Virus record (IMG/VR): IMGVR_UViG_3300030450_003597 | Coordinates: 1-52,299 of that record | Source of the DNA: a virus | Taxonomy: Duplodnaviria; Caudoviricetes | DNA: 52,299 nucleotides | Direction: 5' to 3' (one strand) | Part shown: positions 1 to 52,299 of the stretch, one piece after another | Position numbering within the stretch: the stretch's first letter is position 1 | How the letters are laid out: each line of letters opens with the position of its first letter | Made by a program: the position numbers and the translations under genes | The notes under the pieces: generated by a model | Told to the model about the DNA's origin: nothing | Databases searched by the model: none | What the model saw: only the letters and a program-made list of their open reading frames with translations

Positions 1-55
1 CAAGGATGTTCAAGCCAAAGCGTTAGAGCATTTAACTGCTTTGAAGGAAGGTTAA
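1..55 (+). CDS. C-terminal end of a hypothetical protein (KDVQAKALEHLTALKEG*), probably the continuation of the ORF starting at 52068
   Basis: Open frame from position 2 to TAA at 53-55, followed by a terminator. The window end (...cccaaggata) and start (caaggatgtt) share caaggat. Confidence 0.6.
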   Translation, partial: KDVQAKALEHLTALKEG

Positions 56-67
56 GAGCGTAGTATT

Positions 68-98
68 AGGGAGGTTTAATAGCCTCCCTTTTCTTTTT
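68..98 (+). terminator. Intrinsic terminator
   Basis: Hairpin AGGGAGG-loop-CCTCCCT followed by TTTCTTTTT, right after a stop codon. Confidence 0.85.
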
Positions 99-160
99 AT
101 TAAGTAATACATACAGCAAAGCTGTGTGCTAACTTTAAAATAGCTAAATAAGGAGCAAAA

Positions 161-331
161 ATGGTAAATACACCGAAGATTTTTAAAGATTTATATGAAA
201 GCCTAAGTACATGGAAAGAATGCGATATTTGTGGGTATATGTGTAGTCCAGATAAAGTAAATACTCAATCAATAGAGTCTGAAAATTATGGGTATCACGA
301 TTATAAAATTTGTGATGATTGTGATAGTTAA
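161..331 (+). CDS. Small Zn-ribbon-like protein (56 aa)
   Basis: Not in the ORF track. AAGGAG RBS upstream; CDIC and CDDC motifs. Confidence 0.7.
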   Translation: MVNTPKIFKDLYESLSTWKECDICGYMCSPDKVNTQSIESENYGYHDYKICDDCDS

Positions 332-340
332 ACAAAAGAA

Positions 341-480
341 TTAGTAAATTATAAATAACGAAAACAGTTGAGCGCTGCCTGGCATAAACCCCAGTGATGT
401 GGAGAGAGAATATATAAAGGCATTTATATGTTCTTGGCGATAACTCTAGTCCCACTTAAAAGGTATTTATAATTTACTAA
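341..480 (+). ncRNA. Putative structured RNA element closed by a 17-bp perfect inverted repeat
   Basis: TTAGTAAATTATAAATA (341-357) pairs with TATTTATAATTTACTAA (464-480). Internal hairpins include AGAATATATAAA/TTTATATGTTCT. Intergenic. Confidence 0.5.
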
Positions 481-641
481 ATAATTGTAAATAGTTAAAT
501 AATGAGTTTATAGGCTTGATAAGTTACCTTCTACAAATACTTGTGACGACTCATCAAATATTGCATATGTTGCCTATAGCGTATGCAATAAGGTATTATT
601 ACTAAAAATAACTCTTAAAAATAGCATAAGGAGGGCTTAAA

Positions 642-728
642 ATGTGTGGTTGTGAAAAAGATGAATATTGTTCGTTATGTGGGATAAATAAAAATGAAAA
701 AGTTGATTTAAATAAAAATAATAAATAA
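642..728 (+). CDS. Tiny Cys-rich peptide (28 aa, MCGCEKDEYCSLCG...)
   Basis: AAGGAGG RBS upstream; CxC and CxxC motifs. Confidence 0.45.
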   Translation: MCGCEKDEYCSLCGINKNEKVDLNKNNK

Positions 729-765
729 AACGGATTATTAAATAAACAATGAAAGGTAGGATATT

Positions 766-1062
766 ATGAAGAAATTAAAGTGGTTAATATTAAGATGGTT
801 ACTTGGAGAGAAGTATGAACGAGGTAGTGGAGATGTTTTAGCGATGATATATTCTTTAGGTGGTAGTGTCTCTGATAATACAAATGATATAATGGCTATT
901 AAAAGAGATACAAATAAAATTGAAGCGCTTGAGCATAAAATAGCGGTATTAGATGATTTTAATATAATGAAACTTGCAATTGAGTTTGTAAACACTAAAC
1001 ACGATTTAATCGAGAGAATTGAAGCACTTGAAATGAAAGTAAAAGAACAAAAAGAAAGGTAG
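766..1062 (+). CDS. Hypothetical coiled-coil protein
   Basis: ORF with purine-rich RBS; heptad-like C-terminus. Confidence 0.7.
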   Translation: MKKLKWLILRWLLGEKYERGSGDVLAMIYSLGGSVSDNTNDIMAIKRDTNKIEALEHKIAVLDDFNIMKLAIEFVNTKHDLIERIEALEMKVKEQKER

Positions 1063-1083
1063 GGTATTTAAGTGGGAATAAAG

Positions 1084-1254
1084 ATGGAAATAAAACAGAC
1101 CAAAAGATGGATTAGTATACATAATAATAGTACACATATTATTATAGCAAAGAACTATTGGAAAGCTTTAAAGAAAGCTCAAAAATGGTTCAATAGCAAT
1201 ACTCAAGTTAGAGTATTTGAAGACAGATTATCAACTACAGGTGGGGTAAGATAA
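1084..1254 (+). CDS. Hypothetical protein
   Basis: Short ORF in the early arm. Start could be 1072 (GTG) or 1084 (ATG). Confidence 0.55.
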   Translation: MEIKQTKRWISIHNNSTHIIIAKNYWKALKKAQKWFNSNTQVRVFEDRLSTTGGVR

Positions 1255-1263
1255 TCTATATAT

Positions 1264-1337
1264 TTAAAGAGGTAGAATCTAATGCTATTATACGGCTTTT
1301 ATGTTAGCGAAAATAGAATCCAATGCTACCTCTTTAA
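1264..1337 (+). ncRNA. Putative structured element closed by a 12-bp inverted repeat
   Basis: TTAAAGAGGTAG (1264-1275) pairs with CTACCTCTTTAA (1326-1337). Internal direct repeat TAGAATC(T/C)AATGCTA. Confidence 0.45.
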
Positions 1338-1393
1338 GATTTTTTAGTGTTTTTAATAATTTTATGATATTTATAATAAACAGAAGGAGATTA

Positions 1394-1684
1394 ATGATGG
1401 TTTTAAGTATGATGTTAAGTGTTTTAACAATAACAACAGAGTATTCATTTTCAATTATCAAAGTAAATGAAATCCAAGCGATTGAACTGGTAGATAAAGA
1501 TGATGGTGGTATATTAAGTATTACATTAAAAGGTAATAAATCAGAACAAATCATTTATGCTGAAGATAATAAAGATAAATGGGATTATGTTAAGAAATGG
1601 ATGGAATCAAATATCTTAAATATACAAGATGTAATGAGTAGTCAAGATGTATTAAGACATAAAGATACACATCCAGGATTCTAA
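1394..1684 (+). CDS. Hypothetical protein
   Basis: Track ORF 1301..1684; likely true start at 1394 after AAGGAG. Confidence 0.7.
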   Translation: MMVLSMMLSVLTITTEYSFSIIKVNEIQAIELVDKDDGGILSITLKGNKSEQIIYAEDNKDKWDYVKKWMESNILNIQDVMSSQDVLRHKDTHPGF

Positions 1685-2128
1685 AATTTAGAGAGATGAG
1701 GAGCTATGTAGACACATAGGCTTGGCTTGTAGGGATTCCGAGAAGGGTCACCTGTAATGGTGAGTGTAATCTCTCTAATAAAATTGCTAACATACCAAGG
1801 CAGAAGAGAAGAAGGCTATAGCGCTCATTATGCAAGTATGTAAATTATAAACCGAGGTGATGGTGGGAGATAGTTGTATAATGAATATAATAAAGTAATT
1901 ATACTATTATCGAGGAAAAAGTGTAGGTTTATATAAAATTTAGAGAGATAATGGCGTATGGTGCATCATGGACAGGCATGTCTTCGGTATCGATGCTGTT
2001 ATCTCTCTAATAAAATTAAGGCAGTGTGTCTGTTATCGCGAGAGCAGCAACGGGTTTTATAGCATATAGGTTAATATTACCTTTTCGGTGCTATCCTTTC
2101 ACCTGTGTTTAGCACTGCCTTATAACTT
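1682..2128 (+). ncRNA. Tandem array of five stem-closed structured units separated by (T)AAA(A)TT linkers
   Basis: Closing stems: 1688-1697/1769-1778, 1790-1795/1836-1841, 1846-1853/1926-1933, 1940-1951/1999-2010, 2017-2026/2113-2122. Units 1 and 4 share identical flanks. Confidence 0.65.
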
Positions 2129-2144
2129 AAGAAAGGAGGCATTT

Positions 2145-2252
2145 ATGCCAAATAGAAAAGCTAAAGAAAGAAAAATGGAGCGTAAAAGAAAAAACGCGGC
2201 AATAAAGAAATATAAAAGAGATTTAAAGAAACTTAAAAAGGAGAAGAAATGA
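2145..2252 (+). CDS. Very basic 35-aa peptide (MPNRKAKERKMERKRK...)
   Basis: AAGGAGG RBS; ATGA overlap with the next ORF. Confidence 0.7.
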   Translation: MPNRKAKERKMERKRKNAAIKKYKRDLKKLKKEKK

Positions 2253-2407
2253 GCTCAAATGATTGGGAAGTAAATCACGAATGGGAAGAAGTTCCAGGTG
2301 AAGATTTGTGGGAAGATGGAGAGCTTGGAGTAGAAGATGTAAAATCTAAGATATTTAGACGAATAAGATTAGGTAAATATAAATTAATGAGGAGGAAACA
2401 TGAATAG
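2249..2407 (+). CDS. Small protein with an acidic N-half and basic C-half (52 aa)
   Basis: AAGGAG RBS; coupled to the upstream ORF by an ATGA overlap. Confidence 0.6.
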   Translation: MSSNDWEVNHEWEEVPGEDLWEDGELGVEDVKSKIFRRIRLGKYKLMRRKHE

Positions 2408-2478
2408 TTATGAAGATTACCTTTTAAGTCAAATAGATGTAATGATACAAAATTCAATTAAAATAAAAAGGAGCAGTA

Positions 2479-2838
2479 ATGCAAAAAAGAACAAATCAAG
2501 CAACATTCGCAGTATTGGCAATGTTAACATTCTGGCTAACAATACACACAGTTAAATTAAATACAATAGTTCCAGACTATGAATATTTAACTAAAACTAT
2601 GAATTCTCTTATGAATAGAGTTATAGGAGCTGAAGAATTTATGAGAGAATTAGAAAGTAAAAAGGGTGAATTAGACTATAAAAAGCTTTATGAGAAACAA
2701 ATAGATAGTTTAACACCTTTTGGAGAGAAGTTTAATGAGATGAGAGAAGTATATGGAGCAGGATATACATTCCATTGGAATGGAGAATATTTTACTACAT
2801 ATTACGCTGAAGAAATTAACAATAACCAAACAAGATAA
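2479..2838 (+). CDS. Membrane-anchored protein with a C-terminal F-x-E-x-R...G-x-F-x-W-x-G-x-x-F-T-T motif
   Basis: N-terminal hydrophobic helix; AAGGAG RBS; directly upstream of the Ubl gene. Confidence 0.65.
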   Translation: MQKRTNQATFAVLAMLTFWLTIHTVKLNTIVPDYEYLTKTMNSLMNRVIGAEEFMRELESKKGELDYKKLYEKQIDSLTPFGEKFNEMREVYGAGYTFHWNGEYFTTYYAEEINNNQTR

Positions 2839-2849
2839 GGAGAGAAGGC

Positions 2850-3053
2850 ATGTCTATAAAAATCAATCTATTAAATAATGGTGAGTTCACATCACGAGAT
2901 GTATCTGCAAGTAATGTTGGAGATTTAAGGAATGAATTAGAAATTCCTACATCAGCACAAGTTAATGTTGGTGGAACTATCAGACAAAATGATTTTTCAT
3001 TGTCTGAAAATGATTATGTAGCATATACATCTAACAATAAAGTAGGAGGTTAA
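2850..3053 (+). CDS. Ubiquitin-like beta-grasp protein (ThiS/MoaD-like size) ending in di-glycine
   Basis: 67 aa with a beta-grasp-like pattern and C-terminus NKVGG. In an operon with JAB and E1 genes. Confidence 0.85.
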   Translation: MSIKINLLNNGEFTSRDVSASNVGDLRNELEIPTSAQVNVGGTIRQNDFSLSENDYVAYTSNNKVGG

Positions 3054-3055
3054 TT

Positions 3056-4612
3056 ATGAGCGATAGTATAACTTTCGATAATGGATTAACAGTTTTAAAT
3101 GTTAATAATTTAGATGTATTATCTGAACCATCTCAAGAGTTGGCTAATGCTATCGCTACAGGACCTCAAGATGAATTCTTTCAATTGTTAGAAAGTACTA
3201 ATGGGCTTATTAGGAGATTATCAGCAGGTAGAAATTATTATAATCAACCTGTTGATAATTCTCTTGATGTTTCCATTACACCATCTTGGAATTGGCGACC
3301 AGGAACTTACGATAAAATAAGAGAGCTAACGATAAAAATGCTACAATTAGAAAAGCGTAGTAATGGAGTATATAATTTCATTAAAAGAACAAAAGATAAT
3401 GCAGAATGGACTATGCATACTTTATTACGCAATTTTGATGAACTTGAGAGCTTGAAATCTACATTAAAATCAGAGAATTACCCATATAATGTTGATGTTA
3501 ATGAATATACAGATAAATTAAAATCATTTAGTACATCTGTTATAGAGCAATGTGAGAAAGTTGAAGAAACATTCCAAAACATATCTATAAAACCTTATAT
3601 TCATATAAATCAGGATAATACAAGAAATTCTATGTTTTATTTAGATGTTACATTAAATGAGCTAAAAATGAATGTATTTCATCAAAGAAATAAAATACAA
3701 GAAATTGCTTTAGAGCCTATTAGAATAGTTATTTATAACAAATTAAGGCATACTATGGCCAATTACTTGAAAAATTCTAGAATAAATAATTATTCATTTA
3801 GAGGAGTATATCAAGCAGAAGAATATCAGTATTTTAGCACAGACGATGGTGGAAGAAGTTTTAATTTTCCATATATTGCAAAAGCTAGATATAGGTATGA
3901 TAACCAAAGATATGATTATCAAACAGTATGTTTAGATAAATATTTAGATGATATTAAAAATAATCTAAGTAAAGTTGAATACATGCCAATGATAATGAAT
4001 TTAATGTCTTGGGCTACATATTATAATACTGAATATTCAAATCCTTATAACCAACCTTACGAATTGCATTTTGGTATGCCTGAATATATGAGCAGAGAAT
4101 ACAAATCAACATTTGCTAATGCATCTGATAATTGTTCAAATAGATTAGCGCGTACATATGGATTACATTCACAGCCATCTTTATCATATAAATATTTAAA
4201 TAATGGTATCGATATGATTAATAATGAATGTGATAGGATAAAATGCGTTTGGAGAGAAAATTGTGGAAAATATAGGACAATAAAACGCAATTTCGAATTA
4301 GTTAATAATGAAGATTTGAGGAATCAAGCTGAATCTTTATTAGGATTTATTCAATCTTTAGATGATTGGATGACAATTTTTAGAGATTATTATGGAGCAG
4401 TAGAAGATGATGATGAAATATTATTAAATCTTTTAATAATAAATTATAATCGTGGTAATACTCTACATGGAAATCAAATATTAACTGATTTTGGTTATTT
4501 TGACAAAGAAAATGAAGATAAGCTGGAAGATAGAGATGGAGAAGGTTCAGTACCAACAAGAGAGCAAATACAACAGAGAATGTTGCAATGGGCAACAGAA
4601 AGGAGTATGTAA
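3056..4612 (+). CDS. Putative E2 (UBC-like) conjugating-enzyme domain protein
   Basis: FPYI...VCLDKY...helix...YN...NPYN mirrors the UBC signature HPNI...ICLD...PN..DP.N. Candidate catalytic C292. Lies between the Ubl and JAB genes. Confidence 0.6.
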   Translation: MSDSITFDNGLTVLNVNNLDVLSEPSQELANAIATGPQDEFFQLLESTNGLIRRLSAGRNYYNQPVDNSLDVSITPSWNWRPGTYDKIRELTIKMLQLEKRSNGVYNFIKRTKDNAEWTMHTLLRNFDELESLKSTLKSENYPYNVDVNEYTDKLKSFSTSVIEQCEKVEETFQNISIKPYIHINQDNTRNSMFYLDVTLNELKMNVFHQRNKIQEIALEPIRIVIYNKLRHTMANYLKNSRINNYSFRGVYQAEEYQYFSTDDGGRSFNFPYIAKARYRYDNQRYDYQTVCLDKYLDDIKNNLSKVEYMPMIMNLMSWATYYNTEYSNPYNQPYELHFGMPEYMSREYKSTFANASDNCSNRLARTYGLHSQPSLSYKYLNNGIDMINNECDRIKCVWRENCGKYRTIKRNFELVNNEDLRNQAESLLGFIQSLDDWMTIFRDYYGAVEDDDEILLNLLIINYNRGNTLHGNQILTDFGYFDKENEDKLEDRDGEGSVPTREQIQQRMLQWATERSM

Positions 4613-5532
4613 TGGAACTAAGTCAAATGTTTCATATCAGAGAGAAAAGCTGGTATGAAATAATATCTTGGGCTAAGTTAGCATATGATGAAGATAAAAA
4701 TGAAATATCAGGCTTAGCTACAGCAGTACCTGATAAAAATGGATTCTTTATTATTGGCGATGTAGAAATAATGAAACAAGAAAATAGTGGCTCTAATACA
4801 GAGTTAGATGGAGATGCAGTTACAGCATATAAAATGAAATATGGGATGAAACATAAAAATCCTAATATGAAATTTGTATGGTGGCATTCACATCATACTA
4901 TGGATGCGTTTTGGTCAGGAACTGATAAGCAAGAAATAGATGCCTGGGAAAATGATTCTTTTTCATTAGCTCTTGTTATTAATCTTAAAGAAGAATATAA
5001 ATTCAGAGTAAGTATTTGGAAAGCTGCTGGATTAAATATAGCTCAACATTATGATATTCCATTAAATATATTAAGAAAAAATGGAGTAAATGTAACAGAT
5101 AAAATGAAAGAACAATATGAAGAACTTTGTTCTGATAAACATACATATGTTAACAATCATAATAACTGGAATAATAATTATCAAACAACAATATGGAATA
5201 ATGGCTTTAAAGCTAATATGCCTAATTGGAATGATATGAGCAAATATTCCAAGACACTTGAGTTAATAGAGAGCGCTATGGATGAGTTTATGAGCGATTC
5301 ATTGTCATTTAAAGATTTTAATGACCAAATGAAATTCTTAAATAGTGAAATTAAAAATCATAAAATTAAGGATTACAAGATAAAGATTCCAAAAGGCTCT
5401 AAACAAGCACTAATAAATAAGTTAAGTAGTATCTTTCCTGAAGAGTTATTAGAATTTAAGGATAATGATACAAAAGAGGCTTATCAAAATCAAACTGATG
5501 TTTGGGGAGGTAATTATGGCTACTTACATTAA
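4612..5532 (+). CDS. JAB/MPN+ (JAMM) metallo-isopeptidase
   Basis: NEISG Glu and WWHSHHTMDAFWSGTD (HxH-x7-S-x2-D). Start at 4612 by TAATG overlap with an AGGAG RBS. Confidence 0.9.
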   Translation: MELSQMFHIREKSWYEIISWAKLAYDEDKNEISGLATAVPDKNGFFIIGDVEIMKQENSGSNTELDGDAVTAYKMKYGMKHKNPNMKFVWWHSHHTMDAFWSGTDKQEIDAWENDSFSLALVINLKEEYKFRVSIWKAAGLNIAQHYDIPLNILRKNGVNVTDKMKEQYEELCSDKHTYVNNHNNWNNNYQTTIWNNGFKANMPNWNDMSKYSKTLELIESAMDEFMSDSLSFKDFNDQMKFLNSEIKNHKIKDYKIKIPKGSKQALINKLSSIFPEELLEFKDNDTKEAYQNQTDVWGGNYGYLH

Positions 5533-6199
5533 TACACGCTCTAGTGGATTAATAGATAGTCTTAATAAGCATTCTTTTCATATACTGGGCTGTGGAGCTA
5601 TAGGTAGCTCTGCAGCTACCCAGTTATGTAGAATGGGAGCAGAAAACTTCTCTTTATATGATATGGATAAAGTAGAAACACCAAATATAGGTGTATCTCA
5701 ATATAATCAATGTCATATTGGAATGAATAAGACATCTGCTTTAAAGCAACTATTAATTGATATTAATCATGAAATAGATGTAACTGAACATTTTGGTTTA
5801 TTTAGCAATTATTATTGGAATAGTAATAATGATATTATCATATTAGGATTTGATAGTATGAAATCAAGACTAGAATCAATGGAAATATGTTTAGCTAAAA
5901 GACCAAATTGGCATGAAAGCAAGCCTTTAATGGTAATTGATGGGAGGATGGGAGCCGAGCATTATCAACAGTATACCTTTTTATCTCCTTCTATAGATAA
6001 ATATAAAAAAACATGGTATTCTGATGATGAAGGAAGCTCTGAACCATGCAACATGAAAGCAACAAGCTATTGCTCTAATATGAGTGGAAGTTTTATAGCA
6101 AATACCGTTCGTAAAGTGCTAACTAAGCAACCTTATGAAGCCGCTTTGTCATTTAATTTTCCTACTACAATATTAGAGAAAAAGACCTTGTATAAATAG
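5516..6199 (+). CDS. ThiF/MoeB/E1-like adenylyltransferase
   Basis: ILGCGAIGS, DMDKVETPNIG, DGRMG, and candidate catalytic Cys in EPCNMKA. Start at 5516 after GGAGG. Confidence 0.92.
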   Translation: MATYINTRSSGLIDSLNKHSFHILGCGAIGSSAATQLCRMGAENFSLYDMDKVETPNIGVSQYNQCHIGMNKTSALKQLLIDINHEIDVTEHFGLFSNYYWNSNNDIIILGFDSMKSRLESMEICLAKRPNWHESKPLMVIDGRMGAEHYQQYTFLSPSIDKYKKTWYSDDEGSSEPCNMKATSYCSNMSGSFIANTVRKVLTKQPYEAALSFNFPTTILEKKTLYK

Positions 6200-6220
6200 C
6201 TGGAATGTTGTAATATAATG

Positions 6221-6280
6221 GGCTGGATAAAATAAGCAAGTTATGGATGTAATAAACTGCAGGTCTTGCTTATTCCAGCC
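6221..6280 (+). promoter_or_regulatory. Intergenic stem-loop between the Ubl operon and the replication genes, preceded by a TATAAT-like element
   Basis: GGCTGGA/TCCAGCC and AATAAGCAAG/CTTGCTTATT stems; TATAAT at 6214-6219. Confidence 0.5.
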
Positions 6281-6308
6281 TATTTCACTTTAACATAGGG
6301 AGAATGAA

Positions 6309-6980
6309 ATGGCATTAAAAAAAGTCAAAAGAAAAGCTGTCTCCAATAATCCTAAAACGATGTTATTATATGGAGCTCCAAAAGTAGGAAAAACTACTGC
6401 ATTAAGCAAATTAGATGATTGTCTAATTATTGATACAGAAGGTGGAGCAAATATGATTGAAGGATATGTAGAGTCAGTAAAAGATAGAGCTGAATTAATA
6501 ACGCTCTTAAAAGAAGCACAAGACGGTCATGAATTTAAATATGTAGCTATAGATACTATAGATAGAGTAGCTACATGGGCAGATAAGGCTGTTTGTGAAG
6601 AAGAAGGTGTATCAGCAGTGCAAGACTTACCTTTTGGAAAAGGTTTTGGTCTTGTAAGAGAAAAAGTATTAAATACTATACATTTTCTTAAAGAAATATT
6701 TCCTCATGTGATAATAATCGGACATAGGAAATGGGCTAGAGCAATAGTAGATGGTAAAGCTATGGTTGAACCAGAAAGCTTAGATTTAACAGGAAAGTTA
6801 AAGAATATGCTGATGGCAGATTGTGATGCTATAGGTTACGTTTATAGAGATGAAGAGAAAAAGAAGTTAATGGTATCTTTTCAAGCAAATGAAGCCCTTG
6901 AAGCAGGAAGTAGAAGTCCTCATTTGAGAGGCAAAGAAATCGAATTAAACTGGAAGCTAATATATAAAGGAGATAAATAA
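6309..6980 (+). CDS. AAA-family ATPase (Sak4/AAA_24-like recombination protein)
   Basis: Walker A YGAPKVGKTT, IIDTEGG, Walker B VAIDTI. Confidence 0.85.
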   Translation: MALKKVKRKAVSNNPKTMLLYGAPKVGKTTALSKLDDCLIIDTEGGANMIEGYVESVKDRAELITLLKEAQDGHEFKYVAIDTIDRVATWADKAVCEEEGVSAVQDLPFGKGFGLVREKVLNTIHFLKEIFPHVIIIGHRKWARAIVDGKAMVEPESLDLTGKLKNMLMADCDAIGYVYRDEEKKKLMVSFQANEALEAGSRSPHLRGKEIELNWKLIYKGDK

Positions 6981-7573
6981 TGGCGATATTTAAACCAGAG
7001 GTAAAATCAAGTCCAACTAATTTCTTAGGATTATGTAAATTTGGTATACTTGAATTTAGAGATAGGTCATCTGAATTTGACTGGGCTGACATTTTCATAG
7101 AAGTCTTAGTAAAACAAGAAGGAAGTGAATATGACAGAACTATTCAAATAAAAGGCTCTTTAGATAAAGAAAATGGAAAGATTGTAGGAGGAGCTGTACT
7201 AAAAAGAATGTATCATACCTTTGAACAATTAGGTTGCGATGCAGGTATAAACATAGATGGAGGATGGGAAGATTCAGATGGAACTGAAATTAAAGATATT
7301 GCAAAATATTTAAATGATAAATTTGTAATAGCTAATGGAAAATCAGAACCAGATATGCATTATTTAGGTTATTTCTACAGAGAGAAACCTAAAGTACCAG
7401 GTGCGAAAGCTTATACAAGAGCTTTTGCTAAGTTCTATAAAAATGAAAATGATAGTGCCAATAAACTTCAAAATGATGTTGATTGGATGAAATCAAAAGG
7501 CTATCTAAAAGAAATGACAGATGAAGTTGAATCTAAAACTGAAATGTCAGGGAGTGGTTTAGATAATCTATGA
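6980..7573 (+). CDS. Putative ssDNA-binding protein
   Basis: Follows the Sak4-like gene; beta-rich with an acidic tail. Called on position only. Confidence 0.45.
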   Translation: MAIFKPEVKSSPTNFLGLCKFGILEFRDRSSEFDWADIFIEVLVKQEGSEYDRTIQIKGSLDKENGKIVGGAVLKRMYHTFEQLGCDAGINIDGGWEDSDGTEIKDIAKYLNDKFVIANGKSEPDMHYLGYFYREKPKVPGAKAYTRAFAKFYKNENDSANKLQNDVDWMKSKGYLKEMTDEVESKTEMSGSGLDNL

Positions 7574-9327
7574 AATACCTGGAGATAGCTAGAGCTACAC
7601 CTATCAATAGGGGTATTATGATACCAAAAGGGAAACTTATTAATTATATTAGTAAGGAACCTTTATATCGCTCTGTTTACTTATATGATGAAGAAGCTTT
7701 AGATTATGTAAGAAAAAATGGAACATTGAAGAATTACTTTGGTGTTAGATATATCGATAAAATACCTATAGATATTGATAAAGGTGATAATAGTGACGAA
7801 AGAACTCTAGACATCTTAAGAAGTGTTATTTTAGAGCTAGAGGAGGCGGACATCGAATGTGGGAGCTTTCAGTCTTACTTCTCTGGCTCTGGATACCATT
7901 TATTGCTATCAGGAGATTTATTTAACTTCAAACCTAGTAATGATTTACCCTTTATTGTTAAGCAAACATTAAAGAAATTAATACCTCATTTAGATTCAAG
8001 TATTTATATGAGAACTGGTATTTATAGAGTACAACATACTACTAATCAAAAAACTGGTTTATATAAAATACCTTTATATAGAGATGAGGTGATGAATTTA
8101 GATGCTAACGATATAATTGAAATGGCTAAAAATAATAGAAGCGATTTTAAATATCATAGCCTTTCAGGTAATGGAGAGCTAGAAAATTCTATAGTAGAAG
8201 ATATTCCTGATGTAAAAGTACTTGGTAAAGTATCAGAACCAAACAAAGTTGTACCTTGTATTCAATCTATGTTAAATAAAGGAGCGAATGAAGGAAGTAG
8301 GCATATTACAGCAATGAGAATAATAAGCTATTTTAAAAGAAATGGTTTACCTAGTCATTATGCTAAAGTATGCATGCTACATTGGAATGCTAAAAGCATG
8401 AATGAACAGCAAGTTATGGAGATGGTAGAGAATGTATATAATAGAAATTATCAATATGGATGTAAAGATTCAATTATGTCAGAACATTGTAAAACTCAAT
8501 GTATACATTTTAAAAGAAAAGACTATTTAGTAGATATAAAATCTTCAGATGAAATGCAAAGTGAATTACATGAAAGATTAACTACCGATTTTAGTGGAAA
8601 AACTATAGACCTAGGTAGGGCATTAGGAATAGAAAAAGAATCGGTTATATATCCAGGTGAGTTAGTAACTATATTTGGGCCAACAGGCTCTAATAAGACT
8701 ACTTTTGCTCAAAACTTAGCATTAGGAGTAGACTTTGTTAATGATAAAATTAATAAAAATTGGCAAATTCCTACATTATTTCTAAGCTTAGAGTTATCAT
8801 CATGGTATATGCATAGAAGGCATTTACAAATAGTATCAGGAAGAACTAAAGATGAAGTGAATAATAATTATTCAGGTCTTTATAATAGTAATAAAGATAA
8901 ACTAGAGCATGTCGTTGTTCAAACAATATCTCCTACTTTAGATAAAATATCTGAAAAAGTAAGAGAATTACAACCAGCTTTGGTAATTGTAGATTATATT
9001 GATTTAGTAGAAACTCCAATGTCGTATAGAGGAGAATACGAGAAAATCAAATATATATCTCATGGATTATCAAATATGGCAGTTAATAACGATATGATAG
9101 TAATACAAATATCGCAAGTAAGCAGAGAATATAGTCGAAATGAAGTGCTCGACCTATATGCAGGAAAAGGGTCTGGAGCAATAGAAAATGCGTCTAGAAA
9201 AGTAATTGGATTAAATGGTCAATCTGATTCCAAAACTAGAGCTGTTAAACTATTTAAAAACACAGATGGAGAGTTATTTGACACAGAAGTTGAATGGACT
9301 CCATCATTCAGATTAAGGAGGTTGTAA
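7570..9327 (+). CDS. Bifunctional AEP primase(-polymerase)/DnaB-like helicase
   Basis: AEP motifs IDID and FSGSGYH; Cys-rich PriL-like middle region; Walker A GPTGSNKT, VDYID, SQVSRE. Confidence 0.85.
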   Translation: MKYLEIARATPINRGIMIPKGKLINYISKEPLYRSVYLYDEEALDYVRKNGTLKNYFGVRYIDKIPIDIDKGDNSDERTLDILRSVILELEEADIECGSFQSYFSGSGYHLLLSGDLFNFKPSNDLPFIVKQTLKKLIPHLDSSIYMRTGIYRVQHTTNQKTGLYKIPLYRDEVMNLDANDIIEMAKNNRSDFKYHSLSGNGELENSIVEDIPDVKVLGKVSEPNKVVPCIQSMLNKGANEGSRHITAMRIISYFKRNGLPSHYAKVCMLHWNAKSMNEQQVMEMVENVYNRNYQYGCKDSIMSEHCKTQCIHFKRKDYLVDIKSSDEMQSELHERLTTDFSGKTIDLGRALGIEKESVIYPGELVTIFGPTGSNKTTFAQNLALGVDFVNDKINKNWQIPTLFLSLELSSWYMHRRHLQIVSGRTKDEVNNNYSGLYNSNKDKLEHVVVQTISPTLDKISEKVRELQPALVIVDYIDLVETPMSYRGEYEKIKYISHGLSNMAVNNDMIVIQISQVSREYSRNEVLDLYAGKGSGAIENASRKVIGLNGQSDSKTRAVKLFKNTDGELFDTEVEWTPSFRLRRL

Positions 9328-9542
9328 TGAAAGGTTGGTTCCTAAATATAGCTTTGCTTGAAGATAGATTTATTCTTATATTATTTAACTTATTAAAAAT
9401 AGGAATAATAAGAACTAACTCTGAAGGTTTTAATGGTATTAGTATAGTCTTAGGATTATATAAATTAGAACTTCAGATTAATCTATCATTGGTAAATGAT
9501 ATTAAAATAAAGTATAAAGATTATGAAGCAGGAAGAGCATAA
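9327..9542 (+). CDS. Hypothetical protein
   Basis: TAATG overlap with the helicase gene; AAGGAGG RBS. Confidence 0.6.
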   Translation: MKGWFLNIALLEDRFILILFNLLKIGIIRTNSEGFNGISIVLGLYKLELQINLSLVNDIKIKYKDYEAGRA

Positions 9543-10029
9543 AAAAAAGAAATACTACAGACCTAAAAGGGGACGAAAGTCCCCTAATAGGTTAACTGTA
9601 TGGGAAATGAAATTTAGCAAAAAACTTAAGAAAAATCATGGTACATTTGCTAAAAAGACTTTCCATAGATTGATGAAAAAGTCATCAACATTAAGGTCGA
9701 CATTAAAAAGAAGAAGTAGAGAATATGAAGTTGAATTTAATATATCTTTGGAAGAGGTTCGAGAATTATTATATAGAGTTTATGGCAAAAAATGTGGTTA
9801 TTGCGATTGTAAACTTCTTGTTAGTAATATGGCATGTGACCATATTATTCCTCTCAGCCTGGGCGGTAATTCTACTCCTGAAAATCTTCAAATGATTTGT
9901 GGGAGATGCAATACAAGAAAAGGGCCTTTAACAGATAGAAATTTTAGAAAAGTATTAAAATGGCTTGATAGACAAAATGGTGAATTAAAAAGATATGTTT
10001 TAAGGAAGTTATCAAGTAGAGATTTTTAA
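9523..10029 (+). CDS. HNH endonuclease
   Basis: CGYC...DHIIPLSLGG...NLQMICGRCNTRKG. Confidence 0.9.
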   Translation: MKQEEHKKKKYYRPKRGRKSPNRLTVWEMKFSKKLKKNHGTFAKKTFHRLMKKSSTLRSTLKRRSREYEVEFNISLEEVRELLYRVYGKKCGYCDCKLLVSNMACDHIIPLSLGGNSTPENLQMICGRCNTRKGPLTDRNFRKVLKWLDRQNGELKRYVLRKLSSRDF

Positions 10030-10035
10030 TAGCAA

Positions 10036-10223
10036 ATGAGAGCACGATGGTAGCTGGTGCACTGTAAAGAAAATAGCTAACGCGGTCAAAGAGAGTGAAT
10101 TTCAATTACTCATCATTGTTGGTTTACTCTCTAAGCTCTCATATAATTAGGGGTAAGTACGTGTTTTTTATAACTAATGTCAAGATTAAGTTTAGAAACG
10201 TAATGTCAATTATTACTTACCCC
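10036..10223 (+). ncRNA. Two tandem stem-closed structured units with an ATAATT linker
   Basis: ATGAGAGC (10036-10043)/GCTCTCAT (10135-10142) and GGGGTAAGTA (10150-10159)/TACTTACCCC (10214-10223). Confidence 0.55.
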
Positions 10224-10240
10224 GAAGAATTGGAGGAAAT

Positions 10241-10390
10241 ATGAAGAAAATGAGCGAAGAAAAAAAGAAAAGAATGTTAGACTGGATTAAAAAACATCCT
10301 CAAAAAAATAAAGGTAGAAATAAAAAACCAGCTATGACAAATTCATATGGAAATGTTTTATTTTCATATAAAAGTAGGAGAAAAAAATGA
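10241..10390 (+). CDS. Basic 49-aa peptide
   Basis: GGAGG RBS; Lys-rich; ATGA overlap with the next ORF. Confidence 0.65.
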   Translation: MKKMSEEKKKRMLDWIKKHPQKNKGRNKKPAMTNSYGNVLFSYKSRRKK

Positions 10391-10581
10391 AAACTAAGTA
10401 TAGAACATACTTTAAATGGAAGTTTCATCCTAAGTATAATATTGAAATAAGATGTACTAAGGAAAACTATGTTTTTATGTATTGTAATAAATCTGTAAAA
10501 GATTTTGATAGGAAAGCTAAAAGAATTTATAGCAAAACTATTAGAAATCTAATAAAAAGAGTATCTAATGCCATCTCCTGA
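10387..10581 (+). CDS. Hypothetical basic protein
   Basis: ORF in a coupled gene run. Confidence 0.6.
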   Translation: MKTKYRTYFKWKFHPKYNIEIRCTKENYVFMYCNKSVKDFDRKAKRIYSKTIRNLIKRVSNAIS

Positions 10582-10789
10582 TTTTTGCTTAGAATGTGAT
10601 AAACCAAGTAAAATATTAGATTGGCGGTATTTATGCAATGAATGTGCAGAAAAGGAGGATGAATATGAGTTCGAAAAAGAAATGTACATTTGTAAAAATG
10701 GGAACAAAGAAACATCAATTAAAGGGAAAAAGAACAACTTCAAAATCATTGGAGAAAATAACAAAAGACAAAAAAAGGAGACTGAATGA
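10568..10789 (+). CDS. Small Zn-finger-like protein
   Basis: CLEC...CNEC. Confidence 0.55.
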   Translation: MPSPDFCLECDKPSKILDWRYLCNECAEKEDEYEFEKEMYICKNGNKETSIKGKKNNFKIIGENNKRQKKETE

Positions 10790-11211
10790 GTGGCAGAAAT
10801 GGTGGAGTTAATAATTTTACTGAAAAGTGGAATAAAGACTATACATCTAAATTTGATATTGATTTAAAGTTTGGTGAAGAGTTTGAATATAGTTTAGCTA
10901 GAATACTATCTATAGGCAAAGTAGAAGTAAAAACCGAACGAGACCAATGGAAAAAAACAGGGAACATAGCTATAGAGCTAATGAACGAAGGCAATAAAAG
11001 TGGTTTAGCTACAACAGAAGCTGAATGGTGGGCTCAAATACTCACTTTAAAGGGGAAAATTCAAAGTGTAGTACTTCTCCCCGTAAAAGTCCTAAAAAGA
11101 CGATTAAAACGCCTTGTAGTTGAAAATAAAGCTAAGATAGTAATGGGAGGTGATAACAATTCAAGTGAATTAGTATTAGTTCCTATCAAGGAAATACATG
11201 GTAGCTTTTAA
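10786..11211 (+). CDS. PD-(D/E)xK nuclease-fold protein
   Basis: FDIDLKFGE...VEVKTER...TGNIAIE. Confidence 0.7.
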   Translation: MSGRNGGVNNFTEKWNKDYTSKFDIDLKFGEEFEYSLARILSIGKVEVKTERDQWKKTGNIAIELMNEGNKSGLATTEAEWWAQILTLKGKIQSVVLLPVKVLKRRLKRLVVENKAKIVMGGDNNSSELVLVPIKEIHGSF

Positions 11212-11413
11212 AAGAAATAAAAAATACTGTTCCGTGTTAACAGAGCTTAAAGAAGGTTATTGGGTAGATAGTTGCCCCTTATTCGTGTGCGGAGATAAGG
11301 GGCTCTTCCCAGTCTTTAAGACAGGAGGGCCAACAGGAAGGTTTCCTAAAAACCATCAGGAGTTAATCCTGAAGAATATAGGAGGCAAAGATGAACTTGA
11401 AAACAGAATATGA
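11198..11413 (+). CDS. Hypothetical protein
   Basis: ORF in a coupled gene run. Confidence 0.5.
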   Translation: MVAFKRNKKYCSVLTELKEGYWVDSCPLFVCGDKGLFPVFKTGGPTGRFPKNHQELILKNIGGKDELENRI

Positions 11414-11528
11414 TAAAAGGAGGCATCTTCAGAAGCAGTTAGATTTAGCTTTAGAAGAAATAGCATTTTTAAGAAGGGAGTTAGAGCTATGTCTAGAAAA
11501 GACTATGAAGCAATCTCAAAAATCATAG
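11391..11528 (+). CDS. Small coiled-coil protein (45 aa)
   Basis: AGGAGG RBS; fills a gap in the ORF track. Confidence 0.5.
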   Translation: MNLKTEYDKRRHLQKQLDLALEEIAFLRRELELCLEKTMKQSQKS

Positions 11529-11788
11529 AAGAGGTAGTTGGTAAAGACACATTAACTGGTGTTAAGCTTTTAGAAGGAATAAAGTTCTATATCGATAATA
11601 GAGTTGAAGAGATTAAAATCATAAGGGATGATAATACGATAAGAACTACAAAAAGCGATATAGTATCAGCATATAAAAAAGAAGCAGATAATGCTATGAA
11701 AAGATATACTGAGAAGCTAATAAAAGAGAATGAAAAATACAAAAAAAGAAAAAAGCCAGTCAAAGAGACTTGTTCAGTTACTGGCTGA
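11489..11788 (+). CDS. Hypothetical protein (MSRKDY N-terminus)
   Basis: ORF with GGAG RBS. Confidence 0.65.
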   Translation: MSRKDYEAISKIIEEVVGKDTLTGVKLLEGIKFYIDNRVEEIKIIRDDNTIRTTKSDIVSAYKKEADNAMKRYTEKLIKENEKYKKRKKPVKETCSVTG

Positions 11789-12005
11789 GAATAAATACTC
11801 TAAGTGCACAGTTTGTGGAACTACTAAAATGCAGGCGATATATAGGTTTAGACATCAACAATTTGTTCCAAGGTATGAACCTCCAATATTAGAACCTGTA
11901 TGTAGAAAGTGCGTTTATAAAGAATGTTTTGGAACAAAGAACTATAAAAAAGAAATGAAGGAAAGGAGCCTAGATGGCAAAGTTCAAAAAGAAACCTACT
12001 ATTAA
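11730..12005 (+). CDS. Zn-finger-like hypothetical protein
   Basis: CTVC...CRKC. Confidence 0.6.
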   Translation: MKNTKKEKSQSKRLVQLLAENKYSKCTVCGTTKMQAIYRFRHQQFVPRYEPPILEPVCRKCVYKECFGTKNYKKEMKERSLDGKVQKETYY

Positions 12006-12282
12006 AGAGGTATCTGAGTTACTAATACAAGTTAACAAAAAAGTTGACGATTTGTTTCATATAGTTAGAGATTTAGACAATTTATTTGGTTTATATGTAA
12101 GAATGAATAAAGATGTTGATAATTTCAATAAGTATGTAGAAGCAAAAGTTGAAGAAGTAAGAAAGAAAAGGGAGAAAGCGAATGACTCAAAAGAAAATGG
12201 AAATCCTGATACAGAAAATATTCAAGCAGATACAGTTAATGAGGGAAGCAGGGCAGAAGGAGTACGCGAGAAAGCAGAATAA
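11974..12282 (+). CDS. Hypothetical coiled-coil protein
   Basis: AAGGAG RBS. Confidence 0.65.
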   Translation: MAKFKKKPTIKEVSELLIQVNKKVDDLFHIVRDLDNLFGLYVRMNKDVDNFNKYVEAKVEEVRKKREKANDSKENGNPDTENIQADTVNEGSRAEGVREKAE

Positions 12283-12502
12283 TGCATTTGCTAATTTTGA
12301 AAGAGTATCAGAACATATTGAGTCTTCAAGAGAAAAAGTCTTAATGGTTTATTTATTAAAACATATAGACGGAATTTCTTCTTTTGTCAACGGACATAAA
12401 TCACAACGAGAAGATGTCAGAGGTCGTATCACAGATGCAATAGTATATCTTTGTTTATTATGGGGTATGATTGAAGATACAGAAAACAAGAGAAGAATAT
12501 GA
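12182..12502 (+). CDS. All-alpha nucleotide pyrophosphohydrolase-like protein (DUF1599/Nmad1-like)
   Basis: EYA...AFANF...LLKHIDGI...GRITDAIVYLCLL pattern. Confidence 0.6.
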   Translation: MTQKKMEILIQKIFKQIQLMREAGQKEYARKQNNAFANFERVSEHIESSREKVLMVYLLKHIDGISSFVNGHKSQREDVRGRITDAIVYLCLLWGMIEDTENKRRI

Positions 12503-12687
12503 TTAAATGCTCAAAATGTAAAGAGTTAATAGGGCCATCAGCGCCTTGTTATAAAGCATCAAGGGGTTTTATGGATAGTGATGGAGTGTTCTATGAAGAT
12601 GAAACTATAGTTTTACACATGGAATGCTATTATCATTATACATTTGACCCTTTTGATGAAATAGAAAAAAATATAAAGAATAGTTAA
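12499..12687 (+). CDS. Small Zn-binding protein
   Basis: CSKC...HMEC. Last gene of the + arm; converges on the RNAP gene. Confidence 0.6.
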   Translation: MIKCSKCKELIGPSAPCYKASRGFMDSDGVFYEDETIVLHMECYYHYTFDPFDEIEKNIKNS

Positions 12688-15600
12688 TATAAAGACATGC
12701 CAGGAGTAGGAGGAGTATAATCAGATTCTCTTATTCTTTTTGCTTCTCTAGCCATTCCAGTTAATGGAAATCCAACTACTTTCTCAGGGAGCCTTAATGG
12801 GTTATTTAATAATCCAGTTTCAGGATGAGCAACATCCCTTATCATTCTACCAAATGGGAACATAGTCCACATATAATAATCAGATAATTTAGTATAATCA
12901 TCTTCAGCAAATTCTCTTATTACAGAGATAGGAAATCTTGCTATAGGAGGAGTAATCATTTGAAGAGGGGCTACAGCTCTAGGATAAGTACCAAAGAAAG
13001 CTCTATCTCTTTCTTTTTCATCACCAAATAGCCATTCTGATGTATCCTGTAACCAATTCCAAGGGGCAGGGAGTACTTGTTCAAATAATGAGTACATGAA
13101 AACTGAAGATAAAGCAAGAACAAATAAATCAGTAGTCATAGTTCTTTCAAATCTTTTCATAGCTTCAGTTCCTGGAGTATATCCATATAAACGAGCTTGT
13201 TTTCTTATATCATTTCTAAATCTAACAGCATTCCAAGACCATAATTGGAATCTTGACATAATTTTACCTAAACCAGAACGAGCAAATGCTGGTCTAAATG
13301 GAGCATTATATAAGAATTGTGTAGCTTTGACACCTTTTTTAGCTATTTCTATAAGATAAGGATGATTTGGGTCTTGTATAGAACCTCCAAATCTTTCCCA
13401 TGCTTTAATATAATGAGCCATAAAAGAATCTCTTCTTAACATTCTTTCAGGTATAGTCATAAATGCAGCAGCTTTTTTCATAACAGCATCTGTAATACCA
13501 TATTTTTTAGAAAGTGCAGTAAAATCTATATCTTTTACTTTTGCATCACTTTTTGATATTTCTATAAGTTCATTTGCAAAAGCTTTACCTTTACCTTCTC
13601 TAAATTCTTTATGTAATCCAAATTCATGTTGTAAAAATTCAGGCTGTATTCCTAAATCAGCTACAAAATCATTAATAGCTTCTTTGTTTTTCCATTTAGG
13701 ATTAATAGTTTGTAAAAAAGAAATATCTCTTGCTTTTCTTAAAGGCTCATAACCTACTGATTGAAATGTATGCATAGTACCACCAAATACATTATTAATC
13801 ATAGTTTTAGGATGAGTCATTAAAGTAGCTAATTGATATTTACCTTCAGTATTAGCAAGACTTCTTATATTATATGCATCTAATCCACCTATAATAATAT
13901 CTTTATCTTGCTTTTTAGTTATATCAATTTCTTTTATTGGGTCTTTGATTAAACCTAATTTTTCACCAATTTTATTTAGTTTTTTAGCAACAAGATTGTC
14001 AGCAAACCAACTATAAGGAGTGCCTTTTAATTTTAAATTAGGATTATCTAATTCAGCTTGAGATAACATTACTGGATTACCCATAGCTTCACTAGCATAC
14101 TTTTTCCAAAAAGTAACCCAGCCTTTAACCATTTCTCTAGCTTCTTTTTTATCCTTTTGAGATGCAGGTGTAACCCATTTTTTATTCATATGTTCCCTCA
14201 TATTATGAAGAGTATATCTAGATACTAAATTCCCCATTTGTCTAAAATAAGTATTTGTTAAGTTTCTAATATAAACTTCAACAGAGGTAGGGTCAACCAT
14301 CCATCCACCCATATGATTATCTCTTGCAAACATATTACCAAATCTCATATTTACAGAAGGAAGTTTAGTAGTTTCTTGTTTGCTTAATTCTTTCTTTTCA
14401 AGTTTAGTTAAAGTTTCTTTAAATAAATCAGCATCTAATTTATTCCACATTTTATAGTCAGCAAAATCCCAATCTCCAATTCTTGTTTTATATTGAGTAA
14501 TAAGTTTTTGAATTTTAGCTTGCTTTTCTTGTTTAGTAAGCGTTTTATCGCTTAATAACATATCTTTTTCATTCTTTAAAGATTGCTTTAATTTCTTTTT
14601 ACTATGAAAATAATGAGGGAAATAACCTTTTCTATATCCTGTGCTATTTATAACTAAGTCCTCATATTCCCTAGCTTTAGCTTCCTTGTCAGGTCTCCAT
14701 TTTGCTTGTTCAAGTTTGGATAATTTCCAATAATCTTCAGTGTTAATCTTTTTAACTTCACCTTTAACAAATCTAGTATATTCAGTAGGAGGAAGTAAAT
14801 CTATAAACATAGAACGAGTCATATGTCTCATTCCATCAACACCTATACCTAAAAATTCATCAACTTTTTTATCTTTAGATGATAATAATTGCCCTTTTTT
14901 ATAAGCTATATCTAAATCATTAATAAAGGATTTATAGTCTAAAATAGGCTGAGTTTGTTTATCAGGGTCATACCAGCCTGTTCTATATTTAGATAAAGCC
15001 CCAGGTCTACCTCTTATAATACTGTGATAATTCTCCATTAAACCTTCTAATTTATTCATTGTATAATCTATTAATTCGTGACCATTATACTTTTTTCTAA
15101 CCCCATCTAACTCAACAACATAGTTTTTATTTCTAATTTTAAAATAATTGTTATTCTTTTGAGAATCTTTCCAATTTTGTTCATATATCTTTTCACCAGA
15201 ATCATGGAATTGTTTTAACTCACTTTTTCTAACAGCAAGACGCCACATAGCATCGCCATCTTTAGTTTGGTTTAAATATTTAAATGAATCTTGAAAACTT
15301 CTTATCAATTCTTCAGATTTACCATAAGATAAATCATGAGTTCTACTTATCCAATTCTGTAATACTTCTCCATAATAAGTAGGTCTATACATTTTACCTA
15401 TTTTTGCAATACCATCTTTTGTTTGAAAATATCCTTCTGAAGGAAGGAATTTCATATCATTAGATAACATCTCAGCATCTATTTGTTTAGGGAATAAAAG
15501 ATGATGCCTTCTTTTTAATCCAGCTTTTTTCAAATTATCTAAATGTTTTTCCATTTGTTGAAACATATTACCGCTTCTTACAAATTTGAAATAATTATTT

Positions 15601-18600
15601 ATCAACTTATAATCTTTAATATTCATTTGATTTAAAGTTTTAGGAGGAACATCTGAAAAAGGTTCATGCATAGTACTATAAATACCAGATAATAATTGAC
15701 TTATATCTTTTCCTTTAGCATCAGAATAGAATTTTAAATTCTCAAATAGTTCCTTAACAATCTTCTTATTTTCAGGAGTAGCTTCAACATTGCCTTTCTT
15801 AATACCTTGATATGCATCAATATCATTTGTAATATTTGCTGCTAATCTTATATCTCTTTTATTTATAAGCGGGTCAATTTCTTTTTCGAAAGATTCTATA
15901 TCTACCTCTTTATAAGGCTCCATAGATTTAAGATAATATTTATTTTTAGTTTTAAAGAAGTTCATTATATTCTTAGAACTAACAACTTTAGAATCGAATG
16001 CAGCTTTAGTAGTATTTGTTTTAGCTCCTTGTTTATATAAATCAGTTAAAGTTATCTTTTCTAATTTATCTTTATTAGGCATTTTCATATACTTATCAAT
16101 AGATTTCTGCATTTCAGGACTTCTTAAAGAGCCAATATACAGATTATCAAATACATCTCTTGCTGACTCCGAAGGTAAGGATTCCTTGTATTTTAATATT
16201 AAATTATCTAAAGTAGCATTGTCAACTAATTTTGTTCTTCTCTCTAATCCTTTAAGATTAATAGGACTTTTCAAATTTAAAGCTTCATGTAAAGATTTTA
16301 TATCTTTCAATCTATTTACTTCTTGAGTTGACTCAGATGGAACAAATTCCCCTCTATTGCTTCTCATTTTATGTTGATAAGCATTAATACTTTTAAATTC
16401 TTCTACTTTAGCTCTTATTTGAGCCATTAATTCATTAGTTAGACCTTCACCTTTTTCATAACTTTTTTCATAAATATCAACTATTCTATCAAGAGTAGTC
16501 ATATTATGAAAAGCATTAGATAGATAATCTTGAGAATCACTTAATAATTTCCTAAGATAGCCTTCTACTTCTACTTCATTTAGAGGGTCTTTGATATTAT
16601 GTCTTATCTTACTAATACCCAATTCTTTAATTAAAGATTTACCATCCTTAGACCAAGATTTAATATTTTCTTCAATAAATAAATCATTTTTAAGTATGAA
16701 GTCAACTTGTTTACTAGGTTCTTCTACTAATTTTGTTCTACCTAATAATTGTTTATAGAAATCTAATTTCTTAGCATATACTTCATGTTTGTTATATAGT
16801 TTTTTATAAGCATTAAAATCAATTCTTTTAAATAAAGATATATCCATATCTACGTTTCTAAGAGTATTGGCAAATTTCATAGTACTAGTTGTCATTTCAT
16901 TACTATCATAATTGTTTATTCTTTTGCCCATCATTTTTTTCTCAAATGGAGTATAACCTCTATTTAAATCCCAATTTCTACTAAAATAAGCAGCATTAAA
17001 ATTCCTAATATCATTATATCTTTGATGATTTTGAGTTTTTCCTTCAATTCCATAAGTTGGAATCTTTGATAAATTAATCCATTTTTTAGTTTTTTCATTA
17101 TATTTTTGAGGAGTAATTTTAAAATAAGCTTCTCTTAATAATGATTGCATCTTAGGAAATTCTATTAATCCAGTTTCATTTGCTGGGTCAGCTGTGAAAT
17201 TAACTAAAGCTTTACTTAAATCTCTTTGTTCAGCACTAGCTTCTTTAGGTTCTAATATAGTCCTATATTTTACCCCATCTTTAAAGATTCCTTTTTCAAA
17301 TACATCAAACTTATTATTACTATGCTTTAAAGAGCTCCATGCAGCTCTCATATGAGATGTCATCCCGACTACTGGTCCCATTTTACCTCTACTCCTGGCA
17401 TGTTCTTGTCCAACAAACATTCGTACAGCAGGAGAGAATCTAGCTAATGGGTTTTTATTTACTTGGTCTAAGAAATCAGGATTTAAACCCCTATCTTTTA
17501 CATCTTTTCTTGATATAACAATTTTATCTCTATATTGAGTTTTAGCATCTTTTATATTAGTCTTATCTTTGGTATAAAATTCTTCTTTTTGTGCTTTATA
17601 CATATCTTTCCAGCTTTTTTTCATACCTTCGCCAGTACCATCAGCATGCCTTCCTCCAAAATATATAAAAGATTCATCTCCATCAAGGTCAGCTCCACCT
17701 TGAGCCTCCATAGACCTTCCGTGAGATAATACTCCATGGTCTTTAATACCAGTAAATCCAGCAAATCTTTTAACTTGAGCTCCTGAAGGTGAATCCTGAG
17801 GTACTCTTACATTGATTGCTTCAAATATATCATCAAACTCTTGTTTGTATTTCTTAAATTCAGGCATATTTTTAACAGACCACAATTTGCCTAATGTAGT
17901 TTTTTCTAATCTAGGAATATTAGTATACATAGGAGTATCTTTATATAAGTCTCCAAGATAGAATATATCATCTTTTTTGTTTAACTCAGGAAACTTTTCC
18001 TGTAAAGATTTATCATAAGGTCTCATCCTGGCTACAATAGCATTTTTCATCTTAGGTCTTAAAACTCTTTCAGCTACAAATCTATCAATAGAAGTATGCA
18101 CATAATCTTTAGTATATTTATCAAAAAACATTGGATAAGCATCTTCCATTTTAGATAAATGCTTAATAATATTATCAGCTGTAGAGTAAAAATCAACTAA
18201 ATTCCTACTTTGTTCTTCAGCTTGAGTTCCAGAGTTTTCGCCTTCATTTCTAGACATTTCTAGAGATTCTTTATTTGTTTTAAGTATCTTTAAAAGCATT
18301 TCTTGAGCTAATTTTTCCGAACCAGGACTTTTCAATACTTTCTCTACAGATTTAATACCAACATCATCAAAGTTTTCTATAATGTCTTTTAATATTTTAT
18401 CAGAAGGTTTTTCTAAATAAGAATCAACTAACTTATTATATTCAGTCTTCCCATCAAACGACCTTTGTGCTATTTCATTATAAAGATTATCGATAGTCTC
18501 TTGGCTAACCTTAGAGTACATATCAGGATGAAGGTTAGTAAGCATTTGTTTTACAAATGTAATGCCTATAGGTTTACCAGCTTCATTTTTACCAAGCATT

Positions 18601-21600
18601 TTATGGTCATTGATAACAGAATGAGAATATCTTAAATCTCCTGGGTTTATTTCAATAATTTCTTTAGCTCCTCCAATAAGCTCTAAAGGTTTACCTTTAA
18701 TATAATTATAATCACCTGGAATCCTGTCTCCTGTTTGTTTAATAGCACTTTCCATCATAAGAAAATTAACGCCTTCTCCATTATTAGCTTTTTCCATAGC
18801 TTTAGTTAAGTCAGGACCAGCTTTATGAATCATATATTTACCAAGTATAGTTCCTTTAGGATTCTTTGATATAATAAAAGACTTATTAGAACCTGTATAT
18901 GGAACTCCTGCATCAAGATTAATAGCATCTACAACTGCATCTGTTGCTATAATAGCTCCATCAACATGCTGAGGTAGTTTTACATTTAAAGCTTTTAATA
19001 TATTATCTATCTTTACGGGGTCAGCAATAAGAGAACCTTTATAGTTACCATCTCTTTTACCTAAAGCTATTTCATTAGCATGATTCTCTCTAGATGCTAG
19101 ATTTTTTATAGCTTCATTTTCAGGTAAAAAATGAGCTTTTTCATGTCTAATTACAAAATCTTCCCAAGATTTATAACTTTTGAAAATATTTTCAGGAAGA
19201 GGATTTACTCCTTTTACTTTAGGTTTTATCCACACTTTATTATCATAATCTTCTCTAAGTTTATCTTTATCAATTTTAATTGCTCTATTTTTCTTATCTG
19301 TTTGCGCAGAAACAAATCTGTCTGAAACAGTTGATTTTATATTCTTAGAATAAACTATCTTTAAATCAGGTAATTTAATTTTAGATAATTTTAAATCTGC
19401 ACCTGTATATTTAGGATTATTAATAAATTCTTTATCTCCTTTAATACCATTAGTCATCCATATTTGAGCTCTTTTATTATCTGCAACAGCATTTTGTATA
19501 AATCCAGGATTATTTATCATTTTATTTATAGGCATACCATTTAATTGCTCTTGATATGCTATAATAGATTTCATCATATTATCATGCTCTAATCGATTCA
19601 TACCATATAAATCTTTAGCAGTCTTATAAATAGAAGGAGGTAAATTTACTTTCTTTGTTTTCTTATAATTTGGATGATACTTAACAAATATTATTCTATC
19701 TTTATCGCCTACTCCACCATATGGATGATAACCTTTTTTACCCATCTTTTTTATAGTATTTGATATAAAGTCCTTTTTAATTGCTTTTTGCTCTAATGAA
19801 GTACCCTCTCTTCTTGTAGCATATTCAAATTTAGATAAGTCATAATCCACGCCTTTATAAGTAAGCGCATCTAATATAGCATATTCAAATTCTTTTGGAG
19901 GCTCTATTACTAATTTTGATTTACCTCCCATTGTATATGGATTTTCTTTATCTGTTAGCTCAACCTTTTTACCATCTGTATTTATAAAACGAACAGCCTC
20001 TCCTTGATTTTGTACAGCAATCCACTGTCTCATTTTACCTTTTAAGTCAGTTGGTAGTTGCATATTAAACTCTTGTTCTATAGCTTCTACCCATTCTGGA
20101 GACCTATTTTTAGTTGAACCTCTTTCTATGTATTCAGGGGCTAATTTACCAGCAGATTTTGATATTTTAACTATCATATCATCTCTTTCAACAGAGCTTT
20201 TAATAGTCTTTTTTAATTCAGGTCTTAAGTAGGTTTGCATAAAATAAGACATTTTATTATCAATAGGGCTAGTATAGAATTCACCTGCATCTCTAACATC
20301 ATTTGTCTCAATATCAAGAATATCCTGTTTTTTATCTATTTCTGCATCAATTTCAGCTTTAAAGCCCATTTTATCCCATTTTTGGAACAAAGACTCTATA
20401 GCCTGCTTCTCACCTATGTCAATAGCTTTCTTTCCAAAAAAGGCTACTCTAGGGCTTAATTCAGGAGTTTTAGCTGTTGTAATGAATTTTTTACTACCTT
20501 TATCATACTTAAGCCATTGCTTAGTTTTATCATAAACATACACCTCTTTACCTGCATCAATACCCATTTGAATTGCATATTTAGATAATCCTTTAGTAGC
20601 AGTCATTTTATCATTTACTTTGTCTACTGATATAATTTGGTCTGAGAATTTAACATTAACGAAATCTCTTCTCATTCCTTCTTTAGCATATTCAGATAAT
20701 CTTCCTATCCTAACCTTTTCTCCAGCTTTATTTAAATTTTCTATAGCAGTATCAATACCTTTATTAGCTTCAACTAGATACTTTCTTTCTATAGTAATTG
20801 ATTCATTAGGCTTACCATAAGTCTTTACTTGGTCAGGGAATTTTGTCTCTACAGAAGATATATCTCTTTTTCTAGCACTCTCTAATACTTGTGCTTGAGT
20901 TCCAGTTTCTCCAGTAGTCATAACATAGTATCTAGTAGGGTCTGGTTTAGAAGCTTCTTTGATAGATTCTCTAATTATTTGTTTTTGTTGTTTTTGAACT
21001 TCTTTTTCTATTTTATCAGCAACTTTAAATACTTCAGAGCGAACATCTTTTCCAGATTTTTGAAGCTCTTCCATCTTAGGAGCCATGCCTTCTACTTCAG
21101 CTCTCCTATAGAGTTCATAGGTAGCTGCTTCTATTTCCTCTGGAGTACCTCCAGCCATACCTGGTCCAGAAGTAATTTTTAAAACCTCTTTTTGAACTTC
21201 AGGTTCTACTTTTTCCCAACCTTCATATAGTTCTCTTGGGTCATAAGTTTTTCTATGAATAGGATTATCACTTTTTTCAGCTTTCTCTCTAACCTTTTGA
21301 GCAATAGGCATAGCCTTAGCTACAGTCCAAGGTTTTTCAGAACCACCAAAGTATGCACCCATAAGATATTCATATACTTGTTCAGGAGTTGAAGCTCCTC
21401 TTGCAGTTGCAGGTAATCCCATAAATAAAGAACCTGCTAAACCTCTTGCAAACTTCTCTGCCTTAGGGTCTTGCATGTTTATTTGATTTCCAATACCTCT
21501 AAATACACCACCAGCTATAGCTCCATGAAAGAAACTATCAAGCATAACATCTACACCACCTTGCCAAGCAGATATAGCACTTGCAGTACCTAGGTTGAAA

Positions 21601-22148
21601 GCACCTTCAGCTATATGTTTTGCTTTTCCTGTAGATAGGAATTTAGCTGCATCTTGAAATGCTTGACTCTTAGCCCCTATTCCAGCTTTTAATCCAGCAT
21701 TAGCTACTTTAGCGGCTCTAGGAGTAATATATTTCTCAGCTACATATAAAGGAATACCTTTTTTACCTTGAAGGAATTTAGCGCTATCTAATAAGGTTCT
21801 ACTTTTAGTAGTCATACCAAGGAATTTAAGAGGACCAGCTAATATACCAGGAGCAAATCCAGCTAAGTGACCTACACTTTTAGCTACTGCTTCCCAAGCA
21901 TTATCTGGAGTATCTTTAGATACATTTAAAGTAGTAAAGCCTTCTAGGAATCCTGCTCCAGCATATTTAATAGCATCAATAATAGAAAAATCCCCTTCAT
22001 AAAAGGGGACATTATGATATTGAGCATGTTGCCTTACAGATTCTAATCCTTGAGGACTAAAATTAGAAGGATTCTTTTCATATGATTTTATGAAATCTCT
22101 AGTCTGAGATTTGGTATAGGAAGGACTCCATTGAGAAGTTTCTGCCAT
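12684..22148 (-). CDS. Giant virion-associated two-barrel RNA polymerase/ejection protein (3154 aa)
   Basis: RVP followed by GADLDGD (D1487-D1491; nt 17676-17690). Upstream HVDG and ESAIK motifs. Ala/Gly-rich hydrophobic N-terminus; last gene of the virion arm. Confidence 0.8.
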   Translation of the reverse strand: MAETSQWSPSYTKSQTRDFIKSYEKNPSNFSPQGLESVRQHAQYHNVPFYEGDFSIIDAIKYAGAGFLEGFTTLNVSKDTPDNAWEAVAKSVGHLAGFAPGILAGPLKFLGMTTKSRTLLDSAKFLQGKKGIPLYVAEKYITPRAAKVANAGLKAGIGAKSQAFQDAAKFLSTGKAKHIAEGAFNLGTASAISAWQGGVDVMLDSFFHGAIAGGVFRGIGNQINMQDPKAEKFARGLAGSLFMGLPATARGASTPEQVYEYLMGAYFGGSEKPWTVAKAMPIAQKVREKAEKSDNPIHRKTYDPRELYEGWEKVEPEVQKEVLKITSGPGMAGGTPEEIEAATYELYRRAEVEGMAPKMEELQKSGKDVRSEVFKVADKIEKEVQKQQKQIIRESIKEASKPDPTRYYVMTTGETGTQAQVLESARKRDISSVETKFPDQVKTYGKPNESITIERKYLVEANKGIDTAIENLNKAGEKVRIGRLSEYAKEGMRRDFVNVKFSDQIISVDKVNDKMTATKGLSKYAIQMGIDAGKEVYVYDKTKQWLKYDKGSKKFITTAKTPELSPRVAFFGKKAIDIGEKQAIESLFQKWDKMGFKAEIDAEIDKKQDILDIETNDVRDAGEFYTSPIDNKMSYFMQTYLRPELKKTIKSSVERDDMIVKISKSAGKLAPEYIERGSTKNRSPEWVEAIEQEFNMQLPTDLKGKMRQWIAVQNQGEAVRFINTDGKKVELTDKENPYTMGGKSKLVIEPPKEFEYAILDALTYKGVDYDLSKFEYATRREGTSLEQKAIKKDFISNTIKKMGKKGYHPYGGVGDKDRIIFVKYHPNYKKTKKVNLPPSIYKTAKDLYGMNRLEHDNMMKSIIAYQEQLNGMPINKMINNPGFIQNAVADNKRAQIWMTNGIKGDKEFINNPKYTGADLKLSKIKLPDLKIVYSKNIKSTVSDRFVSAQTDKKNRAIKIDKDKLREDYDNKVWIKPKVKGVNPLPENIFKSYKSWEDFVIRHEKAHFLPENEAIKNLASRENHANEIALGKRDGNYKGSLIADPVKIDNILKALNVKLPQHVDGAIIATDAVVDAINLDAGVPYTGSNKSFIISKNPKGTILGKYMIHKAGPDLTKAMEKANNGEGVNFLMMESAIKQTGDRIPGDYNYIKGKPLELIGGAKEIIEINPGDLRYSHSVINDHKMLGKNEAGKPIGITFVKQMLTNLHPDMYSKVSQETIDNLYNEIAQRSFDGKTEYNKLVDSYLEKPSDKILKDIIENFDDVGIKSVEKVLKSPGSEKLAQEMLLKILKTNKESLEMSRNEGENSGTQAEEQSRNLVDFYSTADNIIKHLSKMEDAYPMFFDKYTKDYVHTSIDRFVAERVLRPKMKNAIVARMRPYDKSLQEKFPELNKKDDIFYLGDLYKDTPMYTNIPRLEKTTLGKLWSVKNMPEFKKYKQEFDDIFEAINVRVPQDSPSGAQVKRFAGFTGIKDHGVLSHGRSMEAQGGADLDGDESFIYFGGRHADGTGEGMKKSWKDMYKAQKEEFYTKDKTNIKDAKTQYRDKIVISRKDVKDRGLNPDFLDQVNKNPLARFSPAVRMFVGQEHARSRGKMGPVVGMTSHMRAAWSSLKHSNNKFDVFEKGIFKDGVKYRTILEPKEASAEQRDLSKALVNFTADPANETGLIEFPKMQSLLREAYFKITPQKYNEKTKKWINLSKIPTYGIEGKTQNHQRYNDIRNFNAAYFSRNWDLNRGYTPFEKKMMGKRINNYDSNEMTTSTMKFANTLRNVDMDISLFKRIDFNAYKKLYNKHEVYAKKLDFYKQLLGRTKLVEEPSKQVDFILKNDLFIEENIKSWSKDGKSLIKELGISKIRHNIKDPLNEVEVEGYLRKLLSDSQDYLSNAFHNMTTLDRIVDIYEKSYEKGEGLTNELMAQIRAKVEEFKSINAYQHKMRSNRGEFVPSESTQEVNRLKDIKSLHEALNLKSPINLKGLERRTKLVDNATLDNLILKYKESLPSESARDVFDNLYIGSLRSPEMQKSIDKYMKMPNKDKLEKITLTDLYKQGAKTNTTKAAFDSKVVSSKNIMNFFKTKNKYYLKSMEPYKEVDIESFEKEIDPLINKRDIRLAANITNDIDAYQGIKKGNVEATPENKKIVKELFENLKFYSDAKGKDISQLLSGIYSTMHEPFSDVPPKTLNQMNIKDYKLINNYFKFVRSGNMFQQMEKHLDNLKKAGLKRRHHLLFPKQIDAEMLSNDMKFLPSEGYFQTKDGIAKIGKMYRPTYYGEVLQNWISRTHDLSYGKSEELIRSFQDSFKYLNQTKDGDAMWRLAVRKSELKQFHDSGEKIYEQNWKDSQKNNNYFKIRNKNYVVELDGVRKKYNGHELIDYTMNKLEGLMENYHSIIRGRPGALSKYRTGWYDPDKQTQPILDYKSFINDLDIAYKKGQLLSSKDKKVDEFLGIGVDGMRHMTRSMFIDLLPPTEYTRFVKGEVKKINTEDYWKLSKLEQAKWRPDKEAKAREYEDLVINSTGYRKGYFPHYFHSKKKLKQSLKNEKDMLLSDKTLTKQEKQAKIQKLITQYKTRIGDWDFADYKMWNKLDADLFKETLTKLEKKELSKQETTKLPSVNMRFGNMFARDNHMGGWMVDPTSVEVYIRNLTNTYFRQMGNLVSRYTLHNMREHMNKKWVTPASQKDKKEAREMVKGWVTFWKKYASEAMGNPVMLSQAELDNPNLKLKGTPYSWFADNLVAKKLNKIGEKLGLIKDPIKEIDITKKQDKDIIIGGLDAYNIRSLANTEGKYQLATLMTHPKTMINNVFGGTMHTFQSVGYEPLRKARDISFLQTINPKWKNKEAINDFVADLGIQPEFLQHEFGLHKEFREGKGKAFANELIEISKSDAKVKDIDFTALSKKYGITDAVMKKAAAFMTIPERMLRRDSFMAHYIKAWERFGGSIQDPNHPYLIEIAKKGVKATQFLYNAPFRPAFARSGLGKIMSRFQLWSWNAVRFRNDIRKQARLYGYTPGTEAMKRFERTMTTDLFVLALSSVFMYSLFEQVLPAPWNWLQDTSEWLFGDEKERDRAFFGTYPRAVAPLQMITPPIARFPISVIREFAEDDYTKLSDYYMWTMFPFGRMIRDVAHPETGLLNNPLRLPEKVVGFPLTGMAREAKRIRESDYTPPTPGMSLY

Positions 22149-22161
22149 TAAGAACTCCTAT

Positions 22162-23151
22162 TTACTTCATTTCTTGAATAGTCTTTGCTACATCATGTAA
22201 ATCTTTAGCCGACCAAGCTGCCATTGCTGCAGTTAAAGCTCCACCAGTAGCTAATCCAGCAGCTCCTAATCCAATCTTAGCTAATGTCCTAGCTGCAACC
22301 TTCCACCCTAAATTTTTAGCAACATATGCTGATACTCTTGCAGCTCCATGTTTCTCTATTTTACTTAATACAGTATTATATAAACCGCTAACAGCTTGTC
22401 CTGCTGCTTTACTTTTATTCATAAGAGATGAGGCTGTTTGTTTTTTAGCTTCTTTACCAGTAAAGAATTTTTTAGCTTTTCCTAATGCATCAATACTTTT
22501 TAAACCTCTATAGGCTCCATATCCTAAACCAGCTTTTAAAGCTGTTCCACCTATGTTTTCAGGCTCTACCATACCTCTAATTCCTTCACCTATTCCTTTA
22601 AAAGTTCTTCCCCATGATTCACCTAAGGTATCTCTTGGAATTAAATAATTAATTGTCGGATTAGGCATTCCTTGTTCATCTTGCATAGGAACTTTTGATA
22701 TTAAAAGTTTTCTAAGGTTAGGTTTATTATCTAATAAAGAAGACATCTCTCTATCAGATTTCTTGTAAAATTTCTTATAAATATCTAATTTTGAATTTAA
22801 ATCTAAAGCAAGAGCACTCTTATATTTATCATATTCAGCTCTAAATAAAGCAGGATTTAATAACCCTCTTTTTTCTGCATGCCTTCTCATTCTAGGACTT
22901 AAGCTTTGAGACCATTTTAAATAAGCATCATCAGCACTTAATGCATCTACATCACCCATAGATTCTATATTCTCTTCAGCATATTGACCAAATATATCTT
23001 CAAATGTTCCTGCCCATAATCTCTTGAGTTTGTCATCTTTATTAGGAACTAAGGAAGCTAAAGCTGAACCTACTTGTTCACCAAATCGAGCTTGGTCTGA
23101 ACCTCCATATGATTTTGCGTATTGTGCTATTAAATTGGGGTTAATTGCCAT
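22162..23151 (-). CDS. Putative internal virion/ejection protein
   Basis: Helical with an Ala/Gly-rich hydrophobic C-terminus; adjacent to the RNAP gene. Confidence 0.55.
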   Translation of the reverse strand: MAINPNLIAQYAKSYGGSDQARFGEQVGSALASLVPNKDDKLKRLWAGTFEDIFGQYAEENIESMGDVDALSADDAYLKWSQSLSPRMRRHAEKRGLLNPALFRAEYDKYKSALALDLNSKLDIYKKFYKKSDREMSSLLDNKPNLRKLLISKVPMQDEQGMPNPTINYLIPRDTLGESWGRTFKGIGEGIRGMVEPENIGGTALKAGLGYGAYRGLKSIDALGKAKKFFTGKEAKKQTASSLMNKSKAAGQAVSGLYNTVLSKIEKHGAARVSAYVAKNLGWKVAARTLAKIGLGAAGLATGGALTAAMAAWSAKDLHDVAKTIQEMK

Positions 23152-23165
23152 TTTTCTCCTTTTTC

Positions 23166-23795
23166 TTATCCACCTGGAAGAAAGCTTCCCAAAAGCCCTT
23201 GTCCAAATGCTTGGTTAGAAGCTCTTCTTGCATTAGCAGCATTAATATTTCCTATATACATATTAGCTTGATTCTCATCTAAACCTTGTTGCATACCTAT
23301 TAATCCTGATTGTAAACCAGCTACTCCTTGCATGCTTCTTGCATGTCCTAATCCTTGACCCATAAGTCCAATACCTTGCTGAGTAGCTCCTTGCATTTGA
23401 GCTAAAGCTGATTGTAATAAGCTTGAACCTATACCGCCCATAGCTTGATTTTGAGCCATTCTTGATTGCATCATAGCTTGTCCAGGAGAAACTCCTGACA
23501 TTGCACCCATTTTCATCATAGAACTACCTATTTGAGCACCTTGGTCTGAAGCTTGTCTAGTAGCTATATTTTTTAATAAACCTCTCATTCCAACATTACG
23601 GTCGGAATAAATATCCATAAATTCTCTACCGAGACCTAATTGTTCATCGGCTTGACCCATACCCGATTCCATCATGCTAGCTAAATTACTAGCTTGATTA
23701 GTAATCATATTTTGAGTAGGCTGCATATATTCTTTAATTTTCTGCACGCTTACTTTCTTTCTTTTACCAAATAATTTATCAGATAACCAACCCAT
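23166..23795 (-). CDS. Putative pilot/ejection protein (Gln/Met/Gly-rich)
   Basis: MGWLSDKLFG N-terminus; low-complexity Q/M/G/A composition. Confidence 0.55.
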   Translation of the reverse strand: MGWLSDKLFGKRKKVSVQKIKEYMQPTQNMITNQASNLASMMESGMGQADEQLGLGREFMDIYSDRNVGMRGLLKNIATRQASDQGAQIGSSMMKMGAMSGVSPGQAMMQSRMAQNQAMGGIGSSLLQSALAQMQGATQQGIGLMGQGLGHARSMQGVAGLQSGLIGMQQGLDENQANMYIGNINAANARRASNQAFGQGLLGSFLPGG

Positions 23796-23821
23796 TAAAT
23801 CTCCTTAGATTTCATCATTAT

Positions 23822-23850
23822 AATATACACTTATTTACTATTATCATCAA
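23822..23850 (-). promoter_or_regulatory. Sigma70-like promoter for the ejection/RNAP genes
   Basis: TTGATG-17 nt-TATATT on the - strand upstream of 23795. Confidence 0.5.
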
Positions 23851-23856
23851 AGTACT

Positions 23857-24483
23857 TTATAGATTAACTCCTATTTTCCATGCAAATACTCTTAAATGCC
23901 CAGAAGTTTCTTTTGTCATTGCAGTTCCAGTAGCAGAATGAGTATTGTCATGTATTAATATATGCGGGTCAGCAAATCCTATACTCATATAGCTGTTTTG
24001 CATAAATACTGACATTCCAGTATCGGTATTTGTAGGAGTATTATATAATTCAGCTATTCCTATGTGATTAAGTGAAAATATATCACCTGTATTGCCCGCT
24101 GCATCTCCAGTACTTATTTTTACTCCCGTTCCATTTGCTTTGAAATAGAAATGGGTTAATAGAAGCTTACTATTTAAACCATGGTGAAATTTATACCTAT
24201 TATTAGCTGAAACTGCTGTCCATCCACTATCATAATGAGGTGAAATAACAGGATTTTCCCATCCTTTGTTTGTTCTAACTCTCATTTTATAAGAATTATC
24301 TACTTGTCTTTCTACACTTAAGTCACCACTTTTTCCTTTTGTTTCTGGAATCTCTAATTCAGCAGGATTATTAACAGCATCTTTTAATAGATTTAATTTA
24401 TTTTCAATATCTTGTAGGCTTTTTTGAACTCCATTAAAGTCTTTAATTTTAGTTAATATTTTAATCTTATCAATTGAAAACAT
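23857..24483 (-). CDS. Virion/tail protein
   Basis: YDSGW...HHGL motif common in fibre-associated domains. Confidence 0.55.
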   Translation of the reverse strand: MFSIDKIKILTKIKDFNGVQKSLQDIENKLNLLKDAVNNPAELEIPETKGKSGDLSVERQVDNSYKMRVRTNKGWENPVISPHYDSGWTAVSANNRYKFHHGLNSKLLLTHFYFKANGTGVKISTGDAAGNTGDIFSLNHIGIAELYNTPTNTDTGMSVFMQNSYMSIGFADPHILIHDNTHSATGTAMTKETSGHLRVFAWKIGVNL

Positions 24484-27400
24484 TATTTTGTAGATTTTCT
24501 TCTATATAAAATACCAATTGAATCTAACTCTTTATCCATATTCTCTAATTTAAATTGAAGCCATCTACCTTTTTTATTTGAACTACTTATTTTATATTGA
24601 GAATCATTTGTTGATGTAGAACTATATGTTGTATCGGAATTTGATATATTGCCAGTACTTGTTACTAATAGAAGTTTATTTTGACTATTTGTATTGCTAC
24701 CATCAAGATTTACATTTTCTTTAATTCCATTTAATTTAATCTTATTAAATACTTTGACAATAGAATCTTCACCAACTGTTATCTTTTTACTTACCCATGT
24801 ATAATCTCTATAATCAATTCCGCCTTTATATTCATATATAAAGTCACCTATCGGAATACAAACCTCACCTGCAGTTCCTAAGAATGGTTTACCTACATTA
24901 GAATCTTCGCATAAATCCCATAAATCCCATCTTGATTGAGGTATATTATAAGACCAAACAAAGTACTTTACTGTACTTGCATTGTTTGTTCCCTCTTTAT
25001 GATTTATTTTAAATACAACCAATACGCTAGAAGTAGAAGAGTCTAATATTAAAGAAGGGGGAGTAAAATTTGGTTGATTAACTATATTTTTCCATGAAGC
25101 ATCTACAATATTATCATCTCCTCCTAATAATGAATAAAAATCTGTATCAACTTCTCCACTTTCAGATATAGGTTCGGATATTTTTCTAGGAATAGTACCA
25201 TCATGTAAATATATACCAGTTATATCAACAAAAAACATACCATACTCAGTAACAAGAACACTATATTTGTCTATACAACCTATGCCTTCAAAAATATCTT
25301 CTATTACTAGTGTTTCTTGATTTATTCTATAAATATTAGTACTATCAAAGGCATATAATCTTCCATTAAAGTTAGCTAAGGCAGTCGGTTTAGATTTTAA
25401 TAATATAAAATCATTAACCCAATCAAATAAACTAAACATACCAGGTCTAGACCTGAATAACATATTTGAAGCATTTAATACTTTCTGATGAGAACAATCT
25501 CCTACTATTAAATAACCATCAATTTCAGTTGATATTCCATACTTCATATCAACAGTTTCTAAAATTTCAGACATACCTGTTCTTGATTCATATGTAGCTC
25601 CTAATTTTCCAGTATCTACTATAAGATTGCTCCATACTCCTTCTTCTGATTGACTCCATCCAGTTGCAGTACTAACCTCTTTGACTAATCTAAAGAAATC
25701 AGTAACTCCATTTCTTCTATAAATACAAACATGAGTTAATCTCCTGCTGTAATTCTTTATAGCCAATGTAATATTATAACTCCCTACTGCAGAGTTAGGC
25801 GAATCACTATATAATGTTGAAGATAAAGGACCCTCTTGATAGCCATCATATATAAAAGATATTTTATATTCATATCTAACATCTGTTTCAAAAGTATTAC
25901 CACTTCCTTCTGATGTACTCATACTTCCAGGATTTATTATAATATTATTAAAAGCTGCTGTCATAAACATATCTTCAAATACAGCAGAACTAGAATCATT
26001 TCTAAGTAAATTGAATTCAGAAGCTCCTCTATCCCAAGAATTCCAATTATCTCTTATTTTTGTTATCCTAGATTCTGAGCCATTACCACTTTCAATTAAA
26101 AACATCTCCCAATAATTTGTATAAGCTCTACCTTGTAATACCTCTTCATCTTTATGAGCAACATCAAAAGCATTTGCCCCAGAGGTTGCAATGTCTTTTG
26201 TATTAAAAGTTCCACTTATTTTAACATCCTGTACAGATACATTATCAATATTCCAAGTTATTGTCCCATTATGAGTAGATGAAATAATCAAAGCAGCATC
26301 TGAGCTTGCAACTACTTCCTTACTATAATAAGTTTTAGTAGTAGTGATAGAAAATGTATCAGAAGCAGTTCCGCCTATTCCCATGCTAACATTTGTTAAT
26401 GTTCCACTATCAGTCCAAAGTTCGGCAGTAATTCTATAAGTTCTTGCTGAAACTGCTCTTAAGCTACCTGTTCCAAGAGTCGCTCCTTGAGGGTCAGTAT
26501 CTGCAAGATTTGTTATTACTAAATTCGCAGGACTTCCATCATCACTAAATGTAGGAGCTGAACCATCTGGAGAATACTCTGTCCAATTAGAAGCAGAGGC
26601 AAAAGTTCTATCATTTTCATTTTCAATCATCTCAGATTTAAATGTTACAGTATCTCCATCAGATAACTTATGAGCCGTAGAAGAGAGCCTTAAATCATCA
26701 CTATCATTAGCTGTGACTGAGACTGCATATTCTCTTAATTTTCTCATATTAAATCCACCAAACATTGTTCTATACACAGCTCCACTAAAGTTGAGGGCAA
26801 TAGGATTTTGAACTGAAGATATATTATTAATAATTGGTATTGCATACCAATAAGCATCTGTTATTGCAGTTGTTGTAGATACTGTAAATTCACAAGAACC
26901 TGTGACTGTCACTGTATATCCAGTAGGATTTGGAATTCCAACCTTTCTAATCCAAACTTTATCTCCAGTAGTTAAACCATGCTGATAAGTGCATGTAACT
27001 ACGCCACTTCCAGAAACACTACATTTATTTCCTTCTGTTTCAGGTAGTTCTAAATAAGAGCTAGAAGAACCTATATTATCAGATATACTATATGTCCATT
27101 CTCTTTTCATTGGAAGTTTAGCTATAGGGTCTCCTATATAAGCATTATTAGGAGGATAATTATTATAATTTACTAGACCAGTAGTTGAATTTGTAAATTC
27201 AAATGGAATAGTTTGCTGCTTAGCTAGTCTTACAGGAGCAGTGCAAGCTTGCCATGGAGTCCATATATAATAATAGTCATTAATAGAAGGATTATGTCCA
27301 AATGGATAATGGACCATTACATATATAGCATCACTAGTAGCAGAGCTTCCTTGAGATTTACTATCAACAATTTGTCTTGTTTGAATGCATCCTGTTTCTT

Positions 27401-30400
27401 TATCTAATATTGAAATCATTAGACCACTAAAAGCTCCTCTGTCTCTCCATTGAGATGAAGTAGCCCAATAATTATGCAAAGTGTCCCGAGCATAATTACC
27501 CGAATTGCCATGATATATGCTTCCAGTAGTACCGTCTAATTTTATATAAGGTTGTAAATTTGCAGCAGGATAATCGGCATCTGCAGTTGTGATATACGGT
27601 TCTATAGCTGTTAATCTTCCTACTAACATAGGTTTGTTATAATTGCCGAATAAATGTTTATAATAGTTTGTTCCCTGCCCATTGTCTACAACATTATTTG
27701 AAAGACTTCCTTCTAAATAACTACCAGCATATAAATTATAATTAATAGATTCGTCTACTATCGTAGGTGTATCAGCACCATTAAAATCACTATTAATCTG
27801 CCATATAGATTCTACCATAGTAGAACTTGGATATAATAAATTTAAATCTATGCTATAAAAATTTACACCTTTTTTATGACCTGGTATATCCTCTGTTTGG
27901 GCATCATTTAAAAGATGGCTCATATATATTCTGCTAGAAAATTGATTATTATTTTCATTATTATTAATACTAGAAGAAAGATTTGAACCTTGTTTTTTGT
28001 GATATATATTATCAGGAAAAGATGGAGCATCTACACAAATATTCATATAATTTATATGTTTTAAATTATCATTATTATCAAAGTTAAATATAGTACCGTA
28101 GCTATCAGATGAGTGAGTACTAGTATTCTCAACAGGTCTAAGCATAACTCCAGATTTATAATTCAAAGATTCTATTTTAGAGATAATACCTGGAGCGAAT
28201 CCTCTTCCATCAGGCTGTCCCGATGTTTTAGTTCCAAAAGCTCCAGTAACACCAAATCTTGTTGGAACAGTATAAAAAGTCTTTCCAAGGCTTGCCATAT
28301 TTCTAAACTCTTTCTTAGTTCCTCCAGAGTGTGTCTCAACTAAATCATTAAATGACTTTAAATAACCTCTTTCACCACTATTCCATTCATAATCTCCTTC
28401 ATCATCATCCCAAGCAGGTTGAAATAGATTATTAAAAGGTATTCTATTCATTTTTTCTTCAGGATAAAAAGCTCTATGAAAAGCTGGAAATTTAGAAATA
28501 CAACCTGTATTATAGACATTATTAACCATATTTACATGAGTTTGATAATCATATCCTAAAGCAGGTGTCATTGGATAAATCTTAGCATTATTTATACTAG
28601 AATTATGAGCTACTGGAACAAAGAATTCATCATCATCATGTATACTAGAAATATAAGTTGCACCGTAATTTGTAGCACCATAATCTGGGTCATCTGCAAT
28701 AAAAATAGGGTCTCCAGCTTGCAATGTAGCAGTCGAATTTCCACTAGCTAATTGTACTTTTGTATACTGTCCAGATGCAACTGAACCACTAGCATGAGCT
28801 GTTAATTGAGGAGGCATTTCATAGTCACCAAAGTGAGCATCAGGACAAGTAGCTAAATATATTTTAGTTTTATTATGGTTGAAATATGGAGTATCTACAT
28901 TTTTAGGAGACATTTTTAAATAATCAACAGCATTTGAATCGTTTATATCTGATATTCCATTTTCAGGTAGAGATGAATGAAAATACTGTTTTCCATAGCA
29001 TGCCATCTTACCATTATGAGCAATCCATGATGATTCATCCCAATTATCTTCTTTGTTGATTAAGAGTATTCCAACAACATGTCCACATACTCTTCTATGA
29101 TATTCTCCATAAGGTCCCATATGCCTATCATTCATCTCTGTGGTCAATGAAGTTGTACTTGGAACTACAAGCCCAGTTCCATCTATTAAACCATCTCTAT
29201 CATTGTCACCCATTTGGAACAATCCAAATCTAGGCTGTCTAAATTTTATCTTTGATTGAAATCCAACATTGTAACCAAAATTTATATAACTTGTATACCT
29301 AGGGTCAGATGTATCCATGTTTGCTATATAATAATCATTATTACTAGTCATATCATCAGTAAGCGCATGTAGCCCTAAAGTATTATAATAATTTGGGAAT
29401 ATTTCAGAATCATGTCCACCATTAAATCCTCCTTTTTGAAAATGTGGTGGACTATTTAAATAAAAATATTCGGTCATAGGTCTTATTGCGCTTAAAGTCA
29501 TTCCCCAACCACTTGGGTTAAGGGTAGCATTTAATACATCAAAAGCACCTGAAGAAAAATTATTATCTACCATTGAGAAATCGGTAGCATTATCTCCATA
29601 CGACCATCCTGTATCTGCCATATGTTGAGTAAATTGAGTGCCTCTATATACAAATAAATCTCCCCATACTTGAGGTCCTCCAATAAAATAACTAGTGCCA
29701 AAAGTAGTTACATCTCCAGCATCACTATTAACGCTCCATTCCATGTTATTATAAGCTACACCATGGTGTTTTACATGGTAATGTACAAAATATTTATCAC
29801 CAGGAAAGTCAAACATATAAGCGGCCTGATTATCACTACCAGTCGACCAAGAACTTGAAGCTGCATTGTTAGCACCATCAAAAAACTTAGTAGAAGGACT
29901 TCTATCTCCTAGATTAAAAGTATCATTATAGTTATCTGCCATAATTGCTTCAGGAGTTCTTCCGCAAAATACAAAAGGCTGATTTTGACTATAACCTCCA
30001 ATATCATTTGCTTGAACCCATAATCTTGTATCAAAATGGTCAGGCTCATTAGTAACATTAGTAGTAACCTCATGTACATATTTTTCATTAGGAGCTTTAG
30101 TTTCTAAAATATCACTTAGTTCATTATATCCTTCATTTGTAGCACTTCCAAATTTAATAATAGGAGTACTCTGACTAGCAACACTATCAAATACTGCTGT
30201 ACTAGAGCCTATATCACCATTTGTTCCATCATTAGACCATTTAAAACTTCTAAATTGCAGTTTTAATACACCTTTTTTAGAAATTTGTCCTGCTGACCAA
30301 GCTTCAGCTGACCTCATTATATCATAAATATGGACTTCTGGTACTCCATCACTATTATCGTAAAATGTAGGAAGAATATATACACGACCACCATTAAGCG

Positions 30401-33400
30401 CAGCTGTACTAGCGCTTTCTTCTTTTGCATAACAAGTTGCTATAGAATTAATAGGAAAATTAAGACTTAAACTTCTTTCTATTTTTCCTGCAAAGTAAAC
30501 CTCATCTAAATTGGTTACATCAGTTTTAATCCTATCTTCTGGCCATATTCTATATATATAAGGCTCTCCTACCTCTATTCCATAGTAATAATAAGGTCTA
30601 TAACATATTTTTCCAGTATTCTCATCTCTAGCACCATCTGATTGCATAAAGCTAGTATTATCTGGGTCTGGGTCCTTAGTATTATATCTTTTACATATAA
30701 AAGCATCACCATCACTATCAGGGTCATTATTTGTAACTACCCATATTCCAGAACCAGTCCACTCATTAGAGGCATCTCCATATTCTCTAATAATTAAATT
30801 ATCTCCTAAACTGACTCTATGACTAGCATGTGTTATTTTTAAAGTTTTATCACCATTATCCCAAGCAGCAGGTAAATATTCAAATTCTCCTGCAGTACAT
30901 ATTTTAGAAATATTTGTAATATTAGAACTTCCTGATGTACCTCCATAATTAGTAAGGGTAGATACAGAATTATCATCTTGATATAATTGGTTATTAAAAG
31001 ATTCACCAAACACTTTATGATTTAAATATCCTAACCATTGAGGACGAGAATCTTCTATAGTACTTCCAAATCCCATATGTAAAGCTCTATTTTTAGATAC
31101 CACAGAAGGACCTGAAGATGAGCTTATATTCAAAGCAGAAATAGGAGAATATATAATATTAGTTGAAGGAGTTTGCAATGTTGAAGAAGCTGAAAATCCT
31201 TCAATAACAGAAAATGTACCTCCATTAAAACCTATAGAGACTAAATCTTTTCTTCCTGAATTATTTATATAATTTGATACTAAATATGAATCTCCAGTAT
31301 AAGTGTTAGCTTTATAAACTGAAGTAACTTCGGATAAATCTAGTAAATCAATATCTATATACGATTGAATTCCTCCTCCATTATGCTTTCCTCTAGATGC
31401 AAATTCAATTGTTAAATCTGATTCTATCTCTACATTCCTCGGTATACTAAAATGAAAGGTAAAATTTCTCCATGTATCTATAAGCGTATCACCTAAAGAG
31501 CTATATATTTCATTAAGATTTATCCATCTTTGCTCTTGTGATATATTTTTAGAGGAATAAGTATCAATAAACCCTGAATTTCTATTATTATTAGACGCCA
31601 TCCATTGACCACTTTTATTTATATACCCACCATTAATTTTCAATGAAAAGTCTAAAGATGCATAATCATTAGTAGCATCATTATCTCTTGCAAAAAAAGA
31701 TAATTTATATTGGCCACCTGCTTTAAGCCTAGATTTAGAAATATCCTGAGAGATTAAATGATTCTTACATTTATAAGGTTGAGAAACAGAATGACTAATT
31801 GCAGTAGTGCCAAAATATCCTCTTAAAACAGTAGCAATATTACCTGATACAAAATCTACTTTCATATATTCTGTGCTACCATCTAATGTACTAGCTTCAA
31901 ATGCTATAATATCACCTCTTGATAACAAGGTGTCTACTTCTGAAGCAAATTGAAGCTTAGTATCAGTTGCAGATAAAGAAATTACTATTGGAACTCTTAT
32001 TCTAACATATTCAGATTCTATTCTAATAAATGAATCATTGTCATTATCATCTCCACCAAAAGGATAATATGCTGTCTCTGCAGCAGCTGTTTCTCCAAAA
32101 GTATAATTAGCAGCATCCCATACTCCGCCACTTGTTTGTATAGATACTTTAGTAGTTACGTCATTATCATAAACATTATCAATAGTAGATGCTTCTCCTT
32201 CTACACCATATGATTTATGAAGCCAATCATTACATTTATAAATAGCAGATGCTCCAGGAGTTATAGTTCCATCTGATACTACATGATGAAAAGTATGGTT
32301 TTTAATTAAATTAGCTTCTATATATACTCTATCAGTAGATTCTGTATCTTGAGTAGGAGCTTCATCAACAGTAAATACAACTGGATTTGTTGTCTTTTTT
32401 AATATTTTAAAACTATTTCCATTATTTGCCGATGTACCAGATTGATATATAGTAATTGTATCACCTTCATTAAATAAAACATCTCCACTCCCAACAGCAT
32501 TACTACTTCCAAGTGTTATTGTTTTATTTGTAGCATCATAAACAACGGCCTTATTACTATCAGCTGATTCTATTTTTCCACATTTTTCTCTACCAGCTTC
32601 ATTTGATGTTTTAGTCAAAAATGAAGCATTAGTATTTACATTATTCCCAGAATGACCACTCCAATCATATAATTTGCATGTAGCCATAGTAGTTGGGAAT
32701 TGATTTGCTGCAGTTTGAGTTCCATTTGTGACTCTATTAGCATAAATATAATATTCATTAGATGTGCTTAATGTTGGAAAAGACTGAGTACCAAAACAAT
32801 TTCTCTTAACTGTCATATTAGTATCAGATAAAGTTAAAACCCTCATTATTTCAAACTCATCTCTTCCTGTAAAAGTATCATTTGTTTGAACAAACGATAT
32901 ATAGTCACCTACATTTAAAACTCCATTATTTAATGGTTGAATTTTATAAGTTAAGGTTAATAATCCAGTTGTTCGAGTTATACTTATTCTAGTCCCATGT
33001 CCATTAGTAGCATTCTCAATTGCTGTCTTTATTTCAGTAGCTATCCCAGCAACAGTAGTCTCTCCATGTAACTGAATTAAAGTATTTCCACCAGAAGTTA
33101 AAGCTCCACTTGTATGAGTTCCACTAGCTCCCTCATTGTTATCTTTTCCAAATTCATATTGAATATTTTTCCCATCTGGAGTTCTAAAACTCATTAATTT
33201 TCCATCAAAGTCAGCTAAAGTAGTTCCAGCTACATTTATCGTAGCAACACCATCATCAAAACCACTTACAGTAAGTTCAGAATCGGCTAAATTTTCAGCT
33301 ATAGTATTAGTTTTAGTATAAAAAGAAATACTACTATCGGTTGCACTGAATGCTGCAGATGGAATAAAAGTATAAGAATCTGTTGTTACACCAAAAAGCT

Positions 33401-33785
33401 TCTCCATTACAGGCTCTATATAAGTAGCAGTTAATGTCTCTTTTTTCCCTTTTGTTCCTACGAAACTTATTTTTGAAGCCGCTTCATCATTAAAGATAGA
33501 TGAATTTGCTATTCTATTTCTATAATGATTAACTACCATAGGACTTGGGTCTGCTACTATAGTATTACCAACTGTTCCCCATGTTACTGGATTTGCGAAT
33601 GAAGTCAACTCTTTATTATAACTAGCTACAATCCTATCATTTTTTATAGCACTTAAAATACCATGCTCAGACATAGGATTTACATTTAATGAAAAAGAAG
33701 GGGAATCTTGAGGAATATCCCTTTCTGAAGCGTTTAATATAGTTCCTGTATTAAAGTTCTTTATTTCTTTTAACTGTCTTGGCAT
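24483..33785 (-). CDS. Giant tail nozzle/stabilisation-like protein (3100 aa) with inserted beta domains
   Basis: MPRQLKEIKNFNTG start (GGAG RBS; likely start 33785). C-terminal beta-propeller-like segment ending GRWLQFKLEN...IGILYRRK, as in podovirus nozzle proteins. Confidence 0.7.
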   Translation of the reverse strand: MPRQLKEIKNFNTGTILNASERDIPQDSPSFSLNVNPMSEHGILSAIKNDRIVASYNKELTSFANPVTWGTVGNTIVADPSPMVVNHYRNRIANSSIFNDEAASKISFVGTKGKKETLTATYIEPVMEKLFGVTTDSYTFIPSAAFSATDSSISFYTKTNTIAENLADSELTVSGFDDGVATINVAGTTLADFDGKLMSFRTPDGKNIQYEFGKDNNEGASGTHTSGALTSGGNTLIQLHGETTVAGIATEIKTAIENATNGHGTRISITRTTGLLTLTYKIQPLNNGVLNVGDYISFVQTNDTFTGRDEFEIMRVLTLSDTNMTVKRNCFGTQSFPTLSTSNEYYIYANRVTNGTQTAANQFPTTMATCKLYDWSGHSGNNVNTNASFLTKTSNEAGREKCGKIESADSNKAVVYDATNKTITLGSSNAVGSGDVLFNEGDTITIYQSGTSANNGNSFKILKKTTNPVVFTVDEAPTQDTESTDRVYIEANLIKNHTFHHVVSDGTITPGASAIYKCNDWLHKSYGVEGEASTIDNVYDNDVTTKVSIQTSGGVWDAANYTFGETAAAETAYYPFGGDDNDNDSFIRIESEYVRIRVPIVISLSATDTKLQFASEVDTLLSRGDIIAFEASTLDGSTEYMKVDFVSGNIATVLRGYFGTTAISHSVSQPYKCKNHLISQDISKSRLKAGGQYKLSFFARDNDATNDYASLDFSLKINGGYINKSGQWMASNNNRNSGFIDTYSSKNISQEQRWINLNEIYSSLGDTLIDTWRNFTFHFSIPRNVEIESDLTIEFASRGKHNGGGIQSYIDIDLLDLSEVTSVYKANTYTGDSYLVSNYINNSGRKDLVSIGFNGGTFSVIEGFSASSTLQTPSTNIIYSPISALNISSSSGPSVVSKNRALHMGFGSTIEDSRPQWLGYLNHKVFGESFNNQLYQDDNSVSTLTNYGGTSGSSNITNISKICTAGEFEYLPAAWDNGDKTLKITHASHRVSLGDNLIIREYGDASNEWTGSGIWVVTNNDPDSDGDAFICKRYNTKDPDPDNTSFMQSDGARDENTGKICYRPYYYYGIEVGEPYIYRIWPEDRIKTDVTNLDEVYFAGKIERSLSLNFPINSIATCYAKEESASTAALNGGRVYILPTFYDNSDGVPEVHIYDIMRSAEAWSAGQISKKGVLKLQFRSFKWSNDGTNGDIGSSTAVFDSVASQSTPIIKFGSATNEGYNELSDILETKAPNEKYVHEVTTNVTNEPDHFDTRLWVQANDIGGYSQNQPFVFCGRTPEAIMADNYNDTFNLGDRSPSTKFFDGANNAASSSWSTGSDNQAAYMFDFPGDKYFVHYHVKHHGVAYNNMEWSVNSDAGDVTTFGTSYFIGGPQVWGDLFVYRGTQFTQHMADTGWSYGDNATDFSMVDNNFSSGAFDVLNATLNPSGWGMTLSAIRPMTEYFYLNSPPHFQKGGFNGGHDSEIFPNYYNTLGLHALTDDMTSNNDYYIANMDTSDPRYTSYINFGYNVGFQSKIKFRQPRFGLFQMGDNDRDGLIDGTGLVVPSTTSLTTEMNDRHMGPYGEYHRRVCGHVVGILLINKEDNWDESSWIAHNGKMACYGKQYFHSSLPENGISDINDSNAVDYLKMSPKNVDTPYFNHNKTKIYLATCPDAHFGDYEMPPQLTAHASGSVASGQYTKVQLASGNSTATLQAGDPIFIADDPDYGATNYGATYISSIHDDDEFFVPVAHNSSINNAKIYPMTPALGYDYQTHVNMVNNVYNTGCISKFPAFHRAFYPEEKMNRIPFNNLFQPAWDDDEGDYEWNSGERGYLKSFNDLVETHSGGTKKEFRNMASLGKTFYTVPTRFGVTGAFGTKTSGQPDGRGFAPGIISKIESLNYKSGVMLRPVENTSTHSSDSYGTIFNFDNNDNLKHINYMNICVDAPSFPDNIYHKKQGSNLSSSINNNENNNQFSSRIYMSHLLNDAQTEDIPGHKKGVNFYSIDLNLLYPSSTMVESIWQINSDFNGADTPTIVDESINYNLYAGSYLEGSLSNNVVDNGQGTNYYKHLFGNYNKPMLVGRLTAIEPYITTADADYPAANLQPYIKLDGTTGSIYHGNSGNYARDTLHNYWATSSQWRDRGAFSGLMISILDKETGCIQTRQIVDSKSQGSSATSDAIYVMVHYPFGHNPSINDYYYIWTPWQACTAPVRLAKQQTIPFEFTNSTTGLVNYNNYPPNNAYIGDPIAKLPMKREWTYSISDNIGSSSSYLELPETEGNKCSVSGSGVVTCTYQHGLTTGDKVWIRKVGIPNPTGYTVTVTGSCEFTVSTTTAITDAYWYAIPIINNISSVQNPIALNFSGAVYRTMFGGFNMRKLREYAVSVTANDSDDLRLSSTAHKLSDGDTVTFKSEMIENENDRTFASASNWTEYSPDGSAPTFSDDGSPANLVITNLADTDPQGATLGTGSLRAVSARTYRITAELWTDSGTLTNVSMGIGGTASDTFSITTTKTYYSKEVVASSDAALIISSTHNGTITWNIDNVSVQDVKISGTFNTKDIATSGANAFDVAHKDEEVLQGRAYTNYWEMFLIESGNGSESRITKIRDNWNSWDRGASEFNLLRNDSSSAVFEDMFMTAAFNNIIINPGSMSTSEGSGNTFETDVRYEYKISFIYDGYQEGPLSSTLYSDSPNSAVGSYNITLAIKNYSRRLTHVCIYRRNGVTDFFRLVKEVSTATGWSQSEEGVWSNLIVDTGKLGATYESRTGMSEILETVDMKYGISTEIDGYLIVGDCSHQKVLNASNMLFRSRPGMFSLFDWVNDFILLKSKPTALANFNGRLYAFDSTNIYRINQETLVIEDIFEGIGCIDKYSVLVTEYGMFFVDITGIYLHDGTIPRKISEPISESGEVDTDFYSLLGGDDNIVDASWKNIVNQPNFTPPSLILDSSTSSVLVVFKINHKEGTNNASTVKYFVWSYNIPQSRWDLWDLCEDSNVGKPFLGTAGEVCIPIGDFIYEYKGGIDYRDYTWVSKKITVGEDSIVKVFNKIKLNGIKENVNLDGSNTNSQNKLLLVTSTGNISNSDTTYSSTSTNDSQYKISSSNKKGRWLQFKLENMDKELDSIGILYRRKSTK

Positions 33786-33851
33786 TTTTCTCCTTGCATA
33801 TCCATTTAATGTTATTATATGAAGATGTCCAGTATTTGTCAGGAACAATCA

Positions 33852-34634
33852 TTATTTGTTCCCATCTAGCATCTCTCCCCATACTGCAGTCCTCCCATCT
33901 ATTATCTGAACTATATCTACTGTAAATCTACCACCTCTATAGTAATCAACTATTGCAAAAGCATGAGCCCACTTATGTTGTCTTCCTCCTAACCATTCAT
34001 TCTTTTCAGAGGACATATCTTTTAGGCATCCTAATGACCAAGCTGATTTAGGTCCATCCATATGCGTTACACTATCTTGTTGCAGGGAATGATGATGACC
34101 ATACATTATATTGGCACCTAGCTGTCTTAGATGATTCTTTGCGTGGAATTGTCCACCAAAATGGTGCCCATGGTAAAAATAGAGCTTTCCTATTTTAAGA
34201 TATTTACCAGGTTTGTGGTATTTATATCCTCGCTCTTTAAAGTTACATACATCTTTAAAGCGATAGTTGAGATAAGGATGCTCTTCTACGAATCTATCTA
34301 ACCATTCATCATGATTCCCTGCACATATATGTTTTTCTTTACAACCAACTTTGTCCAGAGACTCGTCTATTATATCAAGTAACTCGTTTACTGCTTTTAT
34401 ATCTTCGTCGACCCTTGGCATTATATATTCCAAAGGTGGTTTCTTCTTTCTTTTCCACTGCCAATGAGAAACGCTTGAGAACTCTCCGAGGTCACCTAAA
34501 TCTACATATATATCAGGTTTAACCAGTTCTATTGCTTGACATACAACCTTGATAGCAGCTTTATCATATATAGGTGCATGTTTATCTGGAGTAACTATAG
34601 CACGCTTTAGTACTCCTCCACTTTTCTTTTTCAT
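33852..34634 (-). CDS. Calcineurin-like metallophosphoesterase
   Basis: PDKH, LGD, GNHD, HGH and GHHH motifs. Confidence 0.9.
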   Translation of the reverse strand: MKKKSGGVLKRAIVTPDKHAPIYDKAAIKVVCQAIELVKPDIYVDLGDLGEFSSVSHWQWKRKKKPPLEYIMPRVDEDIKAVNELLDIIDESLDKVGCKEKHICAGNHDEWLDRFVEEHPYLNYRFKDVCNFKERGYKYHKPGKYLKIGKLYFYHGHHFGGQFHAKNHLRQLGANIMYGHHHSLQQDSVTHMDGPKSAWSLGCLKDMSSEKNEWLGGRQHKWAHAFAIVDYYRGGRFTVDIVQIIDGRTAVWGEMLDGNK

Positions 34635-34645
34635 TCAAAAAACTC

Positions 34646-34972
34646 CTAGTTATATTCTCTCCTAGGAATGCGTCCCCAACAATTAGGGACAGTCCAACAC
34701 TCTTTAGCATTTTGTAACTCTATCTCAGTTTCGTCTGCTTCATATTTTAAAAACATTTCGTAGCAACTTTCGCATTCCCAAAGAAGGACACCATTTTTTG
34801 CGCCCATAATTTCAACTCCCACCATTTCTGATGAATTACATGAAGGACAAGTATGAGGATTATCTCTATAAATTTGCTTTTGATTTTTAACTAATCTATC
34901 AAGCAATCTTCCTTTAATCCTATCTACCAAATCCTCCACTAGAATCATTCGATTAGGGAGTTCTTTGTCCAT
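34646..34972 (-). CDS. Zn-ribbon protein
   Basis: CPSC...WECESC. Confidence 0.7.
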   Translation of the reverse strand: MDKELPNRMILVEDLVDRIKGRLLDRLVKNQKQIYRDNPHTCPSCNSSEMVGVEIMGAKNGVLLWECESCYEMFLKYEADETEIELQNAKECWTVPNCWGRIPRREYN

Positions 34973-35124
34973 TATGATAATGACTTCTTAACCTCAGCCC
35001 AAATCTTATCATCTAAATCGTTTTCACTTTTCTTTACTAACCAATCGCCTAATCTTAATAAGATTGCAATAAGCACTTTTTGACTTAGCATTTTAGTTGC
35101 TATAGCTCCTAATACTGAACCCAT
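34972..35124 (-). CDS. Small amphipathic protein (50 aa)
   Basis: MGSVLGAIATKML...NDLDDKIW; AGGAG RBS; TAATG overlap. Confidence 0.65.
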   Translation of the reverse strand: MGSVLGAIATKMLSQKVLIAILLRLGDWLVKKSENDLDDKIWAEVKKSLS

Positions 35125-35265
35125 TTACTTCTCCTTTTTTTGCTTTAACTTTTTTTTGCAACAATCGCAAGTTACAAAATCTCTTTGTGGATGGGAGCTT
35201 AATTCAAGTTTAGCTAGCCTTAATTTAATATCCGATAATTCAAGCTCAAACTCTTTCTTCCACAT
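35125..35265 (-). CDS. Small hypothetical protein
   Basis: Fills a gap in the coupled run (MWKKEFELEL...HPQRDFVTCDCC). Confidence 0.5.
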   Translation of the reverse strand: MWKKEFELELSDIKLRLAKLELSSHPQRDFVTCDCCKKKLKQKKEK

Positions 35266-35270
35266 ATTAT

Positions 35271-35408
35271 CTATTCCCATTTGTCTTCATCTTCTGCGAT
35301 ACTATCATCAAGCATTTCATCAATCTCTAGCATAACCCTATAGTATATTACTAATCCTCCTCCAAATACTATGCAGAATCCTGCTATAAATGGCAAAATG
35401 CCTTCCAT
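35271..35408 (-). CDS. Small single-TM membrane protein
   Basis: GAGG RBS; hydrophobic N-half and acidic tail. Confidence 0.55.
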   Translation of the reverse strand: MEGILPFIAGFCIVFGGGLVIYYRVMLEIDEMLDDSIAEDEDKWE

Positions 35409-35410
35409 AA

Positions 35411-35584
35411 TTAACCTCTTATTTTCGCGTATAGAGTCATTATTCCAACTACTATACCAATTGATAATGATACAAACGTTAGAATAGGGTTTAAAACCTT
35501 TAAAAAGCCTATTAACGTTGAGAAAAAGCTAGTACCCATACCTATCTCAGGGTAGGTAGATAAAACTCGCAAAGTGTCCTTCAT
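35411..35584 (-). CDS. Holin-like small membrane protein
   Basis: Two hydrophobic segments; located in a lysis-like cluster. Confidence 0.5.
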   Translation of the reverse strand: MKDTLRVLSTYPEIGMGTSFFSTLIGFLKVLNPILTFVSLSIGIVVGIMTLYAKIRG

Positions 35585-35964
35585 TCTTCCTCCTCGCAAT
35601 CATCCCATTTAGATAAGTCTAACATAGGTAATGGTTTCTCTATCATATGACTTTTTAATTCTCCATTTTGAACCGCTACTTTATTTCCACCTTTTATATA
35701 AGGCTTTCCATCTACACATCCTACAGAGTAAACAAATAAAATAGTTTTCCATATACCTACACGCACAACACGAGCAGGTTTACCATCAAAATGAATCACA
35801 TCATCAGTATTTAAGTCATTTCCAAGGAAGATTTTCAAACCCTCTACAGCCGATTCAATGGTAGATTTAAATATAAAGAGGAATCCTCCTGTTATAATTA
35901 AAAAAGCATAATCTCCTAATAAACTTTTTAAATAATCTTCCATTTTAACCGATGCTTTCTCCAT
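35581..35964 (-). CDS. Membrane protein with an MscS-like beta domain
   Basis: TM helix followed by DDVIHFDG...VVRVGIWKT. Confidence 0.5.
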   Translation of the reverse strand: MEKASVKMEDYLKSLLGDYAFLIITGGFLFIFKSTIESAVEGLKIFLGNDLNTDDVIHFDGKPARVVRVGIWKTILFVYSVGCVDGKPYIKGGNKVAVQNGELKSHMIEKPLPMLDLSKWDDCEEEE

Positions 35965-35966
35965 AG

Positions 35967-36116
35967 TTATTTTTTAGATTTCTTATCTTCTTCCTTAGTT
36001 TCTTCTTCTATCATTGATTGAAGAAACTCTATTGCTCCTTGACACTTTATAAAAAGCTCTCTAGCTTGTTCTTGTTGACTCTTAAGATTCTTTACTTTCT
36101 CTTCTAGATTTGACAT
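35967..36116 (-). CDS. Small coiled-coil protein (tail-fibre associated)
   Basis: MSNLEEKVKNL...QGAIEFL; GAGG RBS. Confidence 0.6.
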   Translation of the reverse strand: MSNLEEKVKNLKSQQEQARELFIKCQGAIEFLQSMIEEETKEEDKKSKK

Positions 36117-36137
36117 TTACTTTGACCTCTTTTATTA

Positions 36138-36386
36138 TTATAAAGCTTTAATATCTGTAATAATTTTATCAAGTTCAGCTAAATCAGCTTCTAATCCAGA
36201 TTTCTCAGCTTCTAATCTTCTTTTTTCTGATTCATAATCACTTAAGTCGACATTTGCAACTGAGTCACTTAAAGTTTCTCCCGTAGATGCATCAAATCTT
36301 TTTTCAGTCAATGATACAACATCCCCATCTTTTGAGAAAGAAACTTTATTTGCTGATTTTAATGTTGAATAATTCTTTAATTTCAT
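36138..36386 (-). CDS. Hypothetical protein downstream of the tail fibre
   Basis: TAATG overlap with the fibre gene. Confidence 0.65.
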   Translation of the reverse strand: MKLKNYSTLKSANKVSFSKDGDVVSLTEKRFDASTGETLSDSVANVDLSDYESEKRRLEAEKSGLEADLAELDKIITDIKAL

Positions 36387-39010
36387 TACTTCTCCTCTAA
36401 TTGTTTTTCTAAGTTATTTACTTTATTATTTAATTCTTGGACAGCTTTTACAAGAGTAACAACCATAGATTCTTTCGATACTCTTTGTCTCCCATCAGGT
36501 TCAACTGCCCATGCACTATAATCAGGCATATTATATTTATCTATAGCTTCTTTTACATCTTGTGCAATAAAACCATAATAATATCTATCCTTACCTCCCA
36601 TAGGGACAGTATCATCAGGATTATAAGCATTCCACTCTTTAGGAAATTCACTTGGTGATTTATGTTTATATTTAACTGGCTTTAGCATAGTAATAAAACC
36701 TAATCCTGATTCTATATCTTTAATATCTTTCTTTTGTCTCATATCTGAGGATGCATCCCAAGTTTGGTCAGCATTAAAATCACATCTTATATGGCTAGTG
36801 TTATTACCTATATGAACTGCATTATCAGCTGTTCCGTTCATATTATTTCCAATTACTATTTGATTATGCGCTGAAGTATCTTGAGCCTCACAATTATATC
36901 CAATAACAGTATTTTCATATCCTGTAGTAGTTGTATTTCCAGATAAACTACCAACAAAAGTATTAGAATGTCCACTTGTTTCTAAATCCGAACCAGAGCT
37001 TCTCCCTATAGCTGTATTGTTATTACCAGTAATCTCAGAGCTATCTGTTCCAGTACCAGCAAAAGCTCCTATAAAAGTATTATTAACTCCTGTTGACACA
37101 TATTTGCCAGCTTTAGTTCCAACAGCTGTATTTTTATTATCTCCAGCTTGATTTGCTTCCATCAAAGCTTCATAACCTACAGCTGTATTAAAATCTCCTG
37201 ATTGATTAGAAGTTAAAGATTTATATCCTACTGCTATGTTTTGACTAACATCTGTTGCACCATACAAAGATTGAAATCCTATAGCTACCGTCCCATCAAT
37301 AGCAGTTGCATGATTAAGCCCTTTTCCAGCTTGAGCTCCAATCAAGACAGTTTCATCTCCTGATGTCATTGAAATTCCAGCTTCAGCGCCTATTATTGTA
37401 TTTTGAGTAGCCTCACCTTGGAGTAATTTAGCAGCATGCATTCCTAATGCTGTATTTTTATCTCCTAATAAAGGAGTTCCATCTACCCCATATCCACATT
37501 GCAATCCTACAAAAGTATTTCGAATTCCTGTAGTAACCCAATATCCAGATTCGTAACCTACTGCTGTATTTGCTATATTCGTAGTATCTCCATCCATACT
37601 AAATAAAGCTGCATAACCAACAGCTGTATTTTGAGATTCATCATTATTAGCAGTTCCCATTGCATAAGTCCCTAATGCTACATTCTTTGCTCCAGTCTTA
37701 CAAACATCCAATGCTTGAGAACCAACAACTGTGTTATCTGTAGCAGCACCTTCTAAGTCTTTTCCTGCTTTGTATCCAACGCATGTATTCTCGTCTCCAG
37801 TCATTGTACTTGAACCCGATTGCCCAGACATAGAACCTATAAATGTATTATATTGTCCAGATGAAACTACATATCCAGCTCCTCTACCTACAGCTGTATT
37901 ATGACCTCCATCAACTGAAATAGGTGTCATTTGAGCAAGAGCATATGCTCCTATAGAAGTATTGTTACTCCCTGCTTCATTTGTAAATAAACAATTCCTA
38001 CCTATAGCTACATTATCATCTCCTGTTTCCGTATTTTTTCCAGCTTGATGACCCATAAATACATTGCTATGACCTGTTGTCATATCCGCTCCAGACAAAG
38101 AACCTACTAAAATATTTGCATATGTCGTAGTTGTATCTCCTCCTCCTTGCAATAAAAATCCAGCTTTATAACCTATGGCCATATTATAATCTCCGTCAAG
38201 TCTAGTACCTGTTATTCCTTGTCCAGCTCTATCACCAACGAATGTGTTATATTGTCCATATTGAAGGAATTCTCCTGCATTATGACCAAGCCCTGTGTTA
38301 GAGCCATCTCCAGAACTTTGTGCATTGAAATAACGTAAAGCTGCATCTCCAAAGGCAACATTTCTATCACCATCAACATTTGATGTTAATGTCTTATGGC
38401 CAACAGCTACATTAAATTGGCCAGTTGTATTTGCAAGCATTGACTGATAGCCAATTGCAATAGTTCCATAAGCATCATTATTTGATATTACTTTTCCAGC
38501 TTCATATCCAATTAAAACTGATTTACTTAACAAAGCTGCTGTTTTTCCAGCATCAAAACCTATAATAACATTAGCTCCATAATTATCTATACTTCCTGCA
38601 GCTGTTAAAGCAAGCCCAGCATTGTATCCGATAAGAGTATTGTTTTGCCCTGTTGTTATAGCGGTACCTGCATTTTCACCAAACAATGTATTATAATTGC
38701 CACCACTTGCAATTGAATCACCTGCATTTTTACCAAATATTGTATTTGATGTACCAGCTGAAGCGCTTGTTGATTGAACTAATACTGAATCTGAATCAAC
38801 TCCTAGGGTAACTCCATTTATTGTTGAAGAAAGTGTTACAGCTCCTGCAACTGTAAGAGTACCATTAACTGTTAATGCTCCACTAGCCAAAGATAATAAA
38901 TCAGTATCATCTACATGCCCTACATTACTACCATCTATATTTACATTATCAATACGAAGACTAGCTCCCGCTACTGATAAATCAACTACTTCTTTTGTCC
39001 ATGTCGCCAT
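36386..39010 (-). CDS. Tail fibre with beta-helical NTAVG repeats and a C-terminal peptidase S74 chaperone
   Basis: Many N-T-x-(V/I)-G-x-x-A repeats; SDMRQKKDI...GFIAQDV...LVKAVQEL. Confidence 0.9.
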   Translation of the reverse strand: MATWTKEVVDLSVAGASLRIDNVNIDGSNVGHVDDTDLLSLASGALTVNGTLTVAGAVTLSSTINGVTLGVDSDSVLVQSTSASAGTSNTIFGKNAGDSIASGGNYNTLFGENAGTAITTGQNNTLIGYNAGLALTAAGSIDNYGANVIIGFDAGKTAALLSKSVLIGYEAGKVISNNDAYGTIAIGYQSMLANTTGQFNVAVGHKTLTSNVDGDRNVAFGDAALRYFNAQSSGDGSNTGLGHNAGEFLQYGQYNTFVGDRAGQGITGTRLDGDYNMAIGYKAGFLLQGGGDTTTTYANILVGSLSGADMTTGHSNVFMGHQAGKNTETGDDNVAIGRNCLFTNEAGSNNTSIGAYALAQMTPISVDGGHNTAVGRGAGYVVSSGQYNTFIGSMSGQSGSSTMTGDENTCVGYKAGKDLEGAATDNTVVGSQALDVCKTGAKNVALGTYAMGTANNDESQNTAVGYAALFSMDGDTTNIANTAVGYESGYWVTTGIRNTFVGLQCGYGVDGTPLLGDKNTALGMHAAKLLQGEATQNTIIGAEAGISMTSGDETVLIGAQAGKGLNHATAIDGTVAIGFQSLYGATDVSQNIAVGYKSLTSNQSGDFNTAVGYEALMEANQAGDNKNTAVGTKAGKYVSTGVNNTFIGAFAGTGTDSSEITGNNNTAIGRSSGSDLETSGHSNTFVGSLSGNTTTTGYENTVIGYNCEAQDTSAHNQIVIGNNMNGTADNAVHIGNNTSHIRCDFNADQTWDASSDMRQKKDIKDIESGLGFITMLKPVKYKHKSPSEFPKEWNAYNPDDTVPMGGKDRYYYGFIAQDVKEAIDKYNMPDYSAWAVEPDGRQRVSKESMVVTLVKAVQELNNKVNNLEKQLEEK

Positions 39011-39019
39011 AAATTTCTC

Positions 39020-39409
39020 CTAAAAATCCTGTGCCTTAGTATGACCTATATCTGTATAATTTGATTTAGAGAATTTCTTACCTTCTTTAACTCCTGCTAT
39101 ATACTCACTATCAAAATATTGAGCAGTATTTATATCTATATTTCTAGGGTCTTTATATCCAGATGCTATCACCTTAGATACAATAGATTCATGAAATTGC
39201 TCTGGAATCTGATTAAATGTATTGCTTAAATCATTTGATGATAAATCATTTTCTCTAGATATTGCATAAATTCTAAAAGTTTTAGCTACAGTTATAGATT
39301 TCCAATCAGTTGTAAATCCATTTTTAGTAACAGCATTATTAGACTTTTCTACAATACCTATTTTACCCAATTTATCAACAAACCAAGCTCTTTGAGTTTT
39401 TGTAGCCAT
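39020..39409 (-). CDS. C-terminal half of a head-tail adaptor-like protein
   Basis: IPEQFHESIV...AQYF pattern. Confidence 0.55.
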   Translation of the reverse strand: MATKTQRAWFVDKLGKIGIVEKSNNAVTKNGFTTDWKSITVAKTFRIYAISRENDLSSNDLSNTFNQIPEQFHESIVSKVIASGYKDPRNIDINTAQYFDSEYIAGVKEGKKFSKSNYTDIGHTKAQDF

Positions 39410-39687
39410 TATGTATATTCTCCTGCATCTTCATCGTCAATAATAGGTTTACCTATTAATTTTGGTATTTTAATATCATCAATCCAAACACTTTTTATTT
39501 TAATAATTCTATTATCAATATCATAATATCTTTGATTCGCTACTGTAGTACCAGTATAAGAATCTTTAACTATTTCTGTTCTTGCACAGAAATCATTTTT
39601 AGCTCTATCTAATAATTTAACTATTTCAGTTTGTCCCATATGAGGATGATGTTGTTGAACTAATTCTATCATTTCTTTAATTGTCAT
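39409..39687 (-). CDS. N-terminal half of a head-tail adaptor-like protein
   Basis: MTIKEMIELV...LDRAKNDF...TVANQRYY...IKSV pattern. Confidence 0.55.
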   Translation of the reverse strand: MTIKEMIELVQQHHPHMGQTEIVKLLDRAKNDFCARTEIVKDSYTGTTVANQRYYDIDNRIIKIKSVWIDDIKIPKLIGKPIIDDEDAGEYT

Positions 39688-40385
39688 TATTCACTCCCTG
39701 CTTCACTCGTATCATCTATAAATCTTGATATTTCTTCTTGATAAGATTTTTCTAAACCTTGAATTTGAGATTGAACCATTTGTAAAATCTCTATGTCTTC
39801 TTCATCTTGAATTTGATTGCTAATATAGGCTTGTAAAATATTTATAGAGCTTTTTAATGCTATAGCATGTATCAAATTACTAGGTAAAAAATAAGAAGTA
39901 TTTAAAGCAGCTGATGCAATGCCAGTTAAATCGATTGAATCTGTAGCATATGAAAAATACCATATCTTTCCTTTTTGAGTTGCACCAGGCTCAGGTAAAA
40001 TTTTAAGAGTAGCTGCTCCTGCATTAGCACTGTCAAAATGATAAATAGGACTATATGCTGTTGCATAATATATACTATTAGAATCACCAGCTCTTGCAAA
40101 TACATCTCTATCTACATATAAACACTCTCTTTCAATCCCGCTACTATTAGAATCAATTCTTGTAACTTTTAAAATCTTCCTATCTTCTACTAACCATTCA
40201 GAATTAGATTCAAGTACTCCTGGAGTCTTAGAATACTTAAGCAATAAATCTTCAGAAATCATATCTGCTACTTCATTAAAAGCAGCATTAATAAGGTCTT
40301 TATAACTCAAATCAGGAGTTGTTGAATATTCAGCTCCTATTAAATCAGTTATTCTTTCTGCTATAGTTGAACCAGGTGTTGCCAT
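39687..40385 (-). CDS. Head-tail adaptor/tubular protein
   Basis: LINAAF...SPIY...ILPEP...LPSNLIHAI pattern; downstream of the capsid genes. Confidence 0.6.
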   Translation of the reverse strand: MATPGSTIAERITDLIGAEYSTTPDLSYKDLINAAFNEVADMISEDLLLKYSKTPGVLESNSEWLVEDRKILKVTRIDSNSSGIERECLYVDRDVFARAGDSNSIYYATAYSPIYHFDSANAGAATLKILPEPGATQKGKIWYFSYATDSIDLTGIASAALNTSYFLPSNLIHAIALKSSINILQAYISNQIQDEEDIEILQMVQSQIQGLEKSYQEEISRFIDDTSEAGSE

Positions 40386-40498
40386 TATTTTTTACCTTTT
40401 TTCTTTAAATTTAATTTTCTTCTAATATCAGGCTTTACCTGGCTATGCCAAGGGTTCCCAATACTAGTTGAAAATCTATTTGCTAATTTCTTAGCCAT
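40385..40498 (-). CDS. Small basic peptide (37 aa)
   Basis: TAATG overlaps on both sides. Confidence 0.6.
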   Translation of the reverse strand: MAKKLANRFSTSIGNPWHSQVKPDIRRKLNLKKKGKK

Positions 40499-40662
40499 TA
40501 TCTTGTACGTCTAGCTGTGCCTCTACTAGCATAAGTTGTAGATTTGGATTTTCTAGAACGAACTTTTTTAGTTTTTTTTATCTTTTTAGGCTTAGGAGTA
40601 GGTGTACTAGGTGCACTTACTCCAACTAAATTGATATTACTTCTTTGTTTCTTATCTCCCAT
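40498..40662 (-). CDS. Small K/R-rich peptide (54 aa)
   Basis: AAGGAG RBS; TAATG overlap. Confidence 0.6.
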   Translation of the reverse strand: MGDKKQRSNINLVGVSAPSTPTPKPKKIKKTKKVRSRKSKSTTYASRGTARRTR

Positions 40663-40672
40663 TATTTCTCCT

Positions 40673-41698
40673 TTAATGTAACATTATAAATGTAGGCCAG
40701 AACTGATTATAAGCTGAAATTACAGTTTGTCCAGGCCCTGACATAAATTCAAATCTTATTTTAGCATATCCCATTCTTTGCGCAATAAGAGCAGAGTTTA
40801 AATCTGTAGAACCATCTCCACTTCCTCCAGTATCAGAAAAAGGAGAAGTGAGTTTAGAGGGAAAGTCCTCTGAGTTATATGTAAATGTATCTCCATCATA
40901 TGTAAATACAGTTCCAAATTTCCATCCTTCAGCTGCTTGTGGCTCAAATGTAGTAGCTGAAGCTGCAGCTGAATGGTCTGCTGTTGGATTTACGCTCCAC
41001 TCTAAAGCAACAGTAAGAGCTTCATTTCCAGCTATATCTTCAGCTGATGTAGCTTGCTGTAAAGCTTTTGTTGATGAAGCAATACCAGTAGGAGGATTAA
41101 CCACAGCTGTAATACTTCTCATATTTAAATTAGTAGGGATAGTCTCAGAATGAAAGGATATATTCTCTTGATAAGGAAGTCTCATAAATCCAAAGAAACC
41201 TCCATGATAAATCTTTCTTCTTTCCATAGTATCATAACTTGGTAATGTTATTTTATAAACATCCCCTTCATCAAATCCTAATTCATCTGGGATATATATA
41301 TTTACCCCTATATCTATCGTAATAGGAGTATTGGAAACAGCTGAACCTTCACTTGTTTTTACTATCCAATATCTACCATCTCCACTATGAGCACTAGCAT
41401 GAATTGTATCTATAGTAGTGCCTGCTAAATTCTTTTTAGTAACTATAAATCCATCTTCATTATTACTAGTTGCTTCATTTACAAAAGTTAATTCATAGTA
41501 AAAATCACAATTCACTGAATGTGTACAACTTCCATAAAGAGCTTGAGCCGAACTTCCAGTTGTTTGTGTGATATAAGTATTCCCATCTGTAGAGCCATCT
41601 CCATCAGCCAATCTACCTAAATGAAATTGGTCATAATAATATGGGAACCATTTTCCAGCTATTTGACTTGAATTACTTGCTATTAATACATTAGCCAT
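40673..41698 (-). CDS. Virion structural protein
   Basis: T/S/G-rich beta protein in the capsid cluster. Confidence 0.6.
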   Translation of the reverse strand: MANVLIASNSSQIAGKWFPYYYDQFHLGRLADGDGSTDGNTYITQTTGSSAQALYGSCTHSVNCDFYYELTFVNEATSNNEDGFIVTKKNLAGTTIDTIHASAHSGDGRYWIVKTSEGSAVSNTPITIDIGVNIYIPDELGFDEGDVYKITLPSYDTMERRKIYHGGFFGFMRLPYQENISFHSETIPTNLNMRSITAVVNPPTGIASSTKALQQATSAEDIAGNEALTVALEWSVNPTADHSAAASATTFEPQAAEGWKFGTVFTYDGDTFTYNSEDFPSKLTSPFSDTGGSGDGSTDLNSALIAQRMGYAKIRFEFMSGPGQTVISAYNQFWPTFIMLH

Positions 41699-41700
41699 AA

Positions 41701-42192
41701 TTAAGTATTATTATGCATAAATACATTAATTTTAATGTTATTCGCTACAGCAGTACAATTAGCATCACCTCCTGGTGTTAATGCAATTCTCATATAAGGC
41801 ATTACACCATAACTTTCAAAATCATAGATTCCAGAACCTATAACCTCGTCTTCAGAGCCACCACCAGCATTCCAAGCAGCTATTAAATCATATAATTTGA
41901 TATAATTAGTTCCATCTACAGAGCCTTCTATATCTACATCAACATTGTCAGCATCTGCAGTAATATCATTTAATGTAGCATTTAACATTACAGAGAAATT
42001 TCCATTTATAGCCCAATTAAAACTAGGTGTAACATGTTTAGAAGTACCATCAAGCCACATTAAACATTCATGTCTAACATAGCCATTTATACCACTTGCA
42101 CCTGTAGCTGTTTGAACAATACTAACATTAGAAGATGTATCTGGAGGATTACCTGTATTTGCTGCTATTGTAGTCCATTGACTATTTGCCAT
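41701..42192 (-). CDS. Capsid decoration-like protein
   Basis: GSVDGTNY...MPYMRI; paralog of 42260..42766. Confidence 0.6.
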   Translation of the reverse strand: MANSQWTTIAANTGNPPDTSSNVSIVQTATGASGINGYVRHECLMWLDGTSKHVTPSFNWAINGNFSVMLNATLNDITADADNVDVDIEGSVDGTNYIKLYDLIAAWNAGGGSEDEVIGSGIYDFESYGVMPYMRIALTPGGDANCTAVANNIKINVFMHNNT

Positions 42193-42213
42193 AAAATCTC
42201 CTTCTAAATTTGT

Positions 42214-42239
42214 GTAGAAGGGGCCGAAGCCCCATCTAC
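42214..42239 (-). terminator. C(UUCG)G hairpin after the capsid/decoration genes (terminator or stabiliser)
   Basis: GTAGA-T-GGGGC-TTCG-GCCCC-T-TCTAC on the - strand; weak U-tract. Confidence 0.6.
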
Positions 42240-42259
42240 GTTATTAATTAAACTAACCA

Positions 42260-42766
42260 CTATGATGGGTCAGCACCTGCACCACCAACACTTATTCCAG
42301 CATTAGCTCCGCCAGATAAACCACCAACAAAGAAAACACCTTGCCAAGTAGTTACATCATCAGTTCCATCATTCCATGATAATCTATACCATGGTAAAGT
42401 GTAATCAGATAAATCAACTGTATAAAGTTGAACACCTGCTACATCAGGAGTAGTATCGTCATCTAATGATGAACCAATCATTACCCAGTTTTTACCATCT
42501 ATAGAGCCATCTAAATGAAAATCAGATGTAACATTAGCACCAGCTGTTGTAGTATTAAAACCAACAACAAGTTTCTTCCCATTTACTAAACTTCCAGGAA
42601 TACCTGGGCTAACAATCTCTGCATCAGTATCTGAAGGGTCTATAGTATTTGTAGTTAAATACATTACTCCACCTTCAGTTACCTCAGTCCATTTTCCATA
42701 AGCGCTATCATCAGGGTGACTAGTACCTTCAGTTATAGCTCCATTGCTTATACCTATTACTGCCAT
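42260..42766 (-). CDS. Capsid decoration-like protein
   Basis: Immediately after the MCP gene; GSIDGKNW...LPWYRL. Confidence 0.6.
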   Translation of the reverse strand: MAVIGISNGAITEGTSHPDDSAYGKWTEVTEGGVMYLTTNTIDPSDTDAEIVSPGIPGSLVNGKKLVVGFNTTTAGANVTSDFHLDGSIDGKNWVMIGSSLDDDTTPDVAGVQLYTVDLSDYTLPWYRLSWNDGTDDVTTWQGVFFVGGLSGGANAGISVGGAGADPS

Positions 42767-42781
42767 GTATCTATCCTCCCC

Positions 42782-44173
42782 TTAAGAAAACTTAAGAATT
42801 GCGTGAGTTTCAGGAAGACTAATTTCCAAGCCAGCTTCAGTGATGATTTGGTCTTGTCTACCATCAACTCCGTTGTCCTGTACATTAGTTTCAATGAAAG
42901 TGTCTCGACTAACACCATTACCCGCTAGTGGTCTATAAGCTACATTCTTCATATCTATAGCTACTGCATAATCTTCCCATGGTCCTCTTAATAGAGGTTC
43001 AGCAACAAAATGCAAATTACCAAATATGGTATTAACAACTGTCACTGTATGCCCGAAAGCACCAGGAATAGATTCTACATCTAGTCTATATTGAGATGAA
43101 CCTACAGAATTATTTAAGAAGCTTCCGCTTCCAAGTTTGTTCAAGTAAGTAATAACTTTTCTAGAAGCTAGAACTAGTTTATTACCACTGTTACCAGACT
43201 CAGGAGCAAAGTAATCTTCCATTGCATCTAAGAAAGCATCGTAACCTGAAGAAGCATAAGACATATTATATACTTTACCATTAGATGAAGTAAAAGGAAC
43301 TATACCATGAGAATATCTGACAGCAGCACCACCAGCAGCAGCTTCTTGAGCCGCAGTAGTTATACCATCGCCAAATAACATAGCTTGTTCTATATCCATC
43401 TTATGTTCCATTAGTTTATCTTGCCATATTCTTTGAAACTCATTTGCAACGCCTCTATACTCTGTAGCAAGAGCTGTACCAGAGAAGATATTCATACCAG
43501 TTTTGAAGATTTGACAATATCCTTCTCTGTCATACATTGAATCTTCCCAACCAATAGGAGTATCAGTTCCTTCTGCCCATGCTGAGCCAATCACTTGACC
43601 TTTATTACCAGCTGAAAATACTGTACCAGTAGGTATTGTAGTTCCTACTGCTGAAAGCATTTCACCAGCAACATTGGTTTTACCATCATCAGTATCATGA
43701 GTTAGTGATGTTGTATCATCTGTTACACTAGTTCCAGTTTCAACTACAGCACTTTCATTAACTTTAAAACGATAAACATTTCCATCGTCAGCTTTAACAG
43801 CTAAAATGCAACCTGGTACGATAAATGGGCAATGAGAACCACTGCTTATTTTACCATACACATCATATTTTGCTTTTACTATTAAATCTTCACCAGAATC
43901 AAAGGCTCCACCATGCGATTCTGCGCCTGATGTAGTCAATGCTGTATGAATTTCAAAATTACGTCTTTGCCACTGATGTCTTTGCTCAAGAAATTTGAAC
44001 ACAGGGTCATTAGTAGCTTTTTTTGCCACCTTTGATAAATATACAAAGAAAGGACTTTGCATTGGAGCAAGTTCTGCAACTCTATCTCCAAAATTAAAGA
44101 CTCTTCTTGTGTTATCTAAGGAAGCTGTACCACTGCCTGTAGCCGAAGCTACATTACTATATACTTTTGACAT
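42782..44173 (-). CDS. Major capsid protein (HK97 fold, SU10-like)
   Basis: Follows portal and scaffold; QIFKT...EHKMDIEQAMLFG...ITEAGLE...PETHA. Confidence 0.88.
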   Translation of the reverse strand: MSKVYSNVASATGSGTASLDNTRRVFNFGDRVAELAPMQSPFFVYLSKVAKKATNDPVFKFLEQRHQWQRRNFEIHTALTTSGAESHGGAFDSGEDLIVKAKYDVYGKISSGSHCPFIVPGCILAVKADDGNVYRFKVNESAVVETGTSVTDDTTSLTHDTDDGKTNVAGEMLSAVGTTIPTGTVFSAGNKGQVIGSAWAEGTDTPIGWEDSMYDREGYCQIFKTGMNIFSGTALATEYRGVANEFQRIWQDKLMEHKMDIEQAMLFGDGITTAAQEAAAGGAAVRYSHGIVPFTSSNGKVYNMSYASSGYDAFLDAMEDYFAPESGNSGNKLVLASRKVITYLNKLGSGSFLNNSVGSSQYRLDVESIPGAFGHTVTVVNTIFGNLHFVAEPLLRGPWEDYAVAIDMKNVAYRPLAGNGVSRDTFIETNVQDNGVDGRQDQIITEAGLEISLPETHAILKFS

Positions 44174-44245
44174 TGTATACCATCCTTAAAATTAGCCCTC
44201 CCTCAACTGTCTTTATTAGACCTTCGGGTAGAGCGATTAATTAAA

Positions 44246-45181
44246 TTACTTCCAAGGGTTTTTACTGTTAAAATTCCCTATCATTGTATCCATAATCTTA
44301 TCTTCAAAAGATGTTGTTTCAGCATTGGATTGTCCAGAAGGCATTACTCCCATAGGAGATGGTACTTGCTGAGCATTCTTTGTTTGCTGAAATGAATCAC
44401 TAGGAGCAGCCTGAGTTGGAACTGCTTGTTGTTGAGCTCCACCATTTTGCATCCTATATAATTGAACAAGATTATCGATTGTTATTGAACTAGGGTCAGA
44501 CATTTTAGACATGAAATCTACAGCTTCTGTTTCGCTCATACCATGATGCCCCATTATGTGAGATTTAACTTCAGCTTCTTGAGTAGCCATTTGTCGAGCT
44601 GCTTGTTGCTTTTTAGCTTCATTAACTCTGGCTTCTTCAATTTTGTTGAATTTCTCTTCCATAATAGCAGTTTGATATTGACTTTTTAAAGAATTGTATT
44701 CATTCATATCATCTCGCCATCCTTCTAGTTCATCTAAATACCTTGCACTTTCGCTAGAAGGGTCGCTGTAAGCTTCCTCTCTATTAAAAGTCCTAGGTCT
44801 TTTTGGTTTATCAGGAGCTGCAGGAAATTCCTCAACTTTAGGTTCAGCAGGTTGAGCAGGAGCTTCAGGTTGAACTGGAGCTACTTGCTGTTGCTTTACT
44901 TCTTCTAACTCATTTTTATACTTATCTGCTTGAGATTGCCAGTATTGATAACGAGTTGTATCATTATCTGTTTGAGTCTCTTCTTGAGTAGTTTCTTGCG
45001 TACTTACTTCAGGTTGTCCTTCCTTAGGAGCTGTTTCAGTATTTCCTTCATTACCAGTAGTAAAAGCACTTGCAGTATTATTATCAGAGCTCGGAGAACC
45101 AAATACAGCTTCTTCTAAAGAAGCATATTCTTGTGTGTTCTCTTGTGAGGTGTCTGATTGTATATTATCTTGCTGTGTCAT
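44246..45181 (-). CDS. Capsid scaffolding protein
   Basis: Acidic, Q/E/P-rich, YWQSQADK coil; between portal and MCP. Confidence 0.75.
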   Translation of the reverse strand: MTQQDNIQSDTSQENTQEYASLEEAVFGSPSSDNNTASAFTTGNEGNTETAPKEGQPEVSTQETTQEETQTDNDTTRYQYWQSQADKYKNELEEVKQQQVAPVQPEAPAQPAEPKVEEFPAAPDKPKRPRTFNREEAYSDPSSESARYLDELEGWRDDMNEYNSLKSQYQTAIMEEKFNKIEEARVNEAKKQQAARQMATQEAEVKSHIMGHHGMSETEAVDFMSKMSDPSSITIDNLVQLYRMQNGGAQQQAVPTQAAPSDSFQQTKNAQQVPSPMGVMPSGQSNAETTSFEDKIMDTMIGNFNSKNPWK

Positions 45182-47403
45182 TATTTCTCTCCTTTAGCTG
45201 CTCCTTTTCCACCAGAAGGAGGTGAGCTTTGTTGTTTTGCAGATTCTCTAATCTGCTGTTTGATAGTGGACAAGTTATCGTCAAGTCGTTTTTCATAAAG
45301 GGTACCTGCAGACTTAGCTTTATTACTAACTTGGTCAAGGTCTCCTTTAAACTTCTCAACTTCAACTCTTTTTCTAAGATTTACTGCTTCACGGTCACGT
45401 GTTTGTAAATCTCCTTTAAGTTTTTTATTCTCTTCTTGAGATTGTTCTAATGCTTGTTGTAATTGCTGTATTATATCAGTCCTTTCCATTACACCTTCCA
45501 TATCAAAAACTTCTGTTTTCTTAAGAACTTCTTGTCTATCTATAATACCTTTTTGATATGCATCCATATAAAACTCAAGTTCAGCATATCTATTAGATGG
45601 TAGAGTAGACCCAGCTACTACAATAACATCATACTTACCTATAGTAATATCATTCATTACTTTGATTTCATCTGTTTTATCATCAACAAGCTTTTTATTT
45701 ATAACATATTCATTAATAGAATTGTTAGGTTGAACTACTCTAAATATCTTTTGACTAGTATATAGTTGCTGCATTAAAGGTATTGCCACTTGACCTACTC
45801 TAGTTAAAGAAGCTTCAATATCAGCTAGTTTAGACTTCATTTTTCTTTGACCAAATTCATCTATACTTATAGTTGCTTTATATGTTTGAGGAGCAGCTTG
45901 TGCGTTACCCATCATCATTTCATATAAACCTAAAGCATGGTCAATATCATTTTTAGCAGTAGTCTCATTTTGGTATAATTCATTAGGAAGAGGCGTGGGC
46001 TGAACTGGCATAGGAGCTCCATCTGTGGGGTCATAGGGGATTGCAACTCCAGGTTGAGCCCATTTCTCTTCAAAATCTTTCATATCAACACTTCCTTCAG
46101 GTACCAATATCTTAGTATTTGTACTTGTTGTAGCATGAGCTATTATCAAAGAACGTGTTTTATTAATGTATTCTTGTAATCCTTTAATCATCCTTACATC
46201 AGAAACTGGATAAGGAGTTCTAGTATGAACATTCATAATAGGAACTAAAGGATATTTATCTAAAGGTAAAATTCTTGAATATAAATGTTTATTCCCTACA
46301 ATAACACATTGTTTTACTTTTTTACTTGATATTTTAACTATATCAATCTCTCCACCTTCAATAAGCTGCATAAATGTTATTTGCTCTAATGATATTTCAG
46401 GTACTTCATTTTCAGCTAACTTTTCAGCTTCTTCTGGAGAATATCCAGCATATAATAATTCTTCACCTTTTTGTAGAAGAATTTCTTGTCTTTTTACAAT
46501 TAATTGTTCGTATAACTTAGTAGCATCTTGCTCACTAGTCATTATTTGTCCTTGGATAATCCAAGCTGGTCTTTCAGAGTAAATCTTATAAGCATCTTCA
46601 TCTAATAACTCTTCTTTACCAGAAAACTTTTCAAATGTTCTATATTCAGTTACATCAACTTTATAATATCTTTCATATCCTCTGATATAATTCTGATTAT
46701 CTAATCTACCTACATCTTCTGGGAATTGAACTTCACCATCATCTTCGCGTACGGTAGATGGAGCATTAAAATCAAATCGAGTGCCACTATCATCACCAGC
46801 ATTATCAATAGCCTTTTCATACATAGGCCACATCTTCTTAGCTTGGTCTTTAGTAAATAACTTAGATATGATTATATTTTCAGCATCATCAAAAAGCTTA
46901 TGACGACTATTAGGGTCTACATAAACATCTAATGGGTCTACATCATGAAAACAAACTTCGCCTTTCCCCATGTCCATCATAGGGTCTTGGTATACATGTA
47001 GATAACCTACACCCATAACGTAATAATCATCTACTGCTTGTCTTATAGCACTTCTTCCATCTGATATATCGTACATATAAGTCAAGAGAGCACTCATAAC
47101 CTGAGCAACCTTATTGTCAGAATCTTCTCTAGGAGCAGCTCTAAAAGAAGGTCTATTCGCAGTTAACATAGCTTTAGCAGATTCTACTGCTGGATGAACT
47201 CTATTTATAACAATAGGAGCTTGACCTCTAGATTCTAAGGTTTCTCTTTGTTCTGCAGTCCATTGTCTTCCAAGACGAAACTCTTTATCTTCTTTTGCCT
47301 GATTAGCCCAAGTGTCCCTCTTACTAGAGTACTTGTCAAATAGGTCTAAAGTTTCAGTGACTATGTTTTCTGCAGGTTTACCATCTTTTTTGGTATATGC
47401 CAT
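45181..47403 (-). CDS. Portal protein (P22-like)
   Basis: F..G.QW, APIVINR, YVDP, LQEYINK, GKYDV motifs; follows the terminase. Confidence 0.9.
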   Translation of the reverse strand: MAYTKKDGKPAENIVTETLDLFDKYSSKRDTWANQAKEDKEFRLGRQWTAEQRETLESRGQAPIVINRVHPAVESAKAMLTANRPSFRAAPREDSDNKVAQVMSALLTYMYDISDGRSAIRQAVDDYYVMGVGYLHVYQDPMMDMGKGEVCFHDVDPLDVYVDPNSRHKLFDDAENIIISKLFTKDQAKKMWPMYEKAIDNAGDDSGTRFDFNAPSTVREDDGEVQFPEDVGRLDNQNYIRGYERYYKVDVTEYRTFEKFSGKEELLDEDAYKIYSERPAWIIQGQIMTSEQDATKLYEQLIVKRQEILLQKGEELLYAGYSPEEAEKLAENEVPEISLEQITFMQLIEGGEIDIVKISSKKVKQCVIVGNKHLYSRILPLDKYPLVPIMNVHTRTPYPVSDVRMIKGLQEYINKTRSLIIAHATTSTNTKILVPEGSVDMKDFEEKWAQPGVAIPYDPTDGAPMPVQPTPLPNELYQNETTAKNDIDHALGLYEMMMGNAQAAPQTYKATISIDEFGQRKMKSKLADIEASLTRVGQVAIPLMQQLYTSQKIFRVVQPNNSINEYVINKKLVDDKTDEIKVMNDITIGKYDVIVVAGSTLPSNRYAELEFYMDAYQKGIIDRQEVLKKTEVFDMEGVMERTDIIQQLQQALEQSQEENKKLKGDLQTRDREAVNLRKRVEVEKFKGDLDQVSNKAKSAGTLYEKRLDDNLSTIKQQIRESAKQQSSPPSGGKGAAKGEK

Positions 47404-47419
47404 ATGCTTAATTTACGCA

Positions 47420-48919
47420 TTACATTGTCATCCAATCAAGAGTTTTCTTTGGATTTCTCCATTCATCTTCTGATAATTTAGCAAATTCTTTAACTCTACA
47501 TGGCTTTGCACCATCTAAAGCAGTCCAAATAGCATCCATTATATCATCATGCTTACCCTTCGGATAAGATAAAAACTCTTGTTGTGCTTTTATATCTTCT
47601 GGTCTAAAGAAGAACGTTCCTTTAGCAAACAATGGAACTAGCGATAATAACCTTTCTGATTTACTATTTCTTGGTTTTACACCAGATTCTAAACCTGGTA
47701 TATAAATATTTTCTTCTCTCATAAGTTCTCTAACCGCAGTTCTTAAAGCTTCTTGATACCCTACTGTCTCAACTTTAACTCTACGAGGTTTAAACTTTTT
47801 ATAAACATCTATTATCTTTTGAGGCTGTTCAGCTGGAGATATTCTATCTCTATAAATATCCACTATATATTTATTATTCTCATTATCAATAGCAATAGTG
47901 GTGATAACAAAGTAGTCAGCCCTAGTAGATAAAGAAGATGCAGGGTCCACTCCAGTATACAATTCCACCGGTCTTGTTTCTTCATTTTCTAATCCTTTAT
48001 TTTTAATTAGACAATTCTGACCTTGAATTCTATCATATTCATAATGATGCATTTTAATCCAATCTGGTTGGAAAGGAGCATCATCAGGAGATTGGGCTAT
48101 ATTCATGTATTCCTGATAGAATCCATTAATATTTCCTACGGACGAAAACTCGTCCTTTATGGCCAATATCCTTTCTCTAGGGAATCTCTCAGGCCAAATA
48201 CTTTTTTCATCTTCATTCCAAATAGAATACCAAAGAACATTCCATGCTGATGATTCTTTAGCCCAGCATAAGAAGCAATCTTCTGATATTACCGTACCAA
48301 TCATAGCGATTCTACCTTCATCTGATAATGAGGGTATAACAGCTTCTGTCATCCACTTTCTATTTTTAGCTCTAGCTTCAGGGGTATATGCATTAAGCTC
48401 TGATTCGAAATCATCTACTACAATTAAATTAGGACGAGTATCACCTTCTATAAAACCCCTAACTCTCTGACCTGTACCCACTGCTATAATACGAGTACCA
48501 TTAGCAAGTACTACATCTGTATGAGTCCATCTTCTAGCTGTATTTGGTCCCATATCTCCAAATATTTGTTTAAATCTATCGGAGTGAGTTAAATGATATT
48601 TAATTCTAGATAAGAAGTTTATAGATTGAGCTTGTGATTCTGATATTATAACCATAAATAAGTCTTCATCAGACTTTTTAAATGCTGCTTTCCAAAGAGG
48701 GAATATAAGTGTAGTAACAGTAGATTTTGCTGTACCTCTAGGTGCAGCTATTAAAACCCTACGTTTATCATCATTTGATAAATTTGCATACACCTCATTA
48801 TGGAATGGGGGTGTTGCTTTTTTAAGGGCAGTAGGAAAGCAATGCTTACCAAATAAAGCCATGTTGTTACGAAGCTTTTTAAGTGCTTGTAACTGCTCAT
48901 ATTTTTCCTCGTAATCCAC
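47420..48919 (-). CDS. terL: Terminase large subunit
   Basis: APRGTAKST, IVVDDFE, GVDPA, HDDIMDA. Confidence 0.95.
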   Translation of the reverse strand: MDYEEKYEQLQALKKLRNNMALFGKHCFPTALKKATPPFHNEVYANLSNDDKRRVLIAAPRGTAKSTVTTLIFPLWKAAFKKSDEDLFMVIISESQAQSINFLSRIKYHLTHSDRFKQIFGDMGPNTARRWTHTDVVLANGTRIIAVGTGQRVRGFIEGDTRPNLIVVDDFESELNAYTPEARAKNRKWMTEAVIPSLSDEGRIAMIGTVISEDCFLCWAKESSAWNVLWYSIWNEDEKSIWPERFPRERILAIKDEFSSVGNINGFYQEYMNIAQSPDDAPFQPDWIKMHHYEYDRIQGQNCLIKNKGLENEETRPVELYTGVDPASSLSTRADYFVITTIAIDNENNKYIVDIYRDRISPAEQPQKIIDVYKKFKPRRVKVETVGYQEALRTAVRELMREENIYIPGLESGVKPRNSKSERLLSLVPLFAKGTFFFRPEDIKAQQEFLSYPKGKHDDIMDAIWTALDGAKPCRVKEFAKLSEDEWRNPKKTLDWMTM

Positions 48920-49668
48920 TAATCTTCGCTTTTAGTGGTAGTCTTAGTAGCAATAAGCTTTTCTTCTTCTTCTCTAAGCTCATCTATTAATTTAACATTA
49001 CTAGTAGCTTCAATAGATTCTACTGTCTTAACAAGATGTTTGTCTTTCATACCATGCATATCTTGCAGATTATCAACAGCTCTCATTAAGTTAGTAACAT
49101 CACCTTTGTCTTTAGCTTTTTTAATAGTTTCTTCAAGTAATTCTAAAGTATAAGCCTCTGTTAGGCCATGGTCTTGAAGTAACTTTTGTAGTTCATCTCT
49201 TACCATATCTTTAAATTTCTCCTTCTTCATTCTCTTCTTCCACATAATCTTTTGATTATCAGTTGGATTGTCTAGAACGTGATTGATTGTTTTATCGTAA
49301 TCCATGGTCTGAGCATAGACCATAGCTAGATTTTTCATTTTCTGTCCGCCTGACAGCACTTCCCAATGAGTTTTTCCAGATATTGTATTATTAGCCTTCC
49401 TCCCTGAAGCAATAAGCTTAGAGGAGCTATAATTAGGATTATAAAAAGTATAACCATAGGGAAGACGAATATAGATGCTAGTAGGCTTATAAGTGGACTT
49501 AGTGATGACTTTAGCCACGTATTCATCATCGGAGATTGCGTAATCTCCTTGCTCAGCTTCTCTCCAGGCCTTGTATATAATCTTTCTTTCATCTGCTTCC
49601 TCTTTTCTATAAATCTTGTAAGAAGTAGGCTCTTTATCCCCTTTATGATGAATGTCTATAGTATACAT
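48919..49668 (-). CDS. Putative terminase small subunit
   Basis: Directly upstream of and coupled to terL; helical C-terminal half. Confidence 0.45.
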   Translation of the reverse strand: MYTIDIHHKGDKEPTSYKIYRKEEADERKIIYKAWREAEQGDYAISDDEYVAKVITKSTYKPTSIYIRLPYGYTFYNPNYSSSKLIASGRKANNTISGKTHWEVLSGGQKMKNLAMVYAQTMDYDKTINHVLDNPTDNQKIMWKKRMKKEKFKDMVRDELQKLLQDHGLTEAYTLELLEETIKKAKDKGDVTNLMRAVDNLQDMHGMKDKHLVKTVESIEATSNVKLIDELREEEEKLIATKTTTKSED

Positions 49669-49928
49669 TACCAATCAATGCCTTGTCTTCCCCATATTGG
49701 ATGAGTAGGGCCAGTTTGACCATCTATCCACTCATCTGCTCTTCCCCACCTAACATCTTCCTCCGCCATCTTATCTATTTTTTTATTTACTCTTTTATTA
49801 GCTTTAGGAAGAGCTCTTTTTATTTGCTTTGAACTAAATCCTAATTTCTTAGCCAATTTAGGACCATGCCTTAGTCCATGTTTCATTATCAGCGATGATA
49901 ATATCTTTACTATCGCACTTGCTGCCAT
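49668..49928 (-). CDS. Hypothetical basic protein
   Basis: AGGAG RBS. Confidence 0.6.
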   Translation of the reverse strand: MAASAIVKILSSLIMKHGLRHGPKLAKKLGFSSKQIKRALPKANKRVNKKIDKMAEEDVRWGRADEWIDGQTGPTHPIWGRQGIDW

Positions 49929-49963
49929 AATTTTCTCCTGTTTACTTGACCTTATTAAAAGTT

Positions 49964-50497
49964 TTATCTCTCTGAAAAGGCACTATTTACTCGATTATAG
50001 TTTTCCATAGTCATATCCATTAAATCATTCTCAACTGGTATAAAGGACTCTGCTCTATTTATAGTAGCCGTATCTGGTTTTGTATGATGAAAGCTATAAT
50101 AAGCATCTCTTCTTGTTTTTAAATTTCCCAAGCCTATCTCTTGTAACATTGGGTCTGAACCTTTTTGAGCAAATATATTCCCAAAGAACATAGCATCAGC
50201 CTCATCATCAGACCAATCTTGAGGATTATTTGATATAGAGTTTATAACCTTTTTATCATAACCCATGTTCTTTAACCTTCTTTTTGCTGTTTTAACAGAA
50301 CTATCTGTGAATTGATAAACTCCTTTAGCAGTAGATGCAAGTGTTCCATCTTTCTTTCTAGGAACAGCCATAATTCTATTATCAGACTCTATATGTCTGA
50401 CTTGCATAGCCCATTCCTTAAAATTCTTATATGCATTCATTAAATTGGAACCATCAAAGCCGATTCCTTTTAAAAGATTAACTAAAAAGTTATCCAT
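49964..50497 (-). CDS. Lysozyme/transglycosylase-fold protein
   Basis: IES...STAKGVYQF resembles the SLT/goose-lysozyme E-S and GxxQ motifs. Confidence 0.6.
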   Translation of the reverse strand: MDNFLVNLLKGIGFDGSNLMNAYKNFKEWAMQVRHIESDNRIMAVPRKKDGTLASTAKGVYQFTDSSVKTAKRRLKNMGYDKKVINSISNNPQDWSDDEADAMFFGNIFAQKGSDPMLQEIGLGNLKTRRDAYYSFHHTKPDTATINRAESFIPVENDLMDMTMENYNRVNSAFSER

Positions 50498-51276
50498 TAT
50501 CTTCTATTTTTACCTAGAAGTTCGTATTGATAAGCTTGATATATGGGATTAAGTGGGTTCATAGCCTGTTTAAAATAATCGTCATCTTCATCTTCTATTG
50601 TAATATCTACTGCAGAAGGTGGGGCTCCATACATAATATCTGCAGCCTCCTGATAACCTCCTGGACCTAATGTTGCAGGTATATCGGCATTTATACCAGG
50701 AATTTGTTCAGTTTGTGGAACTATTTCCCCTTCATTATTATAAGTCTTTGGTACCTCGGTACCATCACCAGAAGCTAAGGCTCCATAACCTCCTGGACCC
50801 AAGACTGAAGAATCTCTAGCACTTTTCTCTTCTTTAATATCTTTTTGCTGCTCTTTATTTGTTTGATATACTTTATCTAGATTACTAGTATCTTTTCCCC
50901 TTATTTTATCCAGAGTCTCCTGTTGCTCTAGATTTCTTTTCTCTTGTACAAGATTCCTAGCTATATTATCCAACTCATCCTCTACTGTTTCAGTCGCTGT
51001 ATTTGGGCCTATAGCCCATTGAACTTGCTCTGGTCTATCAGGTATCTGATAAAGAGGAGGTTTTGAACCTGGAATAACTCTATTATCCTCTTTTGGAGAG
51101 AACCATTTAGATAAAAGACCTCTGCCTTCAGAGAATAAGTCTTGCAATGGAGTTCCTCTTGCAGCTAGTTTTGCTTCTCTTGCAGCCTGCAGTTCAGCTA
51201 ATTCCTCTTCAGTCAATCTAGTCCCAGGCCATCTTGGGGCTTCGTCTTTTCGTATCTCTTCCATTGTTCTGCTCAT
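50497..51276 (-). CDS. Hypothetical acidic, likely disordered protein
   Basis: AGGAG RBS; internal LGPGGY repeat (two copies). Confidence 0.65.
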   Translation of the reverse strand: MSRTMEEIRKDEAPRWPGTRLTEEELAELQAAREAKLAARGTPLQDLFSEGRGLLSKWFSPKEDNRVIPGSKPPLYQIPDRPEQVQWAIGPNTATETVEDELDNIARNLVQEKRNLEQQETLDKIRGKDTSNLDKVYQTNKEQQKDIKEEKSARDSSVLGPGGYGALASGDGTEVPKTYNNEGEIVPQTEQIPGINADIPATLGPGGYQEAADIMYGAPPSAVDITIEDEDDDYFKQAMNPLNPIYQAYQYELLGKNRR

Positions 51277-51285
51277 TCAATTCTC

Positions 51286-51621
51286 CTAAAATCTGTAATT
51301 TATGCCCAGACTACTGGTATCACCCTTCTTTCCAAAGCTAAAACCTAGCTTCTTAGTAGGACTATAAAGTAAATTTTGTTTTAAAACATCTAATTTAACA
51401 CTATCTGGTAACATTTTCTCTAAAAAAGGATTAATATGTCTATCGAGAAGAGATTTACCAAGCATACCCTTAAAAAGCAAGCTAGGGTCACCCTTTACTT
51501 GCTCTGCAGCATCTGATAGCTTATCCCTTTTTTGAACCCCTTTGTATAACAATTCAGCCCAAACAGGAGAAACACCCCTGTCAAACGTTGATTGTGTGAA
51601 TATGTCTTTATTAGCGCTCAT
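51286..51621 (-). CDS. Hypothetical protein, first gene of the virion arm
   Basis: GAGG RBS; ends in beta-strand-like LGINYRF. Confidence 0.65.
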   Translation of the reverse strand: MSANKDIFTQSTFDRGVSPVWAELLYKGVQKRDKLSDAAEQVKGDPSLLFKGMLGKSLLDRHINPFLEKMLPDSVKLDVLKQNLLYSPTKKLGFSFGKKGDTSSLGINYRF

Positions 51622-52067
51622 ATACCTCTATAATATAAGTCTAATTATGCTTTAAGTACAAGAACTTATTTGGTTTTAGTTATTCCCTTTACATAAGCTC
51701 TATTATAGCTTTATATAACCTATATATACACCTATGGTATAAAATAATCAAAAAAATATATTATGCAAGACTTTTTTTAAAAAATATCAAATAACCTTTT
51801 TCTCGTCGGAAACCGTTGAAAAACCTATTTCAAAAGGAAGAAAAGGAAGTATACTTCACCCCTAACTCATTTTCAAAAAAATTATTCTAGAATGTGAACA
51901 CTAGATATACCTACTTGGGTACCCCTTGAAATTTAGGTGCCAGGGGGTAGTACCTCGTTGAAATTTCAATGACTGCTCGCTCGCATACCGCGAGCTTCGC
52001 ACCACTGTTATCTGTGCTATTAAAATAATTTAAATTAACAGCTCTATGAGCAGAAAGGATAATAGCA
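51622..52067. promoter_or_regulatory. Divergent control region (promoters; possible origin or packaging site)
   Basis: Non-coding gap between the divergent arms, with A/T tracts, direct repeats and a palindrome. Confidence 0.55.
51632..51661 (-). promoter_or_regulatory. Sigma70-like promoter of the virion arm
   Basis: TTGTAC-18 nt-TATATT; same TATATTATA core as the promoter at 23822-23850. Confidence 0.45.
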
Positions 52068-52299
52068 ATGGATAAATTATTTGAAAGATTATTGGAACTT
52101 GGGGTTAGCGTAATGATTCCAACGAAAAAGGGAGTTCTTATTCCTGCAGAGGAAGTTGTTACTCGTTCGTTGGATATAGCAGAGTTAAAACCCCTAGTTC
52201 CATCGGGTTATACTATCACTGTATTGCCAAAGCAGTATAGGGACGACCCTTGTGGCTCTTATTTCATTGGCTTAGCTCGTGAAGTTAATCCCAAGGATA
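52068..52299 (+). CDS. Hypothetical protein, truncated at the window edge (MDKLFERLLELG...)
   Basis: AAAGGA RBS; open for 77 codons to the window end. Confidence 0.7.
   Translation, partial: MDKLFERLLELGVSVMIPTKKGVLIPAEEVVTRSLDIAELKPLVPSGYTITVLPKQYRDDPCGSYFIGLAREVNPKD

Follow-up and report, generated by a model that had tools for sequence, protein, structure and literature searches.

A tandem array of stem-closed, modular RNA-like units in the early region of an uncultured marine phage

Five stem-closed units as RNA-level elements on the + strand

The window analysed here (52,299 nucleotides) is the complete 52-kb virus record of an uncultured marine phage with a G+C content of 32%. Near its start, small ORFs of one strand surround a gene-free stretch of ~450 bases, in which positions 1688-2122 are tiled by five stem-closed units, U1 to U5 (Table 1). 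Five tandem units of this kind in non-coding DNA had been described in an earlier note on this sequence, and both the sequence and the minimum free energy (MFE) fold bear this out, with exactly five top-level helices in the fold of 1685-2130. No ORF of at least 40 aa was found on the + strand inside 1685-2087. The AU-rich separators of the description are also there, with AAATT in all five unit-preceding linkers, and the array tail after U5 is TAACTTAA. The array is A+T-rich and lies upstream of replication genes (Sak4-like ATPase, DnaB-like helicase). The start of the Ubl-like ORF at 2850 is 728 nt downstream of U5, matching the ~700 nt that had been given as the distance to the Ubl operon.

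Table 1. Positions of the units, linkers and associated elements in the window.
Feature	Positions	Strand	Description
Further gene-free stretch	332..640	+	Stem-closed elements: 17-nt arms 341-357/464-480 and hairpin 559-590; partly conserved in L118
U0, outside the five-unit array	1264..1337	+	Closed by TTAAAGAGGTAG/CTACCTCTTTAA, then T-rich run
Linker before U1	1682..1687	+	TAAAAT, next T opens the stem; AAATT site; overlaps stop codon of 95-aa ORF
U1	1688..1778	+	91 nt, 10-bp closing stem TTAGAGAGAT/ATCTCTCTAA; predicted four-way shape
Linker U1-U2	1779..1789	+	TAAAATTGCTA; AAATT site; GCTA part kept alongside U2 in relatives
U2	1790..1841	+	52-nt hairpin, stem ACATAC/GTATGT
U2 loop palindrome	1815..1822	+	8-nt GCTATAGC in 15-nt apical loop
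Linker U2-U3	1842..1845	+	AAAT(T)
U3	1846..1933	+	88 nt, closing stem TATAAACC/GGTTTATA
Linker U3-U4	1934..1939	+	TAAAAT(T)
U4	1940..2010	+	71-nt long hairpin, U1-type 10-bp ends extended to 18 bp, 3 G-U pairs
Linker U4-U5	2011..2016	+	TAAAAT(T)
U5	2017..2122	+	106 nt, 11-bp stem
GNRA tetraloop of U5	2038..2041	+	Caps helix 2; GCGA here, GTGA or GTAA in relatives
TCCTTT of U5	2094..2099	+	Invariant in 14/14; unpaired 3' side, internal loop between helices 3 and 4
Ribosome-binding site (RBS) of 35-aa basic ORF (ATG 2145)	2130..2139	+	AGAAAGGAGG; longest Shine-Dalgarno match in the window

The whole array folded to -127.2 kcal/mol (z -3.89), a value that none of 100 shuffles equalled. Folded separately, the units gave z-scores of -2.99 (U1), -0.28 (U2), -3.05 (U3), -6.70 (U4) and -3.47 (U5), and their interiors alone gave -0.72, +1.07, -2.63, -1.64 and -1.67, respectively. 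The fold signal therefore comes mostly from the closing stems, and U2 and the U1 interior are thermodynamically unremarkable, so that the support for U2 comes from its conservation instead. The expectation that the units fold better than shuffled sequence held for the whole array and for U1, U3, U4 and U5, and failed for U2. The shuffle-like folding of U2 and of the U1 interior is a point against the excised small RNAs considered below. The sub-hairpins named earlier (CTATGT/ACATAG, TCACC/GGTGA, ATAGCA/TGCTAT and a GCGA loop) are present in the predicted folds.

The U4 stem had been said to reach about 18 bp only through G-U pairs, indicating RNA-level function on the + strand. This is backed by the three G-U pairs, which are A-C mismatches on the opposite strand, and by the fold energies, -34.9 kcal/mol for U4 compared to -19.1 kcal/mol for its reverse complement. 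Besides U4, the gene strand carries G-U pairs in U5 and in closing stems from two related contigs, L144 and L118, and all matches to U5 lie on the gene strand.

These strand-specific pairs bear on whether the inverted repeats could be DNA-level signals, such as an origin of replication, operators or iterons bound by a protein, or PeSL-like composite repeats of terminator and promoter that serve recombination only. The position of the gene-free, A+T-rich region upstream of the ATPase and helicase genes would suit such signals, words of the ATCTCTCTAA type form clustered repeats in Collinsella genomes, and the 16-17 nt direct repeats of the array (families D1 and D4) could aid recombination in the manner described for PeSLs (PMC4122927). 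However, compensatory changes and one-strand G-U pairs in the five U5 helices and in the closing stems are unexpected for protein-binding DNA. The arms are moreover 50-110 nt apart, their sequence differs between units past 6 bp, and promoter prediction for the array (1685-2130) gave no sigma-70-like site on the + strand. We regard DNA-level signals as very improbable.

The array is neither CRISPR nor tRNA, in line with the earlier view. ARAGORN found 0 tRNA genes in the window and no tRNA match was obtained at E up to 10 in 1200-2600; both ARAGORN and Rfam RF00005 do detect tRNA-Met in relatives. That the window itself has no tRNA is a further point against excised small RNAs. The families of Rfam 15, including GOLLD, ROOL, Y RNA, riboswitches and ribozymes, gave 0 matches at gathering score in the window. 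The best sub-threshold match in the region scored 20.7 bits against a cut-off of 55, and in the relatives the tRNA alone matched. The TROVE domain of the Ro (Rsr) protein that accompanies Y RNAs was not found among 20 early-region proteins compared with Pfam. Tandem Repeats Finder (TRF) detected no tandem direct-repeat array in 1685-2128 of the kind found in CRISPR or ToxI-like loci, direct repeats being limited to two-copy families of linker plus stem arm (16-17 nt). The proposal of antisense or guide RNAs found no support in the phage's own genome: the longest match of each interior to the rest of the window, sense or antisense, was 10-12 nt, a length that 49-177 of 200 shuffles reached. Two promoter candidates were also rejected, the linker word ATAAAATT not being enriched genome-wide (15 found, 17.2 expected) and the TTGTCAAAYAT motif of contigs G002 and L235 not exceeding chance in the window.

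Conservation and modularity of the units in related phages

GenBank phages gave no DNA match for 1300-2300, and TerL is at most ~27% identical to that of cultured phages among the matches listed. In IMG/VR, a linker-plus-arm 15-mer retrieved at least 116 stretches, all single chance matches, and the U5 stem pattern retrieved 22, of which 2 were real. A degenerate U5 pattern gave 89 stretches; among 87 loci searched with the model, L235 alone scored, having entered via the U2 pattern, which itself gave four stretches including a chance match in coding DNA (L241). Altogether 18 related marine phage contigs were found, giving a clade of 19 with the window. In species genomes, the U5 hairpin pattern had 0 matches, the TTAGAGAGAT pair pattern gave, among the matches listed, iteron-like repeats of Collinsella that are unrelated to the units, plus a few matches due to chance, and the flank-extended pattern gave one unrelated repeat region. 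With exact arms, no related copies bearing the U1/U4 ends and flanks were present among the matches listed from 185,579 species genomes, so bacterial genomes show no sign of the units at this level of search.

None of the five modules matches a catalogued RNA family, and three of them, U2, U3 and U5, are conserved in related phages. Between the window and L118, identity was 0.982 for U2, 1.0 for the 3' arm of U3 and 0.853 for U5, compared to 0.80-0.96 for five ORFs, which puts the units on a par with the neighbouring genes in conservation. U2 was found in seven contigs with its ACATAC/GTATGT stem invariant, and three compensatory pairs were seen in its inner helix among five sequences. Its loop reads GTCTAGAC, ACTGCAGT or ACTATAGT in relatives, so that the sequence has changed and the palindrome has been kept. 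U3 recurs in at least four contigs, where its closing stem (three compensatory pairs) and purine-rich internal-loop strands (CGAGG... and CGAGGAAAAAGTGTAGG) are conserved and its central hairpin varies in sequence and length.

U5 is the most conserved module, present as 14 distinct sequences in 14 of the 19 contigs. Judged from their alignment, it is a predicted RNA motif new to the catalogues, with ~113 model positions and 30 pairs. Across the 14 sequences 94.4% of cells are paired and 25 of the 30 pairs show compensatory changes (20 of 30 in an earlier 8-sequence set), counts that are somewhat inflated since the alignment was fitted to the model. None of 500 shuffles reached any of the covariation measures, and slid-register controls were 37-49% paired. 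U-G pairs are kept at two helix positions, in 9/14 and 8/14 sequences. Covariation in homologues is therefore strong for U5 and present for U2 and U3; it does not extend to the interiors of U1 and U4, which are private to this phage and have their sole homologues in the near-identical scaffold L146.

The earlier note had suggested looking for unit gain and loss among related genomes, and such events fall precisely on the AAATT linkers. Neither L118 nor L145 has U1 or U4, and other units occupy those slots; the U4 slot holds another unit plus tRNA-Met in L118 and another unit in L145. At the U1 position, L118 has TAAAATT followed directly by GCTAAC, and the window has TAAAATT, U1, TAAAATT and then GCTAAC. 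In the window U2 precedes U5, in L367 it follows U5, and ORFs lie between units in L144, L147, G002 and L235. A tRNA-Met(CAT), scoring 56-62 bits against a 29-bit cut-off, was found in 4/19 contigs. It immediately precedes U5 in L118 and L141, and in L144 and L147 it lies inside the array. Since unit order and content differ and ORFs or tRNA-Met lie between units, the units are independent modules and not one large RNA.

This variability weighs against the stretch being a single large ornate RNA of the GOLLD/ROOL kind with the five units as its domains. GOLLD and ROOL are described as phage-encoded and often near tRNA islands, with one marine GOLLD downstream of a Met-tRNA and tRNAs able to sit in the GOLLD linker (10.1101/2024.12.08.627333); tRNA-Met directly before U5 in two relatives fits that picture, and the self-complementary U2 loop recalls multimer-forming RNAs. 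However, the Rfam GOLLD and ROOL models matched nothing in the window even with E values of up to 10, nor anything in the relatives with E values of up to 0.5-1, and no long-range helix between units was predicted in the array fold. A single large RNA is thus a remote prospect.

U1 and U4 had been described as sharing identical ends around unrelated interiors, and this was confirmed. Both are closed by TTAGAGAGAT/ATCTCTCTAA, the four exact occurrences of TTAGAGAGAT in the 52 kb, counting both strands, are all arms of these two units, and the similarity of their interiors lies within the shuffle range (324/1000 shuffles reached the global score and 192/1000 the local score). The TTAGAG...CTCTAA stem closes at least 18 units across the clade, with many unrelated interiors. 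In 18 such units, with stems of 10-18 bp, the first 5-6 bp are constant and later stem positions covary freely, with compensatory or G-U changes past the first 6 bp (GAT/ATC, GCC/GGC, GGT/ACC, AAT/ATT). Even phages with >90% identity in the flanking genes carry different cassettes.

Units closed in this way, U1 and U4 included, could be miniature inverted-repeat mobile elements or DNA-level recombination cassettes, in which case the constant flanks around variable interiors would stem from terminal inverted repeats plus the duplication of a TAAAATT target, and an RNA function would be unnecessary. U1 and U4 do have perfect 10-bp terminal inverted repeats, and the window and L118 differ by U1 with the break precisely at the linker. 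Between tRNA-Met and U5, L144 has a further unit with CAACAA repeats on its flanks, which is missing from L141, and G002 and L235 have different interiors at the same locus. Correia elements are reported as an example that elements of this type can be co-transcribed and bind RNase III (PMC2649163). Nevertheless, no two copies have a common interior, whereas mobile families are multi-copy. An exact 7-nt flank repeat was found at U1 and U4 only, 2 of 14 bona fide units (absent or partial at the other 12), and there it is simply the general linker of the array. The changes past 6 bp of the closing stems indicate RNA-type selection, and one unit type common to G002, G003 and L141 has diverged in step with its phages. 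Copies in species genomes were not found among the matches listed, bar the unrelated iteron-like repeats, and Pfam and PHROGs scans of part of the ORFs gave no transposase. Mobile or recombining DNA cassettes are therefore improbable.

Small RNAs as the candidate product of the array

The explanation that we prefer, at about even odds (a probability of roughly 0.5), is that the units are small stable RNAs which are co-transcribed with the early genes and excised at the AAAUU linkers. U5, U2 and U3 would be the core modules, and U1, U4 and many other UUAGAG...CUCUAA-closed units the accessory ones, together forming a repertoire that is shuffled across the clade. A long early transcript would be cut in the single-stranded A/U-rich linkers. 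The core consensus of RNase E has been given as RN/WUU (PMC5222698), and the AAAUU of the linkers fits it. RNWUU is present in 5/5 unit-preceding linkers compared to a background of 0.034 per nt. Where a tRNA is present, it would be excised by tRNA-processing enzymes anyway. The released small RNAs may be protected against exonucleases by their paired 5' and 3' ends and would act in trans during host take-over, with the variable UUAGAG-closed cassettes serving as strain-specific accessory RNAs and U2 possibly forming a dimer via its self-complementary loop. Against excision, AAATT is common at 32% G+C, and the linkers could have arisen by copying from each other, in which case they would not be independent sites.

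The invariant TCCTTT of U5 is complementary to the AAAGGA of phage ribosome-binding sites. A core Shine-Dalgarno site precedes 33 of 46 genes in the window, and 11 of these sites extend to AAAGG. As a released RNA, U5 could pair through its exposed UCCUUU with the AAAGGA(G) of Shine-Dalgarno sites. The sequence UCCUUUC of U5 is also able to pair with GAAAGGA in the RBS just downstream of the array. An RBS follows U5 within ~10-25 nt in 9/14 cases and another module follows in 5/14, and the genes downstream belong to at least four different families.

The position of U5 directly before an RBS in 9/14 also fits a cis-acting leader. On this account, the modules would be cis-acting parts of an early polycistronic mRNA and no free small RNA with a function of its own would exist. 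The stem-closed structures would set transcript ends, shield small ORFs from nucleases or be RNase III-type sites, and U5 would act as a translational operator or as a leader resembling a riboswitch, with its UCCUUU sequestering the downstream RBS. Consistent with this, the units lie between small ORFs of the same strand, terminator-like sites were not predicted within the array (1685-2130), and U0, outside the array, has the terminator-like arrangement of a stem followed by a T-rich run. The pairing between UCCUUUC and the downstream RBS is what such a leader would use, although the downstream gene differs between phages. On the other hand, the five modules stand in tandem with no intervening ORF, a further module and not an RBS follows U5 in more than a third of its occurrences, and a tRNA gene occupies the same slots. 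The multi-helix fold of U5, with its invariant loop and GNRA cap, also exceeds what a nuclease barrier needs. We consider a purely cis-acting role doubtful, though a serious alternative to excised small RNAs.

A more speculative account, to which we give little weight, is compatible with the constant 5-6 bp in 18 units, the covarying later positions and the cassette swaps. Here the UUAGAG...CUCUAA(UAA) stem would be the sequence-specific handle of a library of exchangeable RNA cassettes. A single factor from the phage or the host would recognise this handle, be it a processing enzyme or a protein that binds RNA. The unrelated, rapidly swapped interiors would make each cassette specific, perhaps by decoying different proteins of host defence or RNA metabolism, and the library would, by analogy, be an RNA counterpart of integrons or guide arrays. 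U5 and U2 would be its conserved partners, U5 displaying a copy-like mimic of the ribosomal anti-Shine-Dalgarno strand and the U2 loop pairing with itself.

Comparison with known phage RNAs and repeats

In outline, the units resemble RNA C and RNA D of phage T4 ('species 1 and 2'), small stable RNAs encoded in clusters of phage tRNA genes. Like the units, these T4-type RNAs are phage-encoded, non-coding and compact (50-140 nt), lie beside tRNA genes, presumably come from a multi-gene precursor by the action of host RNases, and have an unexplained function. In contrast to them, the window has no tRNA and only 4/19 clade contigs do, the order and content of the units vary even among close relatives, and a closing stem of constant sequence recurs in many of them. 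To our knowledge, no function has been assigned to T4 RNA C and D, GOLLD or ROOL. GOLLD and ROOL are likewise phage-borne, found near tRNA genes, functionally unexplained and strongly covarying, and the U2 loop hints at possible self-association; each is described as one RNA of fixed architecture, 580 to >800 nt long (10.1101/2024.12.08.627333), whereas here separable modules of 50-130 nt occur in variable order. M3 RNA and C4 RNA are described as other non-tRNA RNase P substrates of phages (PMC11143913).

Phage structured RNAs near tRNA genes are a long-standing puzzle, for which this clade gives small, tractable examples. U5, with ~110 nt, strong covariation and a 6-nt exposed strand, yields a testable hypothesis of translation control in cis or in trans, and the covarying loop palindrome of U2 yields one of dimerisation. 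The constant closing stem with swapped interiors suggests that one factor recognises all of these cassettes and that the accessory units evolve fast, as is typical of host-phage conflict.

Among repeats, the PeSLs of T4-type phages are similarly short motifs that mark swap points in hyperplastic early regions (PMC2839356, PMC4122927). They are described as direct repeats with a promoter and terminator that flank swapped protein genes, whereas the repeat here is inverted and its payload non-coding. Correia elements are of similar size (~70-150 bp), with terminal inverted repeats, intergenic location, co-transcription and hairpins recognisable by RNases (PMC2649163); as described there they are multi-copy with a conserved core, whereas the interiors here are unique, the flanks are inconsistently duplicated and pairing is kept by compensatory and G-U changes. 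The TIGR arrays associated with Tas proteins are also tandem stem-loops of phages with palindromic ends and variable inner parts, and are reported to be processed into one RNA per unit (PMC12045711). Identity with TIGR-Tas was rejected. A six-frame search of the complete record for the Nop domain (PF01798) gave 0 matches, with the control search positive in four archaea; the interiors, structured and 35-110 nt long, do not fit, and only some units share ends. The UCCC motif of Staphylococcus aureus Rsa RNAs resembles U5 in being an exposed pyrimidine-rich strand complementary to Shine-Dalgarno sites (PMC2790875). The multi-helix fold of U5 with its GNRA cap is an unrelated scaffold.

Stem-closed elements are also found outside the array. 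U0 has an orthologue in L118 that has the same stem with G-U pairs and a longer, different interior. By an estimate from the ORF maps, elements of this kind take up about a third of the genome's first 2.85 kb, an unusual proportion for a phage.

Anatomy and folding of the array

The viral genome, 52,299 bp long with a G+C content of ~32%, is a linear record that IMG/VR scores as 100% complete. It carries its early and replication genes on the + strand up to ~12.5 kb and its structural genes on the minus strand. By an estimate from ORF maps, non-coding sequence makes up roughly one third of the first 2.85 kb. The array lies in a gene-free stretch of 460 bases, flanked by the stop codon of a conserved 95-aa ORF on one side and by the ribosome-binding site of a 35-aa ORF on the other. 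The minimum-energy fold of this stretch contains exactly five top-level helices, U1 to U5, with the linkers TAAAAT(T), TAAAATTGCTA, AAAT, TAAAAT and TAAAAT in order. U1 and U4 share perfect 10-bp arms (TTAGAGAGAT/ATCTCTCTAA), an exact word with no other occurrence in the genome, around interiors whose resemblance does not exceed that of shuffled sequence. Three G-U pairs extend the U4 stem to 18 bp, and U4 folds at -34.9 kcal/mol on the + strand compared to -19.1 on the other strand, where the 18-bp extension is lost. An earlier note, made from the sequence alone, had described five stem-closed units, identical ends on U1 and U4 around unrelated interiors, and a U4 stem pointing to RNA of the + strand; since all of these were reproduced, its description was accurate.

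Positions of the array units and principal ORFs
Feature	Position	Strand	Remark
Conserved 95-aa ORF	1397-1684	+	borders array upstream
U1	1688-1778	+	MFE helix
U2	1790-1841	+	MFE helix
U3	1846-1933	+	MFE helix
U4	1940-2010	+	MFE helix
U5	2017-2122	+	MFE helix
35-aa basic ORF	2145-2252	+	ATG at 2145; directly after U5
Ubiquitin-like protein, 67 aa	2850-3053	+	ends in GG
Giant ORF, 3154 aa	12684-22148	minus	
Giant ORF, 3121 aa	24483-33848	minus	

The whole array folds at -127.2 kcal/mol (z = -3.89) and its reverse strand at -92.0 kcal/mol (z = -3.62), so free energy alone does not choose the strand. The z-scores of U1 to U5 were -2.99, -0.28, -3.05, -6.70 and -3.47; without the closing stems they shrank to -0.72, +1.07, -2.63, -1.64 and -1.67, indicating that the thermodynamic support is mainly for these stems. 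The expectation of better folding than shuffled sequence therefore held for the whole array and for U1, U3, U4 and U5 and failed for U2; neither U2 nor the U1 interior is special by folding energy. Rfam gave no match in the window at the gathering score and none credible at E up to 10, and its matches in the relatives were tRNAs only. ARAGORN found no tRNA in the window and TRF no tandem array in the gene-free stretch.

Two further gene-free stretches with stem-closed elements lie at 332-640, which has 17-nt arms at 341-357 and 464-480, and at 1255-1396. A similar unit outside the array, U0 (1264-1337), has a T-rich run and a TATAAT-like box after it. Tiny Cys-rich ORFs (CxxC...CxxC, zinc-ribbon-like) at 161-331 and 642-728 have counterparts interspersed with RNA units in all relatives (L141, L144, L147, G002 and G003 among them).

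Conservation of U5, U2 and U3

A 52.7-kb relative, L118 (G001), was reached via the downstream 518-aa protein (68% protein identity). Patterns from U5 and the shared arms led to L141 (G004), L119 (G002) and L121 (G003), unit and arm patterns to four metagenome contigs (L144-L147, with L146 nearly identical to the window), and a U2 pattern to L235; collections were searched for units by exact pattern matches. An alignment of four 518-aa homologues gave ten more contigs, for a clade set of 19 with the window included and L146 excluded. TerL has <30% identity to any cultured phage among the matches listed.

A U5 covariance model built from six sequences picked out 14 distinct copies, every one of them on the gene strand. 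In their alignment, which was fitted to the model and whose figures are to be read with that caveat, 94.4% of cells are paired and compensatory changes are seen at 25 of the 30 pairs; none of 500 shuffles reached any of the measures, and a slid partner gave 37-49% pairing. The hairpin cap is GNRA throughout (GTGA, GCGA or GTAA). Helices 3 and 4 are separated by an internal loop whose 3' side carries TCCTTT, unchanged in all 14 copies. The covariation in homologues that the earlier note had called for is strong, and U5 is a conserved structured RNA.

Covariation extends to U2 and U3, in small alignments of seven sequences with four loop variants and of five sequences, respectively. U2, present in seven contigs, has an invariant outer stem and three compensatory pairs in its inner helix. 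Its 15-nt apical loop holds an 8-nt palindrome of four alternative sequences (GCTATAGC, GTCTAGAC, ACTGCAGT and ACTATAGT), in which all four pair positions vary yet stay complementary, including the central two bases. Being adjacent, these cannot pair within one hairpin, and the four variants therefore point to pairing of loops between two molecules. U3 occurs in at least four contigs, twice in G002; its closing stem covaries, the purine-rich internal-loop strands are conserved and the central hairpin varies freely. Units are as conserved as neighbouring genes. The alignments show RNA-level purifying selection on the gene strand. That the units are instead DNA-level sites is very improbable, since both the compensatory changes and the G-U pairs, which are specific to one strand, contradict it.

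The 3' end of U3 (AAAAAGTGTAGGTTTATGTAA) is repeated ~110 nt downstream in G002 (L151 ~14470-14600, minus strand), where it overlaps the end of a small Cys-rich ORF; it is possibly a trace of inter-unit recombination.

Module exchange and the shared closing stem

The array is modular. U1 and U4, which are without informative homologues, are absent from L118 and L145. The TAAAATT of the 95-aa ORF runs directly into U2 in L118, and the U4 slot holds an unrelated 50-nt unit in L145 and this unit plus a tRNA-Met in L118, bearing out unit gain and loss among relatives. The 50-nt unit (GYGAGATGTGC...GCAAAAGATT; L118 5083-5132, L145 281-330) is conserved in both, has U3 on one side and the tRNA or U5 on the other, and is absent from the window. 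The tRNA-Met(CAT) is genuine, scoring 56-62 bits where the cut-off is 29 bits. Four of the 19 contigs have it within their arrays, and in L118 and L141 it immediately precedes U5. ORFs stand between units in L144, L147, G002, G003 and L235, and unit order and context are not fixed across the clade. This variable order, together with the ORFs in between, in practice excludes one large ornate RNA.

A scan for TTA[AG]A[GC]-initiated stems of at least 9 bp gave seven in the window, whereas 30 shuffles averaged 1.1; U0, U1 and U4 are bona fide, and the other four are weak and inside coding sequence. The clade holds 18 (14 + 4) bona fide closing-stem units, all on the gene strand in gene-free early regions, with TAA directly after 16. 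The first five to six bp (TTAGAG/CTCTAA) are almost constant, the exceptions being one TTAAAG with a compensating CTTTAA, two TTAGAC/GTCTAA and two kept via G-U; from position 7 on, stem sequences diverge and covary (GAT/ATC, GCC/GGC, GGT/ACC, AAT/ATT, TAA/TTA). The interiors are of many unrelated types, although one, conserved mainly in primary sequence, is common to G002, G003 and L141. Interiors differ between the window and L118 in U0 at its orthologous position, and between G002 and L235 in the unit after the TTGTCAAA motif. Constant flanks around variable interiors, noted earlier for U1 and U4, are thus a property of the clade, and this cassette family is new. Its swapping behaviour is most like that of PeSL cassettes (PMC4122927) and Correia-type elements (PMC2649163). 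U1 and U4 could be mobile or recombination cassettes, as the exact insertion polymorphism and duplicated TAAAATT suggest, but this is improbable given the copy number, the inconsistent target duplications, the RNA-type covariation of the stems, and the absence of copies among the matches listed for exact patterns in 185,579 species genomes.

The motif ATTGTCAAA(C/T)AT, a possible clade-specific promoter, has three direct-orientation copies within 210 nt of G002 (L151 ~15090-15300, minus strand), each just before a unit or ORF. In G002 and in L235 (~7790, minus strand) one copy stands ahead of a TTAGAG-closed unit, and in the window the motif is not found beyond chance. In many Collinsella species (L242-L321, e.g. 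L242 680-860), TCTCTCTAA / TTAGAGAGA repeats form a conserved cluster with copies in either orientation; they look iteron-like and are unrelated to the phage units.

Candidate functions and genomic setting

No terminator-like and no + strand promoter-like site is predicted within the array, which suggests that the modules would be transcribed together with the early genes. They would then be cut apart in the linkers, since the AAAUU in every linker preceding a unit fits RN|WUU, the core reported for RNase E in Salmonella (PMC5222698), a consensus that may not be that of the phage host. A tRNA gene occurs in the same arrays as modules, and where present its maturation would necessarily cut the precursor beside the adjoining unit; closed ends would stabilise the released products. 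We give a probability of about 0.5 to the modules being trans-acting small RNAs for host take-over, among which U5 would act through its UCCUUU strand. This strand is complementary to AAAGGA(G) of phage ribosome-binding sites (in the window, the core site is found in 33 of 46 genes and AAAGG in 11) and resembles the ribosome's own pyrimidine strand that reads such sites. That U5 acts by this pairing, in cis or in trans, is a tentative proposal. Somewhat doubtful is a role of the units as cis-acting mRNA elements, setting or stabilising ends, with U5 as a translational operator: 9 of the 14 U5 copies abut a ribosome-binding site, but the other five are followed by another unit (U2 in L367, a U3-like unit in G002, other units in L368, L369 and L370), and five consecutive modules stand without any ORF.

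The small stable RNAs known from phage tRNA clusters are among the nearest likenesses, and we file the array with the small structured RNAs that phages carry in association with tRNA genes. It holds at least three new RNA motifs (U5, U2 and U3). Phage RNase P substrates (PMC11143913) and GOLLD and ROOL (10.1101/2024.12.08.627333) are also among the nearest systems; no one of these systems, those named for the swapping included, was matched in full in its testable defining features. TIGR-Tas was rejected, as no Nop domain is encoded anywhere in the complete genome and the units bear little likeness to the 36-nt or dual-spacer format (PMC12045711).

The 35-aa ORF after U5, composed nearly entirely of Lys, Arg, Glu and Asn, is also in L145 and absent from the other relatives; its product might be an RNA-binding peptide. 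The operon at 2850-6199 encodes the ubiquitin-like protein (67-aa ORF seen only in L118, G002 and G003), the 518-aa protein (without Pfam or PHROG match, kept in all 18 related contigs), a 314-aa weakly JAB-like protein (E 0.0013, under the cut-off) and a ThiF-family E1-like protein (E 3.8e-20). The giant ORFs, essentially without Pfam match (the sole one a faint E1_FCCH under the cut-off), might include a virion-packaged polymerase.

What the first reader, a model, noticed from the sequence alone, without database searches (positions are those of the whole stretch)
2850..6199. Complete phage-encoded ubiquitin-like conjugation operon (Ubl-E2-JAB-E1)
Seen: four tightly coupled genes in the early arm. 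They encode a 67-aa Ubl ending in GG, a 518-aa protein with a UBC-like Cys motif, a JAMM peptidase (HSH...S..D) and an E1 (GCGAIGS, candidate Cys178 counted from the 5516 start). Known: this is the composition and order of the bacterial anti-phage BilABCD system, which attaches a Ubl to phage tail proteins; ThiF and MPN genes have been noted in crAss-like phages. Inference: a phage with no integrase carries the whole cascade as an early function. It could tag host proteins, sabotage co-infecting phages, or counter host Bil/CBASS-type conjugation. The Ubl is already mature (stop right after GG), so the JAB would be a deconjugase and not a priming enzyme. No desulfurase or rhodanese is present, which argues against a simple sulfur relay.
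Basis: partly seen in the sequence, partly recalled or inferred. Interest (0 to 1): 0.92.

Follow-up and report, generated by a model that had tools for sequence, protein, structure and literature searches.

The report
Phage ubiquitin-like activation and transfer module
A widespread group of uncultured marine phages carries a fixed four-gene set that looks built to activate a small ubiquitin-like protein and attach it to something, but the key "E2" part is identified only by a short motif and nobody knows the target.

Summary
Four translationally coupled genes lie at 2850-6199 of a 52.3-kb phage genome that CheckV rates complete. Three parts are now supported by tests. The 67-aa protein ending in GG is a ThiS/MoaD-type beta-grasp protein (hhalign Prob 87%). 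The peptidase has every JAMM catalytic residue and its best solved matches are Rpn11 deubiquitinases. The E1 is a minimal ThiF-type adenylase with two conserved cysteines. The fourth part, the 518-aa "E2", is not proven. It has an invariant Cys292 in an HP[YHF][IV]...C[LW]G[DN]...W...NPxN core, conserved across 72 sequences only 15-23% identical to it. No Pfam, NCBIfam, PHROG, PADLOC or PDB search recognises it. hhalign to Prok-E2 A, B and D is not significant, but that test lacked power. The module is kept in 86 related viral loci wherever the contig reaches. The module is not a BilABCD or PRTRC member. It is a new variant of the Ubl/E2-like/JAB/E1 cassettes already known on mobile elements, including PRTRC in Ralstonia phage Dina and a related trio in crAss001. 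Function and targets are unknown.

The parts
2850..3053 (+). 67-aa ThiS/MoaD-type ubiquitin-like protein ending in Gly-Gly directly before the stop
   Evidence: ORF; SD and junction. The family has 401 clusters. The invariant C-terminal motif is N[ND]K[VTS]GG. hhalign of a broad family profile against 30 bona fide ThiS/MoaD sequences gives Prob 87.4%, E 3.7e-6, while 5 control alignments give Prob <=0.5%. There is no Pfam, NCBIfam or PDB hit for the single sequence or the near-clade profile.
3056..4612 (+). 518-aa protein with invariant Cys292 in an HP[YHF][IV]...C[LW]G[DN]...W...NPxN core, followed by a conserved four-Cys cluster (C360, C392, C397, C403) and a conserved C-terminal tail. It is the candidate E2-like, possibly E2/E3-like, transfer protein
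   Evidence: The family has 43 clusters and 384 representatives at 50% identity. Invariant residues are, the motif panel. No family or PDB match was found. It is linked to the 512-aa protein of a Nitrospirota mobile element at Prob 82.8%. It is the fastest-evolving of the seven genes compared.
4612..5532 (+). JAMM/MPN+ metallopeptidase: an N-terminal catalytic domain of about 180 aa plus a variable C-terminal region of about 130 aa. The longest ORF starts at 4588, but the probable start is 4612
   Evidence: Pfam Prok-JAB scores only 19 bits, E 0.0013, below the cut-off of 25. E31/H92/H94/S102/D105 (4612 numbering) are invariant in 25 of 25. The profile's 15 best PDB hits are all Rpn11/PSMD14, E 3.2e-5 to 5.2e-3. 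hhalign to PRTRC-A gives Prob 81% and to crAss001 Gp77 Prob 93%.
5516..6199 (+). Minimal ThiF/MoeB-type E1 adenylation enzyme (227 aa from 5516; the longest ORF starts at 5465), with two conserved cysteines after the IDGRMG strand
   Evidence: Pfam ThiF 72.5 bits, E 3.8e-20, cut-off 28.1. PADLOC Cap2 'E1-E2' models match on their E1 half only. PDB hits are MccB, a ThiF-type protein (9egc), UBA5 and Cap2. Conserved residues are. hhalign to PRTRC-ThiF gives Prob 96%. The start is shown.
6309..9327 (+). Invariable downstream neighbours: Sak4-like AAA_24 ATPase (6309-6980), a 197-aa protein of unknown function (6980-7573) and a primase/DnaB-type helicase (7570-9327). These are context, not part of the cascade
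   Evidence: Searches give the family assignments.

Best explanation
This is a phage-encoded ubiquitin-like protein activation and transfer module, expressed with the replication genes. Step 1 applies to relatives with a tailed precursor and is not needed in this phage: the JAMM peptidase trims the Ubl to expose Gly-Gly. Step 2: the minimal, probably homodimeric ThiF-type E1 adenylates the Gly-Gly carboxylate with ATP. It may hold the Ubl as a thioester on one of its two conserved cysteines (Cys195 or Cys203 in 5465 numbering). Step 3: the Ubl passes to the invariant Cys292 of the 518-aa protein. That protein acts as an E2-like carrier and, through its large, fast-evolving flanking regions and its Cys4 cluster, probably also as its own target selector. 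Step 4: the Ubl is joined to a protein target of phage or host. The JAMM peptidase can reverse this. What is shown: the four genes, their coupling, their conservation, the beta-grasp/GG, JAMM and ThiF identities, and the invariant Cys. What is inferred: every chemical step, the E2-like fold, and that the end product is a protein conjugate. The biological role is unknown. Because the module always sits in the replication or establishment arm of mobile elements, in one relative with an ArdA anti-restriction gene inside it, I favour modification of a host or replication-associated protein early in infection.
For: The E1 is a bona fide ThiF domain. The Ubl aligns to ThiS/MoaD at Prob 87% with clean controls. 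Its GG end is invariant while the residues after it vary freely in length and sequence, which marks GG as the functional C-terminus. The JAB keeps every JAMM catalytic residue and is closest to Rpn11 deubiquitinases among solved structures. The 518-aa protein keeps a single invariant Cys across 72 sequences of 15-23% identity. The motif around it has the order seen in the Prok-E2 reference sequences I extracted ([WF]PH[VI]..dG.lCl; AP..NV..G..C.GN). Its best hhalign alignments to E2 references, though not significant, fall on that Cys motif each time. The Atlas model of family member P0039 aligns 143 residues to a Prok-E2_D cluster with TM 0.52 by target. The gene order equals Bil and PRTRC C-(F)-B-A-ThiF. 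The module is present in every one of 86 viral loci where the contig reaches, except one unresolved Ubl. Precedents for minimal homodimeric E1s with a crossover-loop nucleophile and for very diverged E2s come from passages of PMC11601596 read.
Against: No profile library or PDB sequence search recognises the 518-aa protein. hhalign to Prok-E2_A, B and D gives Prob <=2.5%. The Atlas model is poor (pLDDT 0.44, pTM 0.40), its E2_D row is 'under the bar', and the feature hit scores 0.89, below 0.9. The His of the HP motif is Phe in the window protein and many relatives. The spacing from HP to Cys varies from about 5 to about 50 residues, unlike canonical E2s. ThiS/MoaD-type proteins with GG, JAB trimming and a ThiF partner also occur in pure sulfur-transfer pathways (Iyer et al. 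2006, PMC1779556, passages read). The E1 family lacks the Arg of the NLxRQ motif (alignment to MccB). No expression data and no structure could be obtained.
Confidence: 0.5

Rival explanations
1. Sulfur-carrier pathway. The E1 adenylates the ThiS/MoaD-like protein, a host persulfide donor converts it to a thiocarboxylate, and the 518-aa protein is the sulfur-accepting or sulfur-inserting enzyme, with Cys292 and the Cys4 cluster as persulfide or metal sites. It would make a thio-modified nucleotide, cofactor or metabolite needed during replication. The JAB trims precursors or releases an adduct.
For: The Ubl's only significant relatives are ThiS/MoaD. The corresponding protein in the Nitrospirota element passes the Pfam ThiS and SAMP2 cut-offs. 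The E1 is the minimal ThiF/MoeB type and its best NCBIfam hits are ThiF models, though all are far below their cut-offs. JAB plus ThiS/MoaD plus E1 neighbourhoods devoted to sulfur assimilation are described in PMC1779556 (passages). Host rhodanese and desulfurase are near-universal (13 and 14 of 14 control genomes). The placement among replication and nucleotide-metabolism genes would suit a nucleic-acid modification.
Against: The 518-aa protein matched no family at all in Pfam, NCBIfam, PHROGs or PADLOC, including any sulfur-transfer enzyme family. It is the least conserved of the seven genes compared, which is unusual for a biosynthetic enzyme acting on a fixed small substrate. In the near clade the Ubl is the best conserved of the four module proteins (72% median). 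From recall, sulfur carriers are usually the less conserved partner.
Confidence: 0.2
2. The 518-aa protein is not a carrier enzyme. It is the target, scaffold or regulator of a three-part Ubl/E1/JAB switch, for example a replication-associated protein that is itself reversibly modified, with the E1 transferring the Ubl directly as in E2-independent SAMP- or TtuB-type conjugation.
For: Nothing proves an E2 fold. From recall, E2-independent conjugation by ThiS/MoaD-type modifiers with only an E1 and a JAMM is established in archaea and Thermus. The protein is large, multi-part and evolves fast. The module is always embedded among replication proteins.
Against: A mere target would not be expected to keep one invariant Cys inside a conserved motif across 15-23% identity. 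Nor would it be expected to hold the exact E2 slot in the operon order shared with Bil and PRTRC. The same slot is filled by a homologous Cys-motif protein in a distant Nitrospirota element.
Confidence: 0.15
3. The module acts mainly as counter-defence by interference. The JAB strips host Ubl-type conjugates (Cap2-primed cGAS-like enzymes or Bil conjugates on virion proteins), and the phage Ubl/E1 pair acts as a decoy or competitor. Its own conjugation would be secondary.
For: The E1's best PADLOC matches are the E1 halves of CBASS Cap2 models, E down to 5e-15. An ArdA anti-restriction gene sits inside the homologous module of the Nitrospirota integrative element. The fast evolution of the 518-aa protein fits an arms race.
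Against: The similarity to Cap2 is confined to the generic adenylation domain. The JAB gives no PADLOC hit at all. A decoy role does not explain strict conservation of all four genes and of the E1 cysteines. No host is known, so no cognate defence can be named.
Confidence: 0.1

Closest known systems
PRTRC cassette (ParB-related, ThiF-related cassette; NCBIfam PRTRC_A, B, C, E, F and ThiF) on plasmids, integrative elements and some phages
   Same: It is carried by mobile elements next to replication or partition genes. The order is small protein C, then F and B (B is the Pfam Prok-E2_D family), then A (JAB), then ThiF, seen in Ralstonia phage Dina and in 8 plasmids (two of them lacking A). B was found on 323 plasmid records. 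The window's JAB aligns to A (Prob 81%) and its E1 to PRTRC-ThiF (Prob 96%). [quoted passage not shown]
   Different: No NCBIfam PRTRC cut-off is reached (E1 19.5 vs 144.75 bits; JAB 15.9 vs 101.8 bits; nothing for the other two). There is no ParB or E. The window's Ubl ends in GG and is ThiS-like, whereas the C proteins end in KG, RG or NG and align neither to it nor to ThiS. One 518-aa protein stands where F and B stand, with no detectable similarity to F and only a non-significant match to B on the Cys motif.
BilABCD (Bil, types I and II) bacterial anti-phage ubiquitination system
   Same: The gene order is Ubl-E2-DUB(JAB)-E1. A JAB peptidase pre-processes Ubls that carry up to nine residues after the conserved Gly. 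There is no separate E3 (passages of 10.1101/2023.09.26.559546 and of PMC11601596).
   Different: BilD is a large IAD-AAD-CYS E1, while the window's E1 is a single domain of 227-244 aa. BilB is a compact UBC-fold E2 (186 aa in the sequence printed), against 518 aa here with no recognisable UBC domain. No PADLOC model matches the Ubl, the 518-aa protein or the JAB. It is encoded by a lytic-type phage rather than a bacterial defence island.
crAss001 Gp78-Gp77-Gp76 and the same trio in other crAss-like Bacteroides phages; ThiF of Flavobacterium psychrophilum phages
   Same: Of the 76 phage records with a tblastn match to the window's E1, 29 are named Bacteroides phages and 29 Flavobacterium phages. 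In crAss001 the layout is a 444-aa hypothetical protein, a 'metalloprotease' and ThiF, inside the replication module. Gp77 is homologous to the window's JAB (Prob 93%) and Gp76 to the E1 (E 5e-25). By eye, Gp78 contains HSHVSS-x13-C-T-G.
   Different: Gp78 gives no significant match to the 518-aa family. No separate GG-ended small ORF was found beside it. Gp76 has an extra N-terminal region of about 165 aa of unknown nature.
Bub (6E/DUF6527) and CBASS Cap2/Cap3 systems
   Same: Both use minimal homodimeric or fused E1-like adenylation domains together with very diverged E2s and JAB peptidases (passages). Cap2 E1 halves are the window E1's best PADLOC hits.
   Different: Bub works through Ser/Tyr oxyesters and has the DUF6527 protease. 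Cap2 is an E2-E1 fusion acting on a cGAS-like enzyme. None of these partners is present here, and hhalign to Prok-E2_B (mostly ~550-630-aa frames, the size recalled for Cap2-type E2-E1 fusions) is negative.

Membership tests
ThiF/MoeB/E1 adenylation superfamily (window 5516-6199) | ThiF domain above the Pfam gathering score, with the GxGxxG nucleotide loop | tested here: met
   PF00899 72.5 bits against a cut-off of 28.1. GCGAIGS is invariant in 22 of 22 sequences.
ThiF/MoeB/E1 adenylation superfamily (window 5516-6199) | Conserved nucleophile (Cys) in the crossover loop or a CYS domain | tested here: inconclusive
   Cys195 and Cys203 are at least 95% conserved in 65 sequences. Their place in the crossover loop is inferred from the sequence order only, because no structure was available.
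ThiS/MoaD-type beta-grasp ubiquitin-like proteins (window 2850-3053) | Small protein whose functional C-terminus is Gly-Gly | tested here: met
   35 of 37 near copies end at GG, plus 3 truncated copies ending KVGG*. In 37 of 37 far copies the N[ND]K[TS]GG motif is kept, with or without a variable tail.
ThiS/MoaD-type beta-grasp ubiquitin-like proteins (window 2850-3053) | Sequence-profile similarity to the family | tested here: met
   hhalign Prob 87.4%, E 3.7e-6 over 43 columns against 30 ThiS/MoaD sequences, with 5 controls at <=0.5%. However, there is no Pfam or NCBIfam hit and no PDB hit with the near-clade profile.
JAMM/MPN+ metallopeptidases (window 4612-5532) | E...HxHx7Sx2D catalytic and zinc-binding motif | tested here: met
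   All five residues are invariant in 25 of 25 sequences. The spacing was read directly from the sequence.
JAMM/MPN+ metallopeptidases (window 4612-5532) | Family model above threshold | tested here: inconclusive
   Pfam Prok-JAB scores 19 bits, below the cut-off of 25. The family profile does hit 15 Rpn11/PSMD14 sequences in the PDB at E 3.2e-5 to 5.2e-3.
UBC/E2 superfamily, including Prok-E2_A, B and D (window 3056-4612) | Invariant catalytic Cys downstream of an HPN-like turn | tested here: met
   Cys292 is invariant in 72 of 72 sequences and Pro272 in at least 90%. The His position is often Phe. That HPN is the canonical form is recalled, not tested.
UBC/E2 superfamily, including Prok-E2_A, B and D (window 3056-4612) | Recognition by a family model or a profile-profile match | tested here: not met
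   No Pfam hit in 72 of 72 members at E <=0.05. hhalign gives Prob <=2.5% against E2_A (7 sequences), E2_B (8) and PRTRC-B/E2_D (11). The power was low: the control PRTRC-B vs E2_A/B also failed (Prob <=0.3%), while E2_A vs E2_B gave 82.6%.
UBC/E2 superfamily, including Prok-E2_A, B and D (window 3056-4612) | UBC fold (an alpha/beta core with the Cys on the loop after the beta-meander) | not testable with these tools
The only structural hint is the Atlas's own low-confidence model of P0039, which gave TM 0.52 by target to a Prok-E2_D cluster.
BilABCD | Gene order Ubl-E2-DUB-E1 | tested here: met
   One search compared with the passages read.
BilABCD | E1 with IAD-AAD-CYS architecture, and sequence homology of all four proteins to their Bil counterparts | tested here: not met
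   The E1 is a single ThiF domain of 227-244 aa. PADLOC gives 0 hits for three proteins, and for the E1 the 25 hits shown (of 32) are all Cap2-type 'E1-E2' models. That PADLOC 2.0 contains Bil models is recalled, not checked.
PRTRC cassette | NCBIfam PRTRC models above their cut-offs, plus ParB, E and F | tested here: not met
   PRTRC_ThiF 19.5 vs 144.75 bits, PRTRC_A 15.9 vs 101.8 bits, and no hit for B, C, E or F. No ParB-like gene was seen beside the module.

The most novel reading that the evidence does not exclude
A globally distributed lineage of marine phages, and more distantly the crAss-like gut phages, use their own ubiquitin-like conjugation machinery as a core, non-optional early function. 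A minimal E1 loads a GG-ended modifier onto a previously unrecognised, giant and fast-evolving E2/E3-in-one protein. That protein tags host proteins (defence or replication-control factors) to take over the cell. This would be ubiquitin-style signalling used by viruses of bacteria against their hosts, the mirror image of Bil.
Probability: 0.25. Interest if true: 0.88.

Novelty: new variant of a known kind. Interest (0 to 1): 0.68.

Why it matters
Ubiquitin-like conjugation in bacteria has so far been shown as a host weapon against phages (CBASS Cap2, Bil) or left unexplained on plasmids (PRTRC). Here the same logic is a fixed part of the replication arm of an abundant, uncultured marine phage group. 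The Ubl family alone has 401 clusters at 90% identity, many with Tara-sourced names. The module is related to a trio in crAss-like phages, which do have cultured members. If the 518-aa protein is a real Ubl carrier, it defines a new, very divergent E2-like family with 384 representatives at 50% identity and no annotation. That would make a long-standing open question testable, namely what mobile-element Ubl cassettes are for, because crAss001 and the Flavobacterium phages offer laboratory systems. If it is a sulfur-relay system instead, it would point to an unknown thio-modification made by phages.

Tried and rejected

Complex prediction of E1 + Ubl + the 518-aa protein (the scored partner) returned 'no answer', score 0.01. 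That is neither for nor against binding.

The ESM Atlas has no model for the window protein. For P0039 its own model is poor, so I used it as a lead only.

PDB sequence searches found nothing meaningful with the 518-aa protein alone, with its profile or with the near-clade Ubl profile.

DNA and tblastn searches of deposited phages found nothing for the module DNA or for the 518-aa protein.

A genome-contig scan with A1 found no cellular copy. The scan with the E1 alignment found four loci. Two lie on contigs of a MAG titled Nisaea sp. whose GC (25-30%) differs from another contig of that MAG (44%). I therefore reject them as a host clue.

hmmsearch and hhalign of the 518-aa profiles against crAss001 Gp78 were negative. 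I considered a fused Ubl in the crAss001 Gp76 N-terminus and found no support for it.

I considered that the 518-aa protein equals PRTRC F + B. There is no similarity to F (Prob <=0.1%).

An MccB-like peptide-nucleotide synthesis role, suggested by the best PDB hit, was rejected. The similarity is confined to the generic Rossmann part, and from recall MccB acts on a C-terminal Asn, not on GG.

No RNA holder was listed, so nothing can be said about expression, and read laying was not used.

A viral-contig scan with two Prok-E2_D proteins found nothing.

Literature: searches turned up no paper describing this phage module. 'crAss-like' + 'ThiF' + 'ubiquitin' gave 0 papers. I read passages only of PMC1779556, PMC11601596, 10.1101/2023.09.04.556158, 10.1101/2023.09.26.559546 and PMC3318190. 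Supplements were closed, and the operon tables of the Bil and Bub papers might list phage-borne examples that I could not see.

The statement that the Ubl is the most conserved gene was checked and rejected as a general claim. It holds only within the four module genes of the near clade.

Full report
WHAT IS THERE. The window is a whole virus record that CheckV rates 100% complete and IMG/VR classes as linear. I found no terminal direct repeat. The + strand block from 1 to about 12.5 kb carries small genes and replication genes. The - strand block carries terminase, portal, major head protein, a tail spike and two giant ORFs. GC skew changes sign at about 12-14 kb. The four ORFs of the finding are present as described.

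The junctions, read directly, show translational coupling throughout. The Gly-Gly codons GGA GGT of the small gene form the ribosome-binding site of the next gene. The stop of the 518-aa gene overlaps an ATG at 4612 (TAATG), and GGAGG precedes the ATG at 5516. Family conservation of the peptidase starts at the Met encoded at 4612, so I take 4612 and 5516 as the real starts of the JAB and the E1.

THE THREE PARTS THAT HOLD UP.

E1. Pfam ThiF scores 72.5 bits against a cut-off of 28.1. The GCGAIGS loop, D66, D68, K89, D130, R135, R25 and an IDGRMGxEHYQQY strand are conserved in 65 distinct sequences, as are Cys195 and Cys203. It is a single-domain protein of 227-244 aa. Its best solved relatives by sequence are MccB, a ThiF-type protein (9egc), UBA5 and Cap2, and the match covers only the Rossmann part. 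The passages I read in the Bub preprint (PMC11601596) state that minimal homodimeric E1s such as UBA5, ThiF and BubCD carry their nucleophile on the crossover loop. The two cysteines here lie where such a loop would be, but that placement is an inference from the sequence order.

JAB. Pfam alone is below threshold (19 bits against 25). The motif nevertheless fits E...HxHx7Sx2D exactly, and all five residues are invariant in 25 of 25 near and far sequences. A family profile finds 15 Rpn11/PSMD14 sequences as its 15 best PDB hits, with E from 3.2e-5 to 5.2e-3.

Ubl. The single sequence and the near-clade profile hit nothing. A broader profile, which includes the divergent copies from distant phages, aligns to 30 bona fide ThiS/MoaD sequences drawn from bacterial genomes at Prob 87.4%, E 3.7e-6 over 43 columns. 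The two GG ends fall within two residues of register. Five unrelated alignments score Prob 0.5% or less.

THE C-TERMINI. In the near clade 35 of 37 copies stop right after K[VT]GG, and two carry tails of 9 and 11 residues. Three further copies truncated by contig ends also read ...KVGG-stop. In the distant branches the motif N[ND]K[TS]GG is kept in 37 of 37, but 30 of 37 continue for 1 to 30 further residues of no conserved sequence, and 7 stop at GG.

An invariant GG followed by a tail of free length and sequence is what one expects of a modifier whose working end is GG and whose precursor is trimmed. For the family as a whole, priming is the simplest reading. This feature does not separate conjugation from sulfur transfer, since trimming by a JAB is discussed for both in Iyer et al. 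2006 (PMC1779556, passages).

THE 518-AA PROTEIN. It belongs to a large unannotated family: 43 clusters at 90% identity and 384 representatives at 50% identity with E up to 0.001. None of the window protein plus 71 distant members has any Pfam domain at E up to 0.05. PHROGs, PADLOC, NCBIfam and PDB searches are equally blank.

Across 72 sequences that are 15-23% identical to the window protein, the invariant residues are G83, C292 and P330. P272, W319, G340, C360, C392, C397 and C403 are at least 90% conserved. The core reads HP[YHF][IV]S, then an insert of about 5 to 50 residues, then [VIL]C[LW][GS][DN], then about 25 residues, then W, then about 10 residues, then [TS]NP[LY]N and G.P. The reference bacterial E2 domains that I extracted show [WF]PH[VI]..dG.lCl (Prok-E2_B) and AP..NV..G..C.GN (Prok-E2_D/PRTRC-B), so the resemblance is real at motif level.

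It is not statistically supported. hhalign of the family against Prok-E2_A (7 sequences), Prok-E2_B (8) and PRTRC-B (11) never exceeds Prob 2.5%. The best alignments do fall on the Cys motif each time. In a panel of 11 references PRTRC-B was the top hit for the core profile, at E 0.018 over 13 columns.

The controls matter here. E2_A against E2_B gave Prob 82.6%, but PRTRC-B against E2_A or E2_B gave 0.3% or less. With such small reference sets and no secondary structure, the test cannot connect even accepted E2 families, so the negative result is weak.

The Atlas holds a model of family member P0039 (pLDDT 0.44). Its structure search lists a Prok-E2_D cluster with 143 aligned residues and TM 0.52 by target. 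Its feature search lists a viral cluster in which 14% of members carry PF14460, at score 0.89. Both are below the service's own bar. I therefore call the E2 fold favoured but unproven.

The protein is the fastest-evolving of the seven genes compared: median identity to the window protein is 36% in the near clade and 26% in the far clade. The corresponding figures are 72/34 for the Ubl, 63/59 for the E1 and 54/39 for the JAB.

CONSERVATION AND RELATIVES. In 45 loci found with the near family, the string Ubl, 518-aa protein, JAB, E1, Sak4-like ATPase, 197-aa protein and primase/helicase is present wherever the contig reaches. All 8 missing Ubls, the 1 missing JAB and the 3 missing E1s are at contig ends. 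In 41 loci of distant branches the counts are 41 for the E2-like gene, 38 for the JAB, 37 for the Ubl and 36 for the E1. All JAB and E1 misses are at contig ends. One locus (L106) has no detected Ubl despite 5 kb of upstream sequence. In L100 the Ubl lies between the E2-like gene and the JAB.

The contigs are mostly about 50 kb. The terminase is only about 26% identical to its best match in deposited phages, so the lineage has no cultured relative in that collection.

Among deposited phages the E1 finds 76 records, of which 29 are named Bacteroides phages and 29 Flavobacterium phages. In crAss001 the layout is Gp78 (444 aa, hypothetical), Gp77 (metalloprotease) and Gp76 (ThiF), between a primase and UDG/RNR. 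Gp77 is homologous to the window's JAB (Prob 93%) and Gp76 to the E1. Gp78 cannot be linked by sequence.

A Nitrospirota MAG contig carries a tandem ThiS/SAMP2-type Ubl ending in EGGI (both Pfam cut-offs passed), a 512-aa protein, a JAB, ArdA and an E1. These are flanked by a DnaG-type primase, a tyrosine integrase and a RuvB-like ATPase. The 512-aa family aligns to the window's family over the Cys core at Prob 82.8%, E 9.4e-6.

The Prok-E2_D lead led to the PRTRC cassette. NCBI annotates PRTRC E, C, F, B, A and ThiF in Ralstonia phage Dina. The B protein was found on 323 plasmid records, with the order ParB-E-C-F-B-A-ThiF or a close variant in the 8 I fetched.

A Ubl/E2-like/JAB/E1 cassette on mobile elements, phages included, is therefore already in the databases, with unknown function. 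Iyer et al. 2006 speculated on addiction or protection roles for such mobile clusters (passages). The window's module does not meet any PRTRC model cut-off, and it differs in its Ubl and in the protein that occupies the E2 slot.

MECHANISM AND RIVALS. My best reading (confidence 0.5) is the cascade given under Best explanation: trimming where needed, adenylation, transfer to Cys292, conjugation and reversal. The main rival (0.2) is a sulfur-carrier pathway. The absence of rhodanese and desulfurase from the phage does not exclude it, because nearly all cellular genomes have both. What weighs against it is that the large protein matches no family at all, sulfur-transfer enzymes included, and that it evolves fastest. 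A third reading (0.15) makes the large protein the target or scaffold of an E2-independent system. A fourth (0.1) makes interference with host Cap2 or Bil conjugation the main role.

VERDICT. As for novelty, this is a new variant of a known kind of mobile-element Ubl cassette. It includes a large, unannotated Cys-protein family and is a core feature of an abundant marine phage lineage. Interest is 0.68. It remains high because the function of all such cassettes is open and this family offers a clean, conserved case.

Noticed in passing
window 12684-22148 (-) and 24483-33848 (-): Two giant ORFs of 3154 and 3121 aa take up over a third of the genome. Pfam finds nothing in the first. In the second it finds only a sub-threshold E1_FCCH match (E 6.7e-5, 23.3 bits against 29.5) at residues 2281-2329, which is probably chance.
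   Followed up: no
L049:5384-5920 (Nitrospirota MAG contig): An ArdA anti-restriction gene (Pfam E 2.8e-34) is inserted between the JAB and the E1 of the homologous module. The element also has a DnaG-type primase, a tyrosine integrase and a RuvB-like ATPase.
   Followed up: partly
L048 and L051 (contigs of a MAG titled Nisaea sp.): These two contigs carry the same phage module and a primase/helicase. Their GC is 25-30%, against 44% for another contig of the same MAG (L116). They are probably phage contigs binned with the wrong genome, so they give no host evidence.
   Followed up: partly
window 3045-3058: The Gly-Gly codons GGA GGT of the Ubl double as the Shine-Dalgarno sequence of the downstream 518-aa gene. 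Selection on the GG end and on coupling may therefore reinforce each other.
   Followed up: no
window 5465-6199; E1 residues 74-80: The whole E1 family has N-I-G-V-S-Q-Y where MccB has N-L-T-R-Q in the alignment, so the Arg of that motif is missing. G76-V77-S78 are invariant in the 22 sequences and at least 95% conserved in the 65. An invariant Arg25 near the N-terminus may compensate.
   Followed up: no
L071-L090 (distant branch): The Ubls of this branch carry an insert of about 20 residues (...DNSSAMPVNELNDDGTTRP...) before the last strand, plus short tails after GG such as C, IK, AK or SK.
   Followed up: no
L100:4941-8806: This is a gene-order variant: E2-like gene, then Ubl, then JAB, then E1.
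   Followed up: no
window 2479-2838 (+): The 119-aa ORF directly upstream of the Ubl was detected in 25 of 45 near loci and has no family match. It may belong to the same transcription unit.
   Followed up: no
window 9523-10029 (+) and 33852-34634 (-): An HNH/endonuclease VII-type gene lies after the primase/helicase, and a metallophosphoesterase lies next to the second giant ORF.
   Followed up: no

Follow-up and report, generated by a model that had tools for sequence, protein, structure and literature searches.

X518, a 518-aa protein encoded by an open ORF (3056–4612, + strand) in the genome of a marine Caudoviricetes phage (IMG/VR record IMGVR_UViG_3300030450_003597), is probably a new and very divergent UBC-like carrier (E2-type) of a ubiquitin-like protein (Ubl), with extra N- and C-terminal domains, in a Ubl-X518-JAB-E1 cassette. 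We assign this reading a probability of roughly 0.6. The window, i.e., the whole stretch of DNA that was analysed, is 52,299 nucleotides long. The reading is favoured because of the cassette context, an invariant Cys with its flanking motifs, and the list of PDB matches obtained with the protein core. A cryptic and unusually large E2 had been proposed from the DNA alone (the original prediction). The context, the order of the Cys and motifs, and the predominance of E2 and UEV proteins among the fold matches speak for that proposal, but the fold likeness is sub-threshold, no E2 HMM matches, and the HPN asparagine is missing.

The motif strings on which the original prediction was built are all present in X518, namely F269-N-F-P-Y-I274 at 3860–3877, T-V-C292-L-D-K-Y, in which the C292 codon (TGT) occupies 3929–3931, and YYNTEYSNPYN at residues 322–332. 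The ORF, the alignments and an AlphaFold model of the full-length protein (pLDDT 84.2) together describe a multidomain protein with a UBC-like core. The N-terminal region (residues 1–139; 3056–3472, +) is modelled as a beta-hairpin and helices. It contains the conserved motifs ATGPQDEFF and SWNWRPG, and gave no fold match in the Foldseek search with the full-length model and no family match in Pfam. The unassigned N-terminal part had been put at about 200 residues; it exists but is only ~140–175 residues long, since the core in the AlphaFold models opens with a long helix at residue 148 and its first sheet strand lies at residue 176.

The UBC-like core (residues 140–352; 3473–4111, +), modelled with AlphaFold2 and compared by Foldseek, comprises, in order, a helix, a five-strand meander, the [HF]PYI loop, Cys292, two helices, and NPYN. 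According to the 99-sequence alignment, F271-P-Y-I274 (3866–3877, +) is the counterpart of the E2 'HPN[IV]' motif. Cys292 (3929–3931, +), the candidate thioester-forming residue, lies 18 residues past F-P-Y-I, and N329-P-Y-N332 (4040–4051, +) is found past the second helix. The downstream Cys cluster that had been noted is also real and consists of C360 ... C392-DRIK-C397-VWREN-C403 (4133–4264, +). It is followed by a variable helical region (residues 417–500; 4304–4555, +), the least conserved part of X518, and by a conserved C-terminal helix ending in MLQWATERSM (4556–4609, +), in which W512 and A513 are at least 90% conserved in the close family. The consensus at this end, [ML]-[LMIQ]-x-[WF]-[AV]-[TS], contains no conserved Gln, and we therefore propose no clamp-docking peptide.

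Conservation and fold of X518

C292 is invariant in all 99 relatives, down to ~17% identity, and the motif pattern exceeds chance; the conservation expected of an active-site residue was thus upheld. The only other invariant column among the 99 sequences is P330. P272, W319, G340, and the four downstream cysteines are at least 90% conserved, as are W80 and G83 of the N-terminal region, and N332 is kept in 89/99. Among 42 close relatives, C292, C397 and P330-Y331-N332 are all invariant, together with G36, Q38, W78, and W80 in the N-terminal region. The motifs shared by the family run [HF]-P-[YF]-I ... [VIL]-C-[LF]-[GDS] ... W..Y ... [TS]-N-P-[LY]-N, in the same sequence as their counterparts in canonical E2 proteins. 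At position 271, the 99 sequences have H (64), F (30), Y (4) or N (1); position 272 is P in 95; and position 273 is Y (76), F (21) or W (2) and in no case the N of HPN, the window having F-P-Y. The proposed equivalence of C292 to the E2 active-site position is drawn from motif order rather than from residue-level superposition.

Conservation of the Cys cluster was likewise confirmed, with all four cysteines present in 90/99 relatives, mostly with the spacing C-x4-C-x5-C (66/90). C360, C392, and C403 are jointly lost in a five-member subclade that retains C292, for which reason we rejected a part for the four-Cys group in a thioester relay. Because the four cysteines are kept or lost as a unit, the group is likely to be a structural metal site.

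In 62/62 loci, X518 shows the lowest conservation among the four cassette proteins, with a median identity of 31% as against 62% for Ubl, 48% for JAB, and 61% for E1 (near-duplicates are among these rows, L067 and L035 being one and the same contig). Its divergence is concentrated at residues ~350–500. Within the close family, the mean identity to the window residue is 0.16–0.22 at residues 417–500 versus 0.44–0.50 in the N-terminus and the Cys292 block. Compared with the nearest relative (L001), residues 417–500 are 38–52% identical and the N-terminus 96%, while the C-terminal helix is 100% identical.

The family comprises 384 representative clusters at E<=1e-3. A pattern scan of 185,579 cellular species genomes with one family alignment, a second being too divergent for such a scan, returned 37 pattern matches, none of which was confirmed as a family member, and tblastn with X518 found nothing in 50,697 GenBank phage records. 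A core-profile search among proteins of 105–385 aa in a set of 5.8 billion yielded five matches, none of them a stand-alone annotated E2. Four are short pieces without Pfam domains, and the fifth (P0112, 226 aa) has only the precomputed FAD/NAD-binding families PF00890, PF07992, and PF12831.

The AlphaFold2 model of the isolated core has a pLDDT of 87.9 and a pTM of 0.85. When it was compared with the PDB using Foldseek, 34 of the 43 matches listed named an E2 or UEV protein, including TSG101, Vps23, Ubc13, UbcH7, UBE2S, Ubc2, and CBASS Cap2, with match probabilities of up to 0.89. The others listed were five chains of 145–151 aa from ubiquitin-machinery complexes and four unrelated proteins. 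E2 and UEV proteins, in line with the original prediction, dominate the core matches, but none of these is significant: the best, TSG101, has an E-value of 9.1e-3, no PDB match reached E<=1e-3 with either the full-length or the core model, and the matches have a TM to target of 0.25–0.48 and an rmsd of about 7–15 Å. With the full-length model, E2/UEV proteins account for 10 of the 41 matches listed, and no fold relative is recognisable for about 300 of the 518 residues. The core has ten BFVD matches at E<=1e-3, all of them uncharacterised phage proteins. Its nearest named ESM-Atlas clusters are viral Prok-E2_D and UQ_con (0.78–0.83), which we treat as a lead only; the C-terminal region (346–518) found no usable match in ESM Atlas.

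Sequence families point to no known group. X518 matches no Pfam family, the gathering score of UQ_con (PF00179) being unmet, and no PADLOC or PHROGs family. Pfam searches at E<=10 with 37 core-domain sequences retrieved no E2 family, whether UQ_con or Prok-E2, and those with ten distant family members nothing meaningful. Prok-E2_D (PF14460) had no match at E<=10 in the six-frame translated window. No E2-type family in NCBIfam, including the PRTRC models, was found in X518 or in the 37 core-domain sequences, and the sole NCBIfam match of X518, YcgN (15.8 vs. 248 bits), is a chance one. PDB sequence-profile searches with the family alignments returned chance matches only (E>=0.1).

The core shares its order of secondary structures with canonical E2/UBC and UEV domains (Ubc13, UbcH7, TSG101 UEV): helix, beta-meander, [HF]-P-x-[IV] loop, Cys-helix, W, and P-x-N. 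It departs from canonical E2 proteins in having an additional strand, an additional helix and an insert of ~35 residues, in carrying Tyr/Phe in place of the HPN Asn, and in a fold likeness that stays sub-threshold (E >= 9e-3, TM <= 0.48) with no UQ_con HMM match. Single-domain E2 proteins are also far smaller than X518, whose core is embedded in 518 aa with unrelated N- and C-terminal domains.

X518 could also work in the Ubl system without being an E2, as a UEV-like adaptor or scaffold, a dedicated substrate, or a new Cys enzyme that is only superficially UBC-like. The best fold matches are with non-catalytic UEV proteins (TSG101, and Vps23 also among the best), and the absence of an E2 HMM match, the missing HPN Asn, and the many residues without a recognisable fold relative fit such a role as well. 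However, the active-site Cys is missing from UEV domains, whereas C292 ranks as the most conserved residue of this family, and one Cys that stays invariant at ~17% identity would be unexpected in a pure adaptor or substrate. The cassette also encodes an E1 with an invariant Cys and no other E2 candidate, so that the role of carrier would otherwise be vacant. We consider a non-E2 role unlikely on this balance.

The cassette and its partners

A 67-aa KVGG-ended protein, X518, a JAMM/JAB peptidase, and a ThiF-type E1 follow one another in an order that is kept across 87 viral loci wherever the contig reaches, and that holds while X518 drops to ~23% identity. At the 45 close loci, X518 was found in 45, JAB in 44, E1 in 42, and Ubl in 36; at the 42 distant loci the counts are 42 for X518, 40 for Ubl, 38 for JAB, and 36 for E1. 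Partners are absent from the close loci only where the contig ends or <450 nt remain upstream, and likewise from the distant ones. In the window, a 2-nt gap separates the Ubl stop from the X518 ATG, and the end of X518 overlaps the start of JAB by 25 nt. The cassette sits in the replication module, adjoined by a Sak4-like ATPase and a primase-helicase. No ParB was found among the ORFs scanned, which make up part of the window. The original prediction had remarked that no separate E3 is visible, and indeed scans of the neighbours turned up no RING, HECT or other E3 family. A small protein with a C-terminal Gly-Gly, or GG and a short tail, beside an E1 and a JAB, as in a generic prokaryotic Ubl-conjugation cassette (Iyer 2006), is present here.

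The Ubl candidate (2850–3053, +) ends in SNNKVGG directly before its stop codon. The K-x-G-G motif is conserved in 76/76 loci with a Ubl match, 36 of which end exactly at GG and 40 of which have tails of 1–14 aa past it, and K64, G66, and G67 do not vary among 63 sequences. In searches bearing on a beta-grasp fold, Pfam gave no match to the 67-aa protein, and a PDB profile search gave MoaD at E 0.81 and otherwise repeat-summed WD40 chance matches. The JAB/JAMM metallopeptidase (314 aa; 4588–5532, +) contains the motif HSHHTMDAFWSGTD and matches Prok-JAB at E 1.3e-3, which is below the Pfam cut-off; H-x-H-x7-S-x2-D is found in 44/44 JAB homologues. The E1 is encoded by a 244-aa ORF (5465–6199, +), with conservation starting near M18 (position 5516). 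It consists of a ThiF domain only (Pfam ThiF, 3.8e-20), with a GCGAIGS nucleotide loop and two cysteines, C195 and C203, that are invariant in 66 sequences. Its nearest solved structures are UBA5, MccB, and ThiF, in alignments that span profile positions 14–120. The PADLOC CBASS 'E1-E2' models match the E1 in their E1 part only (best 5.4e-15), and PADLOC has no family at E<=0.1 for X518, JAB or Ubl.

Such a set of partners could also belong to a sulfur-carrier pathway, the chief rival reading. The 67-aa GG protein would then be a ThiS/MoaD-type carrier that is adenylated by the E1, converted to a thiocarboxylate and trimmed by JAB, and X518, as a cysteine-dependent sulfurtransferase, would thiolate a nucleic acid or small molecule in the replication module. 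ThiS/ThiF and MoaD/MoeB likewise pair a small GG-ended carrier with a minimal ThiF-type adenylating enzyme. The best named E1 matches are ThiF/MoeB-type adenylyltransferases, and the E1 homologues of crAss and Fpv phages are labelled 'thiamine biosynthesis protein' in GenBank. The ThiS-like size and GG end of the Ubl, the Cys-rich X518 with its invariant Cys and four-Cys group, and the position of the cassette amid DNA-metabolism genes agree with this, as do the minimal ThiF and the JAB, since some sulfur pathways also use a JAB, which trims the carrier in the CysO/Mec+ and QbsE/QbsD systems.

However, scans of the E1, X518 and neighbouring genes showed no rhodanese, cysteine desulfurase, PP-loop or other sulfur-transfer family, and no sulfur donor or acceptor enzyme turned up in ten neighbours (Pfam, PHROGs) or in five (NCBIfam, PADLOC). 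The fold matches of X518 are E2/UEV proteins and include no sulfurtransferase, the four-Cys group is dispensable in one subclade, and the E1 scores far below the cut-off of the ThiF/MoeB equivalog models in NCBIfam (71.7 vs. 159 bits). Unlike in ThiS/ThiF and MoaD/MoeB, a UBC-like Cys protein stands between carrier and E1, and, in contrast to ThiS/ThiF, the tailed Ubl precursors together with the JAB suggest a logic of processing and conjugation. A sulfur-carrier pathway with X518 as its sulfurtransferase is therefore, in our judgement, decidedly improbable. That X518 merely shares the operon and is functionally unrelated to its neighbours is scarcely credible given an order maintained across 87 loci despite ~23% X518 identity, genes that abut or overlap, and a syntenic protein of ~420–444 aa at this position in crAss-like and Flavobacterium phages.

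Comparable cassettes in bacteria and cultured phages

Bacterial Ubl-JAB-E1-E2 operons (class 6d; Bil) likewise unite these four functional parts in a single operon, but they are chromosomal or mobile-element systems, whereas the X518 cassette is phage-borne and lies in a replication module. The class 6d E2-like proteins also depart from the classical E2 His (Iyer, Burroughs & Aravind 2006; PMC1779556). PRTRC systems (NCBIfam TIGR03734-03742) are also a putative Ubl/E1/E2/JAB-type cassette and occur on mobile elements and phages. The window JAB faintly matches PRTRC_A at E 7.2e-3 (15.9 bits, cut-off 101.8) and the E1 matches PRTRC_ThiF at E 4.8e-4 (19.5 bits, cut-off 144.75), but the E1 scores better with generic ThiF models, and the PRTRC models in NCBIfam have no match to X518 or Ubl.

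Type II CBASS Cap2/Cap3 resembles the cassette in combining an E1, an E2-type Cys carrier and a JAB with no separate E3, and Cap2 (7to3) is among the fold matches of the X518 core (E 0.12). Cap2 is an E1-E2 fusion, whereas separate genes encode the E1 and its E2-like partner in the window, and, in contrast to CBASS, the window cassette has a free Ubl. CBASS conjugates the C-terminus of a CD-NTase; the ORFs scanned, which cover part of the genome, showed neither a CD-NTase nor an effector.

The closest parallels in cultured phages are Gp79-Gp78-Gp77-Gp76 of crAss001 and gp58-gp57-gp56/54-gp53 of Flavobacterium phage Fpv20, which have the same cassette order and also lie in replication modules; the crAss-like cassette adjoins a primase and UDG. 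Their Ubl-like N-terminus ends in KSGA or KSGG and differs from the window Ubl in being fused to a long C-terminal extension. The middle protein (420–444 aa) contains H-x-H-[VL] ... C-x-G, the JAB-type metalloprotease matches the cassette HMM at E 8e-6 and 2.5e-8, and the ThiF E1 (E 5e-26 and 1e-23) comes next. The annotations of these cassette parts read 'thiamine biosynthesis protein', 'metalloprotease', and 'hypothetical'.

Sequence homology between X518 and the middle proteins is not demonstrable: the X518 family HMM has no match to those of crAss001 and Fpv20, and hhalign of the family against four crAss/Fpv middle proteins is not significant (E 0.24), although its sole alignment pairs C292 with the invariant crAss Cys. 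Among the BFVD fold matches of the core are proteins of 435 aa (from cr128_1, 3.6e-3) and 420 aa (2.5e-5) and one from a crAss-like virus (1.3e-3), which from organism name and length appear to be middle gene products of crAss-like and Fpv phages. No published description of the cassette was found in the literature searched, the scope of which excluded subscription journals and supplements.

A possible tagging route and its meaning for phage biology

If X518 is an E2-type carrier, JAB would cut Ubl precursors back to the C-terminal Gly-Gly and might in addition undo conjugation. We infer the trimming step because 40/76 relatives are tailed, though the window Ubl is already GG-ended. The ThiF-type E1 would adenylate the Ubl C-terminus and, from what is known of the family, then probably take the Ubl onto one of its two invariant cysteines. 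The Ubl would pass to Cys292 in the divergent UBC-like core, presumably as a thioester, and X518 would transfer it onto a target. Because the cassette has no separate E3, the choice of target would fall to the N- and C-terminal domains of X518 itself, with the fast-evolving C-terminal helical region as the most likely selector. The fast and mostly C-terminal evolution of X518 fits built-in target selection and does not prove it. The suggestion in the original prediction that the extra domains provide E3-like substrate selection or metal binding is to this extent consistent with the C-terminal divergence and with four cysteines that behave as a unit.

The fixed place of the cassette in the replication module, here and in crAss-like phages, suggests that its targets are replication or host-takeover proteins. 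Carried further, Bacteroidota phages ranging from ~52-kb marine phages to gut crAss-like ones might run Ubl tagging through a self-contained E2/E3 hybrid, one large protein that unites the E2 carrier cysteine and a fast-evolving domain for target recognition, an extension that we put forward tentatively and think more doubtful than the E2-type role itself. An equally tentative idea is that replication or defence proteins of either host or phage would be tagged early in infection, and that the variable C-terminal domain would keep pace with its targets in an arms race.

Since the X518 family is large, has no annotation in any library tried and is missing from cellular genomes by the pattern scan, it closes a gap in many marine viral genomes. 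The presence of a syntenic cassette in cultured phages (crAss001 on Bacteroides intestinalis, Fpv on Flavobacterium) makes the hypothesis testable at the bench. Bil acts in anti-phage defence, and this is the function so far shown for bacterial Ubl-E1-E2-JAB operons, namely type II CBASS, Bil, and Bub (PMC11601596). If the E2-type reading is true, a prokaryotic virus would tag proteins with its own ubiquitin-like modifier, and that bacterial defence would have its mirror image in a full cascade that lytic phages own and keep at a fixed place in the replication module.

Sequence and conservation of X518

The 518-aa product of the ORF at 3056–4612 (+), here termed X518, lies in a cassette with a candidate ubiquitin-like protein (Ubl), a JAB/JAMM peptidase and a ThiF-type E1. 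With a probability of about 0.6, we regard X518 as a novel Ubl carrier of UBC-like type, very divergent and equipped with accessory domains. The original prediction of a large E2 with a UBC-like CLD active site was built on motifs that are indeed present: F-N-F-P-Y-I lies at 3860–3877, T-V-C-L-D contains Cys292 (TGT, 3929–3931), and both YYNTEYSNPYN and the cysteine cluster C360 ... C392-DRIK-C397-VWREN-C403 were found in X518. An unassigned N-terminal part also exists, but in the AlphaFold models it spans nearer 140–175 residues than the ~200 proposed.

Scans against Pfam, PHROGs and PADLOC gave no match for X518, and NCBIfam yielded none of note. Tblastn against 50,697 GenBank phage records was likewise negative. 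A pattern scan of 185,579 cellular species genomes revealed no relative of the close family. A word-indexed search with X518 recovered 43 proteins, none of them named and most of marine origin; in the alignment of 42 of them (the 338-aa fragment P0043 was left out), C292, C397 and P330-Y331-N332 are invariant. Profile searching of 1.84 billion representatives returned 384 proteins at E ≤ 1e-3, of which 251 stay within 1e-10 and 82 within 1e-30. The window X518 was aligned with 98 of the 150 matches listed from these, after manual removal of fragments shorter than ~390 aa and of some rows from the close family. Across these 99 sequences, whose identities reach down to ~17%, C292 and P330 are the sole invariant columns, while W80, G83, P272, W319, G340, C360, C392, C397 and C403 are at least 90% conserved. 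Position 271 is H in 64 and F in 30 of the 99, position 272 P in 95, position 273 Y in 76, F in 21 and N in none, position 274 I in 83, and position 294 G in 56, D in 26 and S in 17; W319 is kept in 93 and N332 in 89. These counts define the family signature [HF]-P-[YF]-I ... [VIL]-C-[LF]-[GDS] ... W..Y ... [TS]-N-P-[LY]-N, which resembles canonical E2s in motif order but lacks the asparagine of HPN.

Predicted fold and accessory regions

The full-length AlphaFold2 model (42 sequences; pLDDT 84.2, pTM 0.73) had no PDB match at E ≤ 1e-3, and 10 of the 41 weak matches listed were chains of E2 or of the E2-like UEV domain. The core (residues 140–352) was folded alone from the window sequence and 36 of 45 loci, four duplicates and five truncated rows having been dropped (pLDDT 87.9, pTM 0.85). 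In this model a long helix, a five-strand meander, and a short helix and strand precede the FPYI loop and a short strand ending at C292, after which come two helices, the second bearing W319, and then NPYN. The core also had no PDB match at E ≤ 1e-3. Its best match was the TSG101 UEV (E 9.1e-3), and an E2 or UEV protein is named in 34 of the 43 rows listed, including Ubc13 (1jbb; probability 0.89, TM to target 0.45), Vps23, UbcH7, UBE2S, Ubc2 and CBASS Cap2 (7to3; E 0.12). Five other rows are 145–151-aa chains of ubiquitin-machinery complexes and four are unrelated. At the level of structure search rather than residue-level superposition, the E2/UEV theme is thus uniform, but its scores stay sub-threshold.

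At E ≤ 10, the 37 core sequences matched no E2 family in Pfam or NCBIfam; Prok-E2_D found nothing in the six-frame window, PDB sequence profiles gave no match for the X518 family, and by NCBIfam neither X518 nor the cassette types as PRTRC. The nearest named clusters to the core in an ESM-Atlas feature search were viral Prok-E2_D (0.81–0.83) and UQ_con (0.78), a likeness that serves as a lead only. Because the membership tests failed, X518 should not be filed under UQ_con, Prok-E2 or PRTRC. A non-E2 role for X518 within the Ubl system appears unlikely.

X518 is the least conserved cassette protein in 62 of 62 four-protein loci compared with the window, median identities being 62% for Ubl, 31% for X518, 48% for JAB and 61% for E1; near-duplicates are among these loci, L067 and L035 being one contig. 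At locus L001, the closest relative, Ubl, JAB and E1 are 93–97% identical and X518 just 68%. By 50-residue blocks, this identity is 96% at the N-terminus, 38–52% over residues ~350–500 and 100% in the final block. Such a fast-changing C-terminal region between conserved ends is consistent with a specificity module, and could instead reflect merely weak constraint.

C292 and all four clustered cysteines are present in 90 of the 99 sequences, most commonly spaced C-x4-C-x5-C (66 of 90). Two seeming losses (P0141 and P0175) are alignment slips with C-x2-C visible nearby. A five-member subclade has jointly lost C360, C392 and C403 and kept C292 and C397, which argues that the four cysteines form one unit, dispensable for the role of C292; judged from sequence, a structural metal site would fit better than a catalytic relay. 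Fold and feature searches gave no lead for the four-cysteine and C-terminal region, and no E3-type family was found among the neighbours scanned. The suggestion that the extra domains may be E3-like or metal-binding is consistent with these patterns of conservation.

The cassette and its genome

The window is a complete viral genome (52,299 bp, ~30% GC) whose minus strand encodes terminase, portal, major head protein and tail spike, and whose plus strand carries the replication module. The Ubl candidate (67 aa; 2850–3053, +) ends in ...SNNKVGG, its stop codon 2 nt ahead of the X518 ATG. Its last codons, GGA GGT TAA, place AGGAGG ~7 nt upstream of that ATG (window 3042–3058). The Gly-Gly codons thus also form a putative Shine-Dalgarno-like site, a doubling that would imply translational coupling. 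Downstream of X518, with a 25-nt overlap, is the JAB candidate (314 aa; motif HSHHTMDAFWSGTD; weak Prok-JAB match, E 1.3e-3, below cut-off), followed by the ThiF-family E1 (244 aa; ThiF E 3.8e-20). PADLOC models for CBASS 'E1-E2' matched the E1 half only.

Across 45 close-family IMG/VR loci, phmmer searches with the window proteins found X518 in 45, JAB in 44, E1 in 42 and Ubl in 36; Ubl is absent only at contig ends or where less than 450 nt lies upstream. HMM searches of 42 further viral loci from three divergent subfamilies (alignments A4–A6) found X518 in 42, Ubl in 40, JAB in 38 and E1 in 36, contig ends again being the limit. The JAMM motif is kept in 44/44 close JAB homologues. K-x-G-G occurs in all 76 loci with a Ubl match, 36 ending at GG and 40 carrying tails of 1–14 residues (mostly 1–4 in distant clades); K64, G66 and G67 do not vary across 63 sequences. 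Gly-Gly followed by a short tail is the usual form of a Ubl precursor, and such tails point to a maturation role for JAB.

Against PDB, the C-terminal strand of the Ubl profile (alignment A7; D-G-x-x-V-A-x-x-S-N-N-K-T) drew repeat-summed WD40 matches (E 1.8e-5 overall). These matches are spurious, every single stretch being non-significant, and the artefact is a warning for automated annotation of the Ubl.

All of 66 E1 sequences share a nucleotide-loop cysteine and two later ones, C195 and C203 in ORF numbering. Alignments with the nearest solved relatives, UBA5, MccB and ThiF, end before C195 and C203, which we infer to be equivalent to E1 catalytic cysteines. As a rival reading of the cassette, a ThiS/ThiF-type sulfur-carrier pathway seems improbable.

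Several other ORFs were also observed. Directly upstream of Ubl, a 119-aa ORF (2479–2838, +) with a hydrophobic N-terminus and no Pfam match recurs at this place in many of the close loci (phmmer E as low as 2e-57) and may be a fifth cassette member. Beyond E1 come, in order, a Sak4-like ATPase, a 197-aa protein (6980–7573, +), a primase-helicase and an HNH endonuclease; the 197-aa ORF is kept in nearly all loci reaching that far and has no family in Pfam or PHROG. A 56-aa ORF (161–331, +) has two cysteine pairs (C-x2-C ... C-x2-C) and is zinc-ribbon-like. Two giant ORFs of 3154 aa (12684–22148, −) and 3121 aa (24483–33848, −), jointly ~36% of the genome, had no PHROG match and no above-threshold Pfam match, the sole match being sub-threshold E1_FCCH in the second (residues 2281–2329; 23.3 vs 29.5 bits).

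Related phages and published systems

The core model matched ten BFVD entries at E ≤ 1e-3, none of them characterised. Proteins of uncultured marine viruses account for six (9e-18 to 9e-9); the others are one of 420 aa (2.5e-5) and three at 7.0e-5 with 474, 1146 and 381 aa, of which the 381-aa one comes from 'Podoviridae sp.'. A protein of a crAss-like virus (1.3e-3) and one of 435 aa from phage cr128_1 (3.6e-3) fell narrowly short of this threshold. The window E1 retrieved 76 GenBank phage records at 26–32% identity, including 29 Bacteroides crAss-like phages (crAss001 among them) and 29 phages of Flavobacterium psychrophilum. Since every host named in these records belongs to the Bacteroidota, it is reasonable to infer that the window phage infects a member of that group too.

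The replication modules of crAss001, cr128_1 and bajarodcaudo virus 1 encode, in this order, a primase, a 201–253-aa protein, a 433–444-aa hypothetical protein, a 'metalloprotease domain' protein and ThiF. Cassette HMMs recognised the E1 in all three (5e-26 to 2e-30) and JAB in two (8e-6 and 3e-5). The small protein resembles the window Ubl at its N-terminus; this part closes with ...NKKIKSGA, and a long extension follows. The ~440-aa protein carries YMHSHV ... C-x-G, including an invariant Cys. Flavobacterium phage Fpv20 has a matching set, in which the Ubl-like part of gp58 ends ...VKSGG, gp57 has 420 aa and gp53 is ThiF. Its JAB (locus L092, 2653–4945) is split into gp56 (2653–3006) and gp54 (4001–4945, with the JAMM H-x-H motif starting at residue 3) around endonuclease gp55 (3169–3918) on the opposite strand, a layout reminiscent of insertion by a homing endonuclease or of a break of the intron/intein type.

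In these fused proteins (L089 1286–1963, crAss001 Gp79; L090 1617–2222; L091 1538–2299; L092 574–1443, Fpv20 gp58), the Ubl-like domain is the N-terminal ~85–90 residues of 201–289 aa, with a K-S-G-A or K-S-G-G junction before a long, partly acidic extension; a conserved tail, ...E-I-[DN]-x-M-F..., ends the three crAss-like ones. This arrangement points to a precursor that is cleaved or to a tag joined to a second function. Homology by sequence between X518 and the middle proteins of the crAss-like and Fpv sets could not be demonstrated (no match with the X518 HMM; hhalign E 0.24), and their link to X518 is by structure and synteny only.

The available text of Iyer et al. 2006 (PMC1779556) describes bacterial Ubl-JAB-E1-E2 operons (class 6d) and, for phages, just a tail-assembly Ubl/JAB pair. 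In that of Ye et al. 2024 (PMC11601596), the characterised bacterial pathways are type II CBASS, Bil and Bub, all linked to anti-phage immunity. The terms 'phage-encoded', 'phage genomes' and 'prophage' are absent from PMC11601603, and we found no description of a complete phage-borne Ubl cascade, crAss-like phages included, in the open-access main texts searched. X518 would work within a phage-encoded Ubl-E2-JAB-E1 system, and is best described as E2-like in action, by function rather than by family membership.
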